A DNA stretch of 64,000 bases from Bacteroidia bacterium (GTDB taxonomy: Bacteria > Bacteroidota > Bacteroidia > Bacteroidales > GWF2-35-48), in the NCBI GenBank assembly GCA_016212695.1, contig JACREX010000210.1, positions 912-64,911 on the forward strand, read 5' to 3'. The notes under the pieces are model-generated. The model was not told where the DNA came from. It worked only from the letters and a program-made list of their open reading frames with translations, and searched no databases. Each line of letters opens with the position of its first letter. Within the stretch, counting starts at the first letter, position 1. Positions 1 through 64,000 of the stretch are shown piece by piece. The translations under genes were made by a program, and so were the position numbers.

Positions 1-752
1 GTTCCTGTGTTATAAAAATGAATGCCAATGGCGATACACTTTGGTCGCATATTTTAGGTGGTTCTTATGGCTATAGTATTATTCAAACATTAGATTCTGG
101 TTATGCAGTAAGTGGAAATGCGTCAAATTTTGGATTAATTTTTAAACTTGATTCTTTGGGCAATTCTCAATGGATTGATACTTTAAATCATATTAACCCG
201 AATAAAATTATATTAAGCACAGATAATTGCCTCATTGCATCAGGGTTTCATTGGATAAGTAGTGATATTAATACATATGATACTTGGTTAATGAAAATTA
301 ATATCTATGGAGATACTTTATGGTCAAAACAATTTGGTGTTGCAGGTCGTGATGAATCTAATTCTTTGGGACAGACTTCTGATAATGGGTTCATTATTAT
401 TGGCCGTAGACCTGAAGGGATGCGTGTTTTAAAAGTTAATGAAAACGGAGATTTGCTTTTGTCTGGTGATCTGAACTATTCCGATTGTCCGCCATTGCTT
501 TATAATTATCCAAACCCTTTTTCAGAGTCAACCACAATTTATTTTAGCAAAAACGAAACGGCAGATATTGAAACATCTGCAAATTTTGATGTTTACAATT
601 CAATGGGATTAAAAATCCTCAGTATAAAAATCTCCTTAAGCAGTTTAGAAAACGGTTATTTATTCAATGCTCACAACCTGCCCCCGGATATCTATTTCTA
701 TAAAATTAATCACAACAATAAAATTTTAACTAATAAAATGATAAAATTATGA
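1..752 (+). CDS. Secreted repeat protein with T9SS (Por) C-terminal sorting domain; 5' end lies outside the window
   Basis: The frame is open back to nt 3. It has repeated K-x-N-x-x-GD-x-LW blocks (beta-propeller-like). The C-terminus YNYPNPFSESTTIYF...DIYFYKI fits the Bacteroidota T9SS CTD pattern. The stop overlaps the next start (ATGA at 749). Confidence 0.6.
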   Translation, partial: SCVIKMNANGDTLWSHILGGSYGYSIIQTLDSGYAVSGNASNFGLIFKLDSLGNSQWIDTLNHINPNKIILSTDNCLIASGFHWISSDINTYDTWLMKINIYGDTLWSKQFGVAGRDESNSLGQTSDNGFIIIGRRPEGMRVLKVNENGDLLLSGDLNYSDCPPLLYNYPNPFSESTTIYFSKNETADIETSANFDVYNSMGLKILSIKISLSSLENGYLFNAHNLPPDIYFYKINHNNKILTNKMIKL

Positions 753-3700
753 AACGATTTTTTATTCTCTCTTTAATATTTCTGTTGCTGTTATCAGCAC
801 ACAAGAATTTTGCCGCATCGGTTTCTCTGCAAACCGCGCAGGCAGTAGCTATAGGTTGGTACACAAATTATGCACCTCCAAAAATAACCGATTACACGGT
901 GCTTAGTTCTCAAACCGTTCAATACAGTGGTATTAATACCTTGTATATTTTCAATTTTAATGCCGGGGGTTTTGTACTAATTTCTGCTGATGACCGTATG
1001 CCGCCCATATACGGCTATTCTTTTACCTACAAAGTTGACACAACCATTAGCGAACATGCTATTGCGTTGATAAACATGTATTCTGAGCGAAGTTATGTTG
1101 ATATAACAAATAATTATACCAACCCCAATGCTTCTACCGATTGGAGCAATGCCATAAATGGTATTTACACCAGGCAGACTCCTGAAAATTCTTTTGCTCC
1201 CTTGCTGGGAACAGCCCATTCATCAAGTTGGGCAACATGGTCACCTTACTTTACTGGTGCGCCAACATATCCGGCAGATCATCCCCTATTAACGTCTAAT
1301 AATCAAGGTTACTTTCCCGGAACTCAGGGCTGTGTACCTTTAGCTATGGCGCAAATAATGCGATACCATAAATTCCCAATTACTGGTTCCGGTAGCCATA
1401 CTGATAATGTTTCAAAAACGTATCTTTCAACAGAAACAAATTTGCCAGTAACTATTTCAGGCAGCTTTTCATGTGATTTTAGCGCTCAAACCTACAACTA
1501 CAACAACATGCCTTATGCGCTTACTTATGTTGCCGACCCTGACCATGGCTTTGATGAATTACCAGGTATCACCCAAGCCCAGAAGGACGAAGCAGGTAAG
1601 CTCACTTATCATGCAGGCATTGCCTGCGATATGCAATGGTGGGGAATTGGTGTTGATGGTTCACATACTCCTCAAAACTGGGCGACAGATTTAGAAACAC
1701 ACTTCAAATATTTACCAAATTGGCAATATATTACTCCAAATGGGGCAACACCTGACGGTTTTAAAGATGCTATTCGTAATGATATAAGAGCAGGCAGGCC
1801 TGTTTTGTTCAGATACAATTCTCATTGCATAGTGATGGATGGATTTGAATTATTAAATTTTTTCCATAAAGTACACGGGGATGGTGGTTTTTTTGATGGG
1901 TATTTCTATTTATTTCCTGCTGATAATGATGGCATACACCAAATTCTCGGCACATCAAATTTACAAGCTGCAATTCATTTAGAGCCCAATCCATGCGAAG
2001 TGAATGCATATTATACACAAGACTATAATTTTTATGGAGGAAGTCTGGTGTTTTGGAACCCGATTAACAGTAAAAGGGGTGTAAATACAATTCATGTTTA
2101 TACTGGCGCTCAGTTAACGATAAATACAGAAGTGTCTTTACTGTCAAATGCACAAATAATTGTTGAAAACGGAGGAATATTAAACTTGGGAAGCAATTGT
2201 AAACTTTATAACACATGTAATGATATTTGGTCAGGCAATCTAACTATAAAGGGTGGCGGAATAGTAAATATTCAAAACGGAGCTCAGATTTATTTGGGCG
2301 GCACAGGTAAAATAATCGTGGAAAGAGTAGGAAAATTAATAATTGATGGAGGGATACTTACATCTACAAGTTCAATGTGGCAGGGCATCGAAGTCTGGGG
2401 CAACCCAAACCTTGTACAGTCTGATGCAAACCAGGGCGTGGTTGAATTAATAAATGCTGCAACAATAGCAAATGCAGTTTGCGGCATATTTGCAGGTAAA
2501 TCAATTATTGATTCAGATGGTAATCCTGCCACAGACCCTGCATTTGCCGGTGGTATCGTTAAAGCAAATGGAGCAAAATTCATCAATAACCAAACCAGTA
2601 TTTCGATAAATAAATTTACTACAAATACAGCATTGAATTTTAGAAGTTATATCAAGTATTGCGAATTTGAATCAAATTCTTTAAATGTTTTTTCTTCGTT
2701 TGTATATCTTAGCGGTATAGATGTTATTAAAATAATCGGTAACACATTTACAAATACGAATTATTCAACCACAAATCCTGTCTCTAATGGTTTTGGTATT
2801 TTATCATTCGATGCGAATTTTAGTGTTTATGCCGGCATAGATAATATTACCGGAAATCCAAAACCAAATAAGTTTGTAAATCTTTTTTGTGGTATTCGTG
2901 CAATGTCTTCAAATGCGATGAAATCCTTCTCAGCGCAAGGATGTGAATTTATAAATATTTCTGCCGGTATTTTTAGTACAGGAGTTAATTATGCAAGAAT
3001 AAAGTCAAATATATTTGATATTGGTTTACCTTATGAGTTTTTTTCTATGCAAAATCCTGGTATGGGATTATATTATCGGGGTACAGGTTTTACAATCGAA
3101 GATAACGAATTTTCATCCACGCATAACGGCGCTATTGGTTGTATCTTTTCAGGAACAGGTTCAACTTCCAATGTGATTTACAGGAATAGATTTCAAAATA
3201 TAGGAGTTGGGATACAGGCGCAAAAACTTTCAAACACTGTTTCAAACAGCGGTTTGCAAATCAAATGCAACAAATATATTTCCGACATGACGTATGCTGA
3301 TGTTGCGGTAGCATCAGGCGCAATAGGAAACCCGCAGGGCTTATGCGGCTCAATGACAACAACGGCAAATAATTTATTCAGTCATACCTCAAACGGTGTT
3401 CATAAAGATATTTGGGTGAATCCTGATGTAAATCCAATTATATATAGATATTATCAGGTAGGCCCTCAATCGTATACTCAGGGAAAAGTAATGCCATGGG
3501 ATTGCGCAAATGTCCATCTTCCGGCTTTTGACTATAATACAGCCTGCCCATCCACTTTAGGAACAAGTCCTAACCCTACTAATTTAATCACACGCATCGC
3601 AACCAGCAACCAGCAACTAACAATTCTTTCTTCTACAATAGACGGCGGCAACACTCAAAACCTTTTAAACAAAATTTACTCCAACATGTCGCCCGGTAAT

Positions 3701-4324
3701 CTTAAAAATGCCCTGCTTGCGCCCGGCCCTTATCTGACAGACACAGTGCTGATAGCAACCATCAAACGGCCAAGCTCGTTGCCTCCCGGGATACTCAAAA
3801 ATATTATTGTTCCCAACAGCCCCGTTACCGCCAAAGTAATGACAGCCTTAAACACCGTGAACCTGCCAGCCGGAATAAAAGCCGATATACAGGCAGTACA
3901 AACCGGCACATCCGCAAGAGCAATTTTAGAACAGCAGATTTCCGAATTAAAACAGGAAAAAGATTTTAGCGTTTCAGAACTCATGCGTTATTATCTGAAC
4001 GATTCCATTATAAAAATTGACAGCACAATACTTTTCCTCAAAACTCAAACAGATTTAGATTCAAAGAAACAACTTGTACAAGCATATTTATTGAAAAACG
4101 ATTGCAGCAATGCCTCCACAACATTAAATACCTTACCGCAACAAACCGCTGATGATATTGCTTTCAAACAATTCTACTCCATCATGACAACCCTCTGCAC
4201 ACAAAACAAAACCCTGTTTGAACTCACCCCTGCACAGTTGCAAACCATCACTTCAATTGCTGCCTCAACCACTTACAGCAGCAACAACAGATTTACAAGG
4301 CTATTTCAGATTCAAGTTCAATGA
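749..4324 (+). CDS. Peptidase C10 (streptopain/PrtT-like cysteine protease) with signal peptide, Spi-type propeptide and a long beta-helix-like region
   Basis: Signal peptide MKRFFILSLIFLLLLSAHKNFA. Catalytic Cys block GCVPLAMAQIMRYHKFP and His block SHCIVMDGF match C10 peptidases. There is no sorting domain before the stop. Confidence 0.75.
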   Translation: MKRFFILSLIFLLLLSAHKNFAASVSLQTAQAVAIGWYTNYAPPKITDYTVLSSQTVQYSGINTLYIFNFNAGGFVLISADDRMPPIYGYSFTYKVDTTISEHAIALINMYSERSYVDITNNYTNPNASTDWSNAINGIYTRQTPENSFAPLLGTAHSSSWATWSPYFTGAPTYPADHPLLTSNNQGYFPGTQGCVPLAMAQIMRYHKFPITGSGSHTDNVSKTYLSTETNLPVTISGSFSCDFSAQTYNYNNMPYALTYVADPDHGFDELPGITQAQKDEAGKLTYHAGIACDMQWWGIGVDGSHTPQNWATDLETHFKYLPNWQYITPNGATPDGFKDAIRNDIRAGRPVLFRYNSHCIVMDGFELLNFFHKVHGDGGFFDGYFYLFPADNDGIHQILGTSNLQAAIHLEPNPCEVNAYYTQDYNFYGGSLVFWNPINSKRGVNTIHVYTGAQLTINTEVSLLSNAQIIVENGGILNLGSNCKLYNTCNDIWSGNLTIKGGGIVNIQNGAQIYLGGTGKIIVERVGKLIIDGGILTSTSSMWQGIEVWGNPNLVQSDANQGVVELINAATIANAVCGIFAGKSIIDSDGNPATDPAFAGGIVKANGAKFINNQTSISINKFTTNTALNFRSYIKYCEFESNSLNVFSSFVYLSGIDVIKIIGNTFTNTNYSTTNPVSNGFGILSFDANFSVYAGIDNITGNPKPNKFVNLFCGIRAMSSNAMKSFSAQGCEFINISAGIFSTGVNYARIKSNIFDIGLPYEFFSMQNPGMGLYYRGTGFTIEDNEFSSTHNGAIGCIFSGTGSTSNVIYRNRFQNIGVGIQAQKLSNTVSNSGLQIKCNKYISDMTYADVAVASGAIGNPQGLCGSMTTTANNLFSHTSNGVHKDIWVNPDVNPIIYRYYQVGPQSYTQGKVMPWDCANVHLPAFDYNTACPSTLGTSPNPTNLITRIATSNQQLTILSSTIDGGNTQNLLNKIYSNMSPGNLKNALLAPGPYLTDTVLIATIKRPSSLPPGILKNIIVPNSPVTAKVMTALNTVNLPAGIKADIQAVQTGTSARAILEQQISELKQEKDFSVSELMRYYLNDSIIKIDSTILFLKTQTDLDSKKQLVQAYLLKNDCSNASTTLNTLPQQTADDIAFKQFYSIMTTLCTQNKTLFELTPAQLQTITSIAASTTYSSNNRFTRLFQIQVQ

Positions 4325-6707
4325 TTTGATTTTCCTTGACCAAAACGCAAAATACACCTTCGGCATCAAATCAGGTTCAGTTATTCCCCCTTCTCAAGGG
4401 GGAACACAAGGGGGTTCAGAGGGGGTTGTTCAAGATACCATTTTCAAAACCATCGAGCAATGGATTTCTGTAAGCCCGGTAACCCTCACGCTGAAAAAAC
4501 TCACGGCAGGTTTTATCAATGATACCGTTCAATGCTACAACGACACCGTTCATTTCACCAACAAAACCCTGTATGGCAAAACACCTTATACCTACAACTG
4601 GTCATTTGGCGATGGCGGTTTTCTTCCCCCTTCTCAAGGGGGAACACAAGGGGGTTTTGTCAGTCATAAATTCCCCTCCTCCGGTATCTTCCCCGTCACC
4701 CTAATCGCCACTGATGCTCTGGGTTGCAAAGACACTACAATAAAGCAAATTATCATTCCCGAATGCCCCGGTATTTATGGCTATCTTAGCGAGCATGCCG
4801 AATGCGGCGGTTCCCCTGTTATCGGTGATACTCTCTATTTTGTTGATGAATTCGGAAATACTTACGATACTATTTTTGCTGTTACTAATACCACAGGCCA
4901 GTTTACTTTTAATATGTCAAAAGTAAACCAGCTTGACACAACCTATAATTATTCCTTTAAGATTAAAAGCGGTTACGGAATATCACAGATACAATGCAAC
5001 CCAATTAGTTACTGGAAAAATTCATCGCCGCTTTCTTTCATAACCGATCATAAAGAATATTGGACAAGAGATTTTAATATATCCGACAGCGCAATATGTT
5101 CCAATAGTATCATAGACTTAGACCGTAATATTTATGTTGCAGGCACAGCATATTATCCCGGCACAAAACGCGATTATATGCTTATTAAATACAACCCTGT
5201 CGGCGATGAACTCTGGCATATCTCTTACAACCCGACTGGTTTCGGCGATTATACATTAACCGATATGAAAGCCGACAAATCCGGTAACATCATTCTCACA
5301 GGCAAAGGCGATGATGGCGCTGTTACAGCTAAAATTAATACGTCCGGTTCAATAGTTTGGTCAAACACATGGACAGACGATTATTATTTTGGGAGTTCCG
5401 GTTATCTTGCTATTGATACGCTGAATAATATTTACGTCGCTTCTAATGTACTTGACCCTTCCAATCAGTTCTATTTCGCATTAACCAAGTATAATAGCAG
5501 TGGTGAAAAACTTTGGAGCAATGTATATAATACCACATCTATGGTTGTTCGGAATATTATAATAGATAAACTGGGAAATGTAATTGTGTTATGCAACCAG
5601 TCAGTTGATGGAAGTTATATTTTCAAAAATAATTCATCTGGCGTTTTACTTTGGTCTGTGGTTAATTCAAGTAATCTTTTAAAAGCTACTGTCGGAAATG
5701 ACAATTCGGTTTATGCCACTGGTTCGACGATTACGACTAATAACTGGACAGCAATTATTACCGTAAAATATACATCCGCAGGTAGCTCAGAATGGACACA
5801 AACCTATAATTATGAATCTTCACACGTAAATCAATCTGATAATATTCTTGTAGATAAAGACGGCAATATTATTGTTGGTGGTATTGTTACATATTATTCA
5901 ACACAAGGCACAAATGTATATCTTTTACCCAATCGCTATTCAATTATAAAATATAATCCGTCTGGTTCTCAAATCTGGCTAAACTCATTTAGTTTGAATT
6001 CCACGGCAGAAGTTGTTTCACCTCTTTTATCTATGGTGTCAGATATTGCAGGAAATATCTACACAGCGGGTACAAAACAATTTATAGTTACGCTGCCAAG
6101 AACTGGAACTAAGAAAATTTATAATCAGTTCCTCACTGCTAAATTTAATAGCGAAGGTTCATTTGAATGGCTCGAATCCGTTAATACAAACCGGGCTGAT
6201 TACTCTTACCCGCCTGATTTAATTGTAAGCGATAATGAAAATATTTATGTAACCGGAATAACAACCCTTAATGGAGTATATACAATTAAATACGTACAAT
6301 GTCCCTCAAATGCAAATAATGCACGCTATTCACATGCCGGTGATAATACTAATAACTCAACCACAAACGAACAATCGAACAATGAACAATTGAACAACAA
6401 ACACCAAACTTCAAACTCAAAACTTCAAACCTCAAACGAGTTTGTTACAATGTTCCCCAACCCCAACGACGGCAATTTTTATTTCAATTATAATATCCTT
6501 CCCCCTTCTCAAGGGGGAACACAAGGGGGTTCATGCCGCTTTGCTGTATTCGACCAAATCGGGAAGAAAATTTACGATATAGAAATAAAATCCGGCAAAA
6601 ACACAGTCATGATTAATCATAACAATTTCAGCAACGGAGTTTATTACTATCAGGTAACAGCCGGAAACCGTTTAGTTAAAACCGAAAGGCTTGTAATCAC
6701 AAAATAA
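4218..6707 (+). CDS. PKD domain + SBBP-type beta-propeller repeats + T9SS C-terminal sorting domain; probably the frameshifted C-terminal continuation of the C10 protease ORF (true start unclear)
   Basis: No signal peptide at the ORF-track start. PKD signature YNWSFGDG...H..P..G.FPVTLIATD. Many Y.AG/..KYN..G..LW repeats. C-terminal FPNPNDGNFYF...YYYQV...LVITK CTD. It overlaps the upstream ORF by 107 nt in the +1 frame. Confidence 0.6.
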   Translation: MNSPLHSCKPSLQLLPQPLTAATTDLQGYFRFKFNDLIFLDQNAKYTFGIKSGSVIPPSQGGTQGGSEGVVQDTIFKTIEQWISVSPVTLTLKKLTAGFINDTVQCYNDTVHFTNKTLYGKTPYTYNWSFGDGGFLPPSQGGTQGGFVSHKFPSSGIFPVTLIATDALGCKDTTIKQIIIPECPGIYGYLSEHAECGGSPVIGDTLYFVDEFGNTYDTIFAVTNTTGQFTFNMSKVNQLDTTYNYSFKIKSGYGISQIQCNPISYWKNSSPLSFITDHKEYWTRDFNISDSAICSNSIIDLDRNIYVAGTAYYPGTKRDYMLIKYNPVGDELWHISYNPTGFGDYTLTDMKADKSGNIILTGKGDDGAVTAKINTSGSIVWSNTWTDDYYFGSSGYLAIDTLNNIYVASNVLDPSNQFYFALTKYNSSGEKLWSNVYNTTSMVVRNIIIDKLGNVIVLCNQSVDGSYIFKNNSSGVLLWSVVNSSNLLKATVGNDNSVYATGSTITTNNWTAIITVKYTSAGSSEWTQTYNYESSHVNQSDNILVDKDGNIIVGGIVTYYSTQGTNVYLLPNRYSIIKYNPSGSQIWLNSFSLNSTAEVVSPLLSMVSDIAGNIYTAGTKQFIVTLPRTGTKKIYNQFLTAKFNSEGSFEWLESVNTNRADYSYPPDLIVSDNENIYVTGITTLNGVYTIKYVQCPSNANNARYSHAGDNTNNSTTNEQSNNEQLNNKHQTSNSKLQTSNEFVTMFPNPNDGNFYFNYNILPPSQGGTQGGSCRFAVFDQIGKKIYDIEIKSGKNTVMINHNNFSNGVYYYQVTAGNRLVKTERLVITK
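4384..4416 (+). repeat. 33-nt palindromic element, copy 1 (TTCCCCCTTCTCAAGGGGGAACACAAGGGGGTT), in frame, encodes PPSQGGTQGG
   Basis: Exact string match to the copies at 4624 and 6499. CCCCCTT can pair with either of two AAGGGGG arms. Confidence 0.9.
4624..4656 (+). repeat. 33-nt palindromic element, copy 2, inside the GDG...H loop of the PKD domain
   Basis: Exact 33-nt identity with copies 1 and 3, in the same codon phase. The flanks are unrelated. Confidence 0.9.
6499..6531 (+). repeat. 33-nt palindromic element, copy 3, inside the T9SS C-terminal domain
   Basis: Exact 33-nt identity with copies 1 and 2, in the same codon phase. The flanks are unrelated. Confidence 0.9.
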
Positions 6708-6848
6708 TATGTCAAAATCATACATCTGACATAGATATGCAAACCACTGCTGCTTTGTGTGCAGGCGCGTCCACGAACGGCGCGGAAGACAAATTTTCAG
6801 GCCATAACATAAAAAAAAATAAAAAATTCTTTTCTTCACAAAAAACAG

Positions 6849-6856
6849 TATATTTG
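6849..6856 (+). promoter_or_regulatory. Candidate Bacteroidota -7 promoter box (TATATTTG = TAnnTTTG)
   Basis: Motif match only. It lies in an A-rich intergenic stretch, 14 nt upstream of the 21-bp repeat array. Confidence 0.3.
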
Positions 6857-6869
6857 TATCGAAAACTTG

Positions 6870-7142
6870 ACCGCTAGCATAAGAAACATAACCTATAGCA
6901 TGATTAATACGTCCAATAGAATGGAAAACACGACCAATAGCATGAAAAACCTGGCCAATAGCATCAAAAACACGACCCCTGGCATGAATAACATAACCGC
7001 TGGAGCGAATAACATAACTGCCCGCATGAGTAATATATCTGCTAGCATGAAAAACACGACTGCTAGCATGAAAAACACGACTGTTAGCATAAAAAATACA
7101 ACCGGTAGCATAAATAACACGACCGCTGGCATGGTAAATCCA
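6870..7142 (+). repeat. Tandem array of 13 x 21 bp (consensus ACCGCTAGCATGAAAAACACG); open in the + frame as a T-A-S-M-K-N-T heptad
   Basis: The units were read out one by one with no spacers. ORF 6867-7172 (+) and ORF 6893-7132 (-) are both open across the array. Confidence 0.9.
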
Positions 7143-7176
7143 AAATCACTAATCCTAAATCCTAAATTTTAAAAAT

Positions 7177-8079
7177 ATGAACAATACACAACGAGCTAAA
7201 TTAGATTCTTATGACAGAATCAATGAATTTAATGTAAATCATGCAGGCGATGTAGCTTCCATACCCGACTATGCTGCCGAGCAGGGAAAGTTTGAAACAG
7301 ATGTAACTGCAATAAAAAAATCTGCCGCCGCCCAGGAGCAGGATACTAAAGGTAACAAAACGGCAAGCGAAATGGCAAAAGCCGTCATGGCAAACGCAGT
7401 CATAAAATATAGCCTGCGTGCAGCCGCAAAAGCCCGCATAACAGGTAATACAGCGCTTGCCAAACAATTGGAAACGCCTTATTCCTATATCTACAGGGCC
7501 CCTAAAACCACGGCATTACAGCGGGCAAAGAATACGCGCGATGCTATAAATAATAATCTCACTTTGTTCAGCGCTGTCACATCCGGTAATATTACCGAAA
7601 TAGATAATGCAATTACCGCGTATGAAACCATAAAAGACAGCCCCACCCAGGCTAAACAAACTAAAAAAGCCGCAGGCACCGACCCCTTGCACGATTATTT
7701 TAAACATGCCGACGAGGCGCTGGATAATATGTACGACCTCGTATTAAGTTATTATAGCGATACCAAACCTGCAATGGTAAATGAAATGACGCTTGCCAGG
7801 CAAATTTTGAACACAGGTATAAGAACAACCGGCGTAACGTTTAAAACCATTGCCGAAGAAAATAATGAGGTTATTTTAAATGCTTCCGTTACCGATATAA
7901 GCAACGGAAAAGTCTATACTGCCAACGACCATGGATTAATACATATTGATAAACATCGCTCTGGTCATTTCCATTTTACCGTGGCAGCCCCGGACAGGAT
8001 AAAAGTGGATTTTTCAGCCGACATCAAGCAGGGCATGAATAATGAGTTTAACGTAAAACTCCAAAAAACCAAAATCTGA
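7177..8079 (+). CDS. Hypothetical protein: helical Ala/Lys-rich N-terminal half, beta-sandwich-like C-terminal ~90 aa, no signal peptide
   Basis: A 300-aa ORF starting 34 nt after the repeat array. No family was recognised. Confidence 0.5.
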   Translation: MNNTQRAKLDSYDRINEFNVNHAGDVASIPDYAAEQGKFETDVTAIKKSAAAQEQDTKGNKTASEMAKAVMANAVIKYSLRAAAKARITGNTALAKQLETPYSYIYRAPKTTALQRAKNTRDAINNNLTLFSAVTSGNITEIDNAITAYETIKDSPTQAKQTKKAAGTDPLHDYFKHADEALDNMYDLVLSYYSDTKPAMVNEMTLARQILNTGIRTTGVTFKTIAEENNEVILNASVTDISNGKVYTANDHGLIHIDKHRSGHFHFTVAAPDRIKVDFSADIKQGMNNEFNVKLQKTKI

Positions 8080-8188
8080 CCTGAAACCTGTCACATTGAC
8101 GCATGCACTAAAGGTGTTCACGCACACGTGGCTCACGCCAAGTTCGACTGTTCGGTGTTTTGTTTTTAATTAACCCAAAATTCATCAA

Positions 8189-8599
8189 ATGAGAAAAAAA
8201 GTTTATATGTTATTAATATTCGTTTTATTGATTGCGGCAAAGTCTTTTACTCAGAATACCTTGCCTGCAGGCAGGCAGGTTGATCTTGTTGACAAAAGAG
8301 CGCTGAAAATTTATACCATGGATCAGATCAATGAAATGCCCTATTATAAAATTCTTCAGATCAATTATCTTTACATCTCTTCCTATATTATCCCCGACGA
8401 AATGAAAGGCGTCATCAGTCCGGCCGATATTGATATGACTCAATATTTTTTACACAGAAAAGAAAAGGAACGCGTTACGGTGGATCTTGGCATCAACGGT
8501 GAAAAGCGAACCGGAAAATATATTATATTGTTATCATTTCAGGAGGTTAACCTGGCATTTAAAGATATTGAAAATAATAATTGCAATAATAAAAAGTAA
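8189..8599 (+). CDS. Small secreted hypothetical protein
   Basis: Signal peptide MRKKVYMLLIFVLLIAAKSFTQ. 136 aa. It ends 11 nt before the giant adhesin gene. Confidence 0.5.
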   Translation: MRKKVYMLLIFVLLIAAKSFTQNTLPAGRQVDLVDKRALKIYTMDQINEMPYYKILQINYLYISSYIIPDEMKGVISPADIDMTQYFLHRKEKERVTVDLGINGEKRTGKYIILLSFQEVNLAFKDIENNNCNNKK

Positions 8600-8610
8600 T
8601 TGAAGATTTT

Positions 8611-11600
8611 ATGAGTGCAGGAATTAACAGAATTATTCTATTTATAACCATATTGATTTTTTATAATTTATCGGCATCCTCACAGACCACCGTGATGTCA
8701 GAGAATTTTGAGCATGGAGGCGCGCTTCCAAGCGGCTGGACCAATCAATTTGTAAGCGGATCTGTTAATTGGATATGCGCAACAGGGGGTAGCGCCTCCC
8801 ATCCGGCTGCAGCGCATAACGGCGCATACAATGGCCTTTTTTATTCTGCAAATTACAATGGCAATAAAACAAAACTTATTACTTCCGCTATCAACCTCGG
8901 AAGTTATTCTTACTGTGTCCTCGATTTTTACCACGCGCAGGTAAACTGGGCCGGCGATTGCGATACCCTGAAAGTGTATTATAAAACTTCTGCGGGCGGA
9001 GCCTGGACTTTGATACAGACATTTTCCGGGCAGGTGATAGACTGGAAACACAGAACCATTGTTTTACCCAATCCGTCGGCAACCTATTATCTGGGCTTTG
9101 AGGGAATTTCCGATTACGGTTACGGCGTTTGCATTGACGATGTAATTGTTACAGGATATCCGACTTATCTGTTAAATTCCGCGAACAATAATACTACGGT
9201 AACTACTTGCGGCGCTATTGTTTTTGACAGCGGCGGCCCGGGCGGTAATTATGCAAATTCAGAAAGCTATACAATGACTTTTACTTCCAACAATGGCGGA
9301 TGTATCAGGGCTGTATTGCAATATTACAATACTGAAATGAATTATGATTTTTTATATTTTTATGACGGAACATCAACCGCTGCGCCGCAGATCGGAGAAA
9401 CTGTTCATGCAAGCCCCGGAGAAATCGTTTCTACAATTGATAAAACAGGGAATGCATATTACGCATTATCCGGCTCAATAACTATTAAATTTACTTCCGA
9501 TAATCTCACGGTTGACGCCGGTTTTAAATTAAAGATTGATTGTCCTGAAAATTGCGTGGCGCCTTCCTGCACCGGCACTATTCCTGCTGCCGATAATTGT
9601 GAATCCACAACCTCTATCTGTGATTTCAACGGGTATTGCGGCAGCACGGATTCTATTATTTATACAACAGATCACGACGAGATCGATTCGTATCATTCGG
9701 GAATTTTCTGCGGCGGAATCAATAATAATTCATGGCTTTCATTTGTTGCAGAATCCAATGAAGCCGTATTGGATGTGTGGGTGTCTGATTGCCAGGGCAG
9801 TTTTTATGGCACGGTAAAAGGCATACAACTCGAGGTTTTTGATACGGACTGCAACACTTTTATCGCCAAATCTAACTGCTGGAGCCCCAGTGAACAGATA
9901 AACGGGCAGATTACCGCTACCGGTTTGATACCCGGCCACACGTATCTTTTAATGATTGACGGGTATGCAAAAGACAATTGCAAATACGTGTTTGCAGCCA
10001 GCCAGGGCCTGCTTGTTGCAGATGCGGGAAAAGATCAGACTATCTGCGAAGGCGACTGGGTTCAGTTGGTTGCATCGGGCGGTACGAGTGTTACATGGTC
10101 TGCCAGCCCTTCTGATCCGGGTTTGGCAGGACAGGAAAATGATTTTACGATCTGGGTTTCTCCGTCGCAGACTACAACCTATACCGCTACCGTAACAGGC
10201 AGCAATCCTGCCTGTCCGGGCAATGCGGATGTTACCGTATATGTGGATGCCGCCAATGCAAGTTTTACCGGGCTTGCCCCTTCTTATTGCATAAACGGGT
10301 CATCGGCAACGCTTACCGGAAACTATGCGCCGAACGGAATATTCAGCGGCGCCGGAGTAACCGGAACAACATTCAATCCTTCAAGCGCAGGAGCGGGAAC
10401 CCATGATGTGACCTATACCTTCGACTATCAGGTGGTAACCAAATTTGAAGATGATTTTGATCCGGCTCCGGTTGCCGGATGGACACATGGCGCCACAGGT
10501 ACAGACTCATGGGCAACAGGAAAACCAAAAGGAGGCAATGGGAGCAACAGCAATCCGAATTCAAATAAAGATCCATTAATTGATCATACTTCAAATACAG
10601 ATAACAACGTGTATGGCCAGGGTTTGTCTGCAGGAACGGGAAACGGTGTTGGCGGATATAACAATAGTTCGACCGAATGGCTGAAAACGCCTGTTATTGA
10701 TTGCTCTACTATCAGAAATTCAACACTGAGTTTCTGGAGGTATGCCAATTTTGAACCAAGCTACGATGAGGCGTATGTTAAAATCAGCACCGACGGAACA
10801 ACATGGACAACATTGCCTGAGCCTGATTATCCACAGGATAATCACTGGACGCAACGGATCATTAATATTTCCCAATGGGCTGACGGACATTCAACCGTTT
10901 ATATCCGATGGATCAGTGTAAGCGATGGCAGCCAGACATATTCCGGATGGAACATTGATGATGTGAGAATCACAGGAGTGCAATACCAGATTAGCGGATT
11001 GTGTACAAGCACCGATGTTCAATCTACTATTGTTTATCCGATGAGTGTAGCCGGAACGGCCAGTACGCCTCCACCCATATGCGCGGGAAGCGCTGCAACT
11101 ATTTCGTTAACCGGGTATACCGGAAGTATCCAGTGGCAGCAATCACCCAATGGAACATCCGGTTGGGCCAATGTAACAGGCGGTTCCGGTTCTACAAGCG
11201 CTTCCTATACAACAGCGGCTCTTACCACAACCACTTATTACAGGGCTGTAATAACAAGCGGAGCGGGTTGTACTTCTGCAAATTCAACAACCGTTTCCGT
11301 AACGGTTACACCGCAAAGCGTCGGCGGTACTGCCACGGCAACGAACAATACGCTTTGCTATAATACATCTACAACCCTGAGCCTTACAGGTTCATCGGGA
11401 AATATCCAGTGGCAGCAATCGCCCGACGGTTCCACTTGGAGCGATATTCCCGGCGCCACCTCTTCCACATACACAACATCAAATCTTACAGCAACAACGT
11501 ATTTTAGAGCTGTACTCTCAAGCGCAGGCTGCACGCCGGCTTATTCAAATACAATAGTTATTACAGTTTATCCGAACCTCACTCCGGGAACCATAGCCGC

Positions 11601-14600
11601 TAATCAAACCCTTTGTGCAAATGCAACGCCTGCCGGTTTAACCCAGATTACAGCGCCTGCAGGAGGAACCGGAAGTTACACCTATCAATGGCAATCGTCA
11701 ACAGATAATATCAACTGGTATAATATTACAGGAGCTACTAACAGTAACTATAGTCCTCCGCAGCTTGCAATCACCACTTATTACAGGAGGAATGTAACTT
11801 CCGGTGGTTGCGGTACTGTAAATTCGAATACGGTTACCATCACAGTCAATGCAAATCCTGTTGCTGAAGCCGGCAATAATGCTACAATACCTAATGGAAC
11901 CAATACTGCATTGAATGGTTCCGCCTCAGGGGGAACAGGTAATTATTCTTACAACTGGTCTCCGGCAGGCCTGCTGCAAAATCCCAATGTGCAAAATCCC
12001 CAGACTGTAAACCTGTCATCAACTACCGTATATACATTAACTGTTACGGATATCAACTCAGGCTGTACGGGAACAGATCAGGTTACCGTATATATTACCG
12101 GCGGGCCTCTGAGCATTATTGCAACAGCAACGGATTATTCAATCTGTAAGGGAACCCAGGCGCTGCTTCATGCTGTGGGCAGCGGTGGAAATCCTGCCGG
12201 ATATCAATATACATGGACTTCTAATTCTTCATCATTCACTTCAGGTTCTGCAAATCCTGCGGATTACCCCACTGTAAATACTATTTATACTGTTGTGCTT
12301 TTTGACGGATCAAATACGGTTTCTGATACAGTTACTGTAACAGTTTATACATTGCCGGTGGCCGAAGCAGGGAACAATGCATCCATTTGCAACGGAATAT
12401 CCACTACGCTTAGCGGCTCTGGTAGCAGCGGTTTTCCAACTCTAACTTATACCTGGAGCAACGGGCTTGGTTCGGGAATGACACAGACTGTTACACCCAC
12501 ATCAACTACCACATATACTCTTACAGTAACGGATGGCCATGGCTGCACACAAACCGACCAGGTTACCGTTACAGTTAATGCGCTTCCGGCACAATTCACT
12601 GTATCCGGGGGCGGCGCCTATTGCGCCGGAGGAACCGGTGTAACCATTAATTTATCAGGCTCTGAAATCGGGGTGAATTATCAGCTTCAGTTAAACGGCG
12701 TCAATACAGGAATTGCCGTTGCAGGAACGGGTGCAGCGATCTCATGGAACAACCAGTCTGCAGCCGGAGCCTATACCGTTGTTGCTACCAATGCCTCCAC
12801 GCCATGCACCATCAATATGCTTTTAAGCGCGACTATTACTGTGAATCCTGCTCCAGGCCCGCAGATATATGGAGATGTGGATGCATGCCAGGGAGAAATG
12901 TTAAATTATTATACCACAAATATTGCAGGCCATTCTTATAGCTGGACAATCACCGGCGGAACACCTGCAACCTCTGTTTCAAGTTCCGTGGATATAACCT
13001 GGGGAAATATCAGCCCGGGAATGATCACCCTCACAGAAACGATTGATGCGACGGGCTGCTCGGCTACAACAAACAGTTTTGCCGTTATTATTCATTCCGC
13101 TCCTGTGGCAGATGCAGGAAGCAATGACACGATCTGTTATGGCGGTTCTGTTGTGCTGAGCGCTGCGAACAGCACGGGAAGCGCGCCGTTGGGATACGCG
13201 TGGAATAATGGCCTGGGGTCGGGTGTTTCACATACCGTGACTCCGAATGTTCCCACTACATATATTGTAACCGTCACTGATAATTACGGATGCACAGCTA
13301 CGGACCAGGTTACAATCTTAGTTAACCCGATGCCTGTGGTTGATGCCGGAAACAATGTTTCAATCTGTTCGGGAAATTCTGCAACCATTGTTGCAACTCC
13401 GGTAAGCGGTACTCTCCCGTTCACATATACCTGGGATAACGGGCTGGGAAGCGGAATATCTCATAATGTATCACCAACTGTCACCACGATGTATCATGTT
13501 TCGGTTGTTGATGCCAAACAATGCACGGGTATAGATTCTGTAATCGTTATCGTATATCCTTCTCCGGTAGCCAATGCCGGTGCTGACGACACAATCTGCA
13601 AAGGAGAAAATATTTCTGTGGATGCATCTTCAAGTTCAGGCGTTCAACCCTTAACGTATTCATGGAATAATAACTTAGGCAGCGGCGCTGTGCATACCGT
13701 GAGCCCTGTTGTAACCACATTTTATTATCTGACCGTAACGGATGCAAATTTGTGTTATGATTTTGATACCATAATAATATCTGTGAATCCTTTGCCGGTT
13801 GCCGAGGCCGGAGCAGACAGCATTATCTGTTCCGGTAGTTCAACTGTGATCGATGCAACTGGAAGCACAGGCTTAACTCCTTTAACGTATCACTGGAATA
13901 ATGTTGCCATTGATTCGCTGGCGACACAGAATGTAACGCCTGAAGTTACAACAACATTTACCGTAACCGTGACAGATATCAATGGATGTTCCAAATCCGA
14001 CAGTGTTAAAATAACGGTTGCTGCAAACCCGGTTGCCAATGCGGGGCAGGATGTTTCTGTTTGCAGGGGTACGGCTGTTTCGCTTGATGCATCAGGAAGT
14101 TCCGGAACCGCTCCGTTGAATTATTTATGGAATAATTCCTTAGGTAGCGGATCAACACATTCCATTACGCCGGATTCCAGCAAGACATACATTGTTACAG
14201 TTAGCGATGCCGTGAATTGTTCGGATATTGATACGGTTATAGTAACTGTAAAAGCGGTTCCTGCCTTTTCAATTCAGTCAACTAATACTACCTGTACCGG
14301 GAATAAAGATGGAACGGCAACGATAGTGATTATAAGCGCAACACAGCCTGTTTTATATATATGGTCAACAGGAGAAACTGTATCAAACTTAGTTAATCTT
14401 GGCGCAGGAAATTATAGCATAACCGTTACCGACAGCACCGGATGTCAGAAAGTAAGTTCGGTTGAGATCAAGGATGCCGTGGATGTTTCGTGTATTGAAA
14501 TACCTTCTGCTTTTACTCCCAATGGCGACGGCAAAAATGACAAATGGGAGATCCGGCATATTGATTTGTATCCGGAAGCGCAGGTAGAAATTTATAACCG

Positions 14601-14763
14601 ATGGGGTCTTTTACTATTCAAAAGCGACAATTATTCCAATCCTGATAACTGGTGGGATGGCAAATACAATGGCAAAGACGTGGCTACCGGTTCATATATA
14701 TATATAATCAAACTCAGGAGTGATTCAGAACCCATACAGGGGATCGTAACTGTTATCAGGTAA
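8611..14763 (+). CDS. Giant cell-surface adhesin: N-terminal MAM/CUB-like modules, many Ig-like repeats, gliding-motility-type (T9SS type B) C-terminal domain
   Basis: Signal peptide present. About ten repeats of the pattern A(D/E)AG.D..IC.G.S..L.A.GS.G..PL.Y.W.N.LGSG..H.V.P...T.Y.VTVTD..GC. C-terminus IPSAFTPNGDGKNDKWEI...YNRWGLLLFKS...WDGKYNGKDVATGSYIYII. Confidence 0.8.
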   Translation: MSAGINRIILFITILIFYNLSASSQTTVMSENFEHGGALPSGWTNQFVSGSVNWICATGGSASHPAAAHNGAYNGLFYSANYNGNKTKLITSAINLGSYSYCVLDFYHAQVNWAGDCDTLKVYYKTSAGGAWTLIQTFSGQVIDWKHRTIVLPNPSATYYLGFEGISDYGYGVCIDDVIVTGYPTYLLNSANNNTTVTTCGAIVFDSGGPGGNYANSESYTMTFTSNNGGCIRAVLQYYNTEMNYDFLYFYDGTSTAAPQIGETVHASPGEIVSTIDKTGNAYYALSGSITIKFTSDNLTVDAGFKLKIDCPENCVAPSCTGTIPAADNCESTTSICDFNGYCGSTDSIIYTTDHDEIDSYHSGIFCGGINNNSWLSFVAESNEAVLDVWVSDCQGSFYGTVKGIQLEVFDTDCNTFIAKSNCWSPSEQINGQITATGLIPGHTYLLMIDGYAKDNCKYVFAASQGLLVADAGKDQTICEGDWVQLVASGGTSVTWSASPSDPGLAGQENDFTIWVSPSQTTTYTATVTGSNPACPGNADVTVYVDAANASFTGLAPSYCINGSSATLTGNYAPNGIFSGAGVTGTTFNPSSAGAGTHDVTYTFDYQVVTKFEDDFDPAPVAGWTHGATGTDSWATGKPKGGNGSNSNPNSNKDPLIDHTSNTDNNVYGQGLSAGTGNGVGGYNNSSTEWLKTPVIDCSTIRNSTLSFWRYANFEPSYDEAYVKISTDGTTWTTLPEPDYPQDNHWTQRIINISQWADGHSTVYIRWISVSDGSQTYSGWNIDDVRITGVQYQISGLCTSTDVQSTIVYPMSVAGTASTPPPICAGSAATISLTGYTGSIQWQQSPNGTSGWANVTGGSGSTSASYTTAALTTTTYYRAVITSGAGCTSANSTTVSVTVTPQSVGGTATATNNTLCYNTSTTLSLTGSSGNIQWQQSPDGSTWSDIPGATSSTYTTSNLTATTYFRAVLSSAGCTPAYSNTIVITVYPNLTPGTIAANQTLCANATPAGLTQITAPAGGTGSYTYQWQSSTDNINWYNITGATNSNYSPPQLAITTYYRRNVTSGGCGTVNSNTVTITVNANPVAEAGNNATIPNGTNTALNGSASGGTGNYSYNWSPAGLLQNPNVQNPQTVNLSSTTVYTLTVTDINSGCTGTDQVTVYITGGPLSIIATATDYSICKGTQALLHAVGSGGNPAGYQYTWTSNSSSFTSGSANPADYPTVNTIYTVVLFDGSNTVSDTVTVTVYTLPVAEAGNNASICNGISTTLSGSGSSGFPTLTYTWSNGLGSGMTQTVTPTSTTTYTLTVTDGHGCTQTDQVTVTVNALPAQFTVSGGGAYCAGGTGVTINLSGSEIGVNYQLQLNGVNTGIAVAGTGAAISWNNQSAAGAYTVVATNASTPCTINMLLSATITVNPAPGPQIYGDVDACQGEMLNYYTTNIAGHSYSWTITGGTPATSVSSSVDITWGNISPGMITLTETIDATGCSATTNSFAVIIHSAPVADAGSNDTICYGGSVVLSAANSTGSAPLGYAWNNGLGSGVSHTVTPNVPTTYIVTVTDNYGCTATDQVTILVNPMPVVDAGNNVSICSGNSATIVATPVSGTLPFTYTWDNGLGSGISHNVSPTVTTMYHVSVVDAKQCTGIDSVIVIVYPSPVANAGADDTICKGENISVDASSSSGVQPLTYSWNNNLGSGAVHTVSPVVTTFYYLTVTDANLCYDFDTIIISVNPLPVAEAGADSIICSGSSTVIDATGSTGLTPLTYHWNNVAIDSLATQNVTPEVTTTFTVTVTDINGCSKSDSVKITVAANPVANAGQDVSVCRGTAVSLDASGSSGTAPLNYLWNNSLGSGSTHSITPDSSKTYIVTVSDAVNCSDIDTVIVTVKAVPAFSIQSTNTTCTGNKDGTATIVIISATQPVLYIWSTGETVSNLVNLGAGNYSITVTDSTGCQKVSSVEIKDAVDVSCIEIPSAFTPNGDGKNDKWEIRHIDLYPEAQVEIYNRWGLLLFKSDNYSNPDNWWDGKYNGKDVATGSYIYIIKLRSDSEPIQGIVTVIR

Positions 14764-14774
14764 GATTTTTTCTA

Positions 14775-16478
14775 ATGAACAAGAAGATGGGTAATCTTCC
14801 GGAAAAGAAAAAAGAAAAATCAGAGCCCGGCAGGATAAATTACAGGATCGTCACCCGGTTTCCATTTCCCTACCTTTTGCTCTTTCTCGCCTCCTTGATT
14901 CTTTATAAGCACACTTTCGATTATCCGCTCGACAAGCTTGATGAATCGCCGATATTGGTTAAAAATATGGCCTTTTTAAAAAATGGGTCTAATGTTGGCG
15001 AAGCGGTGAAGAGAGATGCCCTGATGTGCAGAGACGGATCCGATTTTTACCGGCCGGTACAAAATTTATCGTTTATGCTGGATACGCATATTTCAAACGG
15101 CAACACGGATGCTTTTCATATAGATAATTTTTTACAGCATTTCTTAACCTGTTCGCTGATTTTTTATTTACTGATACTGCTGCAAGTAAACAATCTCCTG
15201 GCATTGCTGTTGTCGCTTTTTTTCTGTGTCAACCCCCTGTTTACCCATGCCGTAGTATGGATACCTTCGCGTGGCGACCTGCTTGTCGCATTGTTTGGTG
15301 TTGCTTCAATTATATTTTTTATCAGATATTTTAATACTGTGAATAAAATTTTTATTCCGGCTAGTGTGATTGCTTTTTGCATTGCCATGTTCTCAAAAGA
15401 AACAGCAATATTAATACCTGTTATAATCGCTGCATACATCCGGTTCAATGATAAAAAAAGAATGCGAAGCATGCCCGTGATTTTTCTTTTTATTTCTTAT
15501 GCCCTCGTTGTTGCGATTTATTTGTATGCACGAAAAGTTGTGCTCACCGGAACATCCGGCGATGAATTCGGGGTGATGCCTTTGATAAAAAATTTATGTA
15601 CGATACCTGAATTTGTCGCAAAATTTTTCCTTCCGTTTAATTTATCAACTGCGCCTGTGTATTCTGTATTTTCAACTACTACGGGCATTGTTTTGATTAT
15701 TGCATGGGTTGGTTTATTATATAAATTGAAAGAAAAAATAAATTTTTCATTGGCGATCTTCGGACTAATATGGTTTATCCTTTTTACTGTTCCGGGAATG
15801 ATGCACAGGCTTCATATCGGCAACTTAGGTTATGATTACCTTGAACACCGTTCTTATCTGCCTGCAGTCGGTTTCGTGATTTTATTAGCTTCTTTTCAAA
15901 ACATAGTGTTAAACAAAAAATTTTTATTACTCATTTTGCTGATACCGCTATATGCAATAATCACCTATTTCTATTCTCTGAATTATGAAAACGCAATACA
16001 TTTTTATACCGTTGCGATCGAAAAAAATCCGAAAGCAGCCATGTCGTATTATAACAGGGGGATTGCAAGAGATACGGCAAATGACCTCAGGGGCGCATTG
16101 GACGACTTTGATAAATCAATTATGTACAGGACTGATTATCCGGAATCGTATTATGCGAGAGGGTACGTGCGGTCGCGTATGCAAATGTATAGCGAAGCTG
16201 TAAACGATTACATGAAAGTGATTGAATACAACCCCAAACATGCGGAAGCATACAATAACATGGGCGCTTTAAAGAATGAATGTAAAGACTATGAAGGCGC
16301 TATTAAAAGTTTTGATAAAGCCCTTGAAATAAATGGTTCTTTTGCGAATGCATATTTTAACCGCGGAATCGCAAAGATTAATTCGGGTGATACAGAAGGA
16401 GCCTGCAAGGATTGGAAAAAGGCTTCAGTTCTTGGGAATACCTATGCTTACAAATTTATAGAAAAACATTGCAAATAG
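14775..16478 (+). CDS. TMTC/PMT-like GT-C membrane glycosyltransferase with C-terminal TPR repeats
   Basis: About 10 predicted TM segments. First-loop acidic motif LDKLDESPILVKN. FSKETAILIP block (DUF1736-like). C-terminal TPRs (AMSYYNRGIA, AEAYNNMGAL, ANAYFNRGIA). Confidence 0.65.
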   Translation: MNKKMGNLPEKKKEKSEPGRINYRIVTRFPFPYLLLFLASLILYKHTFDYPLDKLDESPILVKNMAFLKNGSNVGEAVKRDALMCRDGSDFYRPVQNLSFMLDTHISNGNTDAFHIDNFLQHFLTCSLIFYLLILLQVNNLLALLLSLFFCVNPLFTHAVVWIPSRGDLLVALFGVASIIFFIRYFNTVNKIFIPASVIAFCIAMFSKETAILIPVIIAAYIRFNDKKRMRSMPVIFLFISYALVVAIYLYARKVVLTGTSGDEFGVMPLIKNLCTIPEFVAKFFLPFNLSTAPVYSVFSTTTGIVLIIAWVGLLYKLKEKINFSLAIFGLIWFILFTVPGMMHRLHIGNLGYDYLEHRSYLPAVGFVILLASFQNIVLNKKFLLLILLIPLYAIITYFYSLNYENAIHFYTVAIEKNPKAAMSYYNRGIARDTANDLRGALDDFDKSIMYRTDYPESYYARGYVRSRMQMYSEAVNDYMKVIEYNPKHAEAYNNMGALKNECKDYEGAIKSFDKALEINGSFANAYFNRGIAKINSGDTEGACKDWKKASVLGNTYAYKFIEKHCK

Positions 16479-16565
16479 CGATTAGCAGAAAATAATAAAG
16501 CCGATTTATCACCGGCTTTATAAACAAAGATTATTCTTTGTCTCAATAACTATTTATACAATGTA

Positions 16566-17276
16566 TTATTTTTTCTGATCCATCATTTTTACCAATGATT
16601 CCAGATCCTTGGCAATCACTACTCCGGGAAGTTTCACAGGCGCTCCAACCTGGGCATAAAATGAACCCTGCACTTCTCCGACTTTGTAAGTTGTGAAACC
16701 GATTCTGTACAAACCAACCACAAGAGCCTTTAACGGGTTACTTATTTCGCTGGTGATACGCAATACAGAATTGTATTTATTGCCTGAAGGCTGTTTGGGA
16801 AGCTCGCTGCTGTCGTCATTCTGACCATAACTGTTCCAGTTGCAACTTTTTCCTTTAGCAAGAATGTCTTCTTTCTTAAAGATTCCTTCAGCTCTTTCAA
16901 AAGAAATCCATGTGTCGAAAAAATTCTTTTTATCTGCTTTTCCACCTTCCCATGCAGGAGAAACAAATGAAGCTTTGCCCGGAGTTAATGAAGTAACCGG
17001 AGAAACCATCCTAATACCGATTTCAGGAGCAACAACAGGAATCCAAACATATAAGTAATAGTACTTTTTCCCGTTTTTGGTTTCATCACCAGGTTCGCCG
17101 GGTTTTACATAACCGAAATAATCAATAACATCCGTGTAAGGAATTCTGACATCTCCGATTACAGGGTAATGTTTTTTCTTGAAGTCCATTCCGAATTTTT
17201 TCAATTTTTGTGCATTCGCATTAAAGCAAAATGCGACAACCAGCATCAATGCTACGATTCTTGCAATGTTTTTCAT
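16566..17276 (-). CDS. LipL32-family surface protein homolog
   Basis: Signal peptide present. Blocks recalled from Leptospira LipL32 match: [38 protein letters not shown] vs YYGYVKPGQ...[35 protein letters not shown] vs [19 protein letters not shown] and [19 protein letters not shown] vs GLYRISFTTYKPGEVKGSF. Confidence 0.75.
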   Translation of the reverse strand: [236 protein letters not shown]

Positions 17277-17454
17277 CTTTTTTCTGTTTTAGTTAATAAA
17301 TAAATTTACGAAACTTTAAGGTAAAGCATGACTTAGCGTCAAATCTCTTTTTTAAACGATTAATAACAGCAAAGATATAAATTATTTATTCAATTCAAAA
17401 TTCTGGATATTTTTTTATATTTGTTTTTTATTATAAATACTGAATTTGCTTGCA

Positions 17455-18336
17455 ATGGAAACTATTTTAATTACAGGTGCATATGGTCAGTTAGGAAGTG
17501 AGATAAAAGAATTGGTTCTGATGAATCCTTCTGAAGCATATCATTTTAAATTCACGGATTTAGATACCTTAGATATTACTGATAAATCGCAGCTTCATGA
17601 TTTTTTTAACAAAGAGAAAATTGATTTTATTGTCAATTGTGCCGGATATACTGCAGTTGACAAAGCTGAAACTGAAATGGAAAAGGCCCGGCTTATCAAT
17701 TCGGATGCACCCGGGTTTCTTGCAGAAGTCTGTAAAAAACATAAAACAAAACTTATACATATTTCCACAGATTATATCTTTGACGGGCTATCGGGAATTC
17801 CTTATAAAGAAGATGATAAAACCAATCCGTTGTCAGCCTATGGTTGTACAAAGCTGGCGGGCGAACAGGCTATCGAAAGGGCGGGTTGTGATTTTATCAT
17901 AATCAGAACATCCTGGCTGTATTCCGGTTTTGGTCATAATTTTGTCAAGACGATTCTGAGATTGGGAAAAGAACGCGACGAACTTCGCATTGTTTACGAT
18001 CAGATTGGCGCGCCTACATATGCACGCGACCTGGCAGATACGATACTGAAAATCGTAACACGGTCTGCAGGCGATCCTTCTTGCTTTAAACCCGGAACCT
18101 ATCATTATGCCAACGAAGGCGCATGCAGTTGGTATGATTTTGCCATTGAGATTTTAACGTGCGCCGATATCCCCTGCAACGTATTTCCGATCGAGACAAA
18201 AGAATACCCGTTACCTGCAAAACGTCCCCATTACAGCGTTTTCAACAAAGCAAAAATAAAATCTGCATTCGATATTGAAATTCCGTATTGGAAGAACAGT
18301 CTTAAAGAATGTATCGGAAAAATTTCGAAAATATAA
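17455..18336 (+). CDS. rfbD: dTDP-4-dehydrorhamnose reductase
   Basis: N-terminal ILITGAYGQLGSE Rossmann motif, STDYIFDG, the Y..TK catalytic pair (YGCTKLAGE) and typical length. The ATG at 17455 is preferred over the TTG at 17446. Confidence 0.8.
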   Translation: METILITGAYGQLGSEIKELVLMNPSEAYHFKFTDLDTLDITDKSQLHDFFNKEKIDFIVNCAGYTAVDKAETEMEKARLINSDAPGFLAEVCKKHKTKLIHISTDYIFDGLSGIPYKEDDKTNPLSAYGCTKLAGEQAIERAGCDFIIIRTSWLYSGFGHNFVKTILRLGKERDELRIVYDQIGAPTYARDLADTILKIVTRSAGDPSCFKPGTYHYANEGACSWYDFAIEILTCADIPCNVFPIETKEYPLPAKRPHYSVFNKAKIKSAFDIEIPYWKNSLKECIGKISKI

Positions 18337-18352
18337 ATCCTATTTCTACCCT

Positions 18353-20092
18353 ATGGAAAATAATATTTTAGATTCAGTAAAATCAAAAGCCAGTAAATGG
18401 CTCGACGGTAATTTTGACGAAGAAACCAAAAAGAAAGTAAGATACCTTCTTGAGCACGATGAGAATGAACTGGTGGAATCTTTTTACCGGGACATGGAAT
18501 TCGGAACCGGTGGATTGAGGGGCATAATGGGCGTTGGTACAAACCGTATGAATATTTATACGATGGGTATGGCTACGCAAGGATTATGCAATTATCTGAA
18601 AAAGCAGTTTCAGAACCGTGAGATTAAAGTTGCCATAGCGTACGACAGCAGGAACAACAGCCGCTTGTTTGCCGAAACCACAGCCCGTGTTTTTTCTGAC
18701 AATGATATAAAAGCGTATTTGTTCGATTCGTTACGGCCAACTCCCGAACTATCTTTTGCCATCCGGCATTTTGGATGCCAGAGTGGCGTCGTTATCACAG
18801 CATCCCATAACCCGAAAGAATACAACGGGTACAAAGCATACTGGGACGACGGCGGCCAGATTATTGCCCCGCACGACAAGAATATAATAGCCGAAGTGCA
18901 GAAAATTACAAGCGTTGATGAAGTGAAATTCTATGGTCCGGATAAAAATATTATCAGTATAGGAGAAGAAATTGACAGGATTTATCTTGAAAAAATAAAA
19001 ACACTTTCTTTATCGCCTGATATTATTGAAAAGAATAATACGCTGAAGATCGTTTATACCCCGCTTCACGGATCCGGTGTGCGTTTAGTTCCGGAGTCGC
19101 TTAAGAAATTCGGATTTATCAATATCCATTCTGTGCCTGAACAAAACATCAGCGACGGGAATTTCCCAACCGTTGTTTCTCCAAACCCGGAAGTTTCTGC
19201 AGCCCTTACCCTGGCTATTGAAAAAGCAAAAAAGATAGATGCCGACCTGGTGCTCGCTACAGACCCGGATGCGGATCGTGTGGGAATTGCCGTAAAAAAT
19301 AACCAAAATGAATTCATCCTTCTGAATGGAAACCAGACCGGGGCGATTTTGTTTAATTACCTTATTTCGAAATGGGCTGAAAAAGGAAAACTCAAAGGCA
19401 ACGAATATATTGTGAAAACCATTGTAACTACCGAATTGCTGGCAGACATTGCAAAAAAACATAATGTGGAATATTACGATGTTCTCACCGGGTTCAAATA
19501 TATTGCCGATGTCATCCTGCAGAACGAAGGGAAAAAGCAATTCATCTGCGGCGGCGAGGAAAGTTACGGCTATTTAGCCGGAGAATTTGTGCGCGACAAA
19601 GATGCCGTGATGTCGTGTTCTCTTATTGCCGAAGCGGCTGCAGCGGCGAAAGACCGGGGAAATTCGCTGTTCGATACCCTGCTTGATATTTATATGGAAT
19701 ATGGGTTTTATAAAGAGTCTTTGATGAATATTGAAAAACATGGCAAATCCGGCGCCGAAGAAATTGCGCAGATGATGGAAGGATACAGGAAATACCCTCC
19801 GAAATCCGTTAATAATTCCGAGGTGGTGACCATTAAAGATTACCAGGTATTAAAGGAAACAAATCTTGCATCGTGCAAACAAAAAAATATTAACCTGCCC
19901 AAATCAAATGTTCTGCAGTTTTTTCTCAGAGACGGATCAAAAATATCCATACGCCCTTCAGGTACAGAACCGAAAATAAAATTTTATTTTGGCGTTAAGG
20001 AAAAATTAGAAAAAAGAGATGATTACGATAAAGTGAATGCGCTTCTGGATATGAAAATCCAAAATATAATAACATCTTTAAATTTAAAGTAA
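18353..20092 (+). CDS. Phosphoglucomutase/phosphomannomutase family phospho-sugar mutase
   Basis: Active-site TASHNPKEYNGYK, metal loop ATDPDADR and sugar-binding GGEESYG. The ATG at 18353 (MENNILD) is preferred, because the ORF-track start overlaps rfbD. Confidence 0.8.
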   Translation: MENNILDSVKSKASKWLDGNFDEETKKKVRYLLEHDENELVESFYRDMEFGTGGLRGIMGVGTNRMNIYTMGMATQGLCNYLKKQFQNREIKVAIAYDSRNNSRLFAETTARVFSDNDIKAYLFDSLRPTPELSFAIRHFGCQSGVVITASHNPKEYNGYKAYWDDGGQIIAPHDKNIIAEVQKITSVDEVKFYGPDKNIISIGEEIDRIYLEKIKTLSLSPDIIEKNNTLKIVYTPLHGSGVRLVPESLKKFGFINIHSVPEQNISDGNFPTVVSPNPEVSAALTLAIEKAKKIDADLVLATDPDADRVGIAVKNNQNEFILLNGNQTGAILFNYLISKWAEKGKLKGNEYIVKTIVTTELLADIAKKHNVEYYDVLTGFKYIADVILQNEGKKQFICGGEESYGYLAGEFVRDKDAVMSCSLIAEAAAAAKDRGNSLFDTLLDIYMEYGFYKESLMNIEKHGKSGAEEIAQMMEGYRKYPPKSVNNSEVVTIKDYQVLKETNLASCKQKNINLPKSNVLQFFLRDGSKISIRPSGTEPKIKFYFGVKEKLEKRDDYDKVNALLDMKIQNIITSLNLK

Positions 20093-20108
20093 GAGATTTT
20101 ATTTCCGG

Positions 20109-23100
20109 ATGAGAAAACTGATTCCCTGCATATTATTTATTGTTTTTGGTTCATGCTTTCTGGTTCACGGCTCGCTTGCAATCAGCCGGATCGATAGTCT
20201 TGAAAAAAAGCTTTCCGGCGCGTCAGAAGATTCCAGGATCGAACTATTGAACGAAATAGCGCAGTGTTATTTGAATAAATCTTCCGATAAAACGATCTAT
20301 TATGCAAAACTTTCTTTAAAACAGGCCAATAAAACCGGCAATTTTAATCACAAGGCAGAATCTTTTAACCTGATAGGAGATGCTTACCAAACCCAGGGAA
20401 ATAACATTGAAGCATTGAATTTTTATCAAAAAGCATTTATTGCAAGCGAAAAGTATGGAGAGAAAAAAGACGTTGCCCGGACTTTAAATAACATGGGTGT
20501 TATTTACTGTCTCTTCGGGGATTATACCAAAGCATTGGACTATCATCTTAAAGCATTATCTTTTTTTCGCGAACTTAACGACAGATTGGGAATTGCCCAA
20601 TCGTTGAATAAATGCGGCGTTGTTTACAGGAATCTGAATCACAACAATAAAGCGCTTGATTGTTACAACGAAGCCTATAAAATCAGTTGCCAGTTGGGTG
20701 ATAAGCCGGAACAGGCAAATTCTCTGTTGAACATCGGTAATATTTACTGGTATTCCAATATGTATAACTTAGCCCTGGACAATTATCAGAATTCACTTAA
20801 AATTTATACCTCTCTGAATGATGTCAACCAGATTTCAGCCCTTTTAAACAATATCGGAAATGTAAACAGGGAGAGGGGCAATATCCATGAGGCCATGAAG
20901 TGTTTTTCAAAATCAGTATCGCTTGCACGGGAAACGGGAGATAATAACCAGATCGCTATAACATACCGGAACATCGGGAAAACTTTTTTTAAAATCAATC
21001 TCTATGATTCCGCTTTGAATTATTTTCAAATAAGCCTGCGGATATCGCAGGATAATAATTTAAGAAGATTTGTACAGGATAATTATCTCAGCATGGCAGA
21101 AGTTTTTGAAACAACCGGCAATAAAAATAAAACGATAGAATATCTGAAACTGTATAATATTACAAGAGATCATATCCTTGAAGATGAAAGATCGCAGAAC
21201 GTGGTCGATCTTCAGTACCAGTTTGACCTTGAACAAAAAGAAAAAGAGATTCAGAATTTAAAGTTTAACAAAAACCAACTTATCCTTAATGTCATTTTTA
21301 TTTTTGCATTAGTCCTTACCGGACTGGTTATTACACTTTACCGGCTTTATACAAATAAAAAGAAGTATGTTTCTCTGCTTGAAAAAGAAGTTAAAGAAAA
21401 ACAAGCCGCGGAAAAGCTGTTGACTGAAAGCGAAGAAAAGTTCCGAACCCTTGCCGAGTTATTACCGGAAGCGATTTATGAGTCGGACGAAAACGGAATA
21501 TTTGTTTATGTTAACAGCGCCGGCTTAAAATTATTCGGATACACAACGGATGAATTTAATAAAGGTATCAGCGTGCTGGATATGATTGCCCCGGAAGACA
21601 GAATCCGCGCGCTGCAAGACAGGCAGGCAGCCATTCACGAAAAAATTCCCCACAGGATCGAATACAATGCGGTAAAAAAGGATGGCGCTGTTTTCCCGGT
21701 AATAATTCATACAAGTTCAATTATAAAAGACAACAAAATAGCAGGTACGCGGGGACTTGTTATTGACATTACGGAACTCAAGAAAGCCGAAGAAGAAAAA
21801 ATCCGTTTGCTTGAAAAATCCCAGGCGTTAAATAAAAAACTTATTACCCGTGAGCAGGAATTAAAAAGGGCTTTTGAACTTGCCGTAAAACTAAATGAAA
21901 AACTTGTCGCTTCGGAAGCAAACCTGAAAGTAATGTTTGATAGCACGCTTCAGGGCTACACGTTGATCAGCCGGGATTATAAAGTAATATCATTCAACAG
22001 GGCAACCCGTGAATTAGTTAAAAAAATTCTTAATAAAGAGATAGCTGCCGGAGATTCGGCTTTTGATGTATTGCCCCTGCATATAATATCTGATTTTACA
22101 GACAAAATCAACAGTAGCCTTGCCGGTGAAATAATTCAATTCGAGAAGCAGTATGACTTTTTCGGAAATATATTCTGGCTCGATTTATCGTTTCATCCCG
22201 CTTATGATAAGAACTCGAATATAGTGGGCGTTTCATTTTCAATTTTTGATATCTCGGAAAGAAAACTTGCTGAAGAAGCGCTGAAAGAAAGTGAAGAAAA
22301 ATACAGGATGCTCGTGGAACAGGCTGCAGATAGTATTTTTATCGGCAACCCCAAGGGTAATTTTATCCGGGTAAATTCCCGGTGTTGTGAGTTAACCGGG
22401 TATTCTAAAGATGAATTGCTTGCCTTGAACTTGAGAAATCTGTTTACAGAAGAAGAAATAAAAAGAAACCCGCTGAGATATGATCTTTTAAGACAAGGGG
22501 AGACAATATTCCGTGAGAGAATGCTTACCCGGAAAGACGGCCGGAGGATCCCCGTTGAAATGAATACAAAGATGATGTCTGATGGAACGTATCAGTCATT
22601 CATCAGGAATGTGAGCGAACGTAAAAAAGCGGAAGCGGCTCTTGATGAAATCCAGCGCTCGCTTGCCATGCTTATGAGCAACCTGCCCGGGTTAGCCTAT
22701 CGCTGTAAAAACGATAAGGACTGGTCATTTGAAATTCTCAGCGACGGCTGTTTTGATCTTACAGGCTATCATACGGATGATTTTCTTGTTAAGAAAAAAA
22801 TTACATTCAATGATTTGATCCATGTTGACGACAGAGACTATGTGTGGGATAACGTTCAGAAAGCGTTGGAATTAAAGAAGCCATACCATCTTACTTACCG
22901 GATTACCACTGCAGGCGGAGATTTAAAATGGGTTTGGGAGCAGGGGTGCGGTATATTTGATTATACGGATACATTACTCGCCCTGGAAGGATTTATTATT
23001 GATATCACAGAACGGATATCAACAGAAGAAGCTCTTGTAAAAAGTGAAGAGCGTTTCAGAATTCTTGTCGAAAACCAGGGAGAAGGAGTCGGTATCATTG

Positions 23101-26100
23101 ACACTGAGGAATGTTTTACTTTTGTGAATCCGGCTGCCGAAGAAATATTTGGCATGAAGGCTGATGCGCTGCTTGGAAAATCGCTCGGAGAATTTGTGAG
23201 CGACGAACAGTTCAGCGTGATAAAGCAGGAAACAGAACTTCGTAAAAAAGGTAAAAAAAGCAGCTATGAAATTTTAATTACCCGTCCCGATAAAGTTAAA
23301 AAACATCTGCTGGCAACTGTTACGCCTTATTTAGGAAAAAACGGGGAATTCCTCGGATCCTTAAATATTTTCATGGATATCACCGACCGTAAAAAAGCGG
23401 AAGAAAAAGTGAGAAAAAGCGAAGAACGCCTTAAGTATGCCCTTGACGCTGCAAACGACGGATTATGGGACTTTAATTCAAAAGAAAACCGGATGAATTA
23501 CCTGAGCCCCCGTATTTATACCATGCTGGGCTATGAATCCTATGAATTCAAAATTGATTTTCAGACAATTCTCGGCTTGATCCATCCGGATGATGTAAAT
23601 GATTTTAAAAGCGCTTTCAGAAATTATTACAAAAAGAAAACCGGGATTTTCAGCGCCGAATTCAGGATGAAGACAAAGAACCATAATTATATCTGGATTC
23701 ACTCACGAGGAAAGGCCGTAGAATGGGATGCTCAGGGAAAAATAGTGCGGATGGTGGGAACCCATGTGGATATTTCAGAGAGAAAAATATATGAGAAAAC
23801 CTTACGCGAAAACGAGGAAAAATACAGGCTGCTGGCAGAGAAAACCACAGACATCATCTGGACTATGGATATGAATCTCCGCTACACCTATATGAATCCG
23901 GCAGTTAAAAGACACTTAGGATATTCCGTTGAAGAATATATACCGTTACCCTCAGAAAAAAAATATCCTCCCGAATCAATAAAAATCACAAGTTCCATAT
24001 TTCAGAATGAATTACAGAAAATAAAAAATGGAATTATACCCGGCAAGAATTATTCGGTTGTTTTCGAATTATTGCATTACCATAAAGATGGCAGCCTTGT
24101 GTGGGGAGAAGTAAATTTCACTTTCCTCTTTGATGAAAACGATGCGATTTACGGTATTCATGGCGTAACAAGAAATATTACCGAAAGGAAAAGGGTGGAA
24201 GAAGCCATGAGAAAAAGCGAAGAACGTCTTAAACTTGCCTTAGATGCCGCAGACGACGGGATGTGGGATTTTAATCCGAAAACTAACAAAGTAAATTATT
24301 TCAGCCCGCGCTGGTATACCATGATCGGGTATGAACCCTATGAATTCCCTATGGATTATACAAAATGGATACATTTGATTTATTATGAAGACCGGGTTGC
24401 CGTGTTAAGCGCTATATCAAACTATATAAAAGGGGATACAGGCGCTTTTTCCGTTGAGTACAGGATGAAAACCAAGAATAACATATTCAAATGGATCCTT
24501 TCCCGCGGAAAATATGTTGAAATGGATAAATCCGGAAATATTACCCGTATGGTAGGCACCCAGAGCGATATTTCAGAACGTAAAGAAGCGGAGGAAGAAC
24601 TGAAGAAGAGCCGGCAGAAATATATGGAGCTTACGGAATTCCTTCCCCAATCCGTATTTGAAGCAGATATGAACGGTCGCCTGCTTTTTGCAAACCGTCA
24701 GGCATTCATTGCATTCGGCTATACAAAAGAAGATTTTGAAAACGGGTTGAATATAAGTCAGATGATCATGCCTGAAAACATGGAAAAAGCGTTCGATAAT
24801 ATCCGTAAAATAGTAAGCGGCAAAATTACATTATCTTCGGAATACGACATGGTAAAAAAGGACGGAACCACTTTTCCGGCAATAGTTAATTCATTACCTG
24901 TTTTCGTAGACGGGCTGCCTTATGGTATACGTGGAATCATTATAGATATTACGGAGCGAAAGCAGGCAGAAGAGCAACTGATGCTGGCAAAAAATAAAGC
25001 TGAAGAATCTGATCATCTGAAATCAACATTCCTCGCTAACATGTCGCATGAGATACGTACGCCTTTGAATGCGATTCTTGGTTTTACCGATCTCCTGAAA
25101 AGCCCTGACCTGAATGAAGAAAAACGAAGTAATTTTATTGACATCATCAGCAAAAGAGGGAAAGACCTTTTAAATATTATCAACGACATTATAGATATCT
25201 CCAAGATAGAATCAAAGCAATTAAAGATTAACCCTGTGAAATGTTTTTTAAATAATGTTTTGCATGAGCTATTCACATTCTTTGAAAACGACATCTTATT
25301 TAAAGAAAAGAAAAATCTGAAACTTAAACTCAAAACCTCTTTGCCCGACAACAATTGTTTTATCCTTATTGATGATATGAGGGTGAAGCAGGTTTTAACC
25401 AACCTTATCGGTAATGCTATAAAATTTACATCAAAGGGAACCATCGAGTTTGGCTACACTATAGAAGATCGGGACTATCTGAAATTTTATGTAAAGGATA
25501 CGGGTATCGGTATTCCTAAAGACAAACAAACTATAATTTTTGACAGGTTCCGCCAGGCAGACGACACCACTTCGCGGCACTATGGAGGAACAGGTCTCGG
25601 ACTTGCAATATCCAAGAGCCTTATTGAAATGATGGGTGGAACAATTTCTGTTGAATCGGTTGCCGGCAAAGGTTCTGCTTTTTATTTTGTTCTTCCCTAT
25701 ATACCTGCAGATGCTATTGTGGAAGTTGAACCGAAGAAAATACCTTCCCATGAAAAAATATCATGGGGCAATAAAACCCTTTTGATTGTTGAAGACGACA
25801 AGGTGAATTATTTATATCTATCTACCCTGCTCAGAAAAACCAAAGTGCAGATATTGCATGCAGAAAACGGAGTTGTCGCGGTTGAAATGTGTAAAAAAAA
25901 TCCTCAGATAGATGTTGTCCTGATGGATCTTCAGATGCCGGTACTGAACGGCTATGAAGCAACGCGGATGATCAAAGAGATACGGAAAGATTTGCCGGTA
26001 ATCGCCCAAACAGCGTTTGCTATGGAAGAAGATAAACAAAAATGCATAAATGCCGGATGTGATGATTTTATTGCTAAACCTATAAAAGTAGATGTTCTGC

Positions 26101-26129
26101 TCTCGAGTATTGAAAAATTTTTCCGTTAA
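20109..26129 (+). CDS. Hybrid sensor histidine kinase: periplasmic TPR region, one TM, about 9 PAS/PAC modules, HisKA, HATPase_c and a receiver domain
   Basis: TPR repeats fill the first ~340 aa. TM segment LILNVIFIFALVLTGLVITLY. PAC-like ends recur (ITERK/ISERK). H-box SHEIRTPLNAILGF, G-boxes DTGIGI and GGTGLGLAI. Receiver LLIVEDD...VLMDLQMP...K. Confidence 0.85.
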   Translation: MRKLIPCILFIVFGSCFLVHGSLAISRIDSLEKKLSGASEDSRIELLNEIAQCYLNKSSDKTIYYAKLSLKQANKTGNFNHKAESFNLIGDAYQTQGNNIEALNFYQKAFIASEKYGEKKDVARTLNNMGVIYCLFGDYTKALDYHLKALSFFRELNDRLGIAQSLNKCGVVYRNLNHNNKALDCYNEAYKISCQLGDKPEQANSLLNIGNIYWYSNMYNLALDNYQNSLKIYTSLNDVNQISALLNNIGNVNRERGNIHEAMKCFSKSVSLARETGDNNQIAITYRNIGKTFFKINLYDSALNYFQISLRISQDNNLRRFVQDNYLSMAEVFETTGNKNKTIEYLKLYNITRDHILEDERSQNVVDLQYQFDLEQKEKEIQNLKFNKNQLILNVIFIFALVLTGLVITLYRLYTNKKKYVSLLEKEVKEKQAAEKLLTESEEKFRTLAELLPEAIYESDENGIFVYVNSAGLKLFGYTTDEFNKGISVLDMIAPEDRIRALQDRQAAIHEKIPHRIEYNAVKKDGAVFPVIIHTSSIIKDNKIAGTRGLVIDITELKKAEEEKIRLLEKSQALNKKLITREQELKRAFELAVKLNEKLVASEANLKVMFDSTLQGYTLISRDYKVISFNRATRELVKKILNKEIAAGDSAFDVLPLHIISDFTDKINSSLAGEIIQFEKQYDFFGNIFWLDLSFHPAYDKNSNIVGVSFSIFDISERKLAEEALKESEEKYRMLVEQAADSIFIGNPKGNFIRVNSRCCELTGYSKDELLALNLRNLFTEEEIKRNPLRYDLLRQGETIFRERMLTRKDGRRIPVEMNTKMMSDGTYQSFIRNVSERKKAEAALDEIQRSLAMLMSNLPGLAYRCKNDKDWSFEILSDGCFDLTGYHTDDFLVKKKITFNDLIHVDDRDYVWDNVQKALELKKPYHLTYRITTAGGDLKWVWEQGCGIFDYTDTLLALEGFIIDITERISTEEALVKSEERFRILVENQGEGVGIIDTEECFTFVNPAAEEIFGMKADALLGKSLGEFVSDEQFSVIKQETELRKKGKKSSYEILITRPDKVKKHLLATVTPYLGKNGEFLGSLNIFMDITDRKKAEEKVRKSEERLKYALDAANDGLWDFNSKENRMNYLSPRIYTMLGYESYEFKIDFQTILGLIHPDDVNDFKSAFRNYYKKKTGIFSAEFRMKTKNHNYIWIHSRGKAVEWDAQGKIVRMVGTHVDISERKIYEKTLRENEEKYRLLAEKTTDIIWTMDMNLRYTYMNPAVKRHLGYSVEEYIPLPSEKKYPPESIKITSSIFQNELQKIKNGIIPGKNYSVVFELLHYHKDGSLVWGEVNFTFLFDENDAIYGIHGVTRNITERKRVEEAMRKSEERLKLALDAADDGMWDFNPKTNKVNYFSPRWYTMIGYEPYEFPMDYTKWIHLIYYEDRVAVLSAISNYIKGDTGAFSVEYRMKTKNNIFKWILSRGKYVEMDKSGNITRMVGTQSDISERKEAEEELKKSRQKYMELTEFLPQSVFEADMNGRLLFANRQAFIAFGYTKEDFENGLNISQMIMPENMEKAFDNIRKIVSGKITLSSEYDMVKKDGTTFPAIVNSLPVFVDGLPYGIRGIIIDITERKQAEEQLMLAKNKAEESDHLKSTFLANMSHEIRTPLNAILGFTDLLKSPDLNEEKRSNFIDIISKRGKDLLNIINDIIDISKIESKQLKINPVKCFLNNVLHELFTFFENDILFKEKKNLKLKLKTSLPDNNCFILIDDMRVKQVLTNLIGNAIKFTSKGTIEFGYTIEDRDYLKFYVKDTGIGIPKDKQTIIFDRFRQADDTTSRHYGGTGLGLAISKSLIEMMGGTISVESVAGKGSAFYFVLPYIPADAIVEVEPKKIPSHEKISWGNKTLLIVEDDKVNYLYLSTLLRKTKVQILHAENGVVAVEMCKKNPQIDVVLMDLQMPVLNGYEATRMIKEIRKDLPVIAQTAFAMEEDKQKCINAGCDDFIAKPIKVDVLLSSIEKFFR

Positions 26130-26169
26130 ATCGTCTTAAAAATAAAACTTTGCTAAATAAATATAGAGT

Positions 26170-26258
26170 TTGCTTCGCTATGCTCGCAATGACGCTCAAT
26201 TTAAACGTCATTGCGAGGCGTTGCCCTGAGTTTGCCGAAGGGAGGTACGACGAAGCAA
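26170..26258. repeat. Nested palindromic (REP-like) element, probable terminator of the kinase gene
   Basis: Inner perfect 12-bp stem CTCGCAATGACG / CGTCATTGCGAG (about 26183-26194 and 26206-26217). Outer arms TTGCTTCG / CGAAGCAA. Confidence 0.6.
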
Positions 26259-26409
26259 TCTTTGCGTCATCTGTTTATTAACTTAACACTATATAAAATA
26301 TCATATTTTTTTCTTAATAATTTCATATGATATTTAAACGTATGTAAATCATTAACCTTAATTTTGACATTTTCTGTTAAGTTGATATAATACTACAACA
26401 TCTTTAATA

Positions 26410-27156
26410 ATGGAAGCAGAATTTAAAACAGAAACCAGATCGGAATTATATAACCTGCTCACGGAAGATGTCCGTTTTATAGAAGGACTGAAAGCCTGTA
26501 TCAATTGCGGAACGTGTACGGCTATCTGCCCGGCTGCTGAATTTTATAACTATCATCCGAGAGTGATTGTTGATATCATTCAAAGTAAAAATAATGAAAA
26601 AATAGAAGAGTTATTAAAGAACGATTTTATCTGGTATTGCGGTGAATGTATGTCGTGCAAGACGCGTTGTCCGCGTGGAAATGTGCCGGGTTTAATTGTA
26701 ATGGCATTACGGGCATTATCGCAGGAGTTGGGATATTTTGCAGAATCCGAAAAAGGCAGGCAGCAACTGGCTATAAAGCGAACCGTCGGGCAATGGATAT
26801 TGGATAAGGGCTATTGTCTTTACTTAGAAGGAGTGGGAACCGATCTTCATCCGGAACAGGGGCCTGTGTGGGACTGGTTCCAGGCCAACTACAGGGATGT
26901 TATGGACCGGCTGGGCGCAAACTACGAAGGGGATGGGCCCGGAATCCTGCGGAAAATCCCACGGGAATCGCTCAATGAATTGAAAAAGATATTTGATGCC
27001 ACCGGCGCTACCAAACGGTTTAAAAAAATCGAAAAATATTCGGAAGCGAAAGCCCGTGAAATGAAATTAGATTTTGGTTCCGGAATGGATAACGAGTATT
27101 TCCGGCATATATATTCTTATAACAGCAATACGCATAATTCTGAACAGAACCCATGA
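26410..27156 (+). CDS. hdrC: Heterodisulfide reductase subunit C-like 4Fe-4S dicluster protein
   Basis: CINCGTCTAICP and CGECMSCKTRCPRG motifs with HdrC-like spacing. The stop overlaps the next start (ATGA). Confidence 0.65.
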   Translation: MEAEFKTETRSELYNLLTEDVRFIEGLKACINCGTCTAICPAAEFYNYHPRVIVDIIQSKNNEKIEELLKNDFIWYCGECMSCKTRCPRGNVPGLIVMALRALSQELGYFAESEKGRQQLAIKRTVGQWILDKGYCLYLEGVGTDLHPEQGPVWDWFQANYRDVMDRLGANYEGDGPGILRKIPRESLNELKKIFDATGATKRFKKIEKYSEAKAREMKLDFGSGMDNEYFRHIYSYNSNTHNSEQNP

Positions 27157-28235
27157 AAAACGAAGGCAAAAAATTGATATGGAAAGAGTATCAAAAGGAG
27201 ATCGCTGACAACAAATATTATTATGTACGCAGTTGTGTGAGGCAGAATTTTTTTCCCGGCGCTGAAACAACATTCCTCAGGATCATGCGTGAGGTTCTTG
27301 AAAAAGATATTTACGAAAACCCTTCGCATACTACCTGCACCGGTATCGGTTATCATAGCGATATTGTTCCCCTTGATACCGCTATGACCGTTGTTGCGCG
27401 CCAGTTTGCCATCATGACGGAATCCGGTTATGAAAACTTAACGCCTTCCTGCATTACTTCTTTTGGCCTATATACTGAGATTCTTGACACCTGGCATCAT
27501 TTTCCGGAAGTGGAACAAAAGATCCGGGGATTACTTAAAAAAGCTACAGGCAGGGAATTTCAGATCCCCAAAAATCTTTCTCATGCAAGCGATTTGATTT
27601 TTAAATTCCGAAAAGAAATTGCACAAAAAGCAAAATATACACTTATCAATAAAAATACCGGAAAACCATTAAAAGTGGTCGATCATATTGGCTGTCATTA
27701 TGCAAAGATGTTTCCGCATAAAGGGGTGGGCGGCGCAGAATATCCATATGTTTTAGCGGGCATGATCGAAGAGTGGGGGGGAGAAGTGATTGACTATCCC
27801 GAACGGCGCCATTGCTGCGGATTTGGTTTCCGCCAGTATCTGGTGCAGGCAAACAGGGGTTTTTCCATTGCCTGTTCGCAGAAGAAATTTGAATCCATGG
27901 CCGGATATGAACCGGATATGATTATTACCAACTGCCCGGGTTGTCCCATGTTTCTCGACCGGTGGCAATATGCCATTTCTGAAATGGAAGGTAAGGTTTA
28001 CGGGCCCGACGGAAAACCCATTCCTGTTTTTACCTTCGAAGAAGTTGCCGGTCTGGTTCTGGGTTATGATCCCTGGGATATCGGACTGCAGGTTCACCAG
28101 GTAAATACGGAACCCTTGCTTGATAAAATCGGTATAACGTATGATCCCGAGAAAAAATATAATAATAAATTTGGAAAATCTATGGGAAAACCTGTGATTC
28201 CTGAAAGTTTATGTGAAGCACACGGAATACTATAG
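27153..28235 (+). CDS. hdrB: Heterodisulfide reductase subunit B-like protein (CCG domains)
   Basis: Cys-rich CCG-type motifs HIGCHY...HCCGFGF...NCPGCPMF, plus a degenerate N-terminal copy. Confidence 0.65.
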   Translation: MKNEGKKLIWKEYQKEIADNKYYYVRSCVRQNFFPGAETTFLRIMREVLEKDIYENPSHTTCTGIGYHSDIVPLDTAMTVVARQFAIMTESGYENLTPSCITSFGLYTEILDTWHHFPEVEQKIRGLLKKATGREFQIPKNLSHASDLIFKFRKEIAQKAKYTLINKNTGKPLKVVDHIGCHYAKMFPHKGVGGAEYPYVLAGMIEEWGGEVIDYPERRHCCGFGFRQYLVQANRGFSIACSQKKFESMAGYEPDMIITNCPGCPMFLDRWQYAISEMEGKVYGPDGKPIPVFTFEEVAGLVLGYDPWDIGLQVHQVNTEPLLDKIGITYDPEKKYNNKFGKSMGKPVIPESLCEAHGIL

Positions 28236-28287
28236 TTTTGACTTGGGTTAAAAATAAAATTTATACATTATAATATAGCATAAATAA

Positions 28288-29346
28288 ATGAGTAAAAATG
28301 TAATTGTAATTGGAGGCGGGATAGCCGGGATGGAGTCGTCGGCCTACCTTGCAGCCATGGGTTATAATGTTACGATCCTTGAAAAAGAAGGAAAGCTTGG
28401 CGGGCATTTGCTCAAATGGGAGCGCCTGTTTCCAACAAAAAGGCATGGTAAAGAAGTGCTTGAATTCCTGAGCCAGGGTATAAGCGAGCATGTGAGTATT
28501 ATTTATCATGCTGACATCGAAAATATTGAAAGAAAAGATCAGGTTTTTAATGTTCATCTTTCGAAAGGCACATCGCTGAAAGCAGATGCTGTATTGATTG
28601 CTACCGGATATGAAACTTTTGATGCGCGGAAAAAAGAAGAGTATGGGTATGGTATTTATGATAATGTCATCACATCACCCGATCTTGAAGAAATTTTTTT
28701 AAGCGGTAAGGGAATAAGGACGGCCTCGGGAAAAGTTCCCCAGCGCATCGGCTTAGTGCATTGTGTCGGGTCGCGTGACGAAAAAGCCGGGAATATATAT
28801 TGCTCCAAAGTATGCTGCGTTACGGGAGTTAAACAAGCTATTGAAATCAAAGAAAAACTGTCCCAGACAGAGGTATACTGTTTTTATATGGATATGCGTA
28901 TGTATGGTTTCCATTTCGAGGAATTGTATAAAGAAGCGCAGGAAAAATGGGGTGTGTATTTTATTCGCGGACGCCTGTCTGAATCCTGCGAAAATGCAGA
29001 TGGAACCATTGTTGTGAAAGTTGAAGATACATTGGCCGGAAAGCCGCTGAAGATGACAGTTGACCTGCTGGTTCTGCTGGTTGGCTTTGTTCCTTCCGAA
29101 GGAACCCGTAAGATTGGCGAATTGCTGGGCCTTTCTTTTAATTCAAACCGGTTCATCAAATCTGCCGATGAACACACCATGTCGAATGTAAGCAGCGAGC
29201 CCGGTATTTTCATGGCAGGCACATGCACCTCCCCGAGAACCATTGCCAATACTATTATGGATGCGCGATCTGCCGCAGCCACTGTGGCAAGCTATCTTGA
29301 AGGCTACAACATTGAAAAAAGAACCATCCACAGGAATTTAAAATAA
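28288..29346 (+). CDS. hdrA: Short HdrA-like FAD-dependent oxidoreductase
   Basis: VIVIGGGIAGMESSAYLA...ILEKEGKLGGH dinucleotide fold. HCVGSRDE...YCSKVCC cluster motif typical of HdrA. Only 352 aa, so it lacks the ferredoxin insert. Confidence 0.65.
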   Translation: MSKNVIVIGGGIAGMESSAYLAAMGYNVTILEKEGKLGGHLLKWERLFPTKRHGKEVLEFLSQGISEHVSIIYHADIENIERKDQVFNVHLSKGTSLKADAVLIATGYETFDARKKEEYGYGIYDNVITSPDLEEIFLSGKGIRTASGKVPQRIGLVHCVGSRDEKAGNIYCSKVCCVTGVKQAIEIKEKLSQTEVYCFYMDMRMYGFHFEELYKEAQEKWGVYFIRGRLSESCENADGTIVVKVEDTLAGKPLKMTVDLLVLLVGFVPSEGTRKIGELLGLSFNSNRFIKSADEHTMSNVSSEPGIFMAGTCTSPRTIANTIMDARSAAATVASYLEGYNIEKRTIHRNLK

Positions 29347-29356
29347 AGTTCATCGG

Positions 29357-29698
29357 ATGAAGGATTTCGGATATACCATAAACAAAGACCGGCAGATTAA
29401 TTTTGACCGTACCGATAAGTGGATCTATGAATACCTGAAGAAACATGAACCCTCATTCAAATTATGCATCGGTTGCGGAACCTGCACAGCTACCTGCTCT
29501 TCCGGTAATTTTACGGATTTTAATTTGCGCAGGCTCTTTACATTAATTCACCGGGGATATAAATTAGACATGAAAGACGAGATCACTAAATGCATGTTGT
29601 GCGGCAAATGCATCATGGTATGTCCGCGCGGCGTGAATACAAGAAATATTATTTTGAAAATAAACGAAGTAATTGAAAATAGAAAACGGAAGAAGTAA
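29357..29698 (+). CDS. Small 2x[4Fe-4S]-type ferredoxin-like protein
   Basis: CIGCGTCTATC and CMLCGKCIMVCPRG motifs. 113 aa. Confidence 0.6.
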   Translation: MKDFGYTINKDRQINFDRTDKWIYEYLKKHEPSFKLCIGCGTCTATCSSGNFTDFNLRRLFTLIHRGYKLDMKDEITKCMLCGKCIMVCPRGVNTRNIILKINEVIENRKRKK

Positions 29699-29746
29699 CA
29701 CGTAACGATTCAAGTATTTTGTTATTAAATTTCAAATTATTTTTTA

Positions 29747-29809
29747 AACGCAGAGTTGCTGAGTCGCTGAGAAAAAATGTATCGCTCTGCGTCTCTGCAC
29801 CTCAGCGTT
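29747..29809. repeat. Imperfect ~25-bp-arm palindromic element between the ferredoxin gene and the membrane Fe-S gene
   Basis: AACGCAGAGTTGCTGAGTCGCTGAG ... CTCTGCGTCTCTGCACCTCAGCGTT. The arms pair with about 5 mismatches, judged by eye. Confidence 0.5.
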
Positions 29810-29865
29810 GAATATTAAAATATAAAGTACAAATAATAAATGATAAAACTTGGATAACCAGAACA

Positions 29866-31668
29866 ATGAATTTTGATCCCTTTGTCATACCGTTTCTTAC
29901 AGGCTTATCTTTTCTATGTGCAGTCCTGATTTTCAAATATGCCAAATGGTTTATCAAACTGTCCCGCGAGCATAAGTTTAAATTATTGAAATGGATTTTC
30001 AGCCACAAAATAATACTTGCGTTGAAAGAGATTTTTCTCGAAAGCCTGTTGCACAGAAAAATTTTCAGGCGCAATTTTGTTTTGGGCTATATGCATGCAA
30101 GCATTGCTCTGGGTTGGCTGTTGCTGATAATTGCCGGCAACCTGGAAACAAAACTTCATAGCAGCAAGTTTTTTAACATGCCATATGATCCTGTTTTTCT
30201 TAAATTTTTTGTTCATGAAAGAAGCGGTATTCCCATCGCAGCATTCTATACTTTTGTCATGGATTTTTTATTACTGATTATTCTCATAGGCATAGGCCTG
30301 GCTGTTTTTAAGCGATTCCGGTCCATGCTGTTCGGTTTAAAACGAACCACCCGTTTAAAGTCTTTTGATAAAATTGCGCGGTATTCGATATGGCTGATTT
30401 TTCCTTTGCGTTTTCTTGCAGAAAGTTTTACTTCAGGCCAATATAATACAGGCGGCTTTTTAACGGGTACGGCCGGTCATTTTTTCGCTGCCGTGTTACC
30501 GGTAGATTATCTTTCTTATCCGGTATGGTGGGGATATTCGATCATGCTCTGTATGTTTTTTATTGCCCTGCCATTTTCAAGATATATGCATATTCCTACA
30601 GAAGTTGCGCTGATCATGCTCCGGAATTTTGGTATAAAAACAAACAAGATATACGACGGCATCACGGAATTTGAAGTGAACTCCTGCCCGCGTTGCGGCA
30701 TCTGCATAGATGTGTGCCAGTTGAACGAAGTGCAGGCAAGCGATATACAGGCCGTATATTTTATTCAGTCGTCGCGCGAAAATAAAAAAGACGAACGGAA
30801 AGCGTTTAACTGTCTGCTGTGCGGCCGTTGCGAAAACGTGTGCCCGGTAGGAATTGAAGTGAATGCCATACGGATTACAAAACGGAAACAATTGGTATTC
30901 GATAACAAAAATGCTTTTAATTTTCTTACGAATGGAAGTACGGAAAAAGCCGATGTGATTTACTATGCGGGGTGTATGACCCACCTCACTCCGGCTGTGA
31001 AAAGTTCTATGTGCAGAATTCTCGATGAGGCCAACGTGAATTATCTGTTCCTGGATAAGGACGGCTCTGTTTGTTGCGGACGTCCGCTTTTAATGGCAGG
31101 CAAAATCGAAGCCGCATTGAGCCTCGTTGAAAAAAATAAAAAGAAAATTCTTGAGAGCGGCGCTAAAACTCTAGTAACTTCATGCCCTATCTGTTATAAA
31201 ATATTTCGTGAAGAGTATAAGCTTCCTATTGAAGCGCTTCATCATTCCCAGTATATTTTACGGCTTGTTCGGGAGAAAAAAATTACTCTGTCAAATTCGC
31301 AGCAATGTGTCGTATATCATGATCCCTGCGAACTGGGAAGAGGCTGCGGTATCTATGATGAGCCCAGGGAAATTTTATCCCGGACTTCACAGTTGGTACC
31401 CATGAAGAATGAGAAAAATAATTCCTGGTGTTGCGGCGGAAGCCTCGGAGATTTTAAATTGTCTGCCGAGCAAAAATCGGAGATTACGCGGGACGTTCTT
31501 ATGGAGTTTATGGCTTATTCACCGGAAATTATTGCCACTGCCTGCCCTCTTTGTAAAAAGACCTTTGCAAAATATGGTAATGCAAAAATTCAGGATATTG
31601 CAGAAATCGTTTTAGCCTCGATTTTAAAAGAAAAGGTTACTGAAAAAAAAGTTGAAGTATTGCAATAA
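29866..31668 (+). CDS. Fused membrane (NarI/DsrM-like, ~6 TM) + 4Fe-4S + CCG-domain (DsrK/HdrD-like) protein
   Basis: TM segments in the N-terminal ~250 aa, with conserved His residues (GYMHASIALGW, SRYMHIPTE). CPRCGICIDVC and CLLCGRCENVCP. CCG motifs CCGRPL...CPICYK and HDPCELGR...CCGGS...CPLCKK. Confidence 0.65.
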   Translation: MNFDPFVIPFLTGLSFLCAVLIFKYAKWFIKLSREHKFKLLKWIFSHKIILALKEIFLESLLHRKIFRRNFVLGYMHASIALGWLLLIIAGNLETKLHSSKFFNMPYDPVFLKFFVHERSGIPIAAFYTFVMDFLLLIILIGIGLAVFKRFRSMLFGLKRTTRLKSFDKIARYSIWLIFPLRFLAESFTSGQYNTGGFLTGTAGHFFAAVLPVDYLSYPVWWGYSIMLCMFFIALPFSRYMHIPTEVALIMLRNFGIKTNKIYDGITEFEVNSCPRCGICIDVCQLNEVQASDIQAVYFIQSSRENKKDERKAFNCLLCGRCENVCPVGIEVNAIRITKRKQLVFDNKNAFNFLTNGSTEKADVIYYAGCMTHLTPAVKSSMCRILDEANVNYLFLDKDGSVCCGRPLLMAGKIEAALSLVEKNKKKILESGAKTLVTSCPICYKIFREEYKLPIEALHHSQYILRLVREKKITLSNSQQCVVYHDPCELGRGCGIYDEPREILSRTSQLVPMKNEKNNSWCCGGSLGDFKLSAEQKSEITRDVLMEFMAYSPEIIATACPLCKKTFAKYGNAKIQDIAEIVLASILKEKVTEKKVEVLQ

Positions 31669-31762
31669 CGGGCCCGTGGTTAGCACAGTTTTGTTACATT
31701 ATTTTTATAGCGCATTTTTTCTGTCAACGGTATTCTACCAGTTGCCTGTGTGGTTAATATTT

Positions 31763-34498
31763 TCAAATGGCAATTTTATTGTCGTACAAATAGGGTTGGA
31801 AGCCAATAAATGTATTTCTGATTGAAGTAATATCGCCAAGTTCCTTTTTAGCATCAGTAATCGCACTATATTTTAATTCAAGCAGATTTGGTAACTTTTC
31901 ATCGTCTAATTCTTCAACACCTGAATTGACATATTGTTTTAAAACAAAATCAAGAAATATCTGTTGTTTTGAATCGTAATTATTAAAATGAATCTTTACT
32001 TTTTCTGCTCTTGCTGACCTTTCGAGCGGAATAGAACTGAAAGCAACATAAGCCAAAACGTCGAATAAATCGCTTTTTTCTGCATGAATCATTTTTTGTA
32101 GATCATTCAACTGGCTTTTTGAAATCCCTTTTTCGTTCAATTCTACAAGCAATTTTTTTCTTGTATCTGGCTTGCTCCAAATTTTCCGTAATTCATCTTC
32201 GTTCTTGAAAAATTCGGGAAGCGTACCAAATAGATTTTGTAAAAATTCTTCGGCGGAAATAGGCTTGCCATCAGGACTCCAAAATGAAGTTTTTACGATA
32301 TGCTGAAACTCTCTAACTTTACCATCGGGTAATTTAACTTTTATCATCTTTTTGGGTGAGTCTGATTCTTCAACGGTTTTACCGGGATCAACAGGATCGG
32401 AATACGGTTTCGGATTTTTTACGGTTGGCATTTCCGGTTCTAATGGTTCTCCGTCCCATTCAGGATCGCTGAAATTATAATGTGCTTTTACGAAGTCGTA
32501 AATTGTAAAATAATCTTTGCCGTCGTAAAGACGAGTACCACGACCAATGATTTGTTTAAACTCAATTAATTGTTTGACCGGACGAAGCAAAACAATATTT
32601 TTTACTTCCGGCGTATCAACGCCTGTACTTAATTTTTGAGAAGTAGTAAGAATGGTCGGTATAATTTTTTCGTTGTCTTGAAATTCGCTCAAATGTTGCT
32701 CGCCAAGTTTGCCATCGTCTGCTGTTACCCTATGGCAATAATTCGGATTTTTACTATCGGCAAACTGGTTTACCAAATCCCTGATTGCAAGGGCATGAAG
32801 CTGAGAGGCACAAAAAACCAGAGTTTTTTCATCCTGATTTATCATGCCCATAAATAATTTTACCCTGTATTCTTCACGCTGACGAATTTCGATTACCCGG
32901 TTCATGTCTTCTTCGGTGTAGCGTTTTCCTTCTTCGATTTCGCCTTCAATAACGGTATCGTCTGAGGTGTAAATATATTCGTCAATAGTTGTGTCAATTT
33001 GCCTGACTTTGAACGGCGTTAAAAAACCATCGTTGATGCCTTGTTTTAAAGAATAAATATAAACGGGTTCGCCAAAATATTTGTATGTATCAATGTTCTG
33101 TTTTCTCTTTGGAGTTGCTGTTAAACCTAACTGAACGGCAGGGCTGAAATATTCCATAATATCACGCCATGCGCTTTCGTCGTTTGCTCCTCCTCTGTGG
33201 CATTCGTCAATAATGATGAAGTCGAAAAAGTCGGGCGGATACTCGCCAAAATATGGTTCGACAAGCTCACCATAATATGGTTCTGTAAGCTCACCAACCT
33301 TTGGCTCTTGTTTAGATTTGTTTTTTGCTAGCTTTTTTAAAAGGTCAAAATCTTTTTTTATTAATGCAATTTTCTTTGCCCTGCTCCATTTTTGAACTTG
33401 TTTTTCTCTATCAAAAGCAAAGTCTATTCTGTCAAATGTTTCGAAGTAAACTAATTTTAATGGCAGATTATTTCTTGTAAACTCTGCCCCTTCGCCATTT
33501 TTATGTTGTTCTAACCTCAATTTTAAATTTTTTGTGCTACCTATATAAAAACTTCCATTTGAACATTCCAAAATATACATGTATCCATTTGCATTTTTGA
33601 TATGTTTTATTTCATCAAATTCTATATTGGAATAATCCTCCGAATTTTGGGTGGTGGGTGAGCTTGTCGAACCCCCACACATGAAAGTTTGAAATATGGT
33701 GAAAAATATATTCCCGTTTGTCGGTACTTTCCCTTTCTTCTTAATATCGGCAGGATTTATACGAACCAATGCATCTTCTGCAAAAGCAGCATATTCATTG
33801 AATTTGCCGAGCGCCTGATTTGCAAGTGTATTTCTGTCTGCCAGAAAAAGTATTCTTGGGCTACGGCTCCAATCGTTTTTTAAATTCCATTTGCTTTTAA
33901 AAAGTTTCCATGATATTTGAAAGGCAATATCAGTTTTTCCCGTGCCTGTAGCCAATGTTAAAAGAATACGATTTTTATTATTTGCAACTGCTTTTATAAC
34001 ATTAGAAACAGCAATTTCCTGATAATATCGGGGTGGTTTTGTGCCCCCTTTTGTTTCGTAAGGAATATTTAAAATGGTATCACAAAAACTTACTACGGAT
34101 TTGATTTCATTATCAAAGGTCATTTCCCAAAGCTCGTCAGGCGTAGGATATGCGACAACATCGCTTTCTTTGCCTTCGAGCATGTCTATGCAATAAATCT
34201 GCAAACCATTGGTGCTATATGTGAAACGAACCTGTAATTTTCCGGTATAATCTTTTGCCTGTGCAACTCCTTCGGTGTAATAGCTGTCTCGTTTTTTTGC
34301 TTCGATAACCGCTAAATTCCGATTGCGATATTGCAACACATAATCGGCTTTTTCCGGAACGCCACGCTGGCCATGACCGAGCAAACGACCTTTGGAAATA
34401 GGAAATTCCCTGCGGATTCGACTGCCTTCCACAACGCCCCATCCTGCTAATTTTAATGATGGGTCAATATATTCGGCTCTGGTTTAGGATTCGTTCAT
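31763..34498 (-). pseudogene. hsdR: Type I restriction enzyme R subunit (HsdR) with an in-frame GIY-YIG insertion; in-frame TAA at codon 5
   Basis: The upstream minus strand reads ATG AAC GAA TCC TAA ACC AGA GCC GAA TAT ATT GAC = MNES*TRAEYID, a canonical HsdR N-terminus. The ORF track restarts at GTG 34432. PD-(D/E)xK ADYVL...AVIEAKK, helicase motifs ATGTGKT and IIIDECHRGG, and QIIGRGTR are present. Confidence 0.75.
33338..33586 (-). other. GIY-YIG nuclease domain embedded between helicase motifs I/Ia and II of HsdR
   Basis: GYMYILECSNGSFYIGSTKNLKLRLEQHKNGEGAEFTRNNLPLKLVYFETFDRIDFAFDREKQVQKWSRAKK shows the GIY / YIG / R / E / N pattern of small UPF0213-type GIY-YIG proteins. Confidence 0.75.
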
Positions 34499-34909
34499 TT
34501 ATTGTTATCTATTGATTTATTGATTATTTTTCTACGCTCTATTCGTTCTTTAGCATCAATCAGCGCCTGATGTAATTTTTGCTCCAGTATGTTTTTGGGA
34601 GGCAATTCTACGCAAATTCTTTTCTTCAAAATTGCGACCGTATTTCTCCGTTAAATGTCGTGACAGCGTAACGACAATTTGTTTTCCATAGTCGGCTCTT
34701 TTATGTTGAAGTATGTGTTCGTTGATTCGTTGGCCTACTTGCCAGAAAAGCATATTTACAACACTATTGGCTAGTTTAACCACCTGATGCTGGCTTTGTT
34801 CTATCAGCAGCGACAAATCATTTAAAAGAGCCTGCCCGCTGTTCTCTGATTTATTATTTGCAATCAATTTCTTTTTCATTTTTAAATTGACTTTTGTTAA
34901 ACTTATCAT
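34495..34909 (-). pseudogene. DUF1016 (YhcG-like PD-(D/E)xK) gene remnant with an internal deletion
   Basis: The N-terminal ~105 aa look like DUF1016_N (FWQVGQRINEHIL...GRNFEEKNLRR). The frame then breaks. A second frame (34605-34495) encodes a typical family C-terminus, LPPKNILEQKLHQALIDAKERIE. Its TGA overlaps the hsdR ATG (ATGA). Confidence 0.6.
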
Positions 34910-34992
34910 TATGACACCGGCACCCTACCTATCACTGATTACCGAACGATTGCCGATAACCTGCAAACATAATTGATAACCAAAATAACCAT

Positions 34993-35820
34993 CTACAATT
35001 CACCATTAAAAGTTTTTTGCAATATACTTTGTTTCAATTCTTCCAAAGCTGTTAATTTCTGCTGATATTTTTCTTCTAACTTTTTTGTTTCGGTTTGTAG
35101 GGTATCGAGTTGATGGACGATTTTCTTTTGTTCTTCCAATGATTTTGGGAAAGAAATTATTAGTGGTTCGAAGCTATAATTATTGATTTGCGGAATTGTT
35201 GTGCCATTTGCAATATCTATTAAATTGAATTTTTTGAAATAGAAGAACAAAAACTCTGAATACATATTTGGTAAAGCAATTGCTCCCATAATATTCAAGT
35301 CCGCACAAATTGGTATATCAGTTATTCTTTTTTTGTTTGTTGCAATTGCACCTCCTCTTTTCGGAAAAATAATTGTACCTATGGGAAAAATATTCTTCTC
35401 ATTAATTTCATTTTTATTTACAAATCTGCTTGAAGTACTAACTCTATCTTCATTTCCTTCAAAGTTCATGTCAGCAACTTTTAAATAAGCTGTATCTCCA
35501 GATTCTTTTTCAAGTTTTTCGGAAATTGTAGTTCCGCTTTTGAGAGTACATACTTCTACTAACTTCTTCTCCACCCACCCATCACCTTTCCCTTCGGCTT
35601 TGCTCAGGGCAGGATTTGAAAAAATGTTATTCAGTTCACTTTGAAAAAGTTCTTTTGCATTGTTTAAATTCTGTTGTAAATTAGTTTTGGCTTGGTCAAT
35701 ATCTGTAAAGATTTCATTTAAAATGGAAACGATGCGTTGTTGCTCGGGAAGTGGAGGTATTGGAACAGAGATTGAATATACATCATTTCTATTTATTCCA
35801 GGTTTAACTCCTTTTGCCAA
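34993..35820 (-). pseudogene. hsdS: Type I specificity subunit (HsdS), 5'-truncated: central conserved region + one TRD + C-terminal conserved helix
   Basis: IPPLPEQQRIVSILNEIF... and ...EEQKKIVHQLD...LEELKQSILQKTFNGEL conserved coiled-coil regions. TTG start directly after an in-frame TGA. It abuts the 3' end of kup, and no hsdM is present. Confidence 0.6.
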
Positions 35821-35897
35821 CTTAGGTAAATCTAATTTTCACTTTCTGCTTTCTGCTACATTCAAAATTCGTATTTTATTCCAGTTGACAATATACA

Positions 35898-37847
35898 TCA
35901 ATCAAGCAGCCTGCTCATCTTGCTTTCCCTGCCTCTTGTAACAATCAGCGGTACTTTTTCAGTAACCACATTGCTGGTGTCGAGGCCGTATGCTTTTTCG
36001 TCGGAAATCCCTATATTCTTTAAAACATCATAGGAATCCATGATAAACTGTTCAATTACCGGGAACTCAAAGTCAAATCCCTGAACGCGGTCTATCAGGA
36101 CAAAACGGAAATCTCCGTGTATATCGTGTTTTTTTAACGAAGCGTATCGTGAGGAGATGTCAACTTCTTTATTAGTTACTAAGCCTTCTACAGCGTGACG
36201 GAAATATTGGTTTATCTTTGTGGGTACGCGGAACCCAATCTGAAAATCAATCCGGATGAGCGTTCCCGGGATCAGCGGCGTCACCCGGTAGGTCATGGTA
36301 TGCGGCTCGTCCGTCACATCTACATGAATCAGCCAGTAAACATCTGCACGTTTGGGATCTTTATTGATAATGGAATAAATAATTTTTGATTCCACTTCGT
36401 GGGTCACATTGGCGCGCGTGATATAAACAAGGTTAGTGGCATGTTTCGGAACAGTCTCATCCTGCTTCAGATCTTTCAACAGGTTGAAATATTTATCAAT
36501 ATTTATATATTCCGTAAACCTGTTTTTGATAGCCCTTCCTTTATACCAAACGAACATTATGAAAAACAGGATTCCAGCTATGAATAAAGTAACCCAACCG
36601 CCATGAATGAATTTAAACAGGTTTGCTATGAGGAATGAGATTTCAATAGTAAGGTAGGATAAAAGAAAAATGAATATGATAAACAGGGGTTTTCTTTTAA
36701 TATAAAGATAAAAAGTCATGAGCGTGGTGGTCATCAGCATGGTAATGGTGATAGCGAGGCCGTAGGCTGCCTCCATGTTAGACGACTCCCTGAGGAAAAG
36801 AATGACGCATATGCAGGCTATACACAGGAATTTATTCACGCTGGGAATATACATCTGGCCTTTGATAGAAGTGGGGTGGCTGATTTTTACACGCGGCCAG
36901 AAATTTAACAGGATTGCTTCATTGATAATGGTATATGAACCGCTGATCATAGCCTGGCTGGCTATAATAGCTGCTGCCGTAGAAATCAGTATTCCGGGTA
37001 AAAGGAACCATTGGGGCATGCTGGCAAAAAATGGATTAACATCTGCAGCAATGGGAATATTCTGCTGCTGTTGTAACAATATCCAGGCGCCTTGTCCGAG
37101 ATAATTCAGGATCAGCGTTGTTTTAACGTATATCCAGGATACCCGGATATTTCTATATCCACAGTGGCCCAGGTCCGAATAAAGCGCATCGGCTCCTGTT
37201 GTACAGAGAAATATAGCTCCAAGCAATAGAAAACCGCCCGGGTGATGAGCCAATAACTGGTAAGCGTAATAGGGATTGAATGCTTTTAGCACAACAGGAT
37301 TATGAATAATATGAGAAAACCCTAAAATACCAAGCATCAAAAACCAGAAAAACATAATTGGTCCAAAAGATTTCCCGAGGGAATTTGTTCCGAATTGCTG
37401 TATAAAAAATAAAACAAAAATGATCAGCAACGCAATTGGAAGCACTGGAATTCCGTCATTGATAAAGCGCAGACCTTCAACAGCAGAAACTACGGTAATA
37501 GCCGGAGTGATAATGCCGTCTGAGAGTAATGTGCAGCCTCCTATAATCGCAAAAATAAAGATCCATTTGAAATGACGGCGGATGAGGGCGTATAATGCAA
37601 AAATACCACCTTCCCCTTTGTTGTCCGCACGAAGTGTAATCAGAATATATTTTAAAGTGGTTTGAAGGGTAAGCGTCCAGATAATACACGACAATCCGCC
37701 CAACACAGTTTCATAGCTTGCTCCGCCGGATCCGTTTACAATAGCCCGGAATACATACAACGGAGACGTTCCTATATCTCCATAGACAATCCCAAGCGTG
37801 ATGATCACACCCATGAAACTCAACTTGGAAATTTTGGTCGTTTTCAT
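35898..37847 (-). CDS. kup: KUP/HAK/KT family potassium uptake transporter
   Basis: N-terminal GIVYGDIGTSPLYVF signature, about 12 TM segments and a cytoplasmic C-terminal domain. 649 aa. Confidence 0.85.
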   Translation of the reverse strand: MKTTKISKLSFMGVIITLGIVYGDIGTSPLYVFRAIVNGSGGASYETVLGGLSCIIWTLTLQTTLKYILITLRADNKGEGGIFALYALIRRHFKWIFIFAIIGGCTLLSDGIITPAITVVSAVEGLRFINDGIPVLPIALLIIFVLFFIQQFGTNSLGKSFGPIMFFWFLMLGILGFSHIIHNPVVLKAFNPYYAYQLLAHHPGGFLLLGAIFLCTTGADALYSDLGHCGYRNIRVSWIYVKTTLILNYLGQGAWILLQQQQNIPIAADVNPFFASMPQWFLLPGILISTAAAIIASQAMISGSYTIINEAILLNFWPRVKISHPTSIKGQMYIPSVNKFLCIACICVILFLRESSNMEAAYGLAITITMLMTTTLMTFYLYIKRKPLFIIFIFLLSYLTIEISFLIANLFKFIHGGWVTLFIAGILFFIMFVWYKGRAIKNRFTEYINIDKYFNLLKDLKQDETVPKHATNLVYITRANVTHEVESKIIYSIINKDPKRADVYWLIHVDVTDEPHTMTYRVTPLIPGTLIRIDFQIGFRVPTKINQYFRHAVEGLVTNKEVDISSRYASLKKHDIHGDFRFVLIDRVQGFDFEFPVIEQFIMDSYDVLKNIGISDEKAYGLDTSNVVTEKVPLIVTRGRESKMSRLLD

Positions 37848-38267
37848 AGTTGAAATAAAAAGGCGAATTTACTCGGAATAATGTTTCGTTATTCAAAAAA
37901 GCAGGGATATTTTTTATGGCGCTCTAAAATTTTGTAATTAGTACCCTATTTTTCAATTTCATATATTTCATATAATTTTTTGTCATTAAGAAATATTTTT
38001 TCATCACCTTTAAAATATCATTCATCATTTACCAAAAAAAAAATCAAATCATTGTTAACAGCAAATTGTTGAAAAATTGGTTAAAGCTGATTTAAAGGAG
38101 TTTTATTATTTATTATTTTTGATAAATAAATCAAGATTGGACACTATTTTTTTGACTGATAGCCTTGTATGATTTTTTTAATTTTTTACTGTTGATATTG
38201 TGTTAAAATTAAATTAATAAAAATCCAGAAACAAGTAGTATTTTCAAAATTCAAATTTTGAGCAAAA

Positions 38268-38275
38268 TATTTTTG
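38268..38275 (+). promoter_or_regulatory. Candidate -7 box TATTTTTG (TAnnTTTG) upstream of nrdJ
   Basis: Motif match 43 nt upstream of the ATG. No convincing -33 TTTG was seen. Confidence 0.3.
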
Positions 38276-38317
38276 TCTTGGTATCCGAAATATTAAACTC
38301 ATTAAAAAAAGTGAAAA

Positions 38318-40882
38318 ATGTTTATTAAGGAAATGGCAGTTAAACAAAAGGAAGAATCAAAAAGATATACTTATAACGAAGCAGTTAAAAGTGCATTAAA
38401 ATATTTCAGGAGCGATGAGCTTGCAGCAACCGTATGGGTTAACAAATATGCGCTGAAAGATTCGCAGGGGCATATCTATGAACTGAACCCGGATGATATG
38501 CATCGCCGGATAGCCAGAGAAATTTTCCGCATCGAAAAGAAATATCCGAACCCGATGAGTGAAGAACAGGTGTATGAATTGTTGAAGGATTTTAAATATA
38601 TTGTCCCACAGGGTAGCCCGATGGCAGGGATTGGAAATAATTTCCAGATAGGTTCGTTATCCAACTGTTTTGTCATCGGCCATGAACGTCCGGCTGATTC
38701 TTACGGCGGCATCATCCGGATTGATGAGGAGCAGGTGCAGTTGATGAAACGCCGGGGCGGCGTGGGGCATGATCTTTCACATATACGTCCATCGGGCAGT
38801 CAGGTGCTGAACAGCGCGCTCACATCCACAGGCATCATCCCGTTTATGGAACGATATTCCAATTCCACGCGCGAAGTGGCGCAGGATGGCCGCAGGGGCG
38901 CACTGATGCTGAGCATCTCTGTCAGGCACCCGGATGCAGAAAACTTTATTGATGCCAAGATGCAGCAGGGTAAAGTTACCGGCGCCAACGTATCGGTAAA
39001 GATTGATGATGAATTTATGAAAGCCGTGATAAACAGCGCTGCATACAAGCAGCAATATCCCGTTGATTCTCCTGAACCGAAAGTCGTAAAAGAAATCGAA
39101 GCCAAAAAACTCTGGGATAAAATCATCCGCAATGCATGGAAGTCGGCAGAACCGGGAGTACTTTTCTGGGATACCATCATACGGGAATCTGTTGCCGACA
39201 GCTATGCGGATCTTGGGTTCAAAACCGTATCTACAAACCCCTGCGGTGAAATCCCCTTGTGTCCGTACGACAGTTGCCGGCTTATTGCGATTAACCTTTA
39301 CAGTTACGTAGATAATCCCTTTACCCCGGATGCAAAATTTAATTTTGATCTTTTCAGGCAGCATGTTCAGAATGCCCAGCAAATGATGGACGACCTTATT
39401 GACCTGGAACTCGAAAAAGTGGATATTATTCTTGCAAAGATTAATTCTGATCCCGAAGATTCAGAAATCAAAAGAGTGGAACGCAAGCTTTGGGAAAAGA
39501 TCCGCGACAAAGCGCGTGAAGGCAGGAGGACAGGTCTCGGCTCAACCGGCGAAGGAGATATGCTTGCCGCATTGGGCATTACTTACGGCACGGATGATGC
39601 TATTGATTTTTCAGTGGAGGTTCATAAAACATTAGCTCTTGAAGCATACCGTTCATCTGTAAACATGGCAAAAGAAAGAGGCTCATTCGAAATATTCGAA
39701 GCCCAGCGCGAAAAGAATAATCCCTTTATTAAAAGAATCAAAGAAGCGGATGAAGGTTTGTATAAAGACATGATGAAACATGGCAGGCGGAATGTGTCGT
39801 TGCTGACGATAGCGCCAACAGGAACAACAAGCCTTATGACCCAGACCACATCAGGTATTGAGCCGGTATTCTCCCCGGTATATAAAAGAAGGCGGAAAGT
39901 GAACCCCACCGATACGGAAGTGAAAGTTGCATTTGTAGATAAAATAGGCGATTCATGGGAAGAATATAATGTGTTTCATCATAAATTCCTCACCATGCTC
40001 GAAATAAACGGACACGAACCGGATAAGGTGAAAAACTATGATGATAAGTTTATTGATGAATTAGTTCGTTTATCGCCTTATTATAAAGCCACGGCCAATG
40101 ATGTGGATTGGGTGATGAAGGTAAAGATGCAGGGCGCCATTCAGAAATGGGTTGACCATTCAATCAGCGTTACGGTAAATCTTCCCAATACTATTACGGA
40201 AGAAATGGTTTCAAAAGTTTATATGACAGCGTGGGAATGCGGCTGTAAGGGAGTTACCGTTTACAGGGACGGATCCCGAGACGGCGTTCTTATCAATAAA
40301 AAAGATGAAGAAAAGACTGATAAAAATTTCCCTACCGGCAAGAAGCGTCCGAAAATTCTCGAAGCGGATGTAATCAAATTCAGCAATAATAATGAGAAAT
40401 GGGTTGCATTCGTCGGGCTGCTCGACGGAAGGCCCTACGAGATTTTCACAGGAATGGAAGATGAAGAAGTTCTGTATATTCCCAAAACCATAAAACGCGG
40501 ATTCATTATTAAGAGCGTGGATGAGAACAGCGGGAAAAGATACGACTTCCAGTATGTGGATAAGCATGGCTACCGCACAACATTCGAAGGATTATCGCGG
40601 TTGTTCGATAAGGAATACTGGAACTATGCAAAGCTAATTTCGAGCGTGCTTCGCTACGGAATGCCGATCCCCGATGTGGTGACATTGGTAAGTTCGCTGC
40701 AATTAGATAATGCAAACATCAATACATGGAAAAACGGCGTGGAACGCGCCCTGAAAAAATATATCCCCGACGGTACAAAACCAAAGAAAGGAATCGTGTG
40801 CGAAAAGTGCGGAACAGAATCATTGGTTTACGAAGAAGGCTGCCTTAACTGCAAGAATTGCGGCCATTCAAAATGCGGATAA
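38318..40882 (+). CDS. nrdJ: Class II (adenosylcobalamin-dependent) ribonucleoside-diphosphate/triphosphate reductase
   Basis: Monomeric ~850-aa RNR with SNCF/LSNC, NPCGEI (catalytic Cys loop), TIAPTGT and a C-terminal Cys-rich tail CEKCG...CLNCKNCGHSKCG. Confidence 0.8.
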   Translation: MFIKEMAVKQKEESKRYTYNEAVKSALKYFRSDELAATVWVNKYALKDSQGHIYELNPDDMHRRIAREIFRIEKKYPNPMSEEQVYELLKDFKYIVPQGSPMAGIGNNFQIGSLSNCFVIGHERPADSYGGIIRIDEEQVQLMKRRGGVGHDLSHIRPSGSQVLNSALTSTGIIPFMERYSNSTREVAQDGRRGALMLSISVRHPDAENFIDAKMQQGKVTGANVSVKIDDEFMKAVINSAAYKQQYPVDSPEPKVVKEIEAKKLWDKIIRNAWKSAEPGVLFWDTIIRESVADSYADLGFKTVSTNPCGEIPLCPYDSCRLIAINLYSYVDNPFTPDAKFNFDLFRQHVQNAQQMMDDLIDLELEKVDIILAKINSDPEDSEIKRVERKLWEKIRDKAREGRRTGLGSTGEGDMLAALGITYGTDDAIDFSVEVHKTLALEAYRSSVNMAKERGSFEIFEAQREKNNPFIKRIKEADEGLYKDMMKHGRRNVSLLTIAPTGTTSLMTQTTSGIEPVFSPVYKRRRKVNPTDTEVKVAFVDKIGDSWEEYNVFHHKFLTMLEINGHEPDKVKNYDDKFIDELVRLSPYYKATANDVDWVMKVKMQGAIQKWVDHSISVTVNLPNTITEEMVSKVYMTAWECGCKGVTVYRDGSRDGVLINKKDEEKTDKNFPTGKKRPKILEADVIKFSNNNEKWVAFVGLLDGRPYEIFTGMEDEEVLYIPKTIKRGFIIKSVDENSGKRYDFQYVDKHGYRTTFEGLSRLFDKEYWNYAKLISSVLRYGMPIPDVVTLVSSLQLDNANINTWKNGVERALKKYIPDGTKPKKGIVCEKCGTESLVYEEGCLNCKNCGHSKCG

Positions 40883-40912
40883 TAAAAAGACATATTCAAT
40901 TAATCCGAACCG

Positions 40913-42005
40913 CTATATTGAGTTCCCGTATTCCATCAGAAAAGCCTTGATAAAGTCGTTCAGTTCGCCGTCGAGTACAGCCTGGGCATTACCTACTTCA
41001 TAGTTTGTGCGGATATCTTTCACTAATTTATACGGTTGCAGAATATAGTTCCTGATCTGTGATCCCCATTCGATTTTTTTCTTCTGGCTCTCGAGTGTGC
41101 TCATGGTCTCCCGGCGCTTTTGAAGTTCAATCTCGTAAAGTTGCGCTTTTAATAAACGCAACGCATTGTCCCTGTTTTGCAACTGCGATCTCGACTCCTG
41201 GTTTTCGATTACGATTCCTGTGGGGACATGGTGCAGCCGGACTGCGGTTTCTACTTTGTTCACATTCTGTCCGCCCGGTCCGCTGGAGCGGAATGTGTCC
41301 CATTCAATTTCTGCCTGATTTATTAGGATATTTATATTATCGTCAACAATCGGATAAGTAAAAACAGAAGCAAAGGATGTCTGTCTTTTACCTTGCGCAT
41401 TGAACGGGGAAATTCGCACTAACCGGTGAACGCCTGTTTCGCTTTTCAAGTAACCATAAGCATAGTCGCCGGTAAATTCGAGGGTTACTGATTTGAACCC
41501 GGCTTCTTCGCCGACTAATGAATCTAATTCCTGTACTTTGTAATTATTTTTTTCTCCCCAGCGCAGGTACATTCTCATCAGCATCTCTACCCAGTCGTGG
41601 CTTTCAGTACCGCCGGCGCCCGCATTGATCTTAAGTATGGCTCCGAGTATATCTTCCTCTTTGCCGAGCATGTTCTTCAACTCAACATCTTCAACGGTTT
41701 TTAAAGTCTGTTGATATTGCTTGTCCACTTCTTCTTCTGTGGCTTCTCCTTCTTTTGCAAAATCGAAAAGCACCTGCAGGTCTTCAACAGATGATTTTGC
41801 TTTGTTGTACAATTCGATCCAGTTTTTTAATACCGAATTTTTTTTAAGCTGTTTTTCTGCTTCTGCCGGGTTGTTCCAGAAATCAGGGCGTTGTGTCTTT
41901 AATTCTTCAACTTTGAGGGTCTCTGTTTTAGTATCAATGTCAAAGATACCTCCTCAGCGCTTCTGCGCGTTTAATAAGGTCTTTCAGGTGGTCGGTAGTT
42001 ATCAT
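40913..42005 (-). CDS. prfB: Peptide chain release factor 2, with programmed +1 frameshift
   Basis: Frame 0: ATG at 42005, [21 protein letters not shown], then TGA. The +1 frame continues [15 protein letters not shown]... into ORF 40913-41812. SPF and GGQ ([10 protein letters not shown]) motifs are present. Confidence 0.9.
41939..41954 (-). promoter_or_regulatory. RF2 autoregulatory frameshift site AGGAGG TAT CTT TGA C
   Basis: The minus strand shows an SD-like AGGAGG three nt before the slippery CTT TGA C. Frame arithmetic was checked against both ORF parts. Confidence 0.9.
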
Positions 42006-42026
42006 ATATAAGTTTTAATGTGGATG

Positions 42027-42034
42027 CAAAAATA
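42027..42034 (-). promoter_or_regulatory. Candidate -7 box TATTTTTG for prfB
   Basis: Minus-strand TAnnTTTG match about 22 nt upstream of the prfB ATG. Confidence 0.3.
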
Positions 42035-42343
42035 GATTTTTTCGTGTAACAATGCAATTAAATGTGATATTCGGGGTAAAAATGTGATAAAATCTACTCA
42101 ATGGTGGTCAGATTGTACTTTATTTTTAGAAGGGATTAGGTTTATAGTCAGGGCTGCTAGTTTGGTTTAAGGTTGAAAGGTTAAGCGACTGGTTTGGTTG
42201 ATGGTCTTTGGTTATTTTTTCTATATACTTTTGACATTTACCTAAACCCGTTGCCCAACCCTACAACTATTAACATTTACCTAAACCGGCTGCCACAAAC
42301 TAAAAACAACAGACTAATTTTTTGTAATAATCATTTTTTACCT

Positions 42344-47383
<5,040 letters not shown>

Positions 47384-47433
47384 AATGATACTTTTTATTC
47401 TTTATTTTGCAATCTGTAATTTGTAATTTTCGG

Positions 47434-47952
47434 ATGCCTATTGACAGGAAAATACTTCGCTGGTATGCAGTTTACACTAAATCCCGGTTCGAGAAGAAAG
47501 TTCTGCAATACTTGAAAGAAAAAGGTATTGAGGTATATGTCCCTCTTGAAAAAAGGCTCAGGCAATGGAGCGACCGGAAAAAGTGGGTTGAGGAGCCCCT
47601 GATCCGGTGTTATGCATTTGTCCGTATCATCTGGAAAGATTATCGTGAAGTTTTAAATACGCATGGAGTTGTCAGGTTTGTTTATTTTCTGGGGAAACCG
47701 GCTCCAATACCTGACGACCAGATTCAGACCATGAAAGACATTATTGAAAATAAAATTGATGTCGAGGTCTCATCTGAATTTTTCAAACCCGGGGTTCCGG
47801 TCGAGATTATCTATGGTCCGCTGAAGGGCAGAAAAGGAGAGTTTATTTCTTTTCACGGGAAAAAGAGGGTGCAGTTAAAAATAGATTATTTGAATCAGTG
47901 TCTTCTGGTTGATATTTCTCCCGCACATATACAGGCGCTTTCCAAGGCATAA
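47434..47952 (+). CDS. UpxY-family (NusG-like) transcription antiterminator at the head of the glycan locus
   Basis: WYAVYTKSRFEKKV...VYVPL NGN domain and C-terminal KOW (GVPVEIIYGPLKGRKGEF). It sits directly upstream of polysaccharide genes, as in Bacteroides capsule loci. Confidence 0.75.
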   Translation: MPIDRKILRWYAVYTKSRFEKKVLQYLKEKGIEVYVPLEKRLRQWSDRKKWVEEPLIRCYAFVRIIWKDYREVLNTHGVVRFVYFLGKPAPIPDDQIQTMKDIIENKIDVEVSSEFFKPGVPVEIIYGPLKGRKGEFISFHGKKRVQLKIDYLNQCLLVDISPAHIQALSKA

Positions 47953-48238
47953 TCCTTAATTTTATCATTTGTTTTTCCCATTGGGAAAAATATCAGTTTA
48001 CTATGAATCAAAGCCACAAATTCAGAGTTCTTTTTGGGTATTTGATATTAGGTAAAAAATGCAGCATAAATCAAATATTTTTATAACTTTGTCCGCTAAT
48101 TTTTCTGCTTGGTCAGAGGTAATAGTATGTGACTGAGGAGGCGAAGCTTTATAGATAGGAGATGAATAAATTACATTAAGAATTCGATAAACGGGAACAA
48201 ATAATATTCAATCAGAAAAGGCAAGGGCAATTAAATAG

Positions 48239-48478
48239 ATGATAAAAATAATAAATCTCCCTAAAATCTCAGACCCTCGCGGTAATTTAACATTTTTAGA
48301 AGGAGGCGCACATATTCCGTTTGAAGTAAAACGCTCTTATTGGATATACGATGTGCCCGGAGGGGAAGTGCGTGGCGGCCATGCATTTAAATAACAGCAT
48401 GAGTTTATTATCGCATTATCCGGAAGTTTTGATGTTATTGTGGATAATGGAAAATCAAAACAAAATTTTCCACTATAA
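48239..48478 (+). pseudogene. FdtA/QdtA/WxcM-type sugar 3,4-ketoisomerase (cupin) remnant: in-frame TAA and 3' truncation
   Basis: Translation: MIKIINLPKISDPRGNLTFLEGGAHIPFEVKRSYWIYDVPGGEVRGGHAFK*QHEFIIALSGSFDVIVDNGKSKQNFPL*. Stops are at 48392-48394 and 48476-48478. About 79 codons remain, short of the ~135 expected from memory of the family. wzm starts 7 nt later. Confidence 0.7.
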
Positions 48479-48484
48479 ATTTTT

Positions 48485-49342
48485 ATGAGTAACGGAGAAC
48501 AAAATATTAATTGGGATTTATCAATAAGGCCCAAGAAAAATCTGTTGGATATTAACCTGAAAGAACTGTGGAGATACAAGGATCTGATTATGCTTTTTGT
48601 TCGCAGAGATTTTGTTTCCAAATATAAGCAGAGTATTTTAGGTCCCGCATGGTTTATAATACAACCCTTACTGACAACATTAATGTTTACTTTAGTATTT
48701 GGAAAAATAGCGGGAATACCAACCGACGGGCTTCCTCCAATGCTTTTTTATATGACAGGGATTGTCGGCTGGACATATTTTTCAACCTGCTTAACCGCCA
48801 CGTCTGATACCTTTATTTCAAATGCCGGAATATTTGGGAAGGTGTATTTTCCAAGATTGGTTTCTCCTGTTTCCATTGTTATTTCTAATTTAATCCAGTT
48901 TGCAATACAATTTTCTTTCCTTATTGCATGTATGATTTTTTATTGGCTTTCCGGTGCAAAATTCACCCCCAATATTTATGTTTTGTTAATCCCTGTTTTA
49001 ATTGTTTTATTAGCCGGCCTTAGCCTTGGTTTTGGAATTATTTTTTCATCGCTTACCACGAAGTATCGCGATTTGCGTTTTTTGCTTGTGTTTGGCGTCC
49101 AGCTCTGGATGTATGCAACTCCGATAATTTACCCCGTTTCGGCGTTGCCGGAAAAATATAAAATTTTTATTATAGCCAATCCTATGTCGTCCATTATAGA
49201 AATATTCAGATACTCATTACTCGGTTCCGGAACAATTAACTGGTTTCAACTGGGCTATAGCGCTGTTTTCACATTGGTGATTCTGGTTATCGGAGTTCTT
49301 GTTTTCAATAAAGTCGAACGCACATTTATGGATACGGTTTAA
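48485..49342 (+). CDS. wzm: ABC-2 type polysaccharide export permease
   Basis: Six TM segments. The N-terminal LKELWRYKDLIMLFVRRDFVSKYKQSILGPAWFIIQP signature is typical of Wzm/TagG permeases. Confidence 0.8.
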   Translation: MSNGEQNINWDLSIRPKKNLLDINLKELWRYKDLIMLFVRRDFVSKYKQSILGPAWFIIQPLLTTLMFTLVFGKIAGIPTDGLPPMLFYMTGIVGWTYFSTCLTATSDTFISNAGIFGKVYFPRLVSPVSIVISNLIQFAIQFSFLIACMIFYWLSGAKFTPNIYVLLIPVLIVLLAGLSLGFGIIFSSLTTKYRDLRFLLVFGVQLWMYATPIIYPVSALPEKYKIFIIANPMSSIIEIFRYSLLGSGTINWFQLGYSAVFTLVILVIGVLVFNKVERTFMDTV

Positions 49343-49388
49343 TCATCGGATCACCACATCAAATAATCAGCACATATCCGCGTAAAAT

Positions 49389-49847
49389 ATGAGCAACCCT
49401 GTTATCAAACAAAGCGCTATCCGCAACATATCATTTGGCGACAATGTAGTTGTAGTTGAACCTGTAAATATCTATGAATGCAAAATCGGCAACAATACGT
49501 TCATAGGCCCGTTTGTTGAAATTCAGAAAGGGGTTGTTATCGGAAACAATTGTAAAATCCAGTCGCATGCTTTTATTTGCGAATTGGTTTCTATAGGAGA
49601 CGATTGTTTTGTTTCTCACGGAGCTATGTTTATTAATGATACTTTTGCTAAGGGAGGTCCTGCCCTAGGCGACAAATCGCTATGGAAAAATACCGAAATC
49701 GGCAACAATGTTTCAATAGGCACAAATGCTACTATACTCCCGGTGAAAATAACCGACAATGTTGTAATAGGAGCAGGGTCTGTTGTAACGAAAGATATTA
49801 ATGAAAGCGGGATTTACGCAGGAAATCCTGCAAAAAAAATACGGTAA
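49389..49847 (+). CDS. Left-handed beta-helix (hexapeptide) N-acetyltransferase, FdtC/QdtC-like
   Basis: Hexapeptide repeats ([LIV]-G-x4) throughout. 152 aa. It sits next to a DegT-type aminotransferase and the ketoisomerase remnant. Confidence 0.65.
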   Translation: MSNPVIKQSAIRNISFGDNVVVVEPVNIYECKIGNNTFIGPFVEIQKGVVIGNNCKIQSHAFICELVSIGDDCFVSHGAMFINDTFAKGGPALGDKSLWKNTEIGNNVSIGTNATILPVKITDNVVIGAGSVVTKDINESGIYAGNPAKKIR

Positions 49848-50051
49848 TACATTATATATTTTATACTTTGAATGGTCTGCATTTTGGTAATCGGTAAAAT
49901 CAGTAGCGGAAATGGGGATTTTGGATTTCATTTTTCTTATTTCCTACCTCCTGCCTCCTACCTCTTTTTCTATTCATAAAACTTGCCTGCGACAAGCAGG
50001 TATCCCGTTTTTAGTTTAAATACAGAGTATTTACACATTAATTGAGAAAGT

Positions 50052-51146
50052 ATGATCCCATTCATGGACCTGGATTTACAGTATAAATCAATACAGGAAG
50101 AAATTGACGAAGCCATTTTCAGGGTTATAAAAAATTATAATTTTATTAATGGGCCGGAAGTTGCCCTGTTTGAAAAAAAATTTGCCGAAATGCAGGAAGT
50201 GAAATACTGTGTCGGTTGCTCAAGCGGGACATCTGCGCTGCATCTTGCTTATGAGGTTGTCGGTATTCGGCCGGGCGATGAAGTTATTGTTCCGACTATG
50301 ACTTTTATTGCTACCGCAGAAGCATTAAGGCAGGTAGGAGCAAAACCTGTATTTATAGATATCAGCCCGGTTTCATATAATATTGACGAGAATAAAATTG
50401 AAGCCGCAATTACCGATAAAACAAAAGCGATAGTAGCGGTTCATCTGCATGGAAACCCCTGTGAAATGGATAGAATTGTTGAGATTGCAAAAAAATATAA
50501 TCTTAAACTTATTGAAGATTGCGCCCAGTCGCACATATCAGAATATAAGTTTAAAAAAACCGGAACATTCGGCGATATTGCAGCCTTTAGTTTTTATCCG
50601 GGTAAAAATCTGGGCGCTTATGGCGATGCCGGTGCTGTCGTAACAAATAATCGCAGGTACTTCGAAAATGCCCGTATGCTCGCAAATCATGGGAGAAAAG
50701 AAAAATATTATCACGATGTTGAAGGATATAATTACAGATTAGATACGTTACAGGCCGCCATTTTACTTATTAAAATGAAATATTTGCAACAATGGACAGA
50801 ACAAAGAATTTTAAATTCGCAACTATATGATAAAATGTTAAAAAATCCGGATATAACACTTCCTGAAAGATCACAGTACAAAAAACATGTTTACCACATT
50901 TATTCTATTTCTACAAAACAGCGGGAAAAAATTATTACCGCGCTGAAAGAAAATCATATTTCTTACGGCATTCATTACCCGCTTCCATTGCACCTGCAGC
51001 CGGCATACAGGCATCTTGGATATAAAGACGGCGACTTTCCGGTAGCAGAAGCATTGTCAAAAGAATTTTTATCTTTACCCATGTATGCCGAGCTTACCAA
51101 AGAACAAATTGAATTCATCGGGAATGTTGTGAAAATTCTGTTATAA
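50052..51146 (+). CDS. DegT/DnrJ/EryC1/StrS family sugar aminotransferase (FdtB/QdtB-like)
   Basis: PLP-enzyme blocks FE..FA......Y.VG.SSGT.ALHLA and SFYPGKNLGAYGDAG (Schiff-base Lys). 364 aa. Confidence 0.8.
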   Translation: MIPFMDLDLQYKSIQEEIDEAIFRVIKNYNFINGPEVALFEKKFAEMQEVKYCVGCSSGTSALHLAYEVVGIRPGDEVIVPTMTFIATAEALRQVGAKPVFIDISPVSYNIDENKIEAAITDKTKAIVAVHLHGNPCEMDRIVEIAKKYNLKLIEDCAQSHISEYKFKKTGTFGDIAAFSFYPGKNLGAYGDAGAVVTNNRRYFENARMLANHGRKEKYYHDVEGYNYRLDTLQAAILLIKMKYLQQWTEQRILNSQLYDKMLKNPDITLPERSQYKKHVYHIYSISTKQREKIITALKENHISYGIHYPLPLHLQPAYRHLGYKDGDFPVAEALSKEFLSLPMYAELTKEQIEFIGNVVKILL

Positions 51147-51226
51147 TTTTTTTCTATTTTTCCTGCAAAATTTGAAAATTAATTTTTATGATGCAGCATA
51201 AAATTAGATATTTTTGATTTAATACA

Positions 51227-52414
51227 ATGCTGTACAGAAAATTATATTTTGACATATTACCCCAGCTTAAACATAAAAATGCTATTGTTATTTGTGGAAT
51301 GAGGCAGGTGGGAAAAACCACGTTGATGCGTCAGATTTATGAAATAACAGGCAATCCCAAATTATGGTTTGACTTTGACAATCCCCTCGACAGGATATTA
51401 TTTGAAGCGGAAGATTATAACCTGATTTTTCATGAATTGAAAAAACTGGCACAGGCAAAAGCAAAAGATAAACTAACGGTTTTTATTGATGAAATACAGA
51501 ATTTTCCTGAAATAACAATTATCATAAAGTATTTGATTGATCATCATCAGGTAAAATTTATTTTAACAGGTTCTTCAAATTATTATTTACGCAACCTGTT
51601 TCCGGAATCTTTAAGCGGTAGAAAGTTTCTGTATATACTACCACAGCTTTCATTTACGGAGTTTTTGTATTTTAATGGAGAAGTCCCGGAAAAAATAATT
51701 TCTGATACAGATAATAAAATATCATTCGAAAAAATATCACAGTATTCTTATTCAAAGCGCGCTTTAGCCTTTGACGAATTTATAGAATTCGGCTCATTTC
51801 CTGAAGTTGTGCTTACAAACGATCGAAAAACAAAAACACTGATTTTAAAAAATATATTTTCGTCTTTTTTTAAAAAGGATATTAATGTGTTTTCTGAGTT
51901 TAAGGAAGTTAGGGAATTACGTGATCTTATTTTATTATTGGCTCCCAGGAACGGAAGTATTCTTGATATAACAAAGTTAGCCTCAGAGCTAGGTACAAAC
52001 AGGGTAAAAGTTTACAATTATATTGAATTTCTGCAGGGAACTTTTTTCCTGAAATTAATACCTAAATTTTCAAAAAGTATAGACAGAAGCATAGCCGGAG
52101 GGAAAAAAGTATATTTTTCCGATACGGGCATATTAAATCTTGTAGCAAAAGTTACGGAAAGACAATTGATAGAAACCGCTGTATGTAATCAGTTGGCTGT
52201 TTATGGGAACCTGTCTTTTTATAATAAAAGGAGTACTTCTGAAATTGATTTTATTATCAATAACGAAATTGCTTTTGAAGTGAAGAACAAAGCAGACGTA
52301 TCGGATATTGAAAGGCTAAGGAAAATATCATCTTCTCTTGGAATTAGACGGTATTATGTTTTGAGCCGGAAATATTTTGACCATGAAAATGTAATATTTC
52401 CCCAGTTTATTTAA
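51227..52414 (+). CDS. AAA+ ATPase of the AAA_14/DUF4143 type
   Basis: Walker A GMRQVGKTTL, Walker B VFIDEIQ, and a C-terminal EIDFII...FEVK PD-(D/E)xK-like tail typical of DUF4143 proteins. It is unrelated to glycan synthesis. Confidence 0.7.
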   Translation: MLYRKLYFDILPQLKHKNAIVICGMRQVGKTTLMRQIYEITGNPKLWFDFDNPLDRILFEAEDYNLIFHELKKLAQAKAKDKLTVFIDEIQNFPEITIIIKYLIDHHQVKFILTGSSNYYLRNLFPESLSGRKFLYILPQLSFTEFLYFNGEVPEKIISDTDNKISFEKISQYSYSKRALAFDEFIEFGSFPEVVLTNDRKTKTLILKNIFSSFFKKDINVFSEFKEVRELRDLILLLAPRNGSILDITKLASELGTNRVKVYNYIEFLQGTFFLKLIPKFSKSIDRSIAGGKKVYFSDTGILNLVAKVTERQLIETAVCNQLAVYGNLSFYNKRSTSEIDFIINNEIAFEVKNKADVSDIERLRKISSSLGIRRYYVLSRKYFDHENVIFPQFI

Positions 52415-52472
52415 TTTTTTTATATTAAAACATCAAAATTTCAGATAATAAATACATCAAAACATTAAAAAA

Positions 52473-53087
52473 GTGATCACAATTCTCAACTACGGCCTGG
52501 GCAATCTGTTTTCCATTAAAAATATGTTGAAGAGGGTAGGTTTCGATTGCATAATTACTGCGAATATTGAAGAAGTAGAGCGGGCGACAAAAATTATTTT
52601 ACCGGGCGTAGGTCATTTCGATTATGGGATGAAAAAGCTAAGGGAAGCAATTTTTTTTGAAACATTGCAAAGAAAGGCGATGGATGAAAAAACACCTGTT
52701 CTGGGTATTTGCATGGGAGCGCAGATGCTTCTGGAGAAAAGCGAGGAGGGTACGGAAAATGGCCTGGGCTGGATTAAAGGAGTATGTAAAAAATTTGATA
52801 TTTTAAAAATGAACGAGCCGCTAACCATTCCAAATATGGGCTGGTGCGATGTGAATTATGTTAAAGAATCGCCGCTGAATGTAAATATAAACAAAATACC
52901 GCGTTACTATTTTGTTCATTCATTTCATATAAATTGCACAAATCCAAACGATGTATTAGCCACAACGGAATATGGATATACATACACGGCTGCCGTTAAC
53001 AAAGAAAATATTTACGGAGTACAATTTCATCCCGAAAAAAGTCATAAATTCGGAATGGCTGTTTTAGAAAATTTTGCTCAATTATAA
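52473..53087 (+). CDS. HisH-like glutamine amidotransferase (WbuY-type, glycan-locus paralog)
   Basis: GTG start. LPGVGHF, GICMGAQML (catalytic Cys) and QFHPEKS motifs. Confidence 0.75.
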   Translation: MITILNYGLGNLFSIKNMLKRVGFDCIITANIEEVERATKIILPGVGHFDYGMKKLREAIFFETLQRKAMDEKTPVLGICMGAQMLLEKSEEGTENGLGWIKGVCKKFDILKMNEPLTIPNMGWCDVNYVKESPLNVNINKIPRYYFVHSFHINCTNPNDVLATTEYGYTYTAAVNKENIYGVQFHPEKSHKFGMAVLENFAQL

Positions 53088-53846
53088 ATGCGAAGAATAC
53101 GAGTTATACCCACGTTGCTGATTCAAAACGGAGGTTTGGTTAAAGGCAAAAACTTTAAAAACCACCAGTATGTCGGAGATCCTATCAATTCTGTCAGGAT
53201 TTTTAACGAAAAAGAAGTTGATGAACTGGCCATTATTGATATATCGGCTACCAAACAAAGAAAAGTCCCGAATATTATTCAAATTGCAGAAATTGCATCA
53301 GAAGCCTTCATGCCCTTGTCTTATGGCGGTGGAATAACAAATCTGGAACAAGCCGACCAGATTTTTTTTAATGGAATTGAAAAAGTAATATTAAATTATT
53401 CTGCAGTTAATAATCCTGTATTAATAACTCAAATTGCAAATAAATATGGAAACCAGAGCGTGGTGGCGAGCATGGATGTGAAAAAAAACTGGTCGGGCAA
53501 AACTAGTGTTTACACAGGGTGTGGAAATGAAAATACAAAAAAGAATCCGGTGCAGTTTGCAAGAGAATGCGAAAGCCGCGGTGCGGGAGAAATTTTATTA
53601 ACATCCGTTGATCGTGAAGGAACCTATATGGGGTATGATATAATCCTGATAAGAGAGATTTGCAATGCCGTTTCTGTCCCGGTGATTGCAAATGGAGGAG
53701 CAGGCGGCATTAACCATTTTAAAGAGGCAATTGCAAATGGAGCATCCGCAGTGGCTGCCGGTAATATGTTTATCTACCAGCGTCCGCGTAATGCAGTTTT
53801 AATCAGTTATTTGAATCAGCAGGAAATAAATTCATTAAGGATTTAA
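53088..53846 (+). CDS. HisF-like cyclase subunit (WbuZ-type, glycan-locus paralog)
   Basis: RVIPTLLI...G.LVKG..F, DE(L)AIIDI, GGGI and GA..V..G blocks of the HisF (beta/alpha)8 barrel. The ATG follows directly after the hisH-like stop. Confidence 0.75.
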   Translation: MRRIRVIPTLLIQNGGLVKGKNFKNHQYVGDPINSVRIFNEKEVDELAIIDISATKQRKVPNIIQIAEIASEAFMPLSYGGGITNLEQADQIFFNGIEKVILNYSAVNNPVLITQIANKYGNQSVVASMDVKKNWSGKTSVYTGCGNENTKKNPVQFARECESRGAGEILLTSVDREGTYMGYDIILIREICNAVSVPVIANGGAGGINHFKEAIANGASAVAAGNMFIYQRPRNAVLISYLNQQEINSLRI

Positions 53847-53865
53847 TACTATTGATTTGTTTCAT

Positions 53866-53979
53866 AATGAATTACCAGATTTGTTCAAAATGTATAAAAA
53901 ATGTTTGCATACAAACCTTGAAAATGCCCAATGGCTCGAAGACAGATTAGTAAATATTCCAAGTAGTGTAAGAATATGA
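53866..53979 (+). pseudogene. Orphan 3' end (last ~37 codons) of a DegT-type aminotransferase gene; copy R1 of a three-copy repeat
   Basis: Reads NELPDLFKMYKKCLHTNLENAQWLEDRLVNIPSSVRI*. Positions 53890-53979 align without gaps to 62270-62359 with about 6-7 mismatches in 90 nt, by eye. It keeps the same ATGA stop/start overlap. Confidence 0.8.
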
Positions 53980-55409
53980 TCAATACTATTCCTGATATAA
54001 TAAAGCAAGGCGAGGGTGTTTCTGTAGAATTTAAGAAAACAGGTCGTCAACTTCCTGAAAATATTTTTGATACAATTTGTGCTTTTTTAAATCGGAATGG
54101 TGGAACTATTTTATTAGGGGTCAATGATGATAAAACCATTGAAGGTGTTGATGAAAATCAAGCTGTGATATTTTGCAAAAATATTGCCAATTTAAGCAAT
54201 AATCCTCAAAAACTATATCCCTCTTTTCTTATTGAGCCACAAATTGTTTTATATAAAAAGAAAACACTTATTTCTATTTTTGTTCCTATATCATCGCAAG
54301 TACATAAATGCAATGGTAAAATATTTGACAGGAGTGTTGATGGTGATTTTGAACTTAAATCAGATAAGCAAATAATGAATTTATATACTCGGAAGAATTC
54401 GCTGTATTCTGAAAATACAATTTATCCGTTTTTAAAAGAAAAGGATTTTAAACCAGGGATTGTTGAAAAATCTAGAAAGCTTATAAAACTAAACAGATCT
54501 GATCATCCATGGAATGATCTTTCAAATAAGGAGTTTTTTAATACCTCAGGCTTATTTCGAAAAGACCTTGCAACGGGTATCACCGGATTTACTTTGGCCT
54601 CATTACTTTTGTTCGGTAAAGATGAAATTATTCGAAGTGCCATTCCACATTACAAGACAGACGTATTGTTGCGCAGGGTTGACACTGACAGGTACGATGA
54701 TCGTGAAAATATCCGGTGCAATCTGATTGATGCCTATGAGAAATTAATGAACTTTATTGAAAAACATTTACCGGATAAGTTCTTTATGGAAGGTACTCAA
54801 CGCATTTCGTTACGCGATAAAATCTTTCGTGAAATTGTTGCAAATATTATTATTCACAGAGAATATACGAATGCTTACCCTGCTTCTCTTATAATTTTTA
54901 AGGATAGGGTTGAAACTGTAAACGCAAATAAACCACATGTCTTTGGGCAATTATTACCTGGTAATTTTACTCCTTTCCCGAAAAATCCAAATATTGCACA
55001 ATTATTCACTCAAATGGGCCGTTCTGAAGAACTGGGAACCGGAATAAGAAATGTATTTAAATATTCAAAGGCTTATTCCGGCAGCGAAAATATTGTTTTT
55101 AAAGAAGAGGATAATTTTATTGGAATAGTTCCATTAAGTGTGAAGTTAGATAATACCAGTAGTAATAATGGGGGATTAAATGGGGGATTAAATGGGGGAT
55201 TAAATGGGGGATTAAATGGGGGGTTAAAAGAGAATATAGTTATTGTTAAAACATATATTTATAAGCATCCAGGCAAAAAAACAATTGAAATTGCTGAAGC
55301 TACCCACATCCCTTTCAAAACACTTGAGAAATGGCTGAAAAAACTAAAAGATGCAGGCATAATTGAATTCAGGGGTAGTAAGAAAACAGGTGGTTATTTT
55401 GCATTGTAA
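53976..55409 (+). CDS. AlbA_2 (Schlafen-like) DNA-binding domain protein with an ATPase-like central region and C-terminal wHTH (RecG-like putative regulator family)
   Basis: N-terminal GEGVSVEFKKT....ICAFLNRNGGTILLGVNDDKTIEGV AlbA_2 signature. C-terminal KKTIEIAEATHIPFKTLEKWLKKLKDAGIIEFRGSKKTGGY winged helix. Confidence 0.6.
   Translation: MINTIPDIIKQGEGVSVEFKKTGRQLPENIFDTICAFLNRNGGTILLGVNDDKTIEGVDENQAVIFCKNIANLSNNPQKLYPSFLIEPQIVLYKKKTLISIFVPISSQVHKCNGKIFDRSVDGDFELKSDKQIMNLYTRKNSLYSENTIYPFLKEKDFKPGIVEKSRKLIKLNRSDHPWNDLSNKEFFNTSGLFRKDLATGITGFTLASLLLFGKDEIIRSAIPHYKTDVLLRRVDTDRYDDRENIRCNLIDAYEKLMNFIEKHLPDKFFMEGTQRISLRDKIFREIVANIIIHREYTNAYPASLIIFKDRVETVNANKPHVFGQLLPGNFTPFPKNPNIAQLFTQMGRSEELGTGIRNVFKYSKAYSGSENIVFKEEDNFIGIVPLSVKLDNTSSNNGGLNGGLNGGLNGGLNGGLKENIVIVKTYIYKHPGKKTIEIAEATHIPFKTLEKWLKKLKDAGIIEFRGSKKTGGYFAL
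55170..55229 (+). repeat. 12-bp tandem repeat x5 (GGGGGATTAAAT) encoding (GGLN)4-GGLK linker
   Basis: Read directly from the sequence. Four perfect units plus one variant. The position was anchored by codon counting from the ORF stop. Confidence 0.9.
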
Positions 55410-55466
55410 AATGCACAATGGCTCGAAGACAGATTAATAAATATTCCGAGTAGCGTGAGAATATAA
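55410..55466 (+). repeat. Copy R2 of the aminotransferase 3'-end repeat (NAQWLEDRLINIPSSVRI*)
   Basis: Starts right after the AlbA_2 gene stop, in frame with it. It has 3 mismatches to 62303-62359, and the terminal ATGA has changed to ATAA. Confidence 0.85.
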
Positions 55467-55592
55467 GAGCTGGCAGTGATAAAACAGGTTATTGAAAATT
55501 AAAAGTCAACTATAAAAATTAATTGGTACATTGAGTAACCGAATAATCCCCCATCAATTAATCATCACATCAGCACATTTCCAAATTAAATA

Positions 55593-56870
55593 ATGAACAC
55601 CGTAATCCAGATAATAAACGTCTCCAAGCAATACCGCTTAGGCCAGATTGGAACAGGAACCATTTCCAATGATTTTAAGCGATGGCTTTTCAAAACATTT
55701 AAGAACGAAGACCCTTTTGCACGTGTTGGCTCAGAAAATACACTAAATATAAAAGGCGGAGACTATGTGTGGGCGCTTAAAGATATTAACATGGAAGTGA
55801 AACAGGGTGAAGTACTTGGTATTATCGGTAAAAACGGAGCCGGTAAATCTACCTTGTTAAAAATATTATCGCGTGTTACGGGTCCTACTACTGGTGAAAT
55901 TAATATTAAAGGCCGTGTTGCCAGCCTGCTCGAAGTTGGCACAGGTTTTCACCCTGAACTCACAGGCCGAGAAAACATATTTCTTAATGGAGCTATACTG
56001 GGTATGACAAAAGCTGAAATAAAAAATAAATTTGATGAAATAGTTGATTTTTCTGGTGTTGAAAAATACATTGATACTCCTGTTAAGCGTTATTCCAGCG
56101 GCATGTATGTGCGCCTGGCTTTTGCTGTCGCCGCTCATCTTGACCCGGAAATATTAATTATTGATGAAGTGCTGGCAGTTGGAGATTCAGAGTTTCAAAA
56201 AAAATGTCTTGGGAAAATGCAGAAAGTCGCAGGACAGGGAAGAACTGTGTTGTTTGTAAGCCATAATATGTATGCAATTAAACAATTATGTAAACGTTGT
56301 ATATTAATCAAAAATGGAAATATAATTGCAAACGATGAACCAAATATAATAACAGAAATATATTTAAATGATACACTAATTGAAGCAAATGTTGCAGAAA
56401 GAAAATTTCAAGATGATGAAACAAAAGAATTCCAATTATTAACAGTACGTCTTTTAAATAATAATAATGAAGTAACTCAATATTTTAATTGTGATGAAGT
56501 TGTTTCTATAGAATTTACATTTAAAACAAAATGCAAATTACCTGATTTATATGGTTGTATTTCGATTTATGATAAAGAAAATTTACCTATTTTATCTTCG
56601 TATTCTTTAGATATTAATCCGGATTGTCTTTATTTTTTGGAATCAGGCATTTATAAAACATGTATTAATATCCCTCCACGAACTCTTGGACATGGGAAAT
56701 ATTCTGTTATTATGGGATTTGCTTCACCACAATCAATTAATCAAACTTATTTTACAAATCAATATGTTTGTTCGTTTGAATTAAATGATATTAAAACAAC
56801 TGTTGGCAATAAAAGAGTAGGATATTTTAGCACTTTATTAAATTGGAATATAATAAAGATCAGTAATTAA
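55593..56870 (+). CDS. wzt: Polysaccharide ABC exporter ATP-binding protein with C-terminal glycan-binding-type extension
   Basis: Walker A GKNGAGKST, signature YSSGM, Walker B ILIIDE. The ~170-aa C-terminal beta-rich extension resembles Wzt proteins that recognise a modified chain end. Confidence 0.8.
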   Translation: MNTVIQIINVSKQYRLGQIGTGTISNDFKRWLFKTFKNEDPFARVGSENTLNIKGGDYVWALKDINMEVKQGEVLGIIGKNGAGKSTLLKILSRVTGPTTGEINIKGRVASLLEVGTGFHPELTGRENIFLNGAILGMTKAEIKNKFDEIVDFSGVEKYIDTPVKRYSSGMYVRLAFAVAAHLDPEILIIDEVLAVGDSEFQKKCLGKMQKVAGQGRTVLFVSHNMYAIKQLCKRCILIKNGNIIANDEPNIITEIYLNDTLIEANVAERKFQDDETKEFQLLTVRLLNNNNEVTQYFNCDEVVSIEFTFKTKCKLPDLYGCISIYDKENLPILSSYSLDINPDCLYFLESGIYKTCINIPPRTLGHGKYSVIMGFASPQSINQTYFTNQYVCSFELNDIKTTVGNKRVGYFSTLLNWNIIKISN

Positions 56871-56883
56871 ATTTAAGAAAAGC

Positions 56884-57786
56884 ATGAAAAGAATATTTAA
56901 GAGACATATTAAAAATTGGTTAAATAATTATGGTTATGAGATTATAAAAAAGAAAGATGATACAGATACGGAAGATAAGAAGAATAAGGACTTAGATATC
57001 TATAATAGAATTTATAATACAGATAGTGTAAACAATAAACGATTTTATAACATTGGGGCTGGTAGCTTTAATCATCCATTATGGACTAATGTTGATAAAG
57101 ACTCTGATTGGTATGGAAAATTAAATGGATCGTCTATTAATTATGATCTACTTACAAATGATTCAATTCCAATTCAAACAGAAACAGCAGAAATAGTTTA
57201 TACAAGCCATACTATTGAACATATTTTTGATGACAATGCCAAGCATTTATTTGCTGAGGTTTTCCGAATTTTAAAACCCAGAGCTTATTTCAGGATAACA
57301 TGTCCTGATGTTGATTTAGATTATAGAGCATATAAAGAAAATGATCGTGATTATTTTTATTGGATTGATTATTATAGTAACCCAGAAGTTTGTAAACAAA
57401 TGGATATGAAAATCCCGTTAAATGAAGCATCTACTTCGCAAATATTCTTGGATCATTTTGCGCAACATACTTCAGTTATTTTTAATTATGGGGCAGAAAT
57501 CCGTATTAATGATGAAGAGTTTCACCGGGTTTTTAAAGAATTAGATTATGAATCTGCATTGAATTATTGTACTTCAAAATGTTCCCGCGAGTTGCAAAAG
57601 AATACGGTTGGAAGTCATATAAATTGGTGGAATAAAAAGAAAGTTATACGATATTTAAAAAATGCAGGGTTTACAGAAATATATGAATCAGCTTATGGTC
57701 AAAGCAGATCCCCTGTGTTAAGAAATGTTAATTTATTTGATAACTCAAATCCTAAAATATCACTTTATATTGAAGCAAAAAAATGA
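56884..57786 (+). CDS. Class I SAM-dependent methyltransferase
   Basis: YNIGAGSF (motif I-like), VYTSHTIEHI and FRILKPRAYFRITCPD (Methyltransf_11-like post-I/II). Confidence 0.6.
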   Translation: MKRIFKRHIKNWLNNYGYEIIKKKDDTDTEDKKNKDLDIYNRIYNTDSVNNKRFYNIGAGSFNHPLWTNVDKDSDWYGKLNGSSINYDLLTNDSIPIQTETAEIVYTSHTIEHIFDDNAKHLFAEVFRILKPRAYFRITCPDVDLDYRAYKENDRDYFYWIDYYSNPEVCKQMDMKIPLNEASTSQIFLDHFAQHTSVIFNYGAEIRINDEEFHRVFKELDYESALNYCTSKCSRELQKNTVGSHINWWNKKKVIRYLKNAGFTEIYESAYGQSRSPVLRNVNLFDNSNPKISLYIEAKK

Positions 57787-58766
57787 AAGAAAATAAAAAT
57801 ATTTTAGTTACGGGTGGTGCTGGTTATATTGGAAGTGTTTTAGTAAGACTACTTCTCGAAAAAGGGTATTATGTTACTGTACTTGATAATTTAAGTTTCG
57901 GCGGAGAACCGATTCTGGATTTATTGAATTTGTCTAGATTTACTTTTATAAAAGGTGATGTTCGGAATGAAAAAGATGTTGAAAAATCTGTTAAGGGAAT
58001 TGACTACATAGCTCACCTTGCCGCTATTGTTGGAGATCCTGCTTGTGCAAAAAATCCGGAATTGACAACTTCAACTAATCTTGTAGGAGCAAAGATGCTA
58101 TATCAAAAAGCAAATGAAGCAGGAGTTAAAAAGTTTATTTTTTCTTCTACGTGTAGTAACTATGGAAAAATGAAAGATACGGAGAGTTTTGTGACAGAAG
58201 AATCAGAATTATCTCCGATATCTTTATATGCTGAAACAAAAGTTGGATTTGAATTTTTTTTATTATCACAAAATAAAACAAATGTTTGCAAACCAACCTG
58301 CCTGAGATTTTCTACAGTATATGGATTATCTCTGCGACCAAGATTTGATTTAACGGTTAATGAATTTACTAAAGAATTGGCATTAGGCAGAGAACTGGTT
58401 ATTTTCGGCGAACAATTTTGGAGACCCTATTGTCATGTAGTTGATTTAGCTAGGGCTGTGGTATTATGTATTGAAAGTGAATCTGAAAAAGTTGCTTTTG
58501 ATGTTTTTAATGTTGGAGATACTACGGAAAATTATCAGAAGCAAATGATTGTTGATGAAATAAAGAAATTTTTACCTGAGTCTCAGATAAAATATGTTCA
58601 TAAAAGTGAAGATCCAAGAGATTACAGAGTGAACTTTAATAAAATAAAAAATAGGCTTGGGTATGAAATTACCAAAAAAGTTCCAGACGGAATAGTTCAG
58701 ATAATAAAAATTATTGATGATGGTTTTCTTTCAGATCCGGATGACAATAAATATAAAAACAGCTAA
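57783..58766 (+). CDS. NAD-dependent sugar epimerase/dehydratase (SDR family)
   Basis: ILVTGGAGYIGS Rossmann motif, SST...Y...K catalytic triad (SSTCSNYG, YAETK). 327 aa. Confidence 0.8.
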   Translation: MKENKNILVTGGAGYIGSVLVRLLLEKGYYVTVLDNLSFGGEPILDLLNLSRFTFIKGDVRNEKDVEKSVKGIDYIAHLAAIVGDPACAKNPELTTSTNLVGAKMLYQKANEAGVKKFIFSSTCSNYGKMKDTESFVTEESELSPISLYAETKVGFEFFLLSQNKTNVCKPTCLRFSTVYGLSLRPRFDLTVNEFTKELALGRELVIFGEQFWRPYCHVVDLARAVVLCIESESEKVAFDVFNVGDTTENYQKQMIVDEIKKFLPESQIKYVHKSEDPRDYRVNFNKIKNRLGYEITKKVPDGIVQIIKIIDDGFLSDPDDNKYKNS

Positions 58767-60271
58767 TGTTATTTAATTCATTTAGTTTTCTGTTTTTTTT
58801 TCCTTTTGTTACTGGCTTATATTTTTTACTGCCACACAAATACCGCTGGTTGTTGCTATTGACAGCTAGTTGTATTTTTTATATGGCCTTCATTCCAGAG
58901 TATATTTTAATACTTTTTATTACAATTTTAATTGATTACTTTGCTGGTATTTATATAGAAAAGAGTACGGACAGCAAAAAGAAAAAATATTTAATAATTA
59001 GTATTATTTCTACTTGTTTAGTACTTTTTGTTTTTAAATACTTTAATTTTTTTAATTTAAATTTTGCTAAATTAGCAAGAGTTCTGGATTTAAATTATCC
59101 GATTGATGTTTTAAAAATTATTTTACCTATAGGGTTATCATTTCATACATTTCAAAGCCTCAGCTATGTAATTGAAGTTTACAGAGGAAACCAAAAAGTA
59201 GAAAAGAACTTTGGAATATATTCGCTTTATGTAATGTTCTACCCTCAATTGGTTGCAGGCCCTATTGAGCGTCCTCAGAATTTGCTTCCACAATTTTATC
59301 AGAAGCATACTTTTGATTACAAAAGAGTGACTGATGGATTGAAATTAATGGCATGGGGAATGTTTAAAAAGGTTGTCATTGCCGACAGGCTGGCAATTTT
59401 AGTGAATCAAATTTATGACACACCCGGCGAGCATTCCGGTGCAGTGCTTTTTCTTGCTACATTTTTTTTTGCATTTCAGATATATTGTGATTTTTCAGGT
59501 TATTCCGATATCGCTCTTGGGGCAGCACAAGTAATGGGGTTTAAATTAATGCGGAATTTCAATAGACCATATCTTTCAAAATCAATTTCTGAGTTTTGGA
59601 AAAGATGGCACATCTCTCTTTCTTCATGGTTTAGAGATTATATGTATATTTCACTTGGCGGAAACAGAGTCGTAAAATGGAGGTGGTATTATAATCTTTT
59701 TATAACCTTTACTATTAGCGGCCTTTGGCATGGAGCCAACTGGACATTTATAATTTGGGGTGCACTCAATGGTTTTTATCTTGTATTTGCAATTTTAACG
59801 GATAATACGAAAATGAAAATTGCTAAATTTATAGGGTTGCATAAAATACCTAAAGCGAATATTGTATTGAATGTACTATTTACATTTGCATTAACTTGCT
59901 TTGCATGGATATTTTTTCGAGCCCGAAGTCTTAGTGATGCATTTTTAATAATTAAAAAAATATTTATTTCACTGTTTGAATTTATTATTAATTTAAAAAA
60001 TATCATTTTAAAATCTTCAATTATCACAAGTAATTTTATTTCAAGTGATTTTATTTCTTTTTGGAATACGAACTCGAAAAGTATTATAATATCTTTTATT
60101 TTATTAATATTTCTGACTATTATTCAGATATATCAGAGACGAGGGAGTTTAATTCAAATAATATCAGAAAAGTCGTTATTGTTCAGGTGGTCTTCCTATT
60201 TTATTTTAGTATTTGCTATTTATTATCTTGGAGTATTTGATAATACTGCATTTATCTATTTTCAATTTTAG
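58766..60271 (+). CDS. MBOAT family O-acyltransferase (AlgI/DltB-like)
   Basis: Polytopic membrane protein with GLSFHTFQSLSY, FWKRWHISLSSWFRDY.YI.LGGN and the conserved His in SGLWHGANW. Confidence 0.8.
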   Translation: MLFNSFSFLFFFPFVTGLYFLLPHKYRWLLLLTASCIFYMAFIPEYILILFITILIDYFAGIYIEKSTDSKKKKYLIISIISTCLVLFVFKYFNFFNLNFAKLARVLDLNYPIDVLKIILPIGLSFHTFQSLSYVIEVYRGNQKVEKNFGIYSLYVMFYPQLVAGPIERPQNLLPQFYQKHTFDYKRVTDGLKLMAWGMFKKVVIADRLAILVNQIYDTPGEHSGAVLFLATFFFAFQIYCDFSGYSDIALGAAQVMGFKLMRNFNRPYLSKSISEFWKRWHISLSSWFRDYMYISLGGNRVVKWRWYYNLFITFTISGLWHGANWTFIIWGALNGFYLVFAILTDNTKMKIAKFIGLHKIPKANIVLNVLFTFALTCFAWIFFRARSLSDAFLIIKKIFISLFEFIINLKNIILKSSIITSNFISSDFISFWNTNSKSIIISFILLIFLTIIQIYQRRGSLIQIISEKSLLFRWSSYFILVFAIYYLGVFDNTAFIYFQF

Positions 60272-61210
60272 GTGAGAGAAATTTTAATAAAAATTATTTT
60301 GTTGTGTGGTGTATTTCATGCACTAGTTGCAATTATTATTTTGTTAAATAATTCTGTATCTATTTTTATTAAAACAAAAGAACATCAGTTTGAAAGATTT
60401 TTATTGGCAGAAAAAGAAATAAAAAAAACAGATGTTTTAATATTAGGAGATTCCAAATCTTTATGTGGAATCGATTCTGAAGAATTATCAGAGCTCTTTT
60501 ATAAGAAGTTTAATTATAAACCAAAGATATTGAATTTATCTATCTGGGCTGCTTCTCCAGTCGTTAATGAAGCGGTTTTATTTGATCTGCTTAACAAACA
60601 AAATTTATGTCATATTAAAATTATAATATATAATGTGACACATAGAAACTTGATTGACCGAGGAGGAGATAATATAAATTTTAAAAATTCGGTTAAAGAT
60701 TATTATAAAATTGGACGAAATATTTTTTGTAATTCTGTTGATAGATTTTTTTTAACTATTTTTTCAATAAAAGAGAAAGTTGAATTTTGTGGATTTTATC
60801 CTGTTTTTAATAATTACGGAGATATTGGAATAGATACTATTTCAACAAAACAGAAAGAAATAAGTGAAGATGAATTAAAAAATTACTATGCGGATTTGTC
60901 AAAATATAAACAGGTTGAAAGATTTATAACATTGCGTAAATTATTAATGAGTTTTCCTGATTCAACACAGAAAATTGTTGTTGTTTTGCCAGCTTCAAAA
61001 AAATATTTTATTACTGTGATGAGATATATTGAAGATTCGTATAGGAAATTTTTAGCAAATTGTAAGGCATTAGAAAATATTCCTAAAACAAAATTTATAA
61101 ATCTTCTGGAAATAGAAATACCAGTTAAATTTTATTATAATTCAGACCACGTTTTTATTACAGGAAGAAAAGAATATACGAAAATACTATTTGAAAATTT
61201 ACCGAATTAG
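60272..61210 (+). CDS. Membrane-anchored SGNH/DltD-AlgJ-like partner of the MBOAT
   Basis: GTG start immediately after the MBOAT stop. One N-terminal TM segment. The GDS motif (VLILGDSKSL) is typical of SGNH acyl-transfer proteins. Confidence 0.5.
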   Translation: MREILIKIILLCGVFHALVAIIILLNNSVSIFIKTKEHQFERFLLAEKEIKKTDVLILGDSKSLCGIDSEELSELFYKKFNYKPKILNLSIWAASPVVNEAVLFDLLNKQNLCHIKIIIYNVTHRNLIDRGGDNINFKNSVKDYYKIGRNIFCNSVDRFFLTIFSIKEKVEFCGFYPVFNNYGDIGIDTISTKQKEISEDELKNYYADLSKYKQVERFITLRKLLMSFPDSTQKIVVVLPASKKYFITVMRYIEDSYRKFLANCKALENIPKTKFINLLEIEIPVKFYYNSDHVFITGRKEYTKILFENLPN

Positions 61211-61216
61211 GATAAG

Positions 61217-62359
61217 ATGTTTAGCAATGAAATAAATTTTGTCAGGGAGATATATAAAACAAAGGATTTTATCCCACTTCACGCTCCTGTTTTTTCAGGC
61301 AATGAGAAAAAATATCTGAACGAATGTATTGATACAACGTTTGTTTCATACGTAGGTCGTTTTGTCTCTCTTTTTGAAGAAAAAATTGCAACATACACAG
61401 GTGCAAAATATGCTGTTGCAGTAGTTAATGGAACATGCGCCCTTGAAATCGCGTTAAAGCTTTGCGGCGTGAAACCCGGCGACGAAGTACTTACGCAGGC
61501 GCTCACATTTGTGGCTACCTCAAACGCTATAGCTTATTGTGGGGCAAATCATGTTTTTATTGATTCTGAAAAGCAAAACATGGGAATGAGTCCAGAGAAA
61601 CTCGAAGAATTTTTAAGGCAATTTGCCGAGATCAGAAACGATGGTTTTTGCTACAACAAAAAAACAAACAATAAAATTACAGCATGTGTTCCAGTGCATA
61701 TTTTTGGCCACCCATGTCTGATAGATAAAATAAATAACATATGCAATAAGTATAACATTGTCGTAGTTGAAGATGCCGCTGAATCCATTGGCAGCAAATA
61801 TTGCGGTAAGCATACAGGCACTTTCGGAAAAGCTGCCATATTGAGTTTTAATGGCAATAAAACCATTACAACCGGTGGCGGCGGAATGATTATTACCGAT
61901 GATGAACAACTCGCTAAAAAAGCAAAATACATTACCACAACTGCAAAAGTTCCGCATCCATACGAATTTTTTCATGATGAATTAGGATATAATTATCGTA
62001 TGACAAATGTGAATGCCGCCATTGGTTGCGCACAAATGGAAAAATTAGATGAGTATATTGCAAATAAAAGAGAAACTGCTATTTTATATAAAGAGTTTTT
62101 TACAAAACAGGGTATAGAATTTTTTACTGAAAAAGAAAATTGTTTTTCAAATTACTGGCTCAATATAATTTTTTTAAAAGACAGAAATCAACGTGATGAA
62201 TTTTTAAAATACACAAATGATAATGGTGTGATGACACGACCTGCATGGACACTCATGAACAAATTACCGATGTATAAAAATTGTCTGCATACAAATCTTG
62301 AAAATGCACAATGGCTCGAAGACAGATTAGTAAATATTCCGAGTAGTGTGAGAATATGA
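61217..62359 (+). CDS. DegT family aminotransferase (PglE/LegC/PseC-like); its 3' end is repeat copy R3
   Basis: PLP-aminotransferase blocks, including SFNGNKTITTGGGGMI (Lys). 380 aa. ATGA overlap with the next gene. Confidence 0.8.
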   Translation: MFSNEINFVREIYKTKDFIPLHAPVFSGNEKKYLNECIDTTFVSYVGRFVSLFEEKIATYTGAKYAVAVVNGTCALEIALKLCGVKPGDEVLTQALTFVATSNAIAYCGANHVFIDSEKQNMGMSPEKLEEFLRQFAEIRNDGFCYNKKTNNKITACVPVHIFGHPCLIDKINNICNKYNIVVVEDAAESIGSKYCGKHTGTFGKAAILSFNGNKTITTGGGGMIITDDEQLAKKAKYITTTAKVPHPYEFFHDELGYNYRMTNVNAAIGCAQMEKLDEYIANKRETAILYKEFFTKQGIEFFTEKENCFSNYWLNIIFLKDRNQRDEFLKYTNDNGVMTRPAWTLMNKLPMYKNCLHTNLENAQWLEDRLVNIPSSVRI

Positions 62360-62970
62360 ATTTGAAAAAAAAGGAAAATATTATCTTAATTGGTGGCGGT
62401 GGACACTGCAAATCAGTGATTGACGTAATCGAATCAGCAGGTTTATTTCAGATTGCCGGTATTATTGATATAAAAGAGAATATCGGGAAGAAAGTATTAA
62501 ACTATGAAATTATCGGGACTGATGATGATTTGCCAACGCTAATAAAATCATATCAAAATTATCATATTGCTGTTGGTCATATAAAATCGAACAAAAACAG
62601 AATAGCCTTATATGATAAGGTTAAATTACTGAATGGGAATTTCCCGGTAATAATTTCGTTTACGGCTTATGTGTCAAAACATGCAGAGATAGGCGCGGGA
62701 ACTATTATCATGCATCATGCAATAGTTAATGCAGGCGCAAAAATCGGATGCAATACCATAATTAATACAAAAGCCATGGTTGAGCACGATGCTGTTATTG
62801 GGAATCATTGCCACATTTCTACTGGTGCAATAATAAACGGTGGAGTTGAAGTAGGCGATAATACTTTCTTTGGTAGCGGCGCCGTTAGCAAACAATATAT
62901 TAAAATTCCTGAAAATAGTTTTATCAAAGCAAATTCAGTTGTGAAAGTCGAATCACAAGATGAAAAATAA
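62356..62970 (+). CDS. NeuD/PglD family sugar N-/O-acetyltransferase
   Basis: N-terminal Rossmann-like IILIGGGGHCKSVIDVIE followed by hexapeptide repeats. 204 aa. Confidence 0.75.
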   Translation: MNLKKKENIILIGGGGHCKSVIDVIESAGLFQIAGIIDIKENIGKKVLNYEIIGTDDDLPTLIKSYQNYHIAVGHIKSNKNRIALYDKVKLLNGNFPVIISFTAYVSKHAEIGAGTIIMHHAIVNAGAKIGCNTIINTKAMVEHDAVIGNHCHISTGAIINGGVEVGDNTFFGSGAVSKQYIKIPENSFIKANSVVKVESQDEK

Positions 62971-63865
62971 TACTCTCATTGCTGGTGTAATTTTCCCCGG
63001 TGTTGAAAAATACCTTAATGATTATTTAGATTCATTAAATAATCAAACTGATAAAAAGTTTGATTTACTTATTGTCAACGACTTTGCAAAAATAGAAATT
63101 AAAAATAAATTTAGTAAAGCAATCTGGATAGATGTTAATCTGAAATTAACTCCAGCATCAATTCGTCAGTTAATTTATGATTATGCTGTTGAAAACAAGT
63201 ATAATTTTTTGGTTTTCTCAGATGTTGACGATTATTTTTCAAACAATAGAATTAAAATCACAAAAAAACAGTTACAAAAATATGATTTTGTTTGTAATGA
63301 ATTAACAATAGTTGATGATAACAAAAAGAATTTGAAAGAAAATTTCTTGTCAGATTTTTTCTCAAAAAAAAACGTTAATACGATTGATTTTTTACTAAAC
63401 AAAAATCTTGTAGGGCTTGGAAATTCTGCAATAAAACTAAATCAAAAAATAAAAATAGAAATACCTGAAAATATAATTGCAGTCGATTGGTTCATTTATA
63501 CTATTTTATTGCTAAATAATTGTAAAGGAATATTTACAGACGAGACAATCACATTTTACAGACAGTATAATGAGAATTTAGTCGGGATTTCAAAAAAAAT
63601 AAACGAAAAGAGTTTACAACAGGGACTAATTGTAAAATCATTGCATTATGATGGAATAACAGAGTATTGTAACAAAAATAATTTGCCTGAAGAAAACCTA
63701 TTTAATAAAAAATACATTGAAATAAAAGAATTGAAAACGGCATTGAAAGTAGATAACTACAGAAAAAAATATATTGATATTATCAATACAAACTTTGATA
63801 AAATATTTTGTGGCTGGTGGAGCGAAATTTTAACTTTAGAACAAATAAAACAATATGAAACCTGA
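62960..63865 (+). CDS. Hypothetical protein, possibly a GT-A-fold glycosyltransferase
   Basis: N-terminal IAGVIFPG...YLDSLNNQTDKKFDLLIVND and a later SDVDD acidic motif resemble GT2-like enzymes. The assignment is weak. Confidence 0.4.
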   Translation: MKNNTLIAGVIFPGVEKYLNDYLDSLNNQTDKKFDLLIVNDFAKIEIKNKFSKAIWIDVNLKLTPASIRQLIYDYAVENKYNFLVFSDVDDYFSNNRIKITKKQLQKYDFVCNELTIVDDNKKNLKENFLSDFFSKKNVNTIDFLLNKNLVGLGNSAIKLNQKIKIEIPENIIAVDWFIYTILLLNNCKGIFTDETITFYRQYNENLVGISKKINEKSLQQGLIVKSLHYDGITEYCNKNNLPEENLFNKKYIEIKELKTALKVDNYRKKYIDIINTNFDKIFCGWWSEILTLEQIKQYET

Positions 63866-64000
63866 TTTTTTTGATCAAATAAAAAACGCAAAATATCCAT
63901 ATATAATTGCAGAACTTGGTGCAAATCATAATGGCGATATGGATATTGCCAAAAGCCTTATAAGGGCTGCCAAAGAATGTGGCAGCGATTGTGTGAAGTT
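63855..64000 (+). CDS. NeuB-family nonulosonic acid synthase (sialic/legionaminic/pseudaminic), 5' part only
   Basis: MKPDFFDQIKNAKYPYIIAELGANHNGDMDIAKSLIRAAKECGSDCVK matches the IAE.G.NHNGD...A..LI..A...G.D.VK start of NeuB-type synthases. It runs off the window end. Confidence 0.7.
   Translation, partial: MKPDFFDQIKNAKYPYIIAELGANHNGDMDIAKSLIRAAKECGSDCVK

Follow-up and report, generated by a model that had tools for sequence, protein, structure and literature searches.

A class II triplex-type DNA repeat probably copied in frame into three sites of one gene in a Bacteroidia bacterium

Introduction

How did one 33-nt sequence come to stand three times, unchanged and in the same codon phase, within a single open reading frame of a Bacteroidia bacterium, and what kind of sequence is it? 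The locus lies in a 64-kb stretch of DNA, hereafter the window. The original prediction had proposed a palindromic element, inserted at the DNA level into tolerant loops of one T9SS cargo gene. The copies and the two reading frames concerned are the following.

4384–4416, plus strand: copy 1 of the 33-nt element, encoding PPSQGGTQGG as residues 57–66 of ORF 4218–6707; 4384–4392 is TTCCCCCTT, 4393–4395 CTC, 4396–4404 AAGGGGGAA, 4405–4407 CAC and 4408–4416 AAGGGGGTT
4408–4416, plus strand: third arm of copy 1, of reverse-Hoogsteen type by sequence
4417–4430, plus strand: extension of copy 1, CAGAGGGGGTTGTT, bearing one more G5 arm
4624–4656, plus strand: copy 2, residues 137–146, with arms at 4624–4632, 4636–4644 and 4648–4656
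6499–6531, plus strand: copy 3, residues 762–771, with arms at 6499–6507, 6511–6519 and 6523–6531
4218–6707, plus strand: host ORF, 829 aa, with a PKD domain, an SBBP-type beta-propeller region and a Por_Secre_tail domain
749–4324, plus strand: upstream ORF, 1191 aa, with a Spi inhibitor and a C10 peptidase, stop codon at 4322–4324

Distribution of the element in the window

The 33-mer (TTCCCCCTTCTCAAGGGGGAACACAAGGGGGTT) was found in the window as three plus-strand copies with 0 mismatches, the number of matches expected in the shuffled window being 0, and no fourth copy was detected on either strand of the whole window when up to 3 mismatches were allowed. All copies are at offset 1 modulo 3 in the host ORF and all are translated as PPSQGGTQGG. 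The stretches shared pairwise among them measure 33, 34 and 35 nt, with the identity ending 1–3 nt outside the element. The exact repetition in one codon phase, the restriction to this gene within the 64 kb and the contrast between identical copies and unrelated flanks had all been predicted and were borne out. The confinement of the three copies to one gene fits local copying better than a genome-wide spread.

The window has a GC content of about 38% and G5 or C5 runs are rare in it, 7 of its 18 G5 runs belonging to the three copies and the extension of copy 1. No Rfam family was matched in the window. The fivefold NGGL array at 55167–55228 (a 12-nt G5 tandem array) has no pyrimidine arm and was not called by the triplex scan described below; it is regarded as a separate linker repeat.

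Short repeats flank two of the copies.

4374–4380 and again 4413–4419, plus strand: GGTTCAG, the second occurrence spanning the 3' junction of copy 1
4617–4622 and again 4653–4658, plus strand: GGTTTT, flank repeat of copy 2

Their per-site chance is 0.009 for copy 1 and 0.027 for copy 2; no junction repeat flanks copy 3, and such repeats are not a general trait of the wider element family described below. They may be a trace of microhomology or of target duplication, with uncertain significance; as nothing comparable to the junction repeats of copies 1 and 2 was seen in the wider family, no weight is placed on target-site duplication.

Triplex-motif architecture

From 5' to 3' the element consists of a pyrimidine arm TTCCCCCTT, the triplet CTC, a purine arm AAGGGGGAA, the triplet CAC and a third arm AAGGGGGTT, a 9-3-9-3-9 layout. 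All three copies follow the class II three-domain order (5' pyrimidine domain, its Watson-Crick purine complement and a 3' reverse-Hoogsteen domain), and in the antiparallel register (G.GC, A.AT, T.AT) 9 of 9 triplets are of the allowed kinds, namely two T.AT, five G.GC and two A.AT. The 9-nt stems and 3-nt loops are within the limits of both ITxF (stem 6–15 nt, loops 1–6 nt) and TMECO (stems 9 nt, first loop 3–6 nt, second loop 3 nt). When the window was scanned in the manner of ITxF for triplex motifs of classes I and II, just these three sites were returned, all of class II, against 0.2 in shuffles. The DNA hairpin formed by the first two arms was calculated at -8.6 kcal/mol (z = -2.2) with ViennaRNA in a hairpin-only model. 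The palindrome with two alternative hairpins that had been described at first was therefore an incomplete picture: a hairpin is present, with 9 bp, but the third arm of the 9-3-9-3-9 architecture had been overlooked. The 33-mer could also be no more than a hairpin with a G-run behind it.

Because its own arms are mirror-symmetric, this element fits a mirror and a direct reading of the third arm alike and cannot by itself tell one from the other. Among related elements whose hairpins have asymmetric arms, the third arm was of the mirror type in 23 unique cases and of the direct type in 0; the 23 cases represent about 8–9 independent lineages by our own count, and asymmetry of the arms was not among the features demanded in the search. 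At the related loci the third-arm base facing A-T pairs was A in 321 instances, T in 310, C in 32 and G in 23, counts that are ascertainment-biased because the search pattern already demands three arms. Four G-runs occur in some relatives whose G-arms are interrupted, but with no more than two G5 runs in the 33-mer an intramolecular G-quadruplex is not expected.

The 33-mer is read here as a class II purine-motif triplex-type DNA repeat which reached its three sites by copying of DNA and persists as a tolerated insertion, a reading to which we assign a probability of roughly 0.7. In single-stranded DNA, arms 1 and 2 are computed to pair as a 9-bp hairpin, and, by sequence rules and by analogy with the in vitro work on TMECO, the third arm would fold back into the major groove as triplets, while in mRNA the hairpin alone would be expected.

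Host gene and insertion sites

The N-terminal part of the host ORF appears, by our own reading of its sequence, to be a remnant of a carboxypeptidase-regulatory-like domain, for which no Pfam match was obtained, and the ORF has no signal peptide of its own. In the relative P0002 the counterparts of ORF 749–4324 and ORF 4218–6707 form one protein, the former being N-terminal. Compared with P0002, the frame shifts near position 4289, about 95 nt upstream of copy 1, and approximately 55–65 codons (about residues 1191–1252 of P0002) are missing from the window. The host gene thus appears disrupted, split by a deletion and a frameshift. The gene is that of a secreted protease. ORF 4218–6707 does not represent all of it, P0002 joining this ORF to ORF 749–4324.

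The sites were compared at the protein level with P0002, the closest orthologue (65% identical). At site 1 it has a clean gap of 15 residues, and the 45 nt absent from it (15 codons, PPSQGGTQGGSEGVV) correspond to 4386–4416 together with the extension of copy 1; at site 2 it carries an unrelated loop that is 4 aa shorter. The orthologue alignment that had been proposed as a check thus found PPSQGGTQGG missing at both sites. Copy 2 falls within the PKD domain, in its GDG...H loop, as predicted and now supported by Pfam, the loop having 16 residues against 9 in both PKD domains of ORF 43946–47383; in the AlphaFold model the copy lies between strands 125–130 and 147–151, with pLDDT below 50 at residues 140–142. 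The predicted position of copy 3 after the first strand of the T9SS C-terminal sorting domain (Por_Secre_tail) was likewise found, between strands 1 and 2, in the longest strand 1–2 loop among 8 aligned Por_Secre_tail domains; the AlphaFold model places it between strands 753–760 and 773–778, with pLDDT below 50 at residues 765–770. Removal of the 11 codons at sites 2 and 3 would leave loops approximately 4 residues shorter than those of relatives. Insertion into tolerant loops was consequently supported in part: the loops do lie between beta-strands, but a clean insertion is seen at site 1 only and not at sites 2 and 3.

On another view, selection on the protein would have kept PPSQGGTQGG as a peptide with a function of its own, for instance as a linker or as a site of processing or modification. 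The peptide is flexible and hydrophilic, and the shared phase and orientation of the copies would arise by chance in about 1 of 25 cases among five open frames (our own estimate); yet there is not one synonymous difference among the three copies, the peptide is missing from the orthologue, related DNA yields other peptides elsewhere and the host gene appears disrupted, so that this explanation is close to refuted. The 33-mer is free of stop codons in 5 of its 6 frames. Given these five open frames, the flexible loop peptide and the location of the sites between strands, the insertion is most likely a selfish or neutral one that the protein tolerates, and not one kept for its peptide.

Related elements in other genomes

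A degenerate pattern of the element matched more than 119 loci in GTDB genomes of many phyla, including Cyanobacteria, Nitrospirota, Planctomycetota, CPR and others, while a narrower pattern matched 26 metagenome loci at JGI; the family was also found on 7 viral contigs, and isolate genomes are among the carriers. There was no record from Bacteroidota among the 119 GTDB matches listed, and the 47 kb that were sampled from the closest available Bacteroidia relatives contained no copy. BLAST of the 33-mer against plasmids and phages gave a related TGC/TTA-type copy on a Pseudanabaena plasmid and otherwise chance partial matches, and the sole Rfam match across 10 loci of the family was an unrelated HEARO RNA. 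One viral contig, L150, carries a near-identical element; its PHROGs annotation was almost nil, leaving a phage vehicle unsupported.

The closest variants, on contigs L137, L140 and L150, agree with the 33-mer in all arms and in the CAC loop. The L137 variant differs in the first loop triplet only and is read in another frame, as FPLTKGEHKGV, in an unrelated methyltransferase gene; elsewhere the related DNA is translated as SPLPRGNARG, NPL.FPL.KGE and other peptides. Together with the gap and the different loop of P0002, this other frame upholds the initial view of an element at the DNA level rather than a conserved peptide. The search beyond the window had been suggested on the understanding that a 33-mer occurring nowhere else would favor a recent intragenic duplication, and its outcome was divided: the exact 29-nt core had 0 matches in the JGI metagenome collection, but near-identical variants do exist.

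About one third of the sampled copies are located within ORFs of at least 200 codons, and in long ORFs the element is read in several frames and in both orientations. All nine element-bearing ORFs that were checked are Pfam-supported genes. In six of them the element is inside or between Pfam domain matches (polyketide-synthase linkers, kinase/AAA proteins, a type ISP restriction enzyme, a UPF0020 methyltransferase and a position between two His_Phos_1 stretches), and in the other three it lies beyond the Pfam matches, toward one end (the MutS C-terminus, a C-terminal extension of alanine racemase and a second methyltransferase). Contig L137 also has elements in PolA, YchF and a methyltransferase. 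Several copies within one gene were also seen on L012, L025 and L137, for which reason clustering seems to be a habit of the family.

The same comparisons bear on an assembly or sequencing artefact, which might be suspected in a metagenome-type contig, 33 nt being a common k-mer size. The shared lengths of 33, 34 and 35 nt, however, correspond to no fixed k, the domain runs on across each copy, sites 1 and 2 can be aligned with the orthologue, the frame is kept and isolate genomes carry the same family; an artefact is very hard to credit.

Copying and persistence

Identical nucleotides and an orthologue lacking the element point to copying at the DNA level, by which the element would have entered three positions of a single surface-protein gene that is large and evolves fast. 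Its persistence may be explained by the flexible Pro/Gly/Ser/Thr/Gln loop which it encodes and which landed between beta-strands. Repair provoked by the structure, or a template switch from another copy, is our best guess for the route; an unlinked enzyme might also have transposed the element. The TMECO loci make it plausible, by analogy, that the surroundings of the element are unstable, and the deletion and frameshift that precede copy 1 by 95 nt may be connected with this.

An origin of the motif within this very gene, followed by spread inside it only, through gene conversion or microhomology-mediated template switching, would agree with three copies in 2.1 kb against none in the other 62 kb (chance about 0.0015, our own estimate from (2.5/64)^2), with the orientation and phase common to all three, with the GGTT-based microhomology at two junctions, and with the failure to find the exact core in JGI metagenomes or in the 47 kb of relatives. 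This origin nevertheless looks distinctly unlikely: elements that agree in all arms and in the second loop are present on other contigs, in genes without relation to this one (L137, L140, L150), where 27–30 matching bases make an independent origin not credible, and the multi-copy genes on L012, L025 and L137 speak against it as well.

The element might instead be an ordinary REP-like hairpin, moved as single-stranded DNA by a Y1/HUH transposase encoded elsewhere, with the third arm either incidental or a recognition tag. In-frame intragenic REPs of 20–40 bp are documented (PMC3733652), and contig L137, where the closest variant is accompanied by several G/C hairpins of a similar kind within genes, encodes a 225-aa protein that has RAYT-like motifs, its Y1_Tnp score of 20 bits being weak and below the cut-off. 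The 6–7-nt flank repeats of copies 1 and 2 could be insertion traces, but they are not typical of the family. Furthermore, no copy adjoins GTAG or CGTC (the flanks are GTTA/CAGA, TTTC/TTGT and ATCC/CATG), no transposase was found among the Pfam-scanned window ORFs of at least 150 aa, tblastn with the RAYT-like protein of L137 found no second one, either in the window or among about 150 loci of the family, and the upstream flank read of its gene contained no G/C hairpin. Recognition of a hairpin alone would also leave the mirror third arm across families unexplained. Taken together, a REP-like origin is considered unlikely.

In a broader and more tentative proposal, which we hold to be possible though well short of probable, the G5/C5 triplex-type motifs constitute one cross-phylum family of very small mobile elements, the three-arm fold acting as the copying signal and insertion in frame being routine, including in polA, mutS and ychF. 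The fold would then be read by a structure-specific enzyme or through fork-stalling template switching, and core genes of small-genome bacteria would have been invaded.

Significance

The window provides a clean case of recent copying into coding sequence without a frame break, and the loci described above suggest that insertion of such motifs within genes occurs in many phyla and in well-known enzymes. We know of no function and no mode of spread for the BoxC/PIT/TM motifs of bacteria. If the occurrence within genes across phyla is true, the manner in which the motifs are copied becomes testable, as does the question whether a DNA structure that stalls polymerase in vitro is tolerated in genes or exploited there for loops and deletions. 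For annotation, the element accounts for recurrent Pro/Gly-rich inserts of the types PPxxGGxxGG, SPLxKGG and FPLxKGE in otherwise conserved proteins. Should the motifs indeed form one mobile family across phyla, they would be a general, unrecognised source of surface loops and local deletions in bacterial proteins, and the window would show the process freshly caught, in three identical copies with a deletion next to them.

Comparison with known repeats

The bacterial record of class II intrastrand triplex motifs, the BoxC/PIT/TM motifs, goes back to 2000 (Hoyne/Maher 2000, as cited in PMC4666352). The TMECO pattern, CCCTCNCCC-N3-6-GGGNGAGGG-N3-GGGNGAGGG, forms a stable triplex in vitro, while no stable triplex was found in vivo (Holder et al. 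2015, PMC4666352), and TMECO is reported to be always intergenic in E. coli MG1655 and unlinked to mobile elements (PMC4666352). The 33-mer shares with BoxC/PIT/TMECO the consecutive pyrimidine, purine and reverse-Hoogsteen domains on one strand, the geometry (9-nt stems, a first loop of 3–6 nt and a second of 3 nt) and the predominance of G.GC triplets with A or T facing A-T pairs; in Table 1 of PMC4666352 the 'A mm' type of TMECO has, by our own reading, a third arm of the mirror kind. Both kinds are furthermore multi-copy, near-identical units with loops less conserved than stems, abundant in Cyanobacteria and associated with nearby deletions. For the 33-mer itself the copies seen are three, all in one gene, its variants being dispersed in other genomes. 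In contrast to TMECO, the 33-mer has arms of different sequence (TTCCCCCTT/AAGGGGGAA against CCCTCNCCC/GGGNGAGGG), all its copies are coding and in frame, its host belongs to a group, Bacteroidia, not mentioned in the TMECO work (PMC4666352), and its absence from the orthologue indicates recent copying, whereas the triplex, known for TMECO in vitro, is here predicted from sequence. Assignment to TMECO proper was rejected on account of the arm sequence and the intragenic location of all copies, the architecture being common and the sequence family not.

The Rickettsia palindromic elements (RPE) are in-frame palindromic repeats in genes of functional proteins (Ogata et al. 2000, as cited in PMC3733652 and PMC3184786), and, as these accounts describe them, they resemble the 33-mer in the in-frame insertion and in the peptide added at the protein surface. 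According to the same accounts they are mostly about 100–150 bp long and confined to Rickettsia, with no triplex-type third arm mentioned; membership was rejected for an element of 33 nt with a Bacteroidia host. A MITE (50–500 bp, terminal inverted repeats, duplications of fixed length) was likewise rejected for an element of 33 nt whose flank repeats measure 7, 6 and 0 nt and differ in their offsets. Mobile repeats of 21–27 nt containing a hairpin and inserted in conserved sequences were reportedly described by Elhai et al. in 2008 (Genome Res 18:1484, a work cited in PMC4390886) in heterocystous cyanobacteria, and are said to be described in Nostocales only; the likeness to the 33-mer is by description, and to our knowledge no triplex architecture was claimed for them. 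The G+C clusters of yeast mitochondria are short palindromes in an A/T-rich genome and can sit in frame (var1); being organellar and without sequence relation to the 33-mer, they offer a resemblance only.

RPE had initially been named as the closest analogue, a choice that does not stand, since in-frame palindromic repeats of 20–40 bp within genes, the GTAG- or CGTC-tagged intragenic REPs, were already described (Di Nocera et al. 2013, PMC3733652). Like the 33-mer, these are G/C-rich hairpins of 20–40 bp, placed in frame in known genes, sometimes two per ORF, and argued to occupy tolerant linkers and loops. The 33-mer differs from them in the extra mirror arm, no RAYT was found among the Pfam-scanned window ORFs of at least 150 aa, and none of its copies has the tetranucleotide tag, by which a tagged REP was rejected. 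The claim that no equivalent was described in Bacteroidota stands in so far as none was described there or in coding sequence, but an equivalent class is known in bacteria (PMC4666352). The motif class as such is thus known, and was described between genes; what the sequence suggests as new is a repeat of the triplex type inside coding sequence, in Bacteroidia.

The 33-nt element and its insertion sites

The 33-mer TTCCCCCTTCTCAAGGGGGAACACAAGGGGGTT occurred three times on the + strand of ORF 4218-6707 with zero differences between the copies, all of which encode PPSQGGTQGG at the same codon offset.

Element copies and domains at the host locus
4384-4416, + strand: copy 1, PPSQGGTQGG at residues 57-66 of ORF 4218-6707
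4624-4656, + strand: copy 2, residues 137-146
6499-6531, + strand: copy 3, residues 762-771
ORF 4218-6707, residues 101-176: PKD domain (Pfam)
ORF 4218-6707, residues 745-827: Por_Secre_tail T9SS sorting domain (Pfam)
ORF 749-4324, upstream and overlapping ORF 4218-6707: Spi-inhibitor and C10 peptidase domains (Pfam)

The original prediction of three exact copies in one phase of one ORF was confirmed and holds as stated, including the absence of the 33-mer elsewhere in the 64 kb (no fourth copy on either strand at up to 3 mismatches; shuffles 0) and the unrelated flanks, similarity between the copies stopping 1–3 bases beyond the 33-mer. Runs of at least five G numbered 18 in the window (G+C ~38%), seven of them belonging to the three copies and an extension of copy 1. 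Five of the six reading frames of the element are open.

The closest orthologue, P0002, compared as protein, is the sole close relative in the protein database and belongs to a Bacteroidia MAG, as an incomplete "C10 family peptidase". At site 1 the window reads ...SGSVI-PPSQGGTQGGSEGVV-QDTIFK... against ...SGEVI-QDTIFK... in P0002, a clean gap of 15 residues corresponding to window positions 4386-4430, i.e. the element plus a 14-nt extension bearing another G5 arm; the inserted residues are thus missing from the orthologue at this site, as anticipated. At site 2 the loops are unrelated (GDSPVYVSHPSSVVSHKF in P0002 vs GDGGFLPPSQGGTQGGFVSHKF in the window), with a net difference of 4 residues, and the length reported previously for this PKD loop, 16 residues vs 9 in both PKD domains of another window ORF (43946-47383), is correct. 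Site 3 lies outside the partial P0002; when eight T9SS C-terminal domains were aligned, the loop joining strands 1 and 2 was longest in the window protein, by 7–8 residues. The AlphaFold model puts strands 125-130 and 147-151 on either side of copy 2 and strands 753-760 and 773-778 on either side of copy 3, with confidence <50 precisely at the inserted residues of both. Minus the 11 codons, the loops at sites 2 and 3 would be ~4 residues shorter than those of the relatives. Of the proposed insertion into tolerant loops, the position in loops between strands stands, and a pure insertion is demonstrable at site 1 only.

A close variant of the element on the metagenome contig L137 (Ga0180433_10006827) falls within a gene for a 426-aa UPF0020-type methyltransferase and is translated there in another frame, as FPLTKGEHKGV, which settles that the inherited unit is DNA and not the peptide. 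The predicted nucleotide-level nature of the element is borne out by this different frame and by the gap in P0002.

Three-arm architecture

The element consists of three 9-nt arms and two 3-nt spacers, TTCCCCCTT-CTC-AAGGGGGAA-CAC-AAGGGGGTT, and the two alternative hairpins suggested originally need correction to an arrangement of three arms with triplex-type symmetry. Arms 1 and 2 are exactly complementary (hairpin of -8.6 kcal/mol as DNA, z = -2.2, and -13.6 kcal/mol as RNA), and arm 3 is the mirror image of arm 2 except for T in place of A at the final two positions. In an antiparallel purine-motif triple helix the third arm follows mirror symmetry, with G opposite G-C and either A or T opposite A-T pairs; all 9 triplets of the window element are allowed (T.AT twice, G.GC five times, A.AT twice).

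With its symmetric arms, mirror and direct repeats look alike in the window element, and the mirror test was made across all fetched loci on hairpins of the type C(b)xC(a)...G(a)xG(b) with a different from b, cases not selected for by the search pattern. The third-arm run lengths of these asymmetric hairpins were mirrored in 23 unique cases vs 0 direct, with 5 more near-mirror, the mirror cases representing by our own count ~8–9 independent lineages (Pseudanabaena/Nostoc, Spirochaetes, several Nitrospirota, Stahlbacteria, Uhrbacteria and L137). In the fetched loci the third-arm base was A (321), T (310), C (32) or G (23) opposite A-T pairs and G in 1339 of 1366 positions opposite G-C pairs, counts that are inflated by the way the loci were fetched. 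An ITxF-like scan of both strands for classes I and II (stems of at least 8, at most 1 mismatch, loops of 1–6) called just the three element sites in the window, compared to 0.2 in shuffles.

When single-stranded, the + strand, which is the non-template strand of the host gene, could form a hairpin whose groove takes up the third arm. RNA forms no purine-motif triplexes (Holder et al., 2015; PMC4666352), and in the mRNA the hairpin alone would form.

At window positions 55167-55228 a 12-nt tandem repeat, AATGGGGGATTA x5.2, codes for NGGL x5, which lies in the linker of a Schlafen AlbA_2/HATPase_c_4 protein (ORF 53976-55409); the array shares the 12-nt G5 periodicity of the element, is devoid of a pyrimidine arm and was not called by the triplex scan.

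Related sequences in other genomes

The exact 29-nt core had zero matches in the JGI metagenome collection. The degenerate pattern CCCCCTT-N3-AAGGGGG-N5-AAGGGGG (21 specified bases), for which we estimate that <1 match would arise by chance in 596 Gb, matched more than 119 loci in GTDB genomes. The hosts listed were Cyanobacteria (Pseudanabaena, Microcystis, Nostoc, Scytonema and others), Nitrospirota, Planctomycetota, Cloacimonadota, WOR-3, Elusimicrobia, CPR groups and others, and none of the matches listed was labelled Bacteroidota. The ~47 kb covered from the closest Bacteroidia relatives sampled contained no such hairpin. The narrower pattern TTCCCCCTT-N3-AAGGGGGAA-VNN-AAGGGGGT was found on 26 metagenome contigs. 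In the closest variants the three arms and the CAC spacer are identical to those in the window and the first loop alone is different: ACT in L137, GGA in L140 and ACC in L150, a viral-collection contig.

In Pseudanabaena (L005, L016, L021, L034, L039 and ~20 other loci, as well as one plasmid, NZ_CP112875.1) a composite repeat of ~100 nt conserved across genomes combines a CCCTCCCC/GGGGAGGG unit with a TTCCCCCTT-TGC-AAGGGGGAA-TTA-AAGGGGGT unit, whose second loop, TTA, is that of type A of TMECO, the E. coli BoxC/PIT intrastrand triplex motif. In Microcystis (L003, L017, L057, L109) triplex-type units either recur every 37 nt in long tandem arrays or precede a series of 12-nt AAGGGGGGATAA-type repeats.

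Among the listed GTDB matches, 40 of 123 were within open frames of at least 200 codons, in several reading frames and both orientations. All nine element-bearing ORFs scanned with Pfam were real genes, with the element within or between domain hits in six and outside them in three.

Position of the element in Pfam-scanned genes
L025: polyketide synthase; copies in the KS-AT and AT-DH linkers, opposite orientations
L006, L024: Ser/Thr-kinase/AAA_16 proteins; inside or between domain hits
L028: type ISP restriction enzyme; inside or between domain hits
L122: UPF0020 methyltransferase; inside or between domain hits
L112: between two His_Phos_1 stretches
L072: C-terminus of MutS, outside domain hits
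L127: N-terminal part of a second methyltransferase, outside domain hits
L041: C-terminal extension of alanine racemase, possibly non-coding; outside domain hits

The homologous kinases L024, L066 and L118 share the insert site, with the orientation either way, and multiple copies per gene, as in the window gene, recur in L012, L025 and L137. The latter contig, taken as originating from a small-genome bacterium on the basis of gene content and 37% GC, carries similar G/C hairpin/triplex-type units in frame in PolA, YchF and the UPF0020 methyltransferase, which holds two of them.

Features of L137
6959-6980, 12540-12611, 13840-14049 and 9576-10253: G/C units and an ORF similar to RAYT (REP-associated tyrosine (Y1) transposase)

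Apparent disruption of the host gene, persistence and copying

P0002 aligned to ORF 749-4324 with 62% identity across 1,200 residues and to residues 1-217 of ORF 4218-6707 with 65% identity, and the two window ORFs are therefore a single protein in this relative. Approximately 55–65 codons (P0002 residues ~1191-1252) are absent from the window, by our reading of the sequence the first half of a carboxypeptidase-regulatory-like domain, and the frame changes near 4289 (junction region ~4289-4324, within window positions 749-6707). Residues 1-93 of ORF 4218-6707 were left unmodelled by AlphaFold, consistent with a truncated domain. Barring a sequencing error, the T9SS cargo gene has been split or has recently become an inactive pseudogene. 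T9SS, CHU_C and SprB-type genes are present in the window, and the nearest homologues of its Kup transporter are 71–75% identical, those with a named source being from Bacteroidia or Bacteroidota.

The core of the original interpretation, a nucleotide-level element in frame in tolerant loops, was right. The element would be a tolerated selfish or neutral insertion which, translated in this frame, would give a flexible loop of Pro/Gly/Ser/Thr/Gln. That all three copies agree in phase and orientation has a chance of ~1 in 25 among five open frames, and may reflect either selection for the mildest translation or local copying. Short direct repeats across the 3' junction flank copy 1 (GGTTCAG, 4374-4380/4413-4419; per-site chance 0.009) and copy 2 (GGTTTT, 4617-4622/4653-4658; 0.027), hinting at microhomology-guided template switching at these two; copy 3 had no flanking direct repeat, and the wider family loci gave no junction-repeat signal. 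Copying by a RAYT-like Y1 transposase is another candidate: such a gene, a 225-aa ORF with a weak Y1_Tnp hit, adjoins polA on L137, but no similar gene was found near the other loci or within the window. This ORF itself bears a tandem repeat of ~16–17 aa (~3 copies).

Other features of the window

6870-7133 (ORF 6867-7172), directly downstream of the host gene: 21-nt tandem array (12.6 copies, 73% identity), a heptapeptide repeat (..NTT.SMK..) in a 101-aa ORF with a weak MCPsignal match alone
53890-53979, 55377-55466, 62270-62359: 90-nt repeat, 72–93% identity
31763-34432, - strand: type I restriction HsdR-like protein with a GIY-YIG nuclease domain (residues 283-354) between the ResIII and SWI2/SNF2 helicase parts
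16566-17276, - strand: strong LipL32 match (2e-75) in this Bacteroidia contig
40913-41812, - strand: release-factor ORF matching the PCRF domain from profile position 44 onward only

The 90-nt repeat matches the 3' end of a DegT-type aminotransferase gene (61217-62359), and its two remnants bracket the AlbA_2 gene as if insertion of the latter had duplicated the end of the aminotransferase gene. LipL32 is a surface lipoprotein family named after Spirochaetales. The N-terminal part of the release factor is presumably in another frame; a programmed frameshift is usual in prfB.

Comparison with known repeats

Four classes of intrastrand triplex motif have been defined, class II having the pyrimidine domain 5', then the purine and the reverse-Hoogsteen domain 3' (Holder et al., 2015; PMC4666352). 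TMECO, identified there with the BoxC repeat of the 1990s and with what Hoyne, Maher and colleagues (2000), as quoted in that paper, called the "potential intrastrand triplex (PIT) element", has the pattern CCCTCNCCC-N3-6-GGGNGAGGG-N3-GGGNGAGGG, i.e. one C-rich stem followed by two G-rich stems, each of 9 nt, with a first loop of 3–6 and a second of 3. As an isolated strand it folds into a very stable triplex (CD, NMR), but no stable one was seen in vivo; in E. coli MG1655 the motif is always intergenic and unlinked to transposons, phages or plasmids, and Microcystis, Anabaena and Nostoc hold G/C-rich motifs in very large numbers (PMC4666352). Deletions and rearrangements are commoner at TMECO loci than at controls, above all within 500 nt (PMC4666352), and the host-gene deletion with its frameshift, 95 nt upstream of copy 1, would fit such instability as a single-case correlation.

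The window element likewise has a 9-3-9-3-9 geometry, and the TMECO "A mm" sequences (GGGGAGAGGG ... GGGTGAGGGG; Table 1 of PMC4666352) are by our own reading mirror repeats as well. From its sequence the element is filed under the architecture "class II G/C-rich intrastrand triplex motif"; it is kept out of the TMECO sequence family because its arm sequence differs and it is not intergenic. Short in-frame palindromic repeats in genes, sometimes two per ORF, are known as GTAG/CGTC-tagged REPs (Di Nocera et al., 2013; PMC3733652), in contrast to which the window element has no such tag. The original statement that no equivalent has been described needs correction, since this kind of repeat (PMC4666352) and in-frame REPs (PMC3733652) are already known. 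PMC4666352 makes no mention of coding or in-frame locations or of Bacteroidetes; what is new is the sequence family and, above all, the location: intragenic, in frame, with several copies per gene, and in Bacteroidia.

Follow-up and report, generated by a model that had tools for sequence, protein, structure and literature searches.

An AlbA_2 (Schlafen-like) gene in the 64,000-nucleotide window, by which we mean the whole stretch of DNA analysed, has a copy of the 3' end of a LegC-type aminotransferase gene (legC) on either side. On balance, we favour the explanation that it is a single-ORF accessory cassette, inserted at the aminotransferase 3' end in such a way that the last ~57 nt of that gene were left on both sides. 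Members of the same gene family recur in independent lineages, copies of gene ends flank them in large excess over other genes, and the loci share neither a common site nor a hairpin.

Results

Anatomy of the Proposed Insertion

The native copy of the repeated segment ends a gene of the LegC aminotransferase family (TIGR04181, 549.3 bits compared with a curated cut-off of 420), and neuD follows directly, an arrangement shared by most of the closest relatives. The first-pass annotation had reported three copies of this gene end. They were recovered by a pattern search with up to 3 mismatches, in which the last 57 nt of legC (62303-62359, the core of R3) were also found at 53923-53979 (R1) and 55410-55466 (R2), all on the + strand, whereas none of 100 dinucleotide-preserving shuffles matched the pattern. 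The features of the locus are listed in Table 1.

Table 1. Coordinates of the cassette, the repeat copies and the neighbouring genes in the window.
Feature	Position	Strand	Remark
wzm (ABC-2 permease)	48485..49342	+	
AAA_14/DUF4143 ATPase gene	51227..52414	+	PADLOC candidate PDC-S01
hisH1 + hisF1 (AglZ/HisF2 acetamidino-modification pair)	52473..53846	+	immediately 5' of R1
R1, orphan 3' remnant of a LegC-type aminotransferase gene	53866..53979	+	secure from 53890, plausible from 53866
Cassette gene, 477-aa AlbA_2 (Schlafen-like) + HATPase_c_4-like + C-terminal winged helix (COG2865 type)	53976..55409	+	
12-bp tandem repeat (GGLN x4 + GGLK)	55167..55228	+	linker ahead of the winged helix
R2, second copy of the last 57-59 nt of legC	55408..55466	+	starts within the AlbA_2 stop codon, ends at TAA
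Spacer of 126 nt, R2 to wzt	55467..55592	+	no neuD similarity
wzt (ABC ATPase with Wzt_C domain)	55593..56870	+	first gene past the block
legC, native LegC-family aminotransferase gene	61217..62359	+	
R3, last 90 nt of native legC	62270-62359	+	57-nt core 62303-62359
NeuD/PglB-family acetyltransferase gene	62356..62970	+	start via ATGA overlap with legC

Over the 57 nt there are 3 mismatches between R1 and R3, 3 between R2 and R3, and 6 between R1 and R2. The alignment of R1 with R3 continues without gaps for 90 nt at 93% identity (53890-53979 and 62270-62359). The annotation had let the remnant begin at 53866; the portion from 53890 is secure, and the further extension is plausible, with 9 of 12 nt matching across a 12-nt insertion (NELP[DLFK]MYK compared with NKLPMYK). 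An apparent trace of an internal deletion just 5' of R1 (53853-53877 compared with 61963-61987, 76%) was discarded as chance, since an unrelated third site matches equally well.

The aminotransferase stop codon is the exact end point of all three copies. As first noticed in the annotation, the ATGA overlap at this place provides the start codon of the AlbA_2 gene in R1 (53976) and that of neuD in R3 (62356), and R2 reads ATAA, with TAA in place of the native TGA. R2 had been placed immediately after the AlbA_2 stop codon; it does abut the gene, but the BLAST match (55408-55464) begins inside the stop codon, so that the AA of TAA belongs to the repeat. The description of a 1.43-kb gene enclosed by ~57-bp direct repeats at a gene boundary is borne out by the sequence: R1 and R2 bracket the intact AlbA_2 gene exactly, from start to stop, and the DNA unique to the insert spans 53980-55407. 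Among the 38 ORFs of the window that were tested, this one alone has a flanking direct repeat.

Seven of the nine substitutions that separate R1 and R2 from R3 are synonymous, compared with ~18.5% expected (P = 2e-4). This bias indicates that the copies diverged inside working legC genes and not by neutral decay of a local duplicate. It bears directly on the rival named in the annotation, a duplication of the legC-neuD segment in place followed by decay, which we treat together with an assembly artefact at the repeat. The presence of three copies within one locus would suit such an origin, as would the breaks at R1 and R3 in a k=31 assembly made independently from the same groundwater sample. 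We nevertheless regard it as very improbable, because neutral decay is rejected by the synonymous bias, remains of neuD are missing after both R1 and R2, the AlbA_2 gene belongs to a large family and has its full length, the contig depth is even (12-15x over all pieces), and the architecture recurs in many independent assemblies and in a finished plasmid. The breaks at R1 and R3 are themselves expected since both copies share a 31-mer; each junction is supported, and the pairing of left and right arms, which cannot be confirmed from that assembly, comes from the window's own assembly, the source sample having been seen as assembled contigs.

The Cassette Protein

The AlbA_2 protein is full length by comparison with its homologues. 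The SLFN_AlbA_2 domain (PF04326) covers residues 13-122 with 55.0 bits (Pfam cut-off 25.3), and residues E13, E18 and D51 do not vary among 30 homologues or in distant members. HATPase_c_4 (PF13749) scored 24.4 bits, slightly below the cut-off of 26, and homologues with 60-68% identity carry the domain. The C-terminus forms a winged helix-turn-helix in the AF2 model (residues 414-476, pLDDT ~83), for which Foldseek returned MarR-type and other winged helices; HTH_24 or HTH_11 matches are present in homologues. The complete model is of low quality (pLDDT 59, pTM 0.31), with a central domain too poor to judge ATPase function. Foldseek also gave weak matches to the N-domains of SLFN12, SLFN13 and SLFN5 and a stronger one to an uncharacterised homologue, 3LMM. 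No recombinase domain was found among the profile and structure matches.

The 12-bp array that encodes the linker has counterparts of other sequence at the equivalent place in three family members (L089, L093 and L116), and its copy number differs between samples of the L089 lineage. Bacteroidota hold very many relatives of the gene, and one search returned more than 2,300. Exact-protein look-ups of the AlbA_2 and legC products gave no match, and in the independent assembly both genes are interrupted by a break. Viral contigs scanned with a profile contained no relative; in that collection, the family is therefore not carried by phages. PADLOC 2.0 assigned no full-length defence-system model to the protein; partial weak matches concerned domains fused to pAgo and SIR2-PNTD proteins (E = 2.6e-6 and 3.8e-4). 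The product would be a Schlafen-like nuclease candidate acting in defence or as an addiction-type gene, and a defence role is a plausible lead.

A Mosaic Glycan Locus

The cassette is co-oriented with a long glycan operon led by NusG/UpxY, and it belongs to a 6.2-kb mosaic block that splits wzm from wzt. A weak resemblance links the last ~40 nt of the R2-wzt spacer to the spacer that follows wzm (49339-49379); a duplication of the wzm/wzt spacer is weakly suggested by 21 nt at 86%, a score equalled by 0.3% of random windows. The hisH1/hisF1 pair lacks a WbuX-type partner, and a second complete set is located downstream of the window (L003). Other signs of patchwork are an fdtA pseudogene and a G+C content that varies from 23 to 39%. 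The AAA_14 gene is the second single non-glycan gene of the block. Its relatives in L092 and L093 lie between direct repeats of 116 and 147 nt, respectively, whereas the copy in the window shows a weak 42-nt likeness between the spacers 51144-51183 and 52412-52453.

The annotation saw no integrase or transposase in the window, and this holds among the called genes from ~13 kb upstream to ~18 kb downstream of the cassette. It had also considered att-like sites, a proposal contradicted by the repeats themselves, as each locus repeats another host-gene end, with no common core and no recombinase nearby. On neither strand do the R1 and R2 regions fold more stably than shuffled sequences (z = -0.45 to -1.3), and an attC hairpin, as in integron cassettes, was ruled out by this absence of significant secondary structure. 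A minimal unit with R1 and R2 as attL and attR, mobilised by its own AlbA_2 protein or by a recombinase supplied in trans, would account for the exact boundaries of the insert. A homologue on a Legionella plasmid, lacking a flanking repeat and with a site-specific integrase gene directly after it, also fits this idea and speaks against our preferred explanation. Given the locus-specific repeats, the lack of a hairpin and the lack of a recombinase both in the surroundings and within the protein, we find a site-specific element highly doubtful.

Recurrence of Gene-End Repeats in the Family

A second insertion was found at the same gene junction. In an unrelated metagenomic lineage (L089, 19 contigs), a distant AlbA_2 family member with 23% identity occupies the legC-neuD junction in the order legC (65% identity), 24 nt, AlbA_2-HATPase_c_4-HTH gene, 107-nt legC remnant (84%) and neuD. 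The layout is identical in the 10 places where it was seen in NCBI, ENA and Logan assemblies. The left edge of this remnant seemingly coincides with that of R1, which beyond 53890 is traced by 9 of 12 nt. In the same lineage a 5' remnant of neuB also flanks a 3.8-kb multi-gene block.

Direct repeats of 38-153 nt enclose 9 of the 11 independent family members examined, compared with 11 of 1348 control genes (P = 2e-16); when all family ORFs are counted, the proportion is 19/28, against the same 11/1348 for the others. Together with the second legC-neuD insertion, this excess agrees with the view, already put forward in the annotation, of a discrete cassette at a gene boundary. The repeats mostly correspond to the 5' or 3' end of an adjacent gene, usually a glycan gene. 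Among close homologues (60-68% identity), a 129-nt repeat is the 5' end of a Polysacc_synt_2 gene (L092) and a 153-nt repeat the 3' end of an epimerase-like gene (L108). In L105, three cassettes lie in tandem, each behind a duplicate of a GT2 gene's 5' end, and in L093 pieces of ugd are interleaved with AAA_14 and AlbA_2 genes. The close homologue L117, on a finished Bacteroides ovatus plasmid, has a 77-nt repeat that is the 3' end of the upstream gene, and no glycan genes lie around it. The annotation had suggested a search of other genomes for the repeat; cassettes recur with gene-end repeats, each locus having its own repeat sequence. Repeat identities range from 82 to 97% and never reach 100%, so no insertion looks recent, which counts against our preferred explanation.

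These counts bear on a passive origin, according to which the duplicated legC ends are leftovers of homologous or illegitimate exchange in mosaic glycan loci and the AlbA_2 gene is a passenger. The patchwork nature of the locus and the neuB remnant of L089, which indicates that gene-end remnants are not limited to AlbA_2 genes, are consistent with such scars. We judge them unlikely to be the explanation, because flanking repeats occur at 0.8% of the other genes in the same loci, far below the proportion among independent AlbA_2 genes, the same legC end holds two distant family members, and one case is on a plasmid without surrounding glycan genes.

A possible, although less probable, alternative to direct insertion is a Campbell-type shuttling. 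A circle made of the AlbA_2 gene and one ~57-nt legC end, looped out from an earlier unit with a repeat on each side, would have integrated by a single RecA crossover into a resident 3' remnant of legC, the repeats being the recombination substrates. It corresponds to the exchange by recombination at a conserved 3' end evoked in the annotation. The greater length of R1 (90-114 nt, with a more diverged left part) relative to R2 (57-59 nt) fits the entry of a short element copy into a longer remnant, and the mostly synonymous differences are those seen between alleles of working genes. Every repeat ends exactly at a host start or stop codon, where homology between donor and recipient operons would end, and the tandem arrays of L105 and L093 are easily obtained by repeated integration at one homologous site. 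However, homology alone cannot reach new kinds of gene ends, and a single subfamily is found at the 3' ends of legC and epimerase genes and at the 5' ends of CapD-like, GT2 and ugd genes, which would call for a homology-independent founding event for each. Several repeats are moreover short and 82-87% identical (L105), a poor substrate for RecA, and neither a circle nor an empty site was present in the contigs and assemblies searched.

Search for Empty Sites and Excised Forms

The annotation had proposed a comparison with relatives having an empty site, and no single-copy site was found for any case. The L089 legC protein led to 19 contigs, in which all 10 places carry the insert; the GT2 protein of L105 led to the insert-bearing form or its own record only; and a megablast search with the region of the B. 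ovatus plasmid returned no cassette-free relative. The empty legC-neuD junctions that were seen are related at the family level only (45-69% identity). Without an empty site, target duplication and single-crossover integration are indistinguishable, as are insertion and deletion as directions of change. Alternative joints corresponding to an excised circle or a deletion variant, also suggested as a check, were absent from the assembled Logan contigs of the source run.

Discussion

We propose that the AlbA_2 gene entered the locus by insertion with long target duplication, as for restriction-modification genes. In this model, R1 would be the end of the target gene, the body of which was lost later, and R2 the downstream duplicate. 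We infer that the repeats arose at insertion and not by the crossover of a circle already carrying a gene-end fragment; the anatomy and the recurrence suggest that the cassette may still be mobile. It probably arrived together with the mosaic 6.2-kb block and is probably expressed by read-through, and the overlap of its start codon with the stop codon of the remnant ORF would allow translational coupling. Once present, the flanking repeats could permit a RecA-type loop-out, followed by re-integration or exchange at any homologous gene end.

Some observations argue against this explanation. Neither R1 nor R2 is joined to an intact legC, so that an extra deletion must be assumed. Measured against R3, R1 and R2 have no derived change in common; each is closer to R3 than to the other, and with such distances two separate recombinations with a legC2-like sequence fit at least as well as a single duplication.

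A broader proposal, speculative and in our opinion unlikely as it stands, is that AlbA_2/HATPase_c_4/wHTH genes, and probably also the AAA_14/DUF4143 (PDC-S01) and DUF1016 (PDC-S02) genes, are recombinase-less, ORF-sized selfish cassettes. They would insert at gene boundaries within operons, especially the surface-glycan operons of Bacteroidota, with a long duplication of the gene end. Their own nuclease would provoke the break or rearrangement that installs them, as Kobayashi proposed for restriction enzymes, and the repeats would then sustain a cycle of excision, amplification and re-integration.

AlbA_2 "RecG-like" genes are routinely annotated as regulators or helicases, and we know of no explanation given so far for their presence inside biosynthetic operons. 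The family now gains a concrete and testable mobility signature. This signature suggests that insertion with long target duplication, to our knowledge almost ignored since 2010, extends beyond restriction-modification genes, and it hints at how defence-type genes become nested in loci for phage receptors (glycans). Repeated gene ends are ready substrates for deletion, duplication and cassette exchange in glycan loci. Short-read assemblies break at the remnants, which can also be annotated wrongly as small ORFs.

Comparison with Known Systems

Bacterial AlbA_2 domains have been linked with defence systems, and AlbA_2 nuclease domains are described in Schlafen, SAMD9 and Avs9 proteins (PMC12680541). 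Like Avs9 and the Schlafens, the cassette protein has an N-terminal PF04326 domain in which the invariant E13, E18 and D51 are spaced like the reported acidic catalytic residues; the equivalence is a putative one, judged by this spacing and the literature (PMC12680541). Unlike these proteins, it has no STAND NTPase, SIR2 or TPR module, and it combines instead AlbA_2 with a GHKL-like domain, a variable linker of 4-residue repeats and a winged helix. We know of no activity or phage phenotype for this architecture.

As in a Campbell-type insertion-duplication, the insert lies between two copies of a fragment, and one gene copy stays intact if the fragment holds the gene end. That process differs in requiring a circle with homology to the target, of which the contigs searched contained none, and in the use of several gene ends by one subfamily here. 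The likeness to integron cassettes lies in promoter-less, co-oriented single ORFs, sometimes in tandem, with genes of defence or toxin type. Integron cassettes differ by their attC hairpin, IntI and common recombination site, all lacking here, where the repeats are copies of host coding sequence.

The closest known process appears to be insertion with long target duplication, which so far has been reported for restriction-modification gene complexes only (Nobusato et al. 2000, Gene 259:99; Furuta, Abe & Kobayashi 2010, NAR 38:2428, PMC2853133). There, repeats of 46-423 bp often extend across a start or stop codon and thereby preserve the target gene, and no mobility gene is involved (PMC2853133). 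Both cases concern defence-type genes without integrase or transposase, and repeats (38-153 nt in our loci) that go far beyond the target duplications of transposons and often span a start or stop codon; in both, an excess of flanking repeats over average genes was established statistically. Furuta et al. 2010 considered repeats of >30 bp around inserts of <20 kb without a linked mobility gene; in the window, R1 and R2 are 57-59 nt long and 91% identical, and the insert of 1.43 kb is without such a gene. The differences are that the hosts are mostly Bacteroidota and the targets mostly genes of glycan operons, that the insert can be ORF-precise, as in the window, and that serial arrays form at one site (L105, L093). 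In addition, the target gene of the window would itself have been lost, and the published process is defined by comparison with an empty site. The cargo consists of a single AlbA_2/HATPase_c_4/wHTH gene, with none of the restriction or modification genes that form part of the published definition. The process would therefore be analogous, and the class of cargo new.

Glycan locus and legC-end repeats

From a NusG-like gene past the end of the window, all genes are co-oriented glycan genes. The genes wzm and wzt, normally neighbours, are parted by a 6.2-kb mosaic block composed, in order, of an FdtC-like acetyltransferase gene, an FdtB-like aminotransferase gene, an AAA_14 gene, hisH1, hisF1, the repeat copy R1, the AlbA_2 gene and the repeat copy R2 (Table). 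The gene preceding R1 encodes an AglZ/HisF2 acetamidino-modification protein with a HisH partner. Downstream lies a complete set of legionaminic-acid genes that includes WbuX/HisH/HisF of its own. The two HisH/HisF-type amidotransferase pairs are 36–39% identical. A WbuX-like partner exists for the downstream pair only, and hisH1/hisF1, being without one, looks like the leftover of another locus. Short words (21 nt, 86%) are common to the spacer after wzm and the one before wzt, a likeness equalled in score by 0.3% of random windows, which lends weak support to a duplicated spacer flanking the whole block. The first-pass annotation saw no integrase or transposase in the window, and none is present between about 13 kb before and 18 kb after the cassette. 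The source organism stems from a groundwater metagenome; an independent assembly of this sample (k=31) reproduced every gene at 100% identity with an even depth (12–15x). It breaks at R1 and R3 (a common 31-mer) and at a 12-bp tandem repeat, and cannot confirm the pairing of the R arms.

The repeated gene, legC, is a LegC-family aminotransferase gene (TIGR04181, 549 bits for a cut-off of 420) followed by a NeuD/PglB-family acetyltransferase gene (neuD). Its 57-nt end was correctly reported to occur three times on the plus strand. R1 and R2 each show 3 mismatches to the native copy R3, and none of 100 dinucleotide-preserving shuffles matched the repeat. R1 is secure from position 53890, whereas the start initially proposed, 53866, is plausible without being secure, the extension 53866–53877 (NELP versus NKLP) matching at 9 of 12 nt across a 12-nt insertion. 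The aminotransferase stop is the exact end of all three copies. The terminal ATGA of R1 supplies the start codon of the AlbA_2 gene, as that of R3 does for neuD, and R2 has ATAA instead, all as first described. AlbA_2 would be expressed by operon read-through, with translational coupling via the ATGA overlap. The BLAST boundaries of R2 (55408–55464) place its start within the TAA stop of the AlbA_2 gene. Since the DNA unique to the insert is only 53980–55407, with 4 shared nucleotides at the left junction and 2 at the right, the insert is precise to the ORF. Among the 38 ORFs tested in the window, the AlbA_2 gene alone is repeat-flanked. A small palindrome, TGCATT-GTAA-AATGCA, spans its stop and R2, one arm belonging to the cassette end, the other to the repeat. 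An attC-like site was considered and rejected; on neither strand is the folding of the window copies better than that of shuffled sequence.

An ancient legC–neuD duplication followed by decay, the alternative given in the first-pass annotation, is not supported. No neuD likeness follows R1 or R2, and 7 of the 9 substitutions separating them from R3 are synonymous, versus about 18.5% expected (P = 2e-4). This excess indicates that the copies diverged inside working legC genes and not by decay of a local duplicate, which contradicts that alternative.

We propose, with a slight leaning in its favour, that the best explanation is an insertion with long target duplication at the legC end, followed by loss of the legC body. 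A legC gene would have received the cassette at its end, with duplication of the terminal ~57 nt; the body of this target would have been lost afterwards, and the resulting unit would now stand within the block that parts wzm from wzt. The main rival, in which a circle already carrying a legC end integrated by a single crossover, appears rather unlikely. It would explain why R1 is longer than R2 and why every repeat stops at a start or stop codon, where homology between two operons ends, but cannot by itself carry the family from one gene end to another, unrelated one. Both processes may act in succession.

Features of the window and of the comparison loci (L handles, genome or metagenome loci; L003 continues downstream of the window)
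Locus	Feature	Position	Repeat or identity
Window	wzm	48485–49342	
Window	spacer after wzm	49339–49379	
Window	AAA_14/DUF4143 gene	51227–52414	
Window	likeness, spacers after degT1 and after AAA_14	51144–51183, 52412–52453	42 nt, 74%
Window	hisH1/hisF1	52473–53846	
Window	R1	53923–53979	57 nt
Window	ungapped R1–R3 match	53890–53979	90 nt, 93%
Window	AlbA_2 gene	53976–55409	
Window	linker array	55167–55228	
Window	palindrome	55400–55415	
Window	R2	55410–55466	57 nt
Window	spacer before wzt	55558–55582	
Window	wzt	55593–56870	
Window	legC	61217–62359	
Window	R3	62303–62359	57 nt
L003	second HisH/HisF pair	7524–9047	
L089	legC	1267–2403	65%
L089	AlbA_2/HATPase_c_4/HTH gene, 24 nt after legC	2428–3810	
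L089	linker array	3571–3637	
L089	legC-end copy, then neuD	3818–3924	107 nt, 84%
L089	neuB 5'-end copy	4499–4559	61 nt, 79%
L089	same segment in intact neuB	8334–8394	
L092	AAA_14/DUF4143 gene	644–1897	116 nt
L092	AlbA_2 repeat, 5' end of downstream Polysacc_synt_2 gene		129 nt, 90%
L093	AAA_14/DUF4143 gene	642–1808	147 nt
L093	ugd pieces interleaved with two AAA_14 genes, HTH gene, AlbA_2 gene		several
L093	linker array	7179–7248	
L094	intergenic repeats between two family genes		93 and 144 nt
L094	cassette array	500–8004	
L105	three tandem AlbA_2 genes, each after a copy of GT2 5' end		38–46 nt scored
L108	3' end of epimerase-like gene, stop in downstream copy		153 nt, 91.5%
L116	AlbA_2 homologue and adjoining integrase gene, Legionella adelaidensis plasmid NZ_LR134418.1	4980–7753	48.5% identity; no flanking direct repeat
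L116	linker array	6194–6278	
L117	3' end of upstream gene, finished B. ovatus plasmid		77 nt, 90%
L117	ORF6N-domain gene and its decayed copy	6809–7337, 7740–8275	71–88%

Flanking repeats across the family

The contexts of close homologues (60–68% identity) were picked regardless of repeats. A uniform test took all ORFs of 120 aa or more from 114 loci and used BLAST (same strand, E <= 1e-4) to compare the 350-nt flanks on the two sides of each. Repeats flanked 19 of 28 family ORFs versus 11 of 1348 other ORFs, a background of 0.8%; with independent intact family genes only, the count was 9 of 11 (Fisher P = 2e-16). Flanking direct repeats are thus a trait of the AlbA_2 family, and a passive recombination scar, hard to reconcile with this background, is unlikely. 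The repeat sequence differs in each locus and corresponds to the end of a neighbouring gene, so no sequence-specific att site is involved and the att-like sites suggested at first can be dismissed.

The L093 repeats measure 147 nt (94%) and 300 nt (97%). In L105, the GT2 gene whose 5' end recurs stands after the three-gene array. L094 is a cassette array with a different, non-coding repeat type. Its members, a DUF4258/DUF2283 pair, a DUF4062-HATPase_c_4-wHTH gene, a broken AlbA_2 gene and an intact one, are parted by 170–250-nt intergenic repeats rich in GAAC-type words. On the L117 plasmid, an ORF6N-domain gene adjoining the cassette is preceded by its own decayed second copy. The Legionella context differs from the Bacteroidota cases, the end of the AlbA_2 homologue being the exact start of a site-specific integrase gene.

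A second cassette at the legC–neuD junction

In the closest aminotransferase relatives (45–69% identity, many phyla), neuD usually follows legC directly, and their 80 genome loci are all free of AlbA_2 genes and of additional legC ends. Scanning metagenome contigs with a degenerate repeat pattern gave eight loci. In L089, a family gene and a legC-end copy lie between legC and neuD, a layout found in all 10 places listed for this lineage (NCBI MAGs, ENA, Logan assemblies); in L086, of the same lineage, legC is followed by the same AlbA_2 gene and the contig ends short of the remnant. The L089 protein is only 23% identical to that of the window, and the duplicated legC tails differ in length. 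The two cassettes, distant family members at the same gene end, are independent events. The L089 remnant (3811–3930) still forms an open frame of 37 codons, its ATG overlapping the stop of the AlbA_2 gene (TAATG), and it has gained a GGCTA-N5-TAGCC hairpin (fold z = -3.3) that the native copy lacks. No empty site with one repeat copy was found for the L089 lineage or for L105 and L117 relatives.

Companion genes and predicted function

In four loci, the AlbA_2 gene has AAA_14/DUF4143 genes as companions; that of the window, 1.5 kb upstream, matches the PADLOC candidate PDC-S01. These companions are themselves bracketed by direct repeats in L092 and L093; in the window, only a weak AT-rich likeness exists, between the spacers after degT1 and after the AAA_14 gene. 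In L089, a copy of the neuB 5' end directly follows neuD, 3.8 kb before the intact neuB. The enclosed block carries a DUF1016/YhcG nuclease gene (PADLOC PDC-S02), an unknown gene, a formyltransferase gene and a GNAT-like gene; this bracket is of the same type, around a multi-gene block.

The 477-aa protein contains an AlbA_2 (Schlafen-like) domain (55 bits, cut-off 25.3), a marginal HATPase_c_4 match (24.4 bits, cut-off 26) and a winged helix at the C-terminal end, an architecture for which PADLOC has no model. More than 2,300 relatives align over the full length, the closest at 68% identity, and the named sources are mostly Bacteroidota. In four members of different lineages, the linker that precedes the winged helix contains a perfect 12-bp (4-residue) tandem array, with differing units: GGLN, VVDN, GGLS/N and, in Legionella, AAGGCATGAGTC. 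Protein length in the L089 lineage is 448, 456 or 460 aa depending on the sample, indicating that the copy number of the array varies in nature.

Residues E13, E18 and D51 are invariant, even in members at 27–30% identity. The AlbA_2 nuclease site is described as three to four acidic residues, and bacterial AlbA_2 domains are reported as associated with defence systems (PMC12680541). The conserved residues point to a putative Schlafen-like nuclease. Foldseek matches of a low-confidence model (pLDDT 59), weak to SLFN12, SLFN13 and SLFN5 and stronger to the uncharacterised homologue 3LMM, would agree with it. The PADLOC candidate families AAA_14/DUF4143 and DUF1016 adjoin family members in several loci. 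Taken with the residues and the structural matches, they lend plausibility to a role in defence or one of the addiction type.

Comparison with known systems

In the literature searched, no description was found linking long target duplication to the AlbA_2/HATPase_c_4/wHTH family, nor of the recurrence at the legC end and the concentration in glycan operons. The process itself is already known: comparisons between genomes had pointed to "insertion with long target duplication" of restriction-modification genes (Nobusato et al. 2000; Furuta et al. 2010, PMC2853133). Its traits are direct repeats of 46–423 bp, no mobility gene and an unknown mechanism, and the repeats often span a start or stop so that the target gene survives (PMC2853133). 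The window cassette shares this anatomy.
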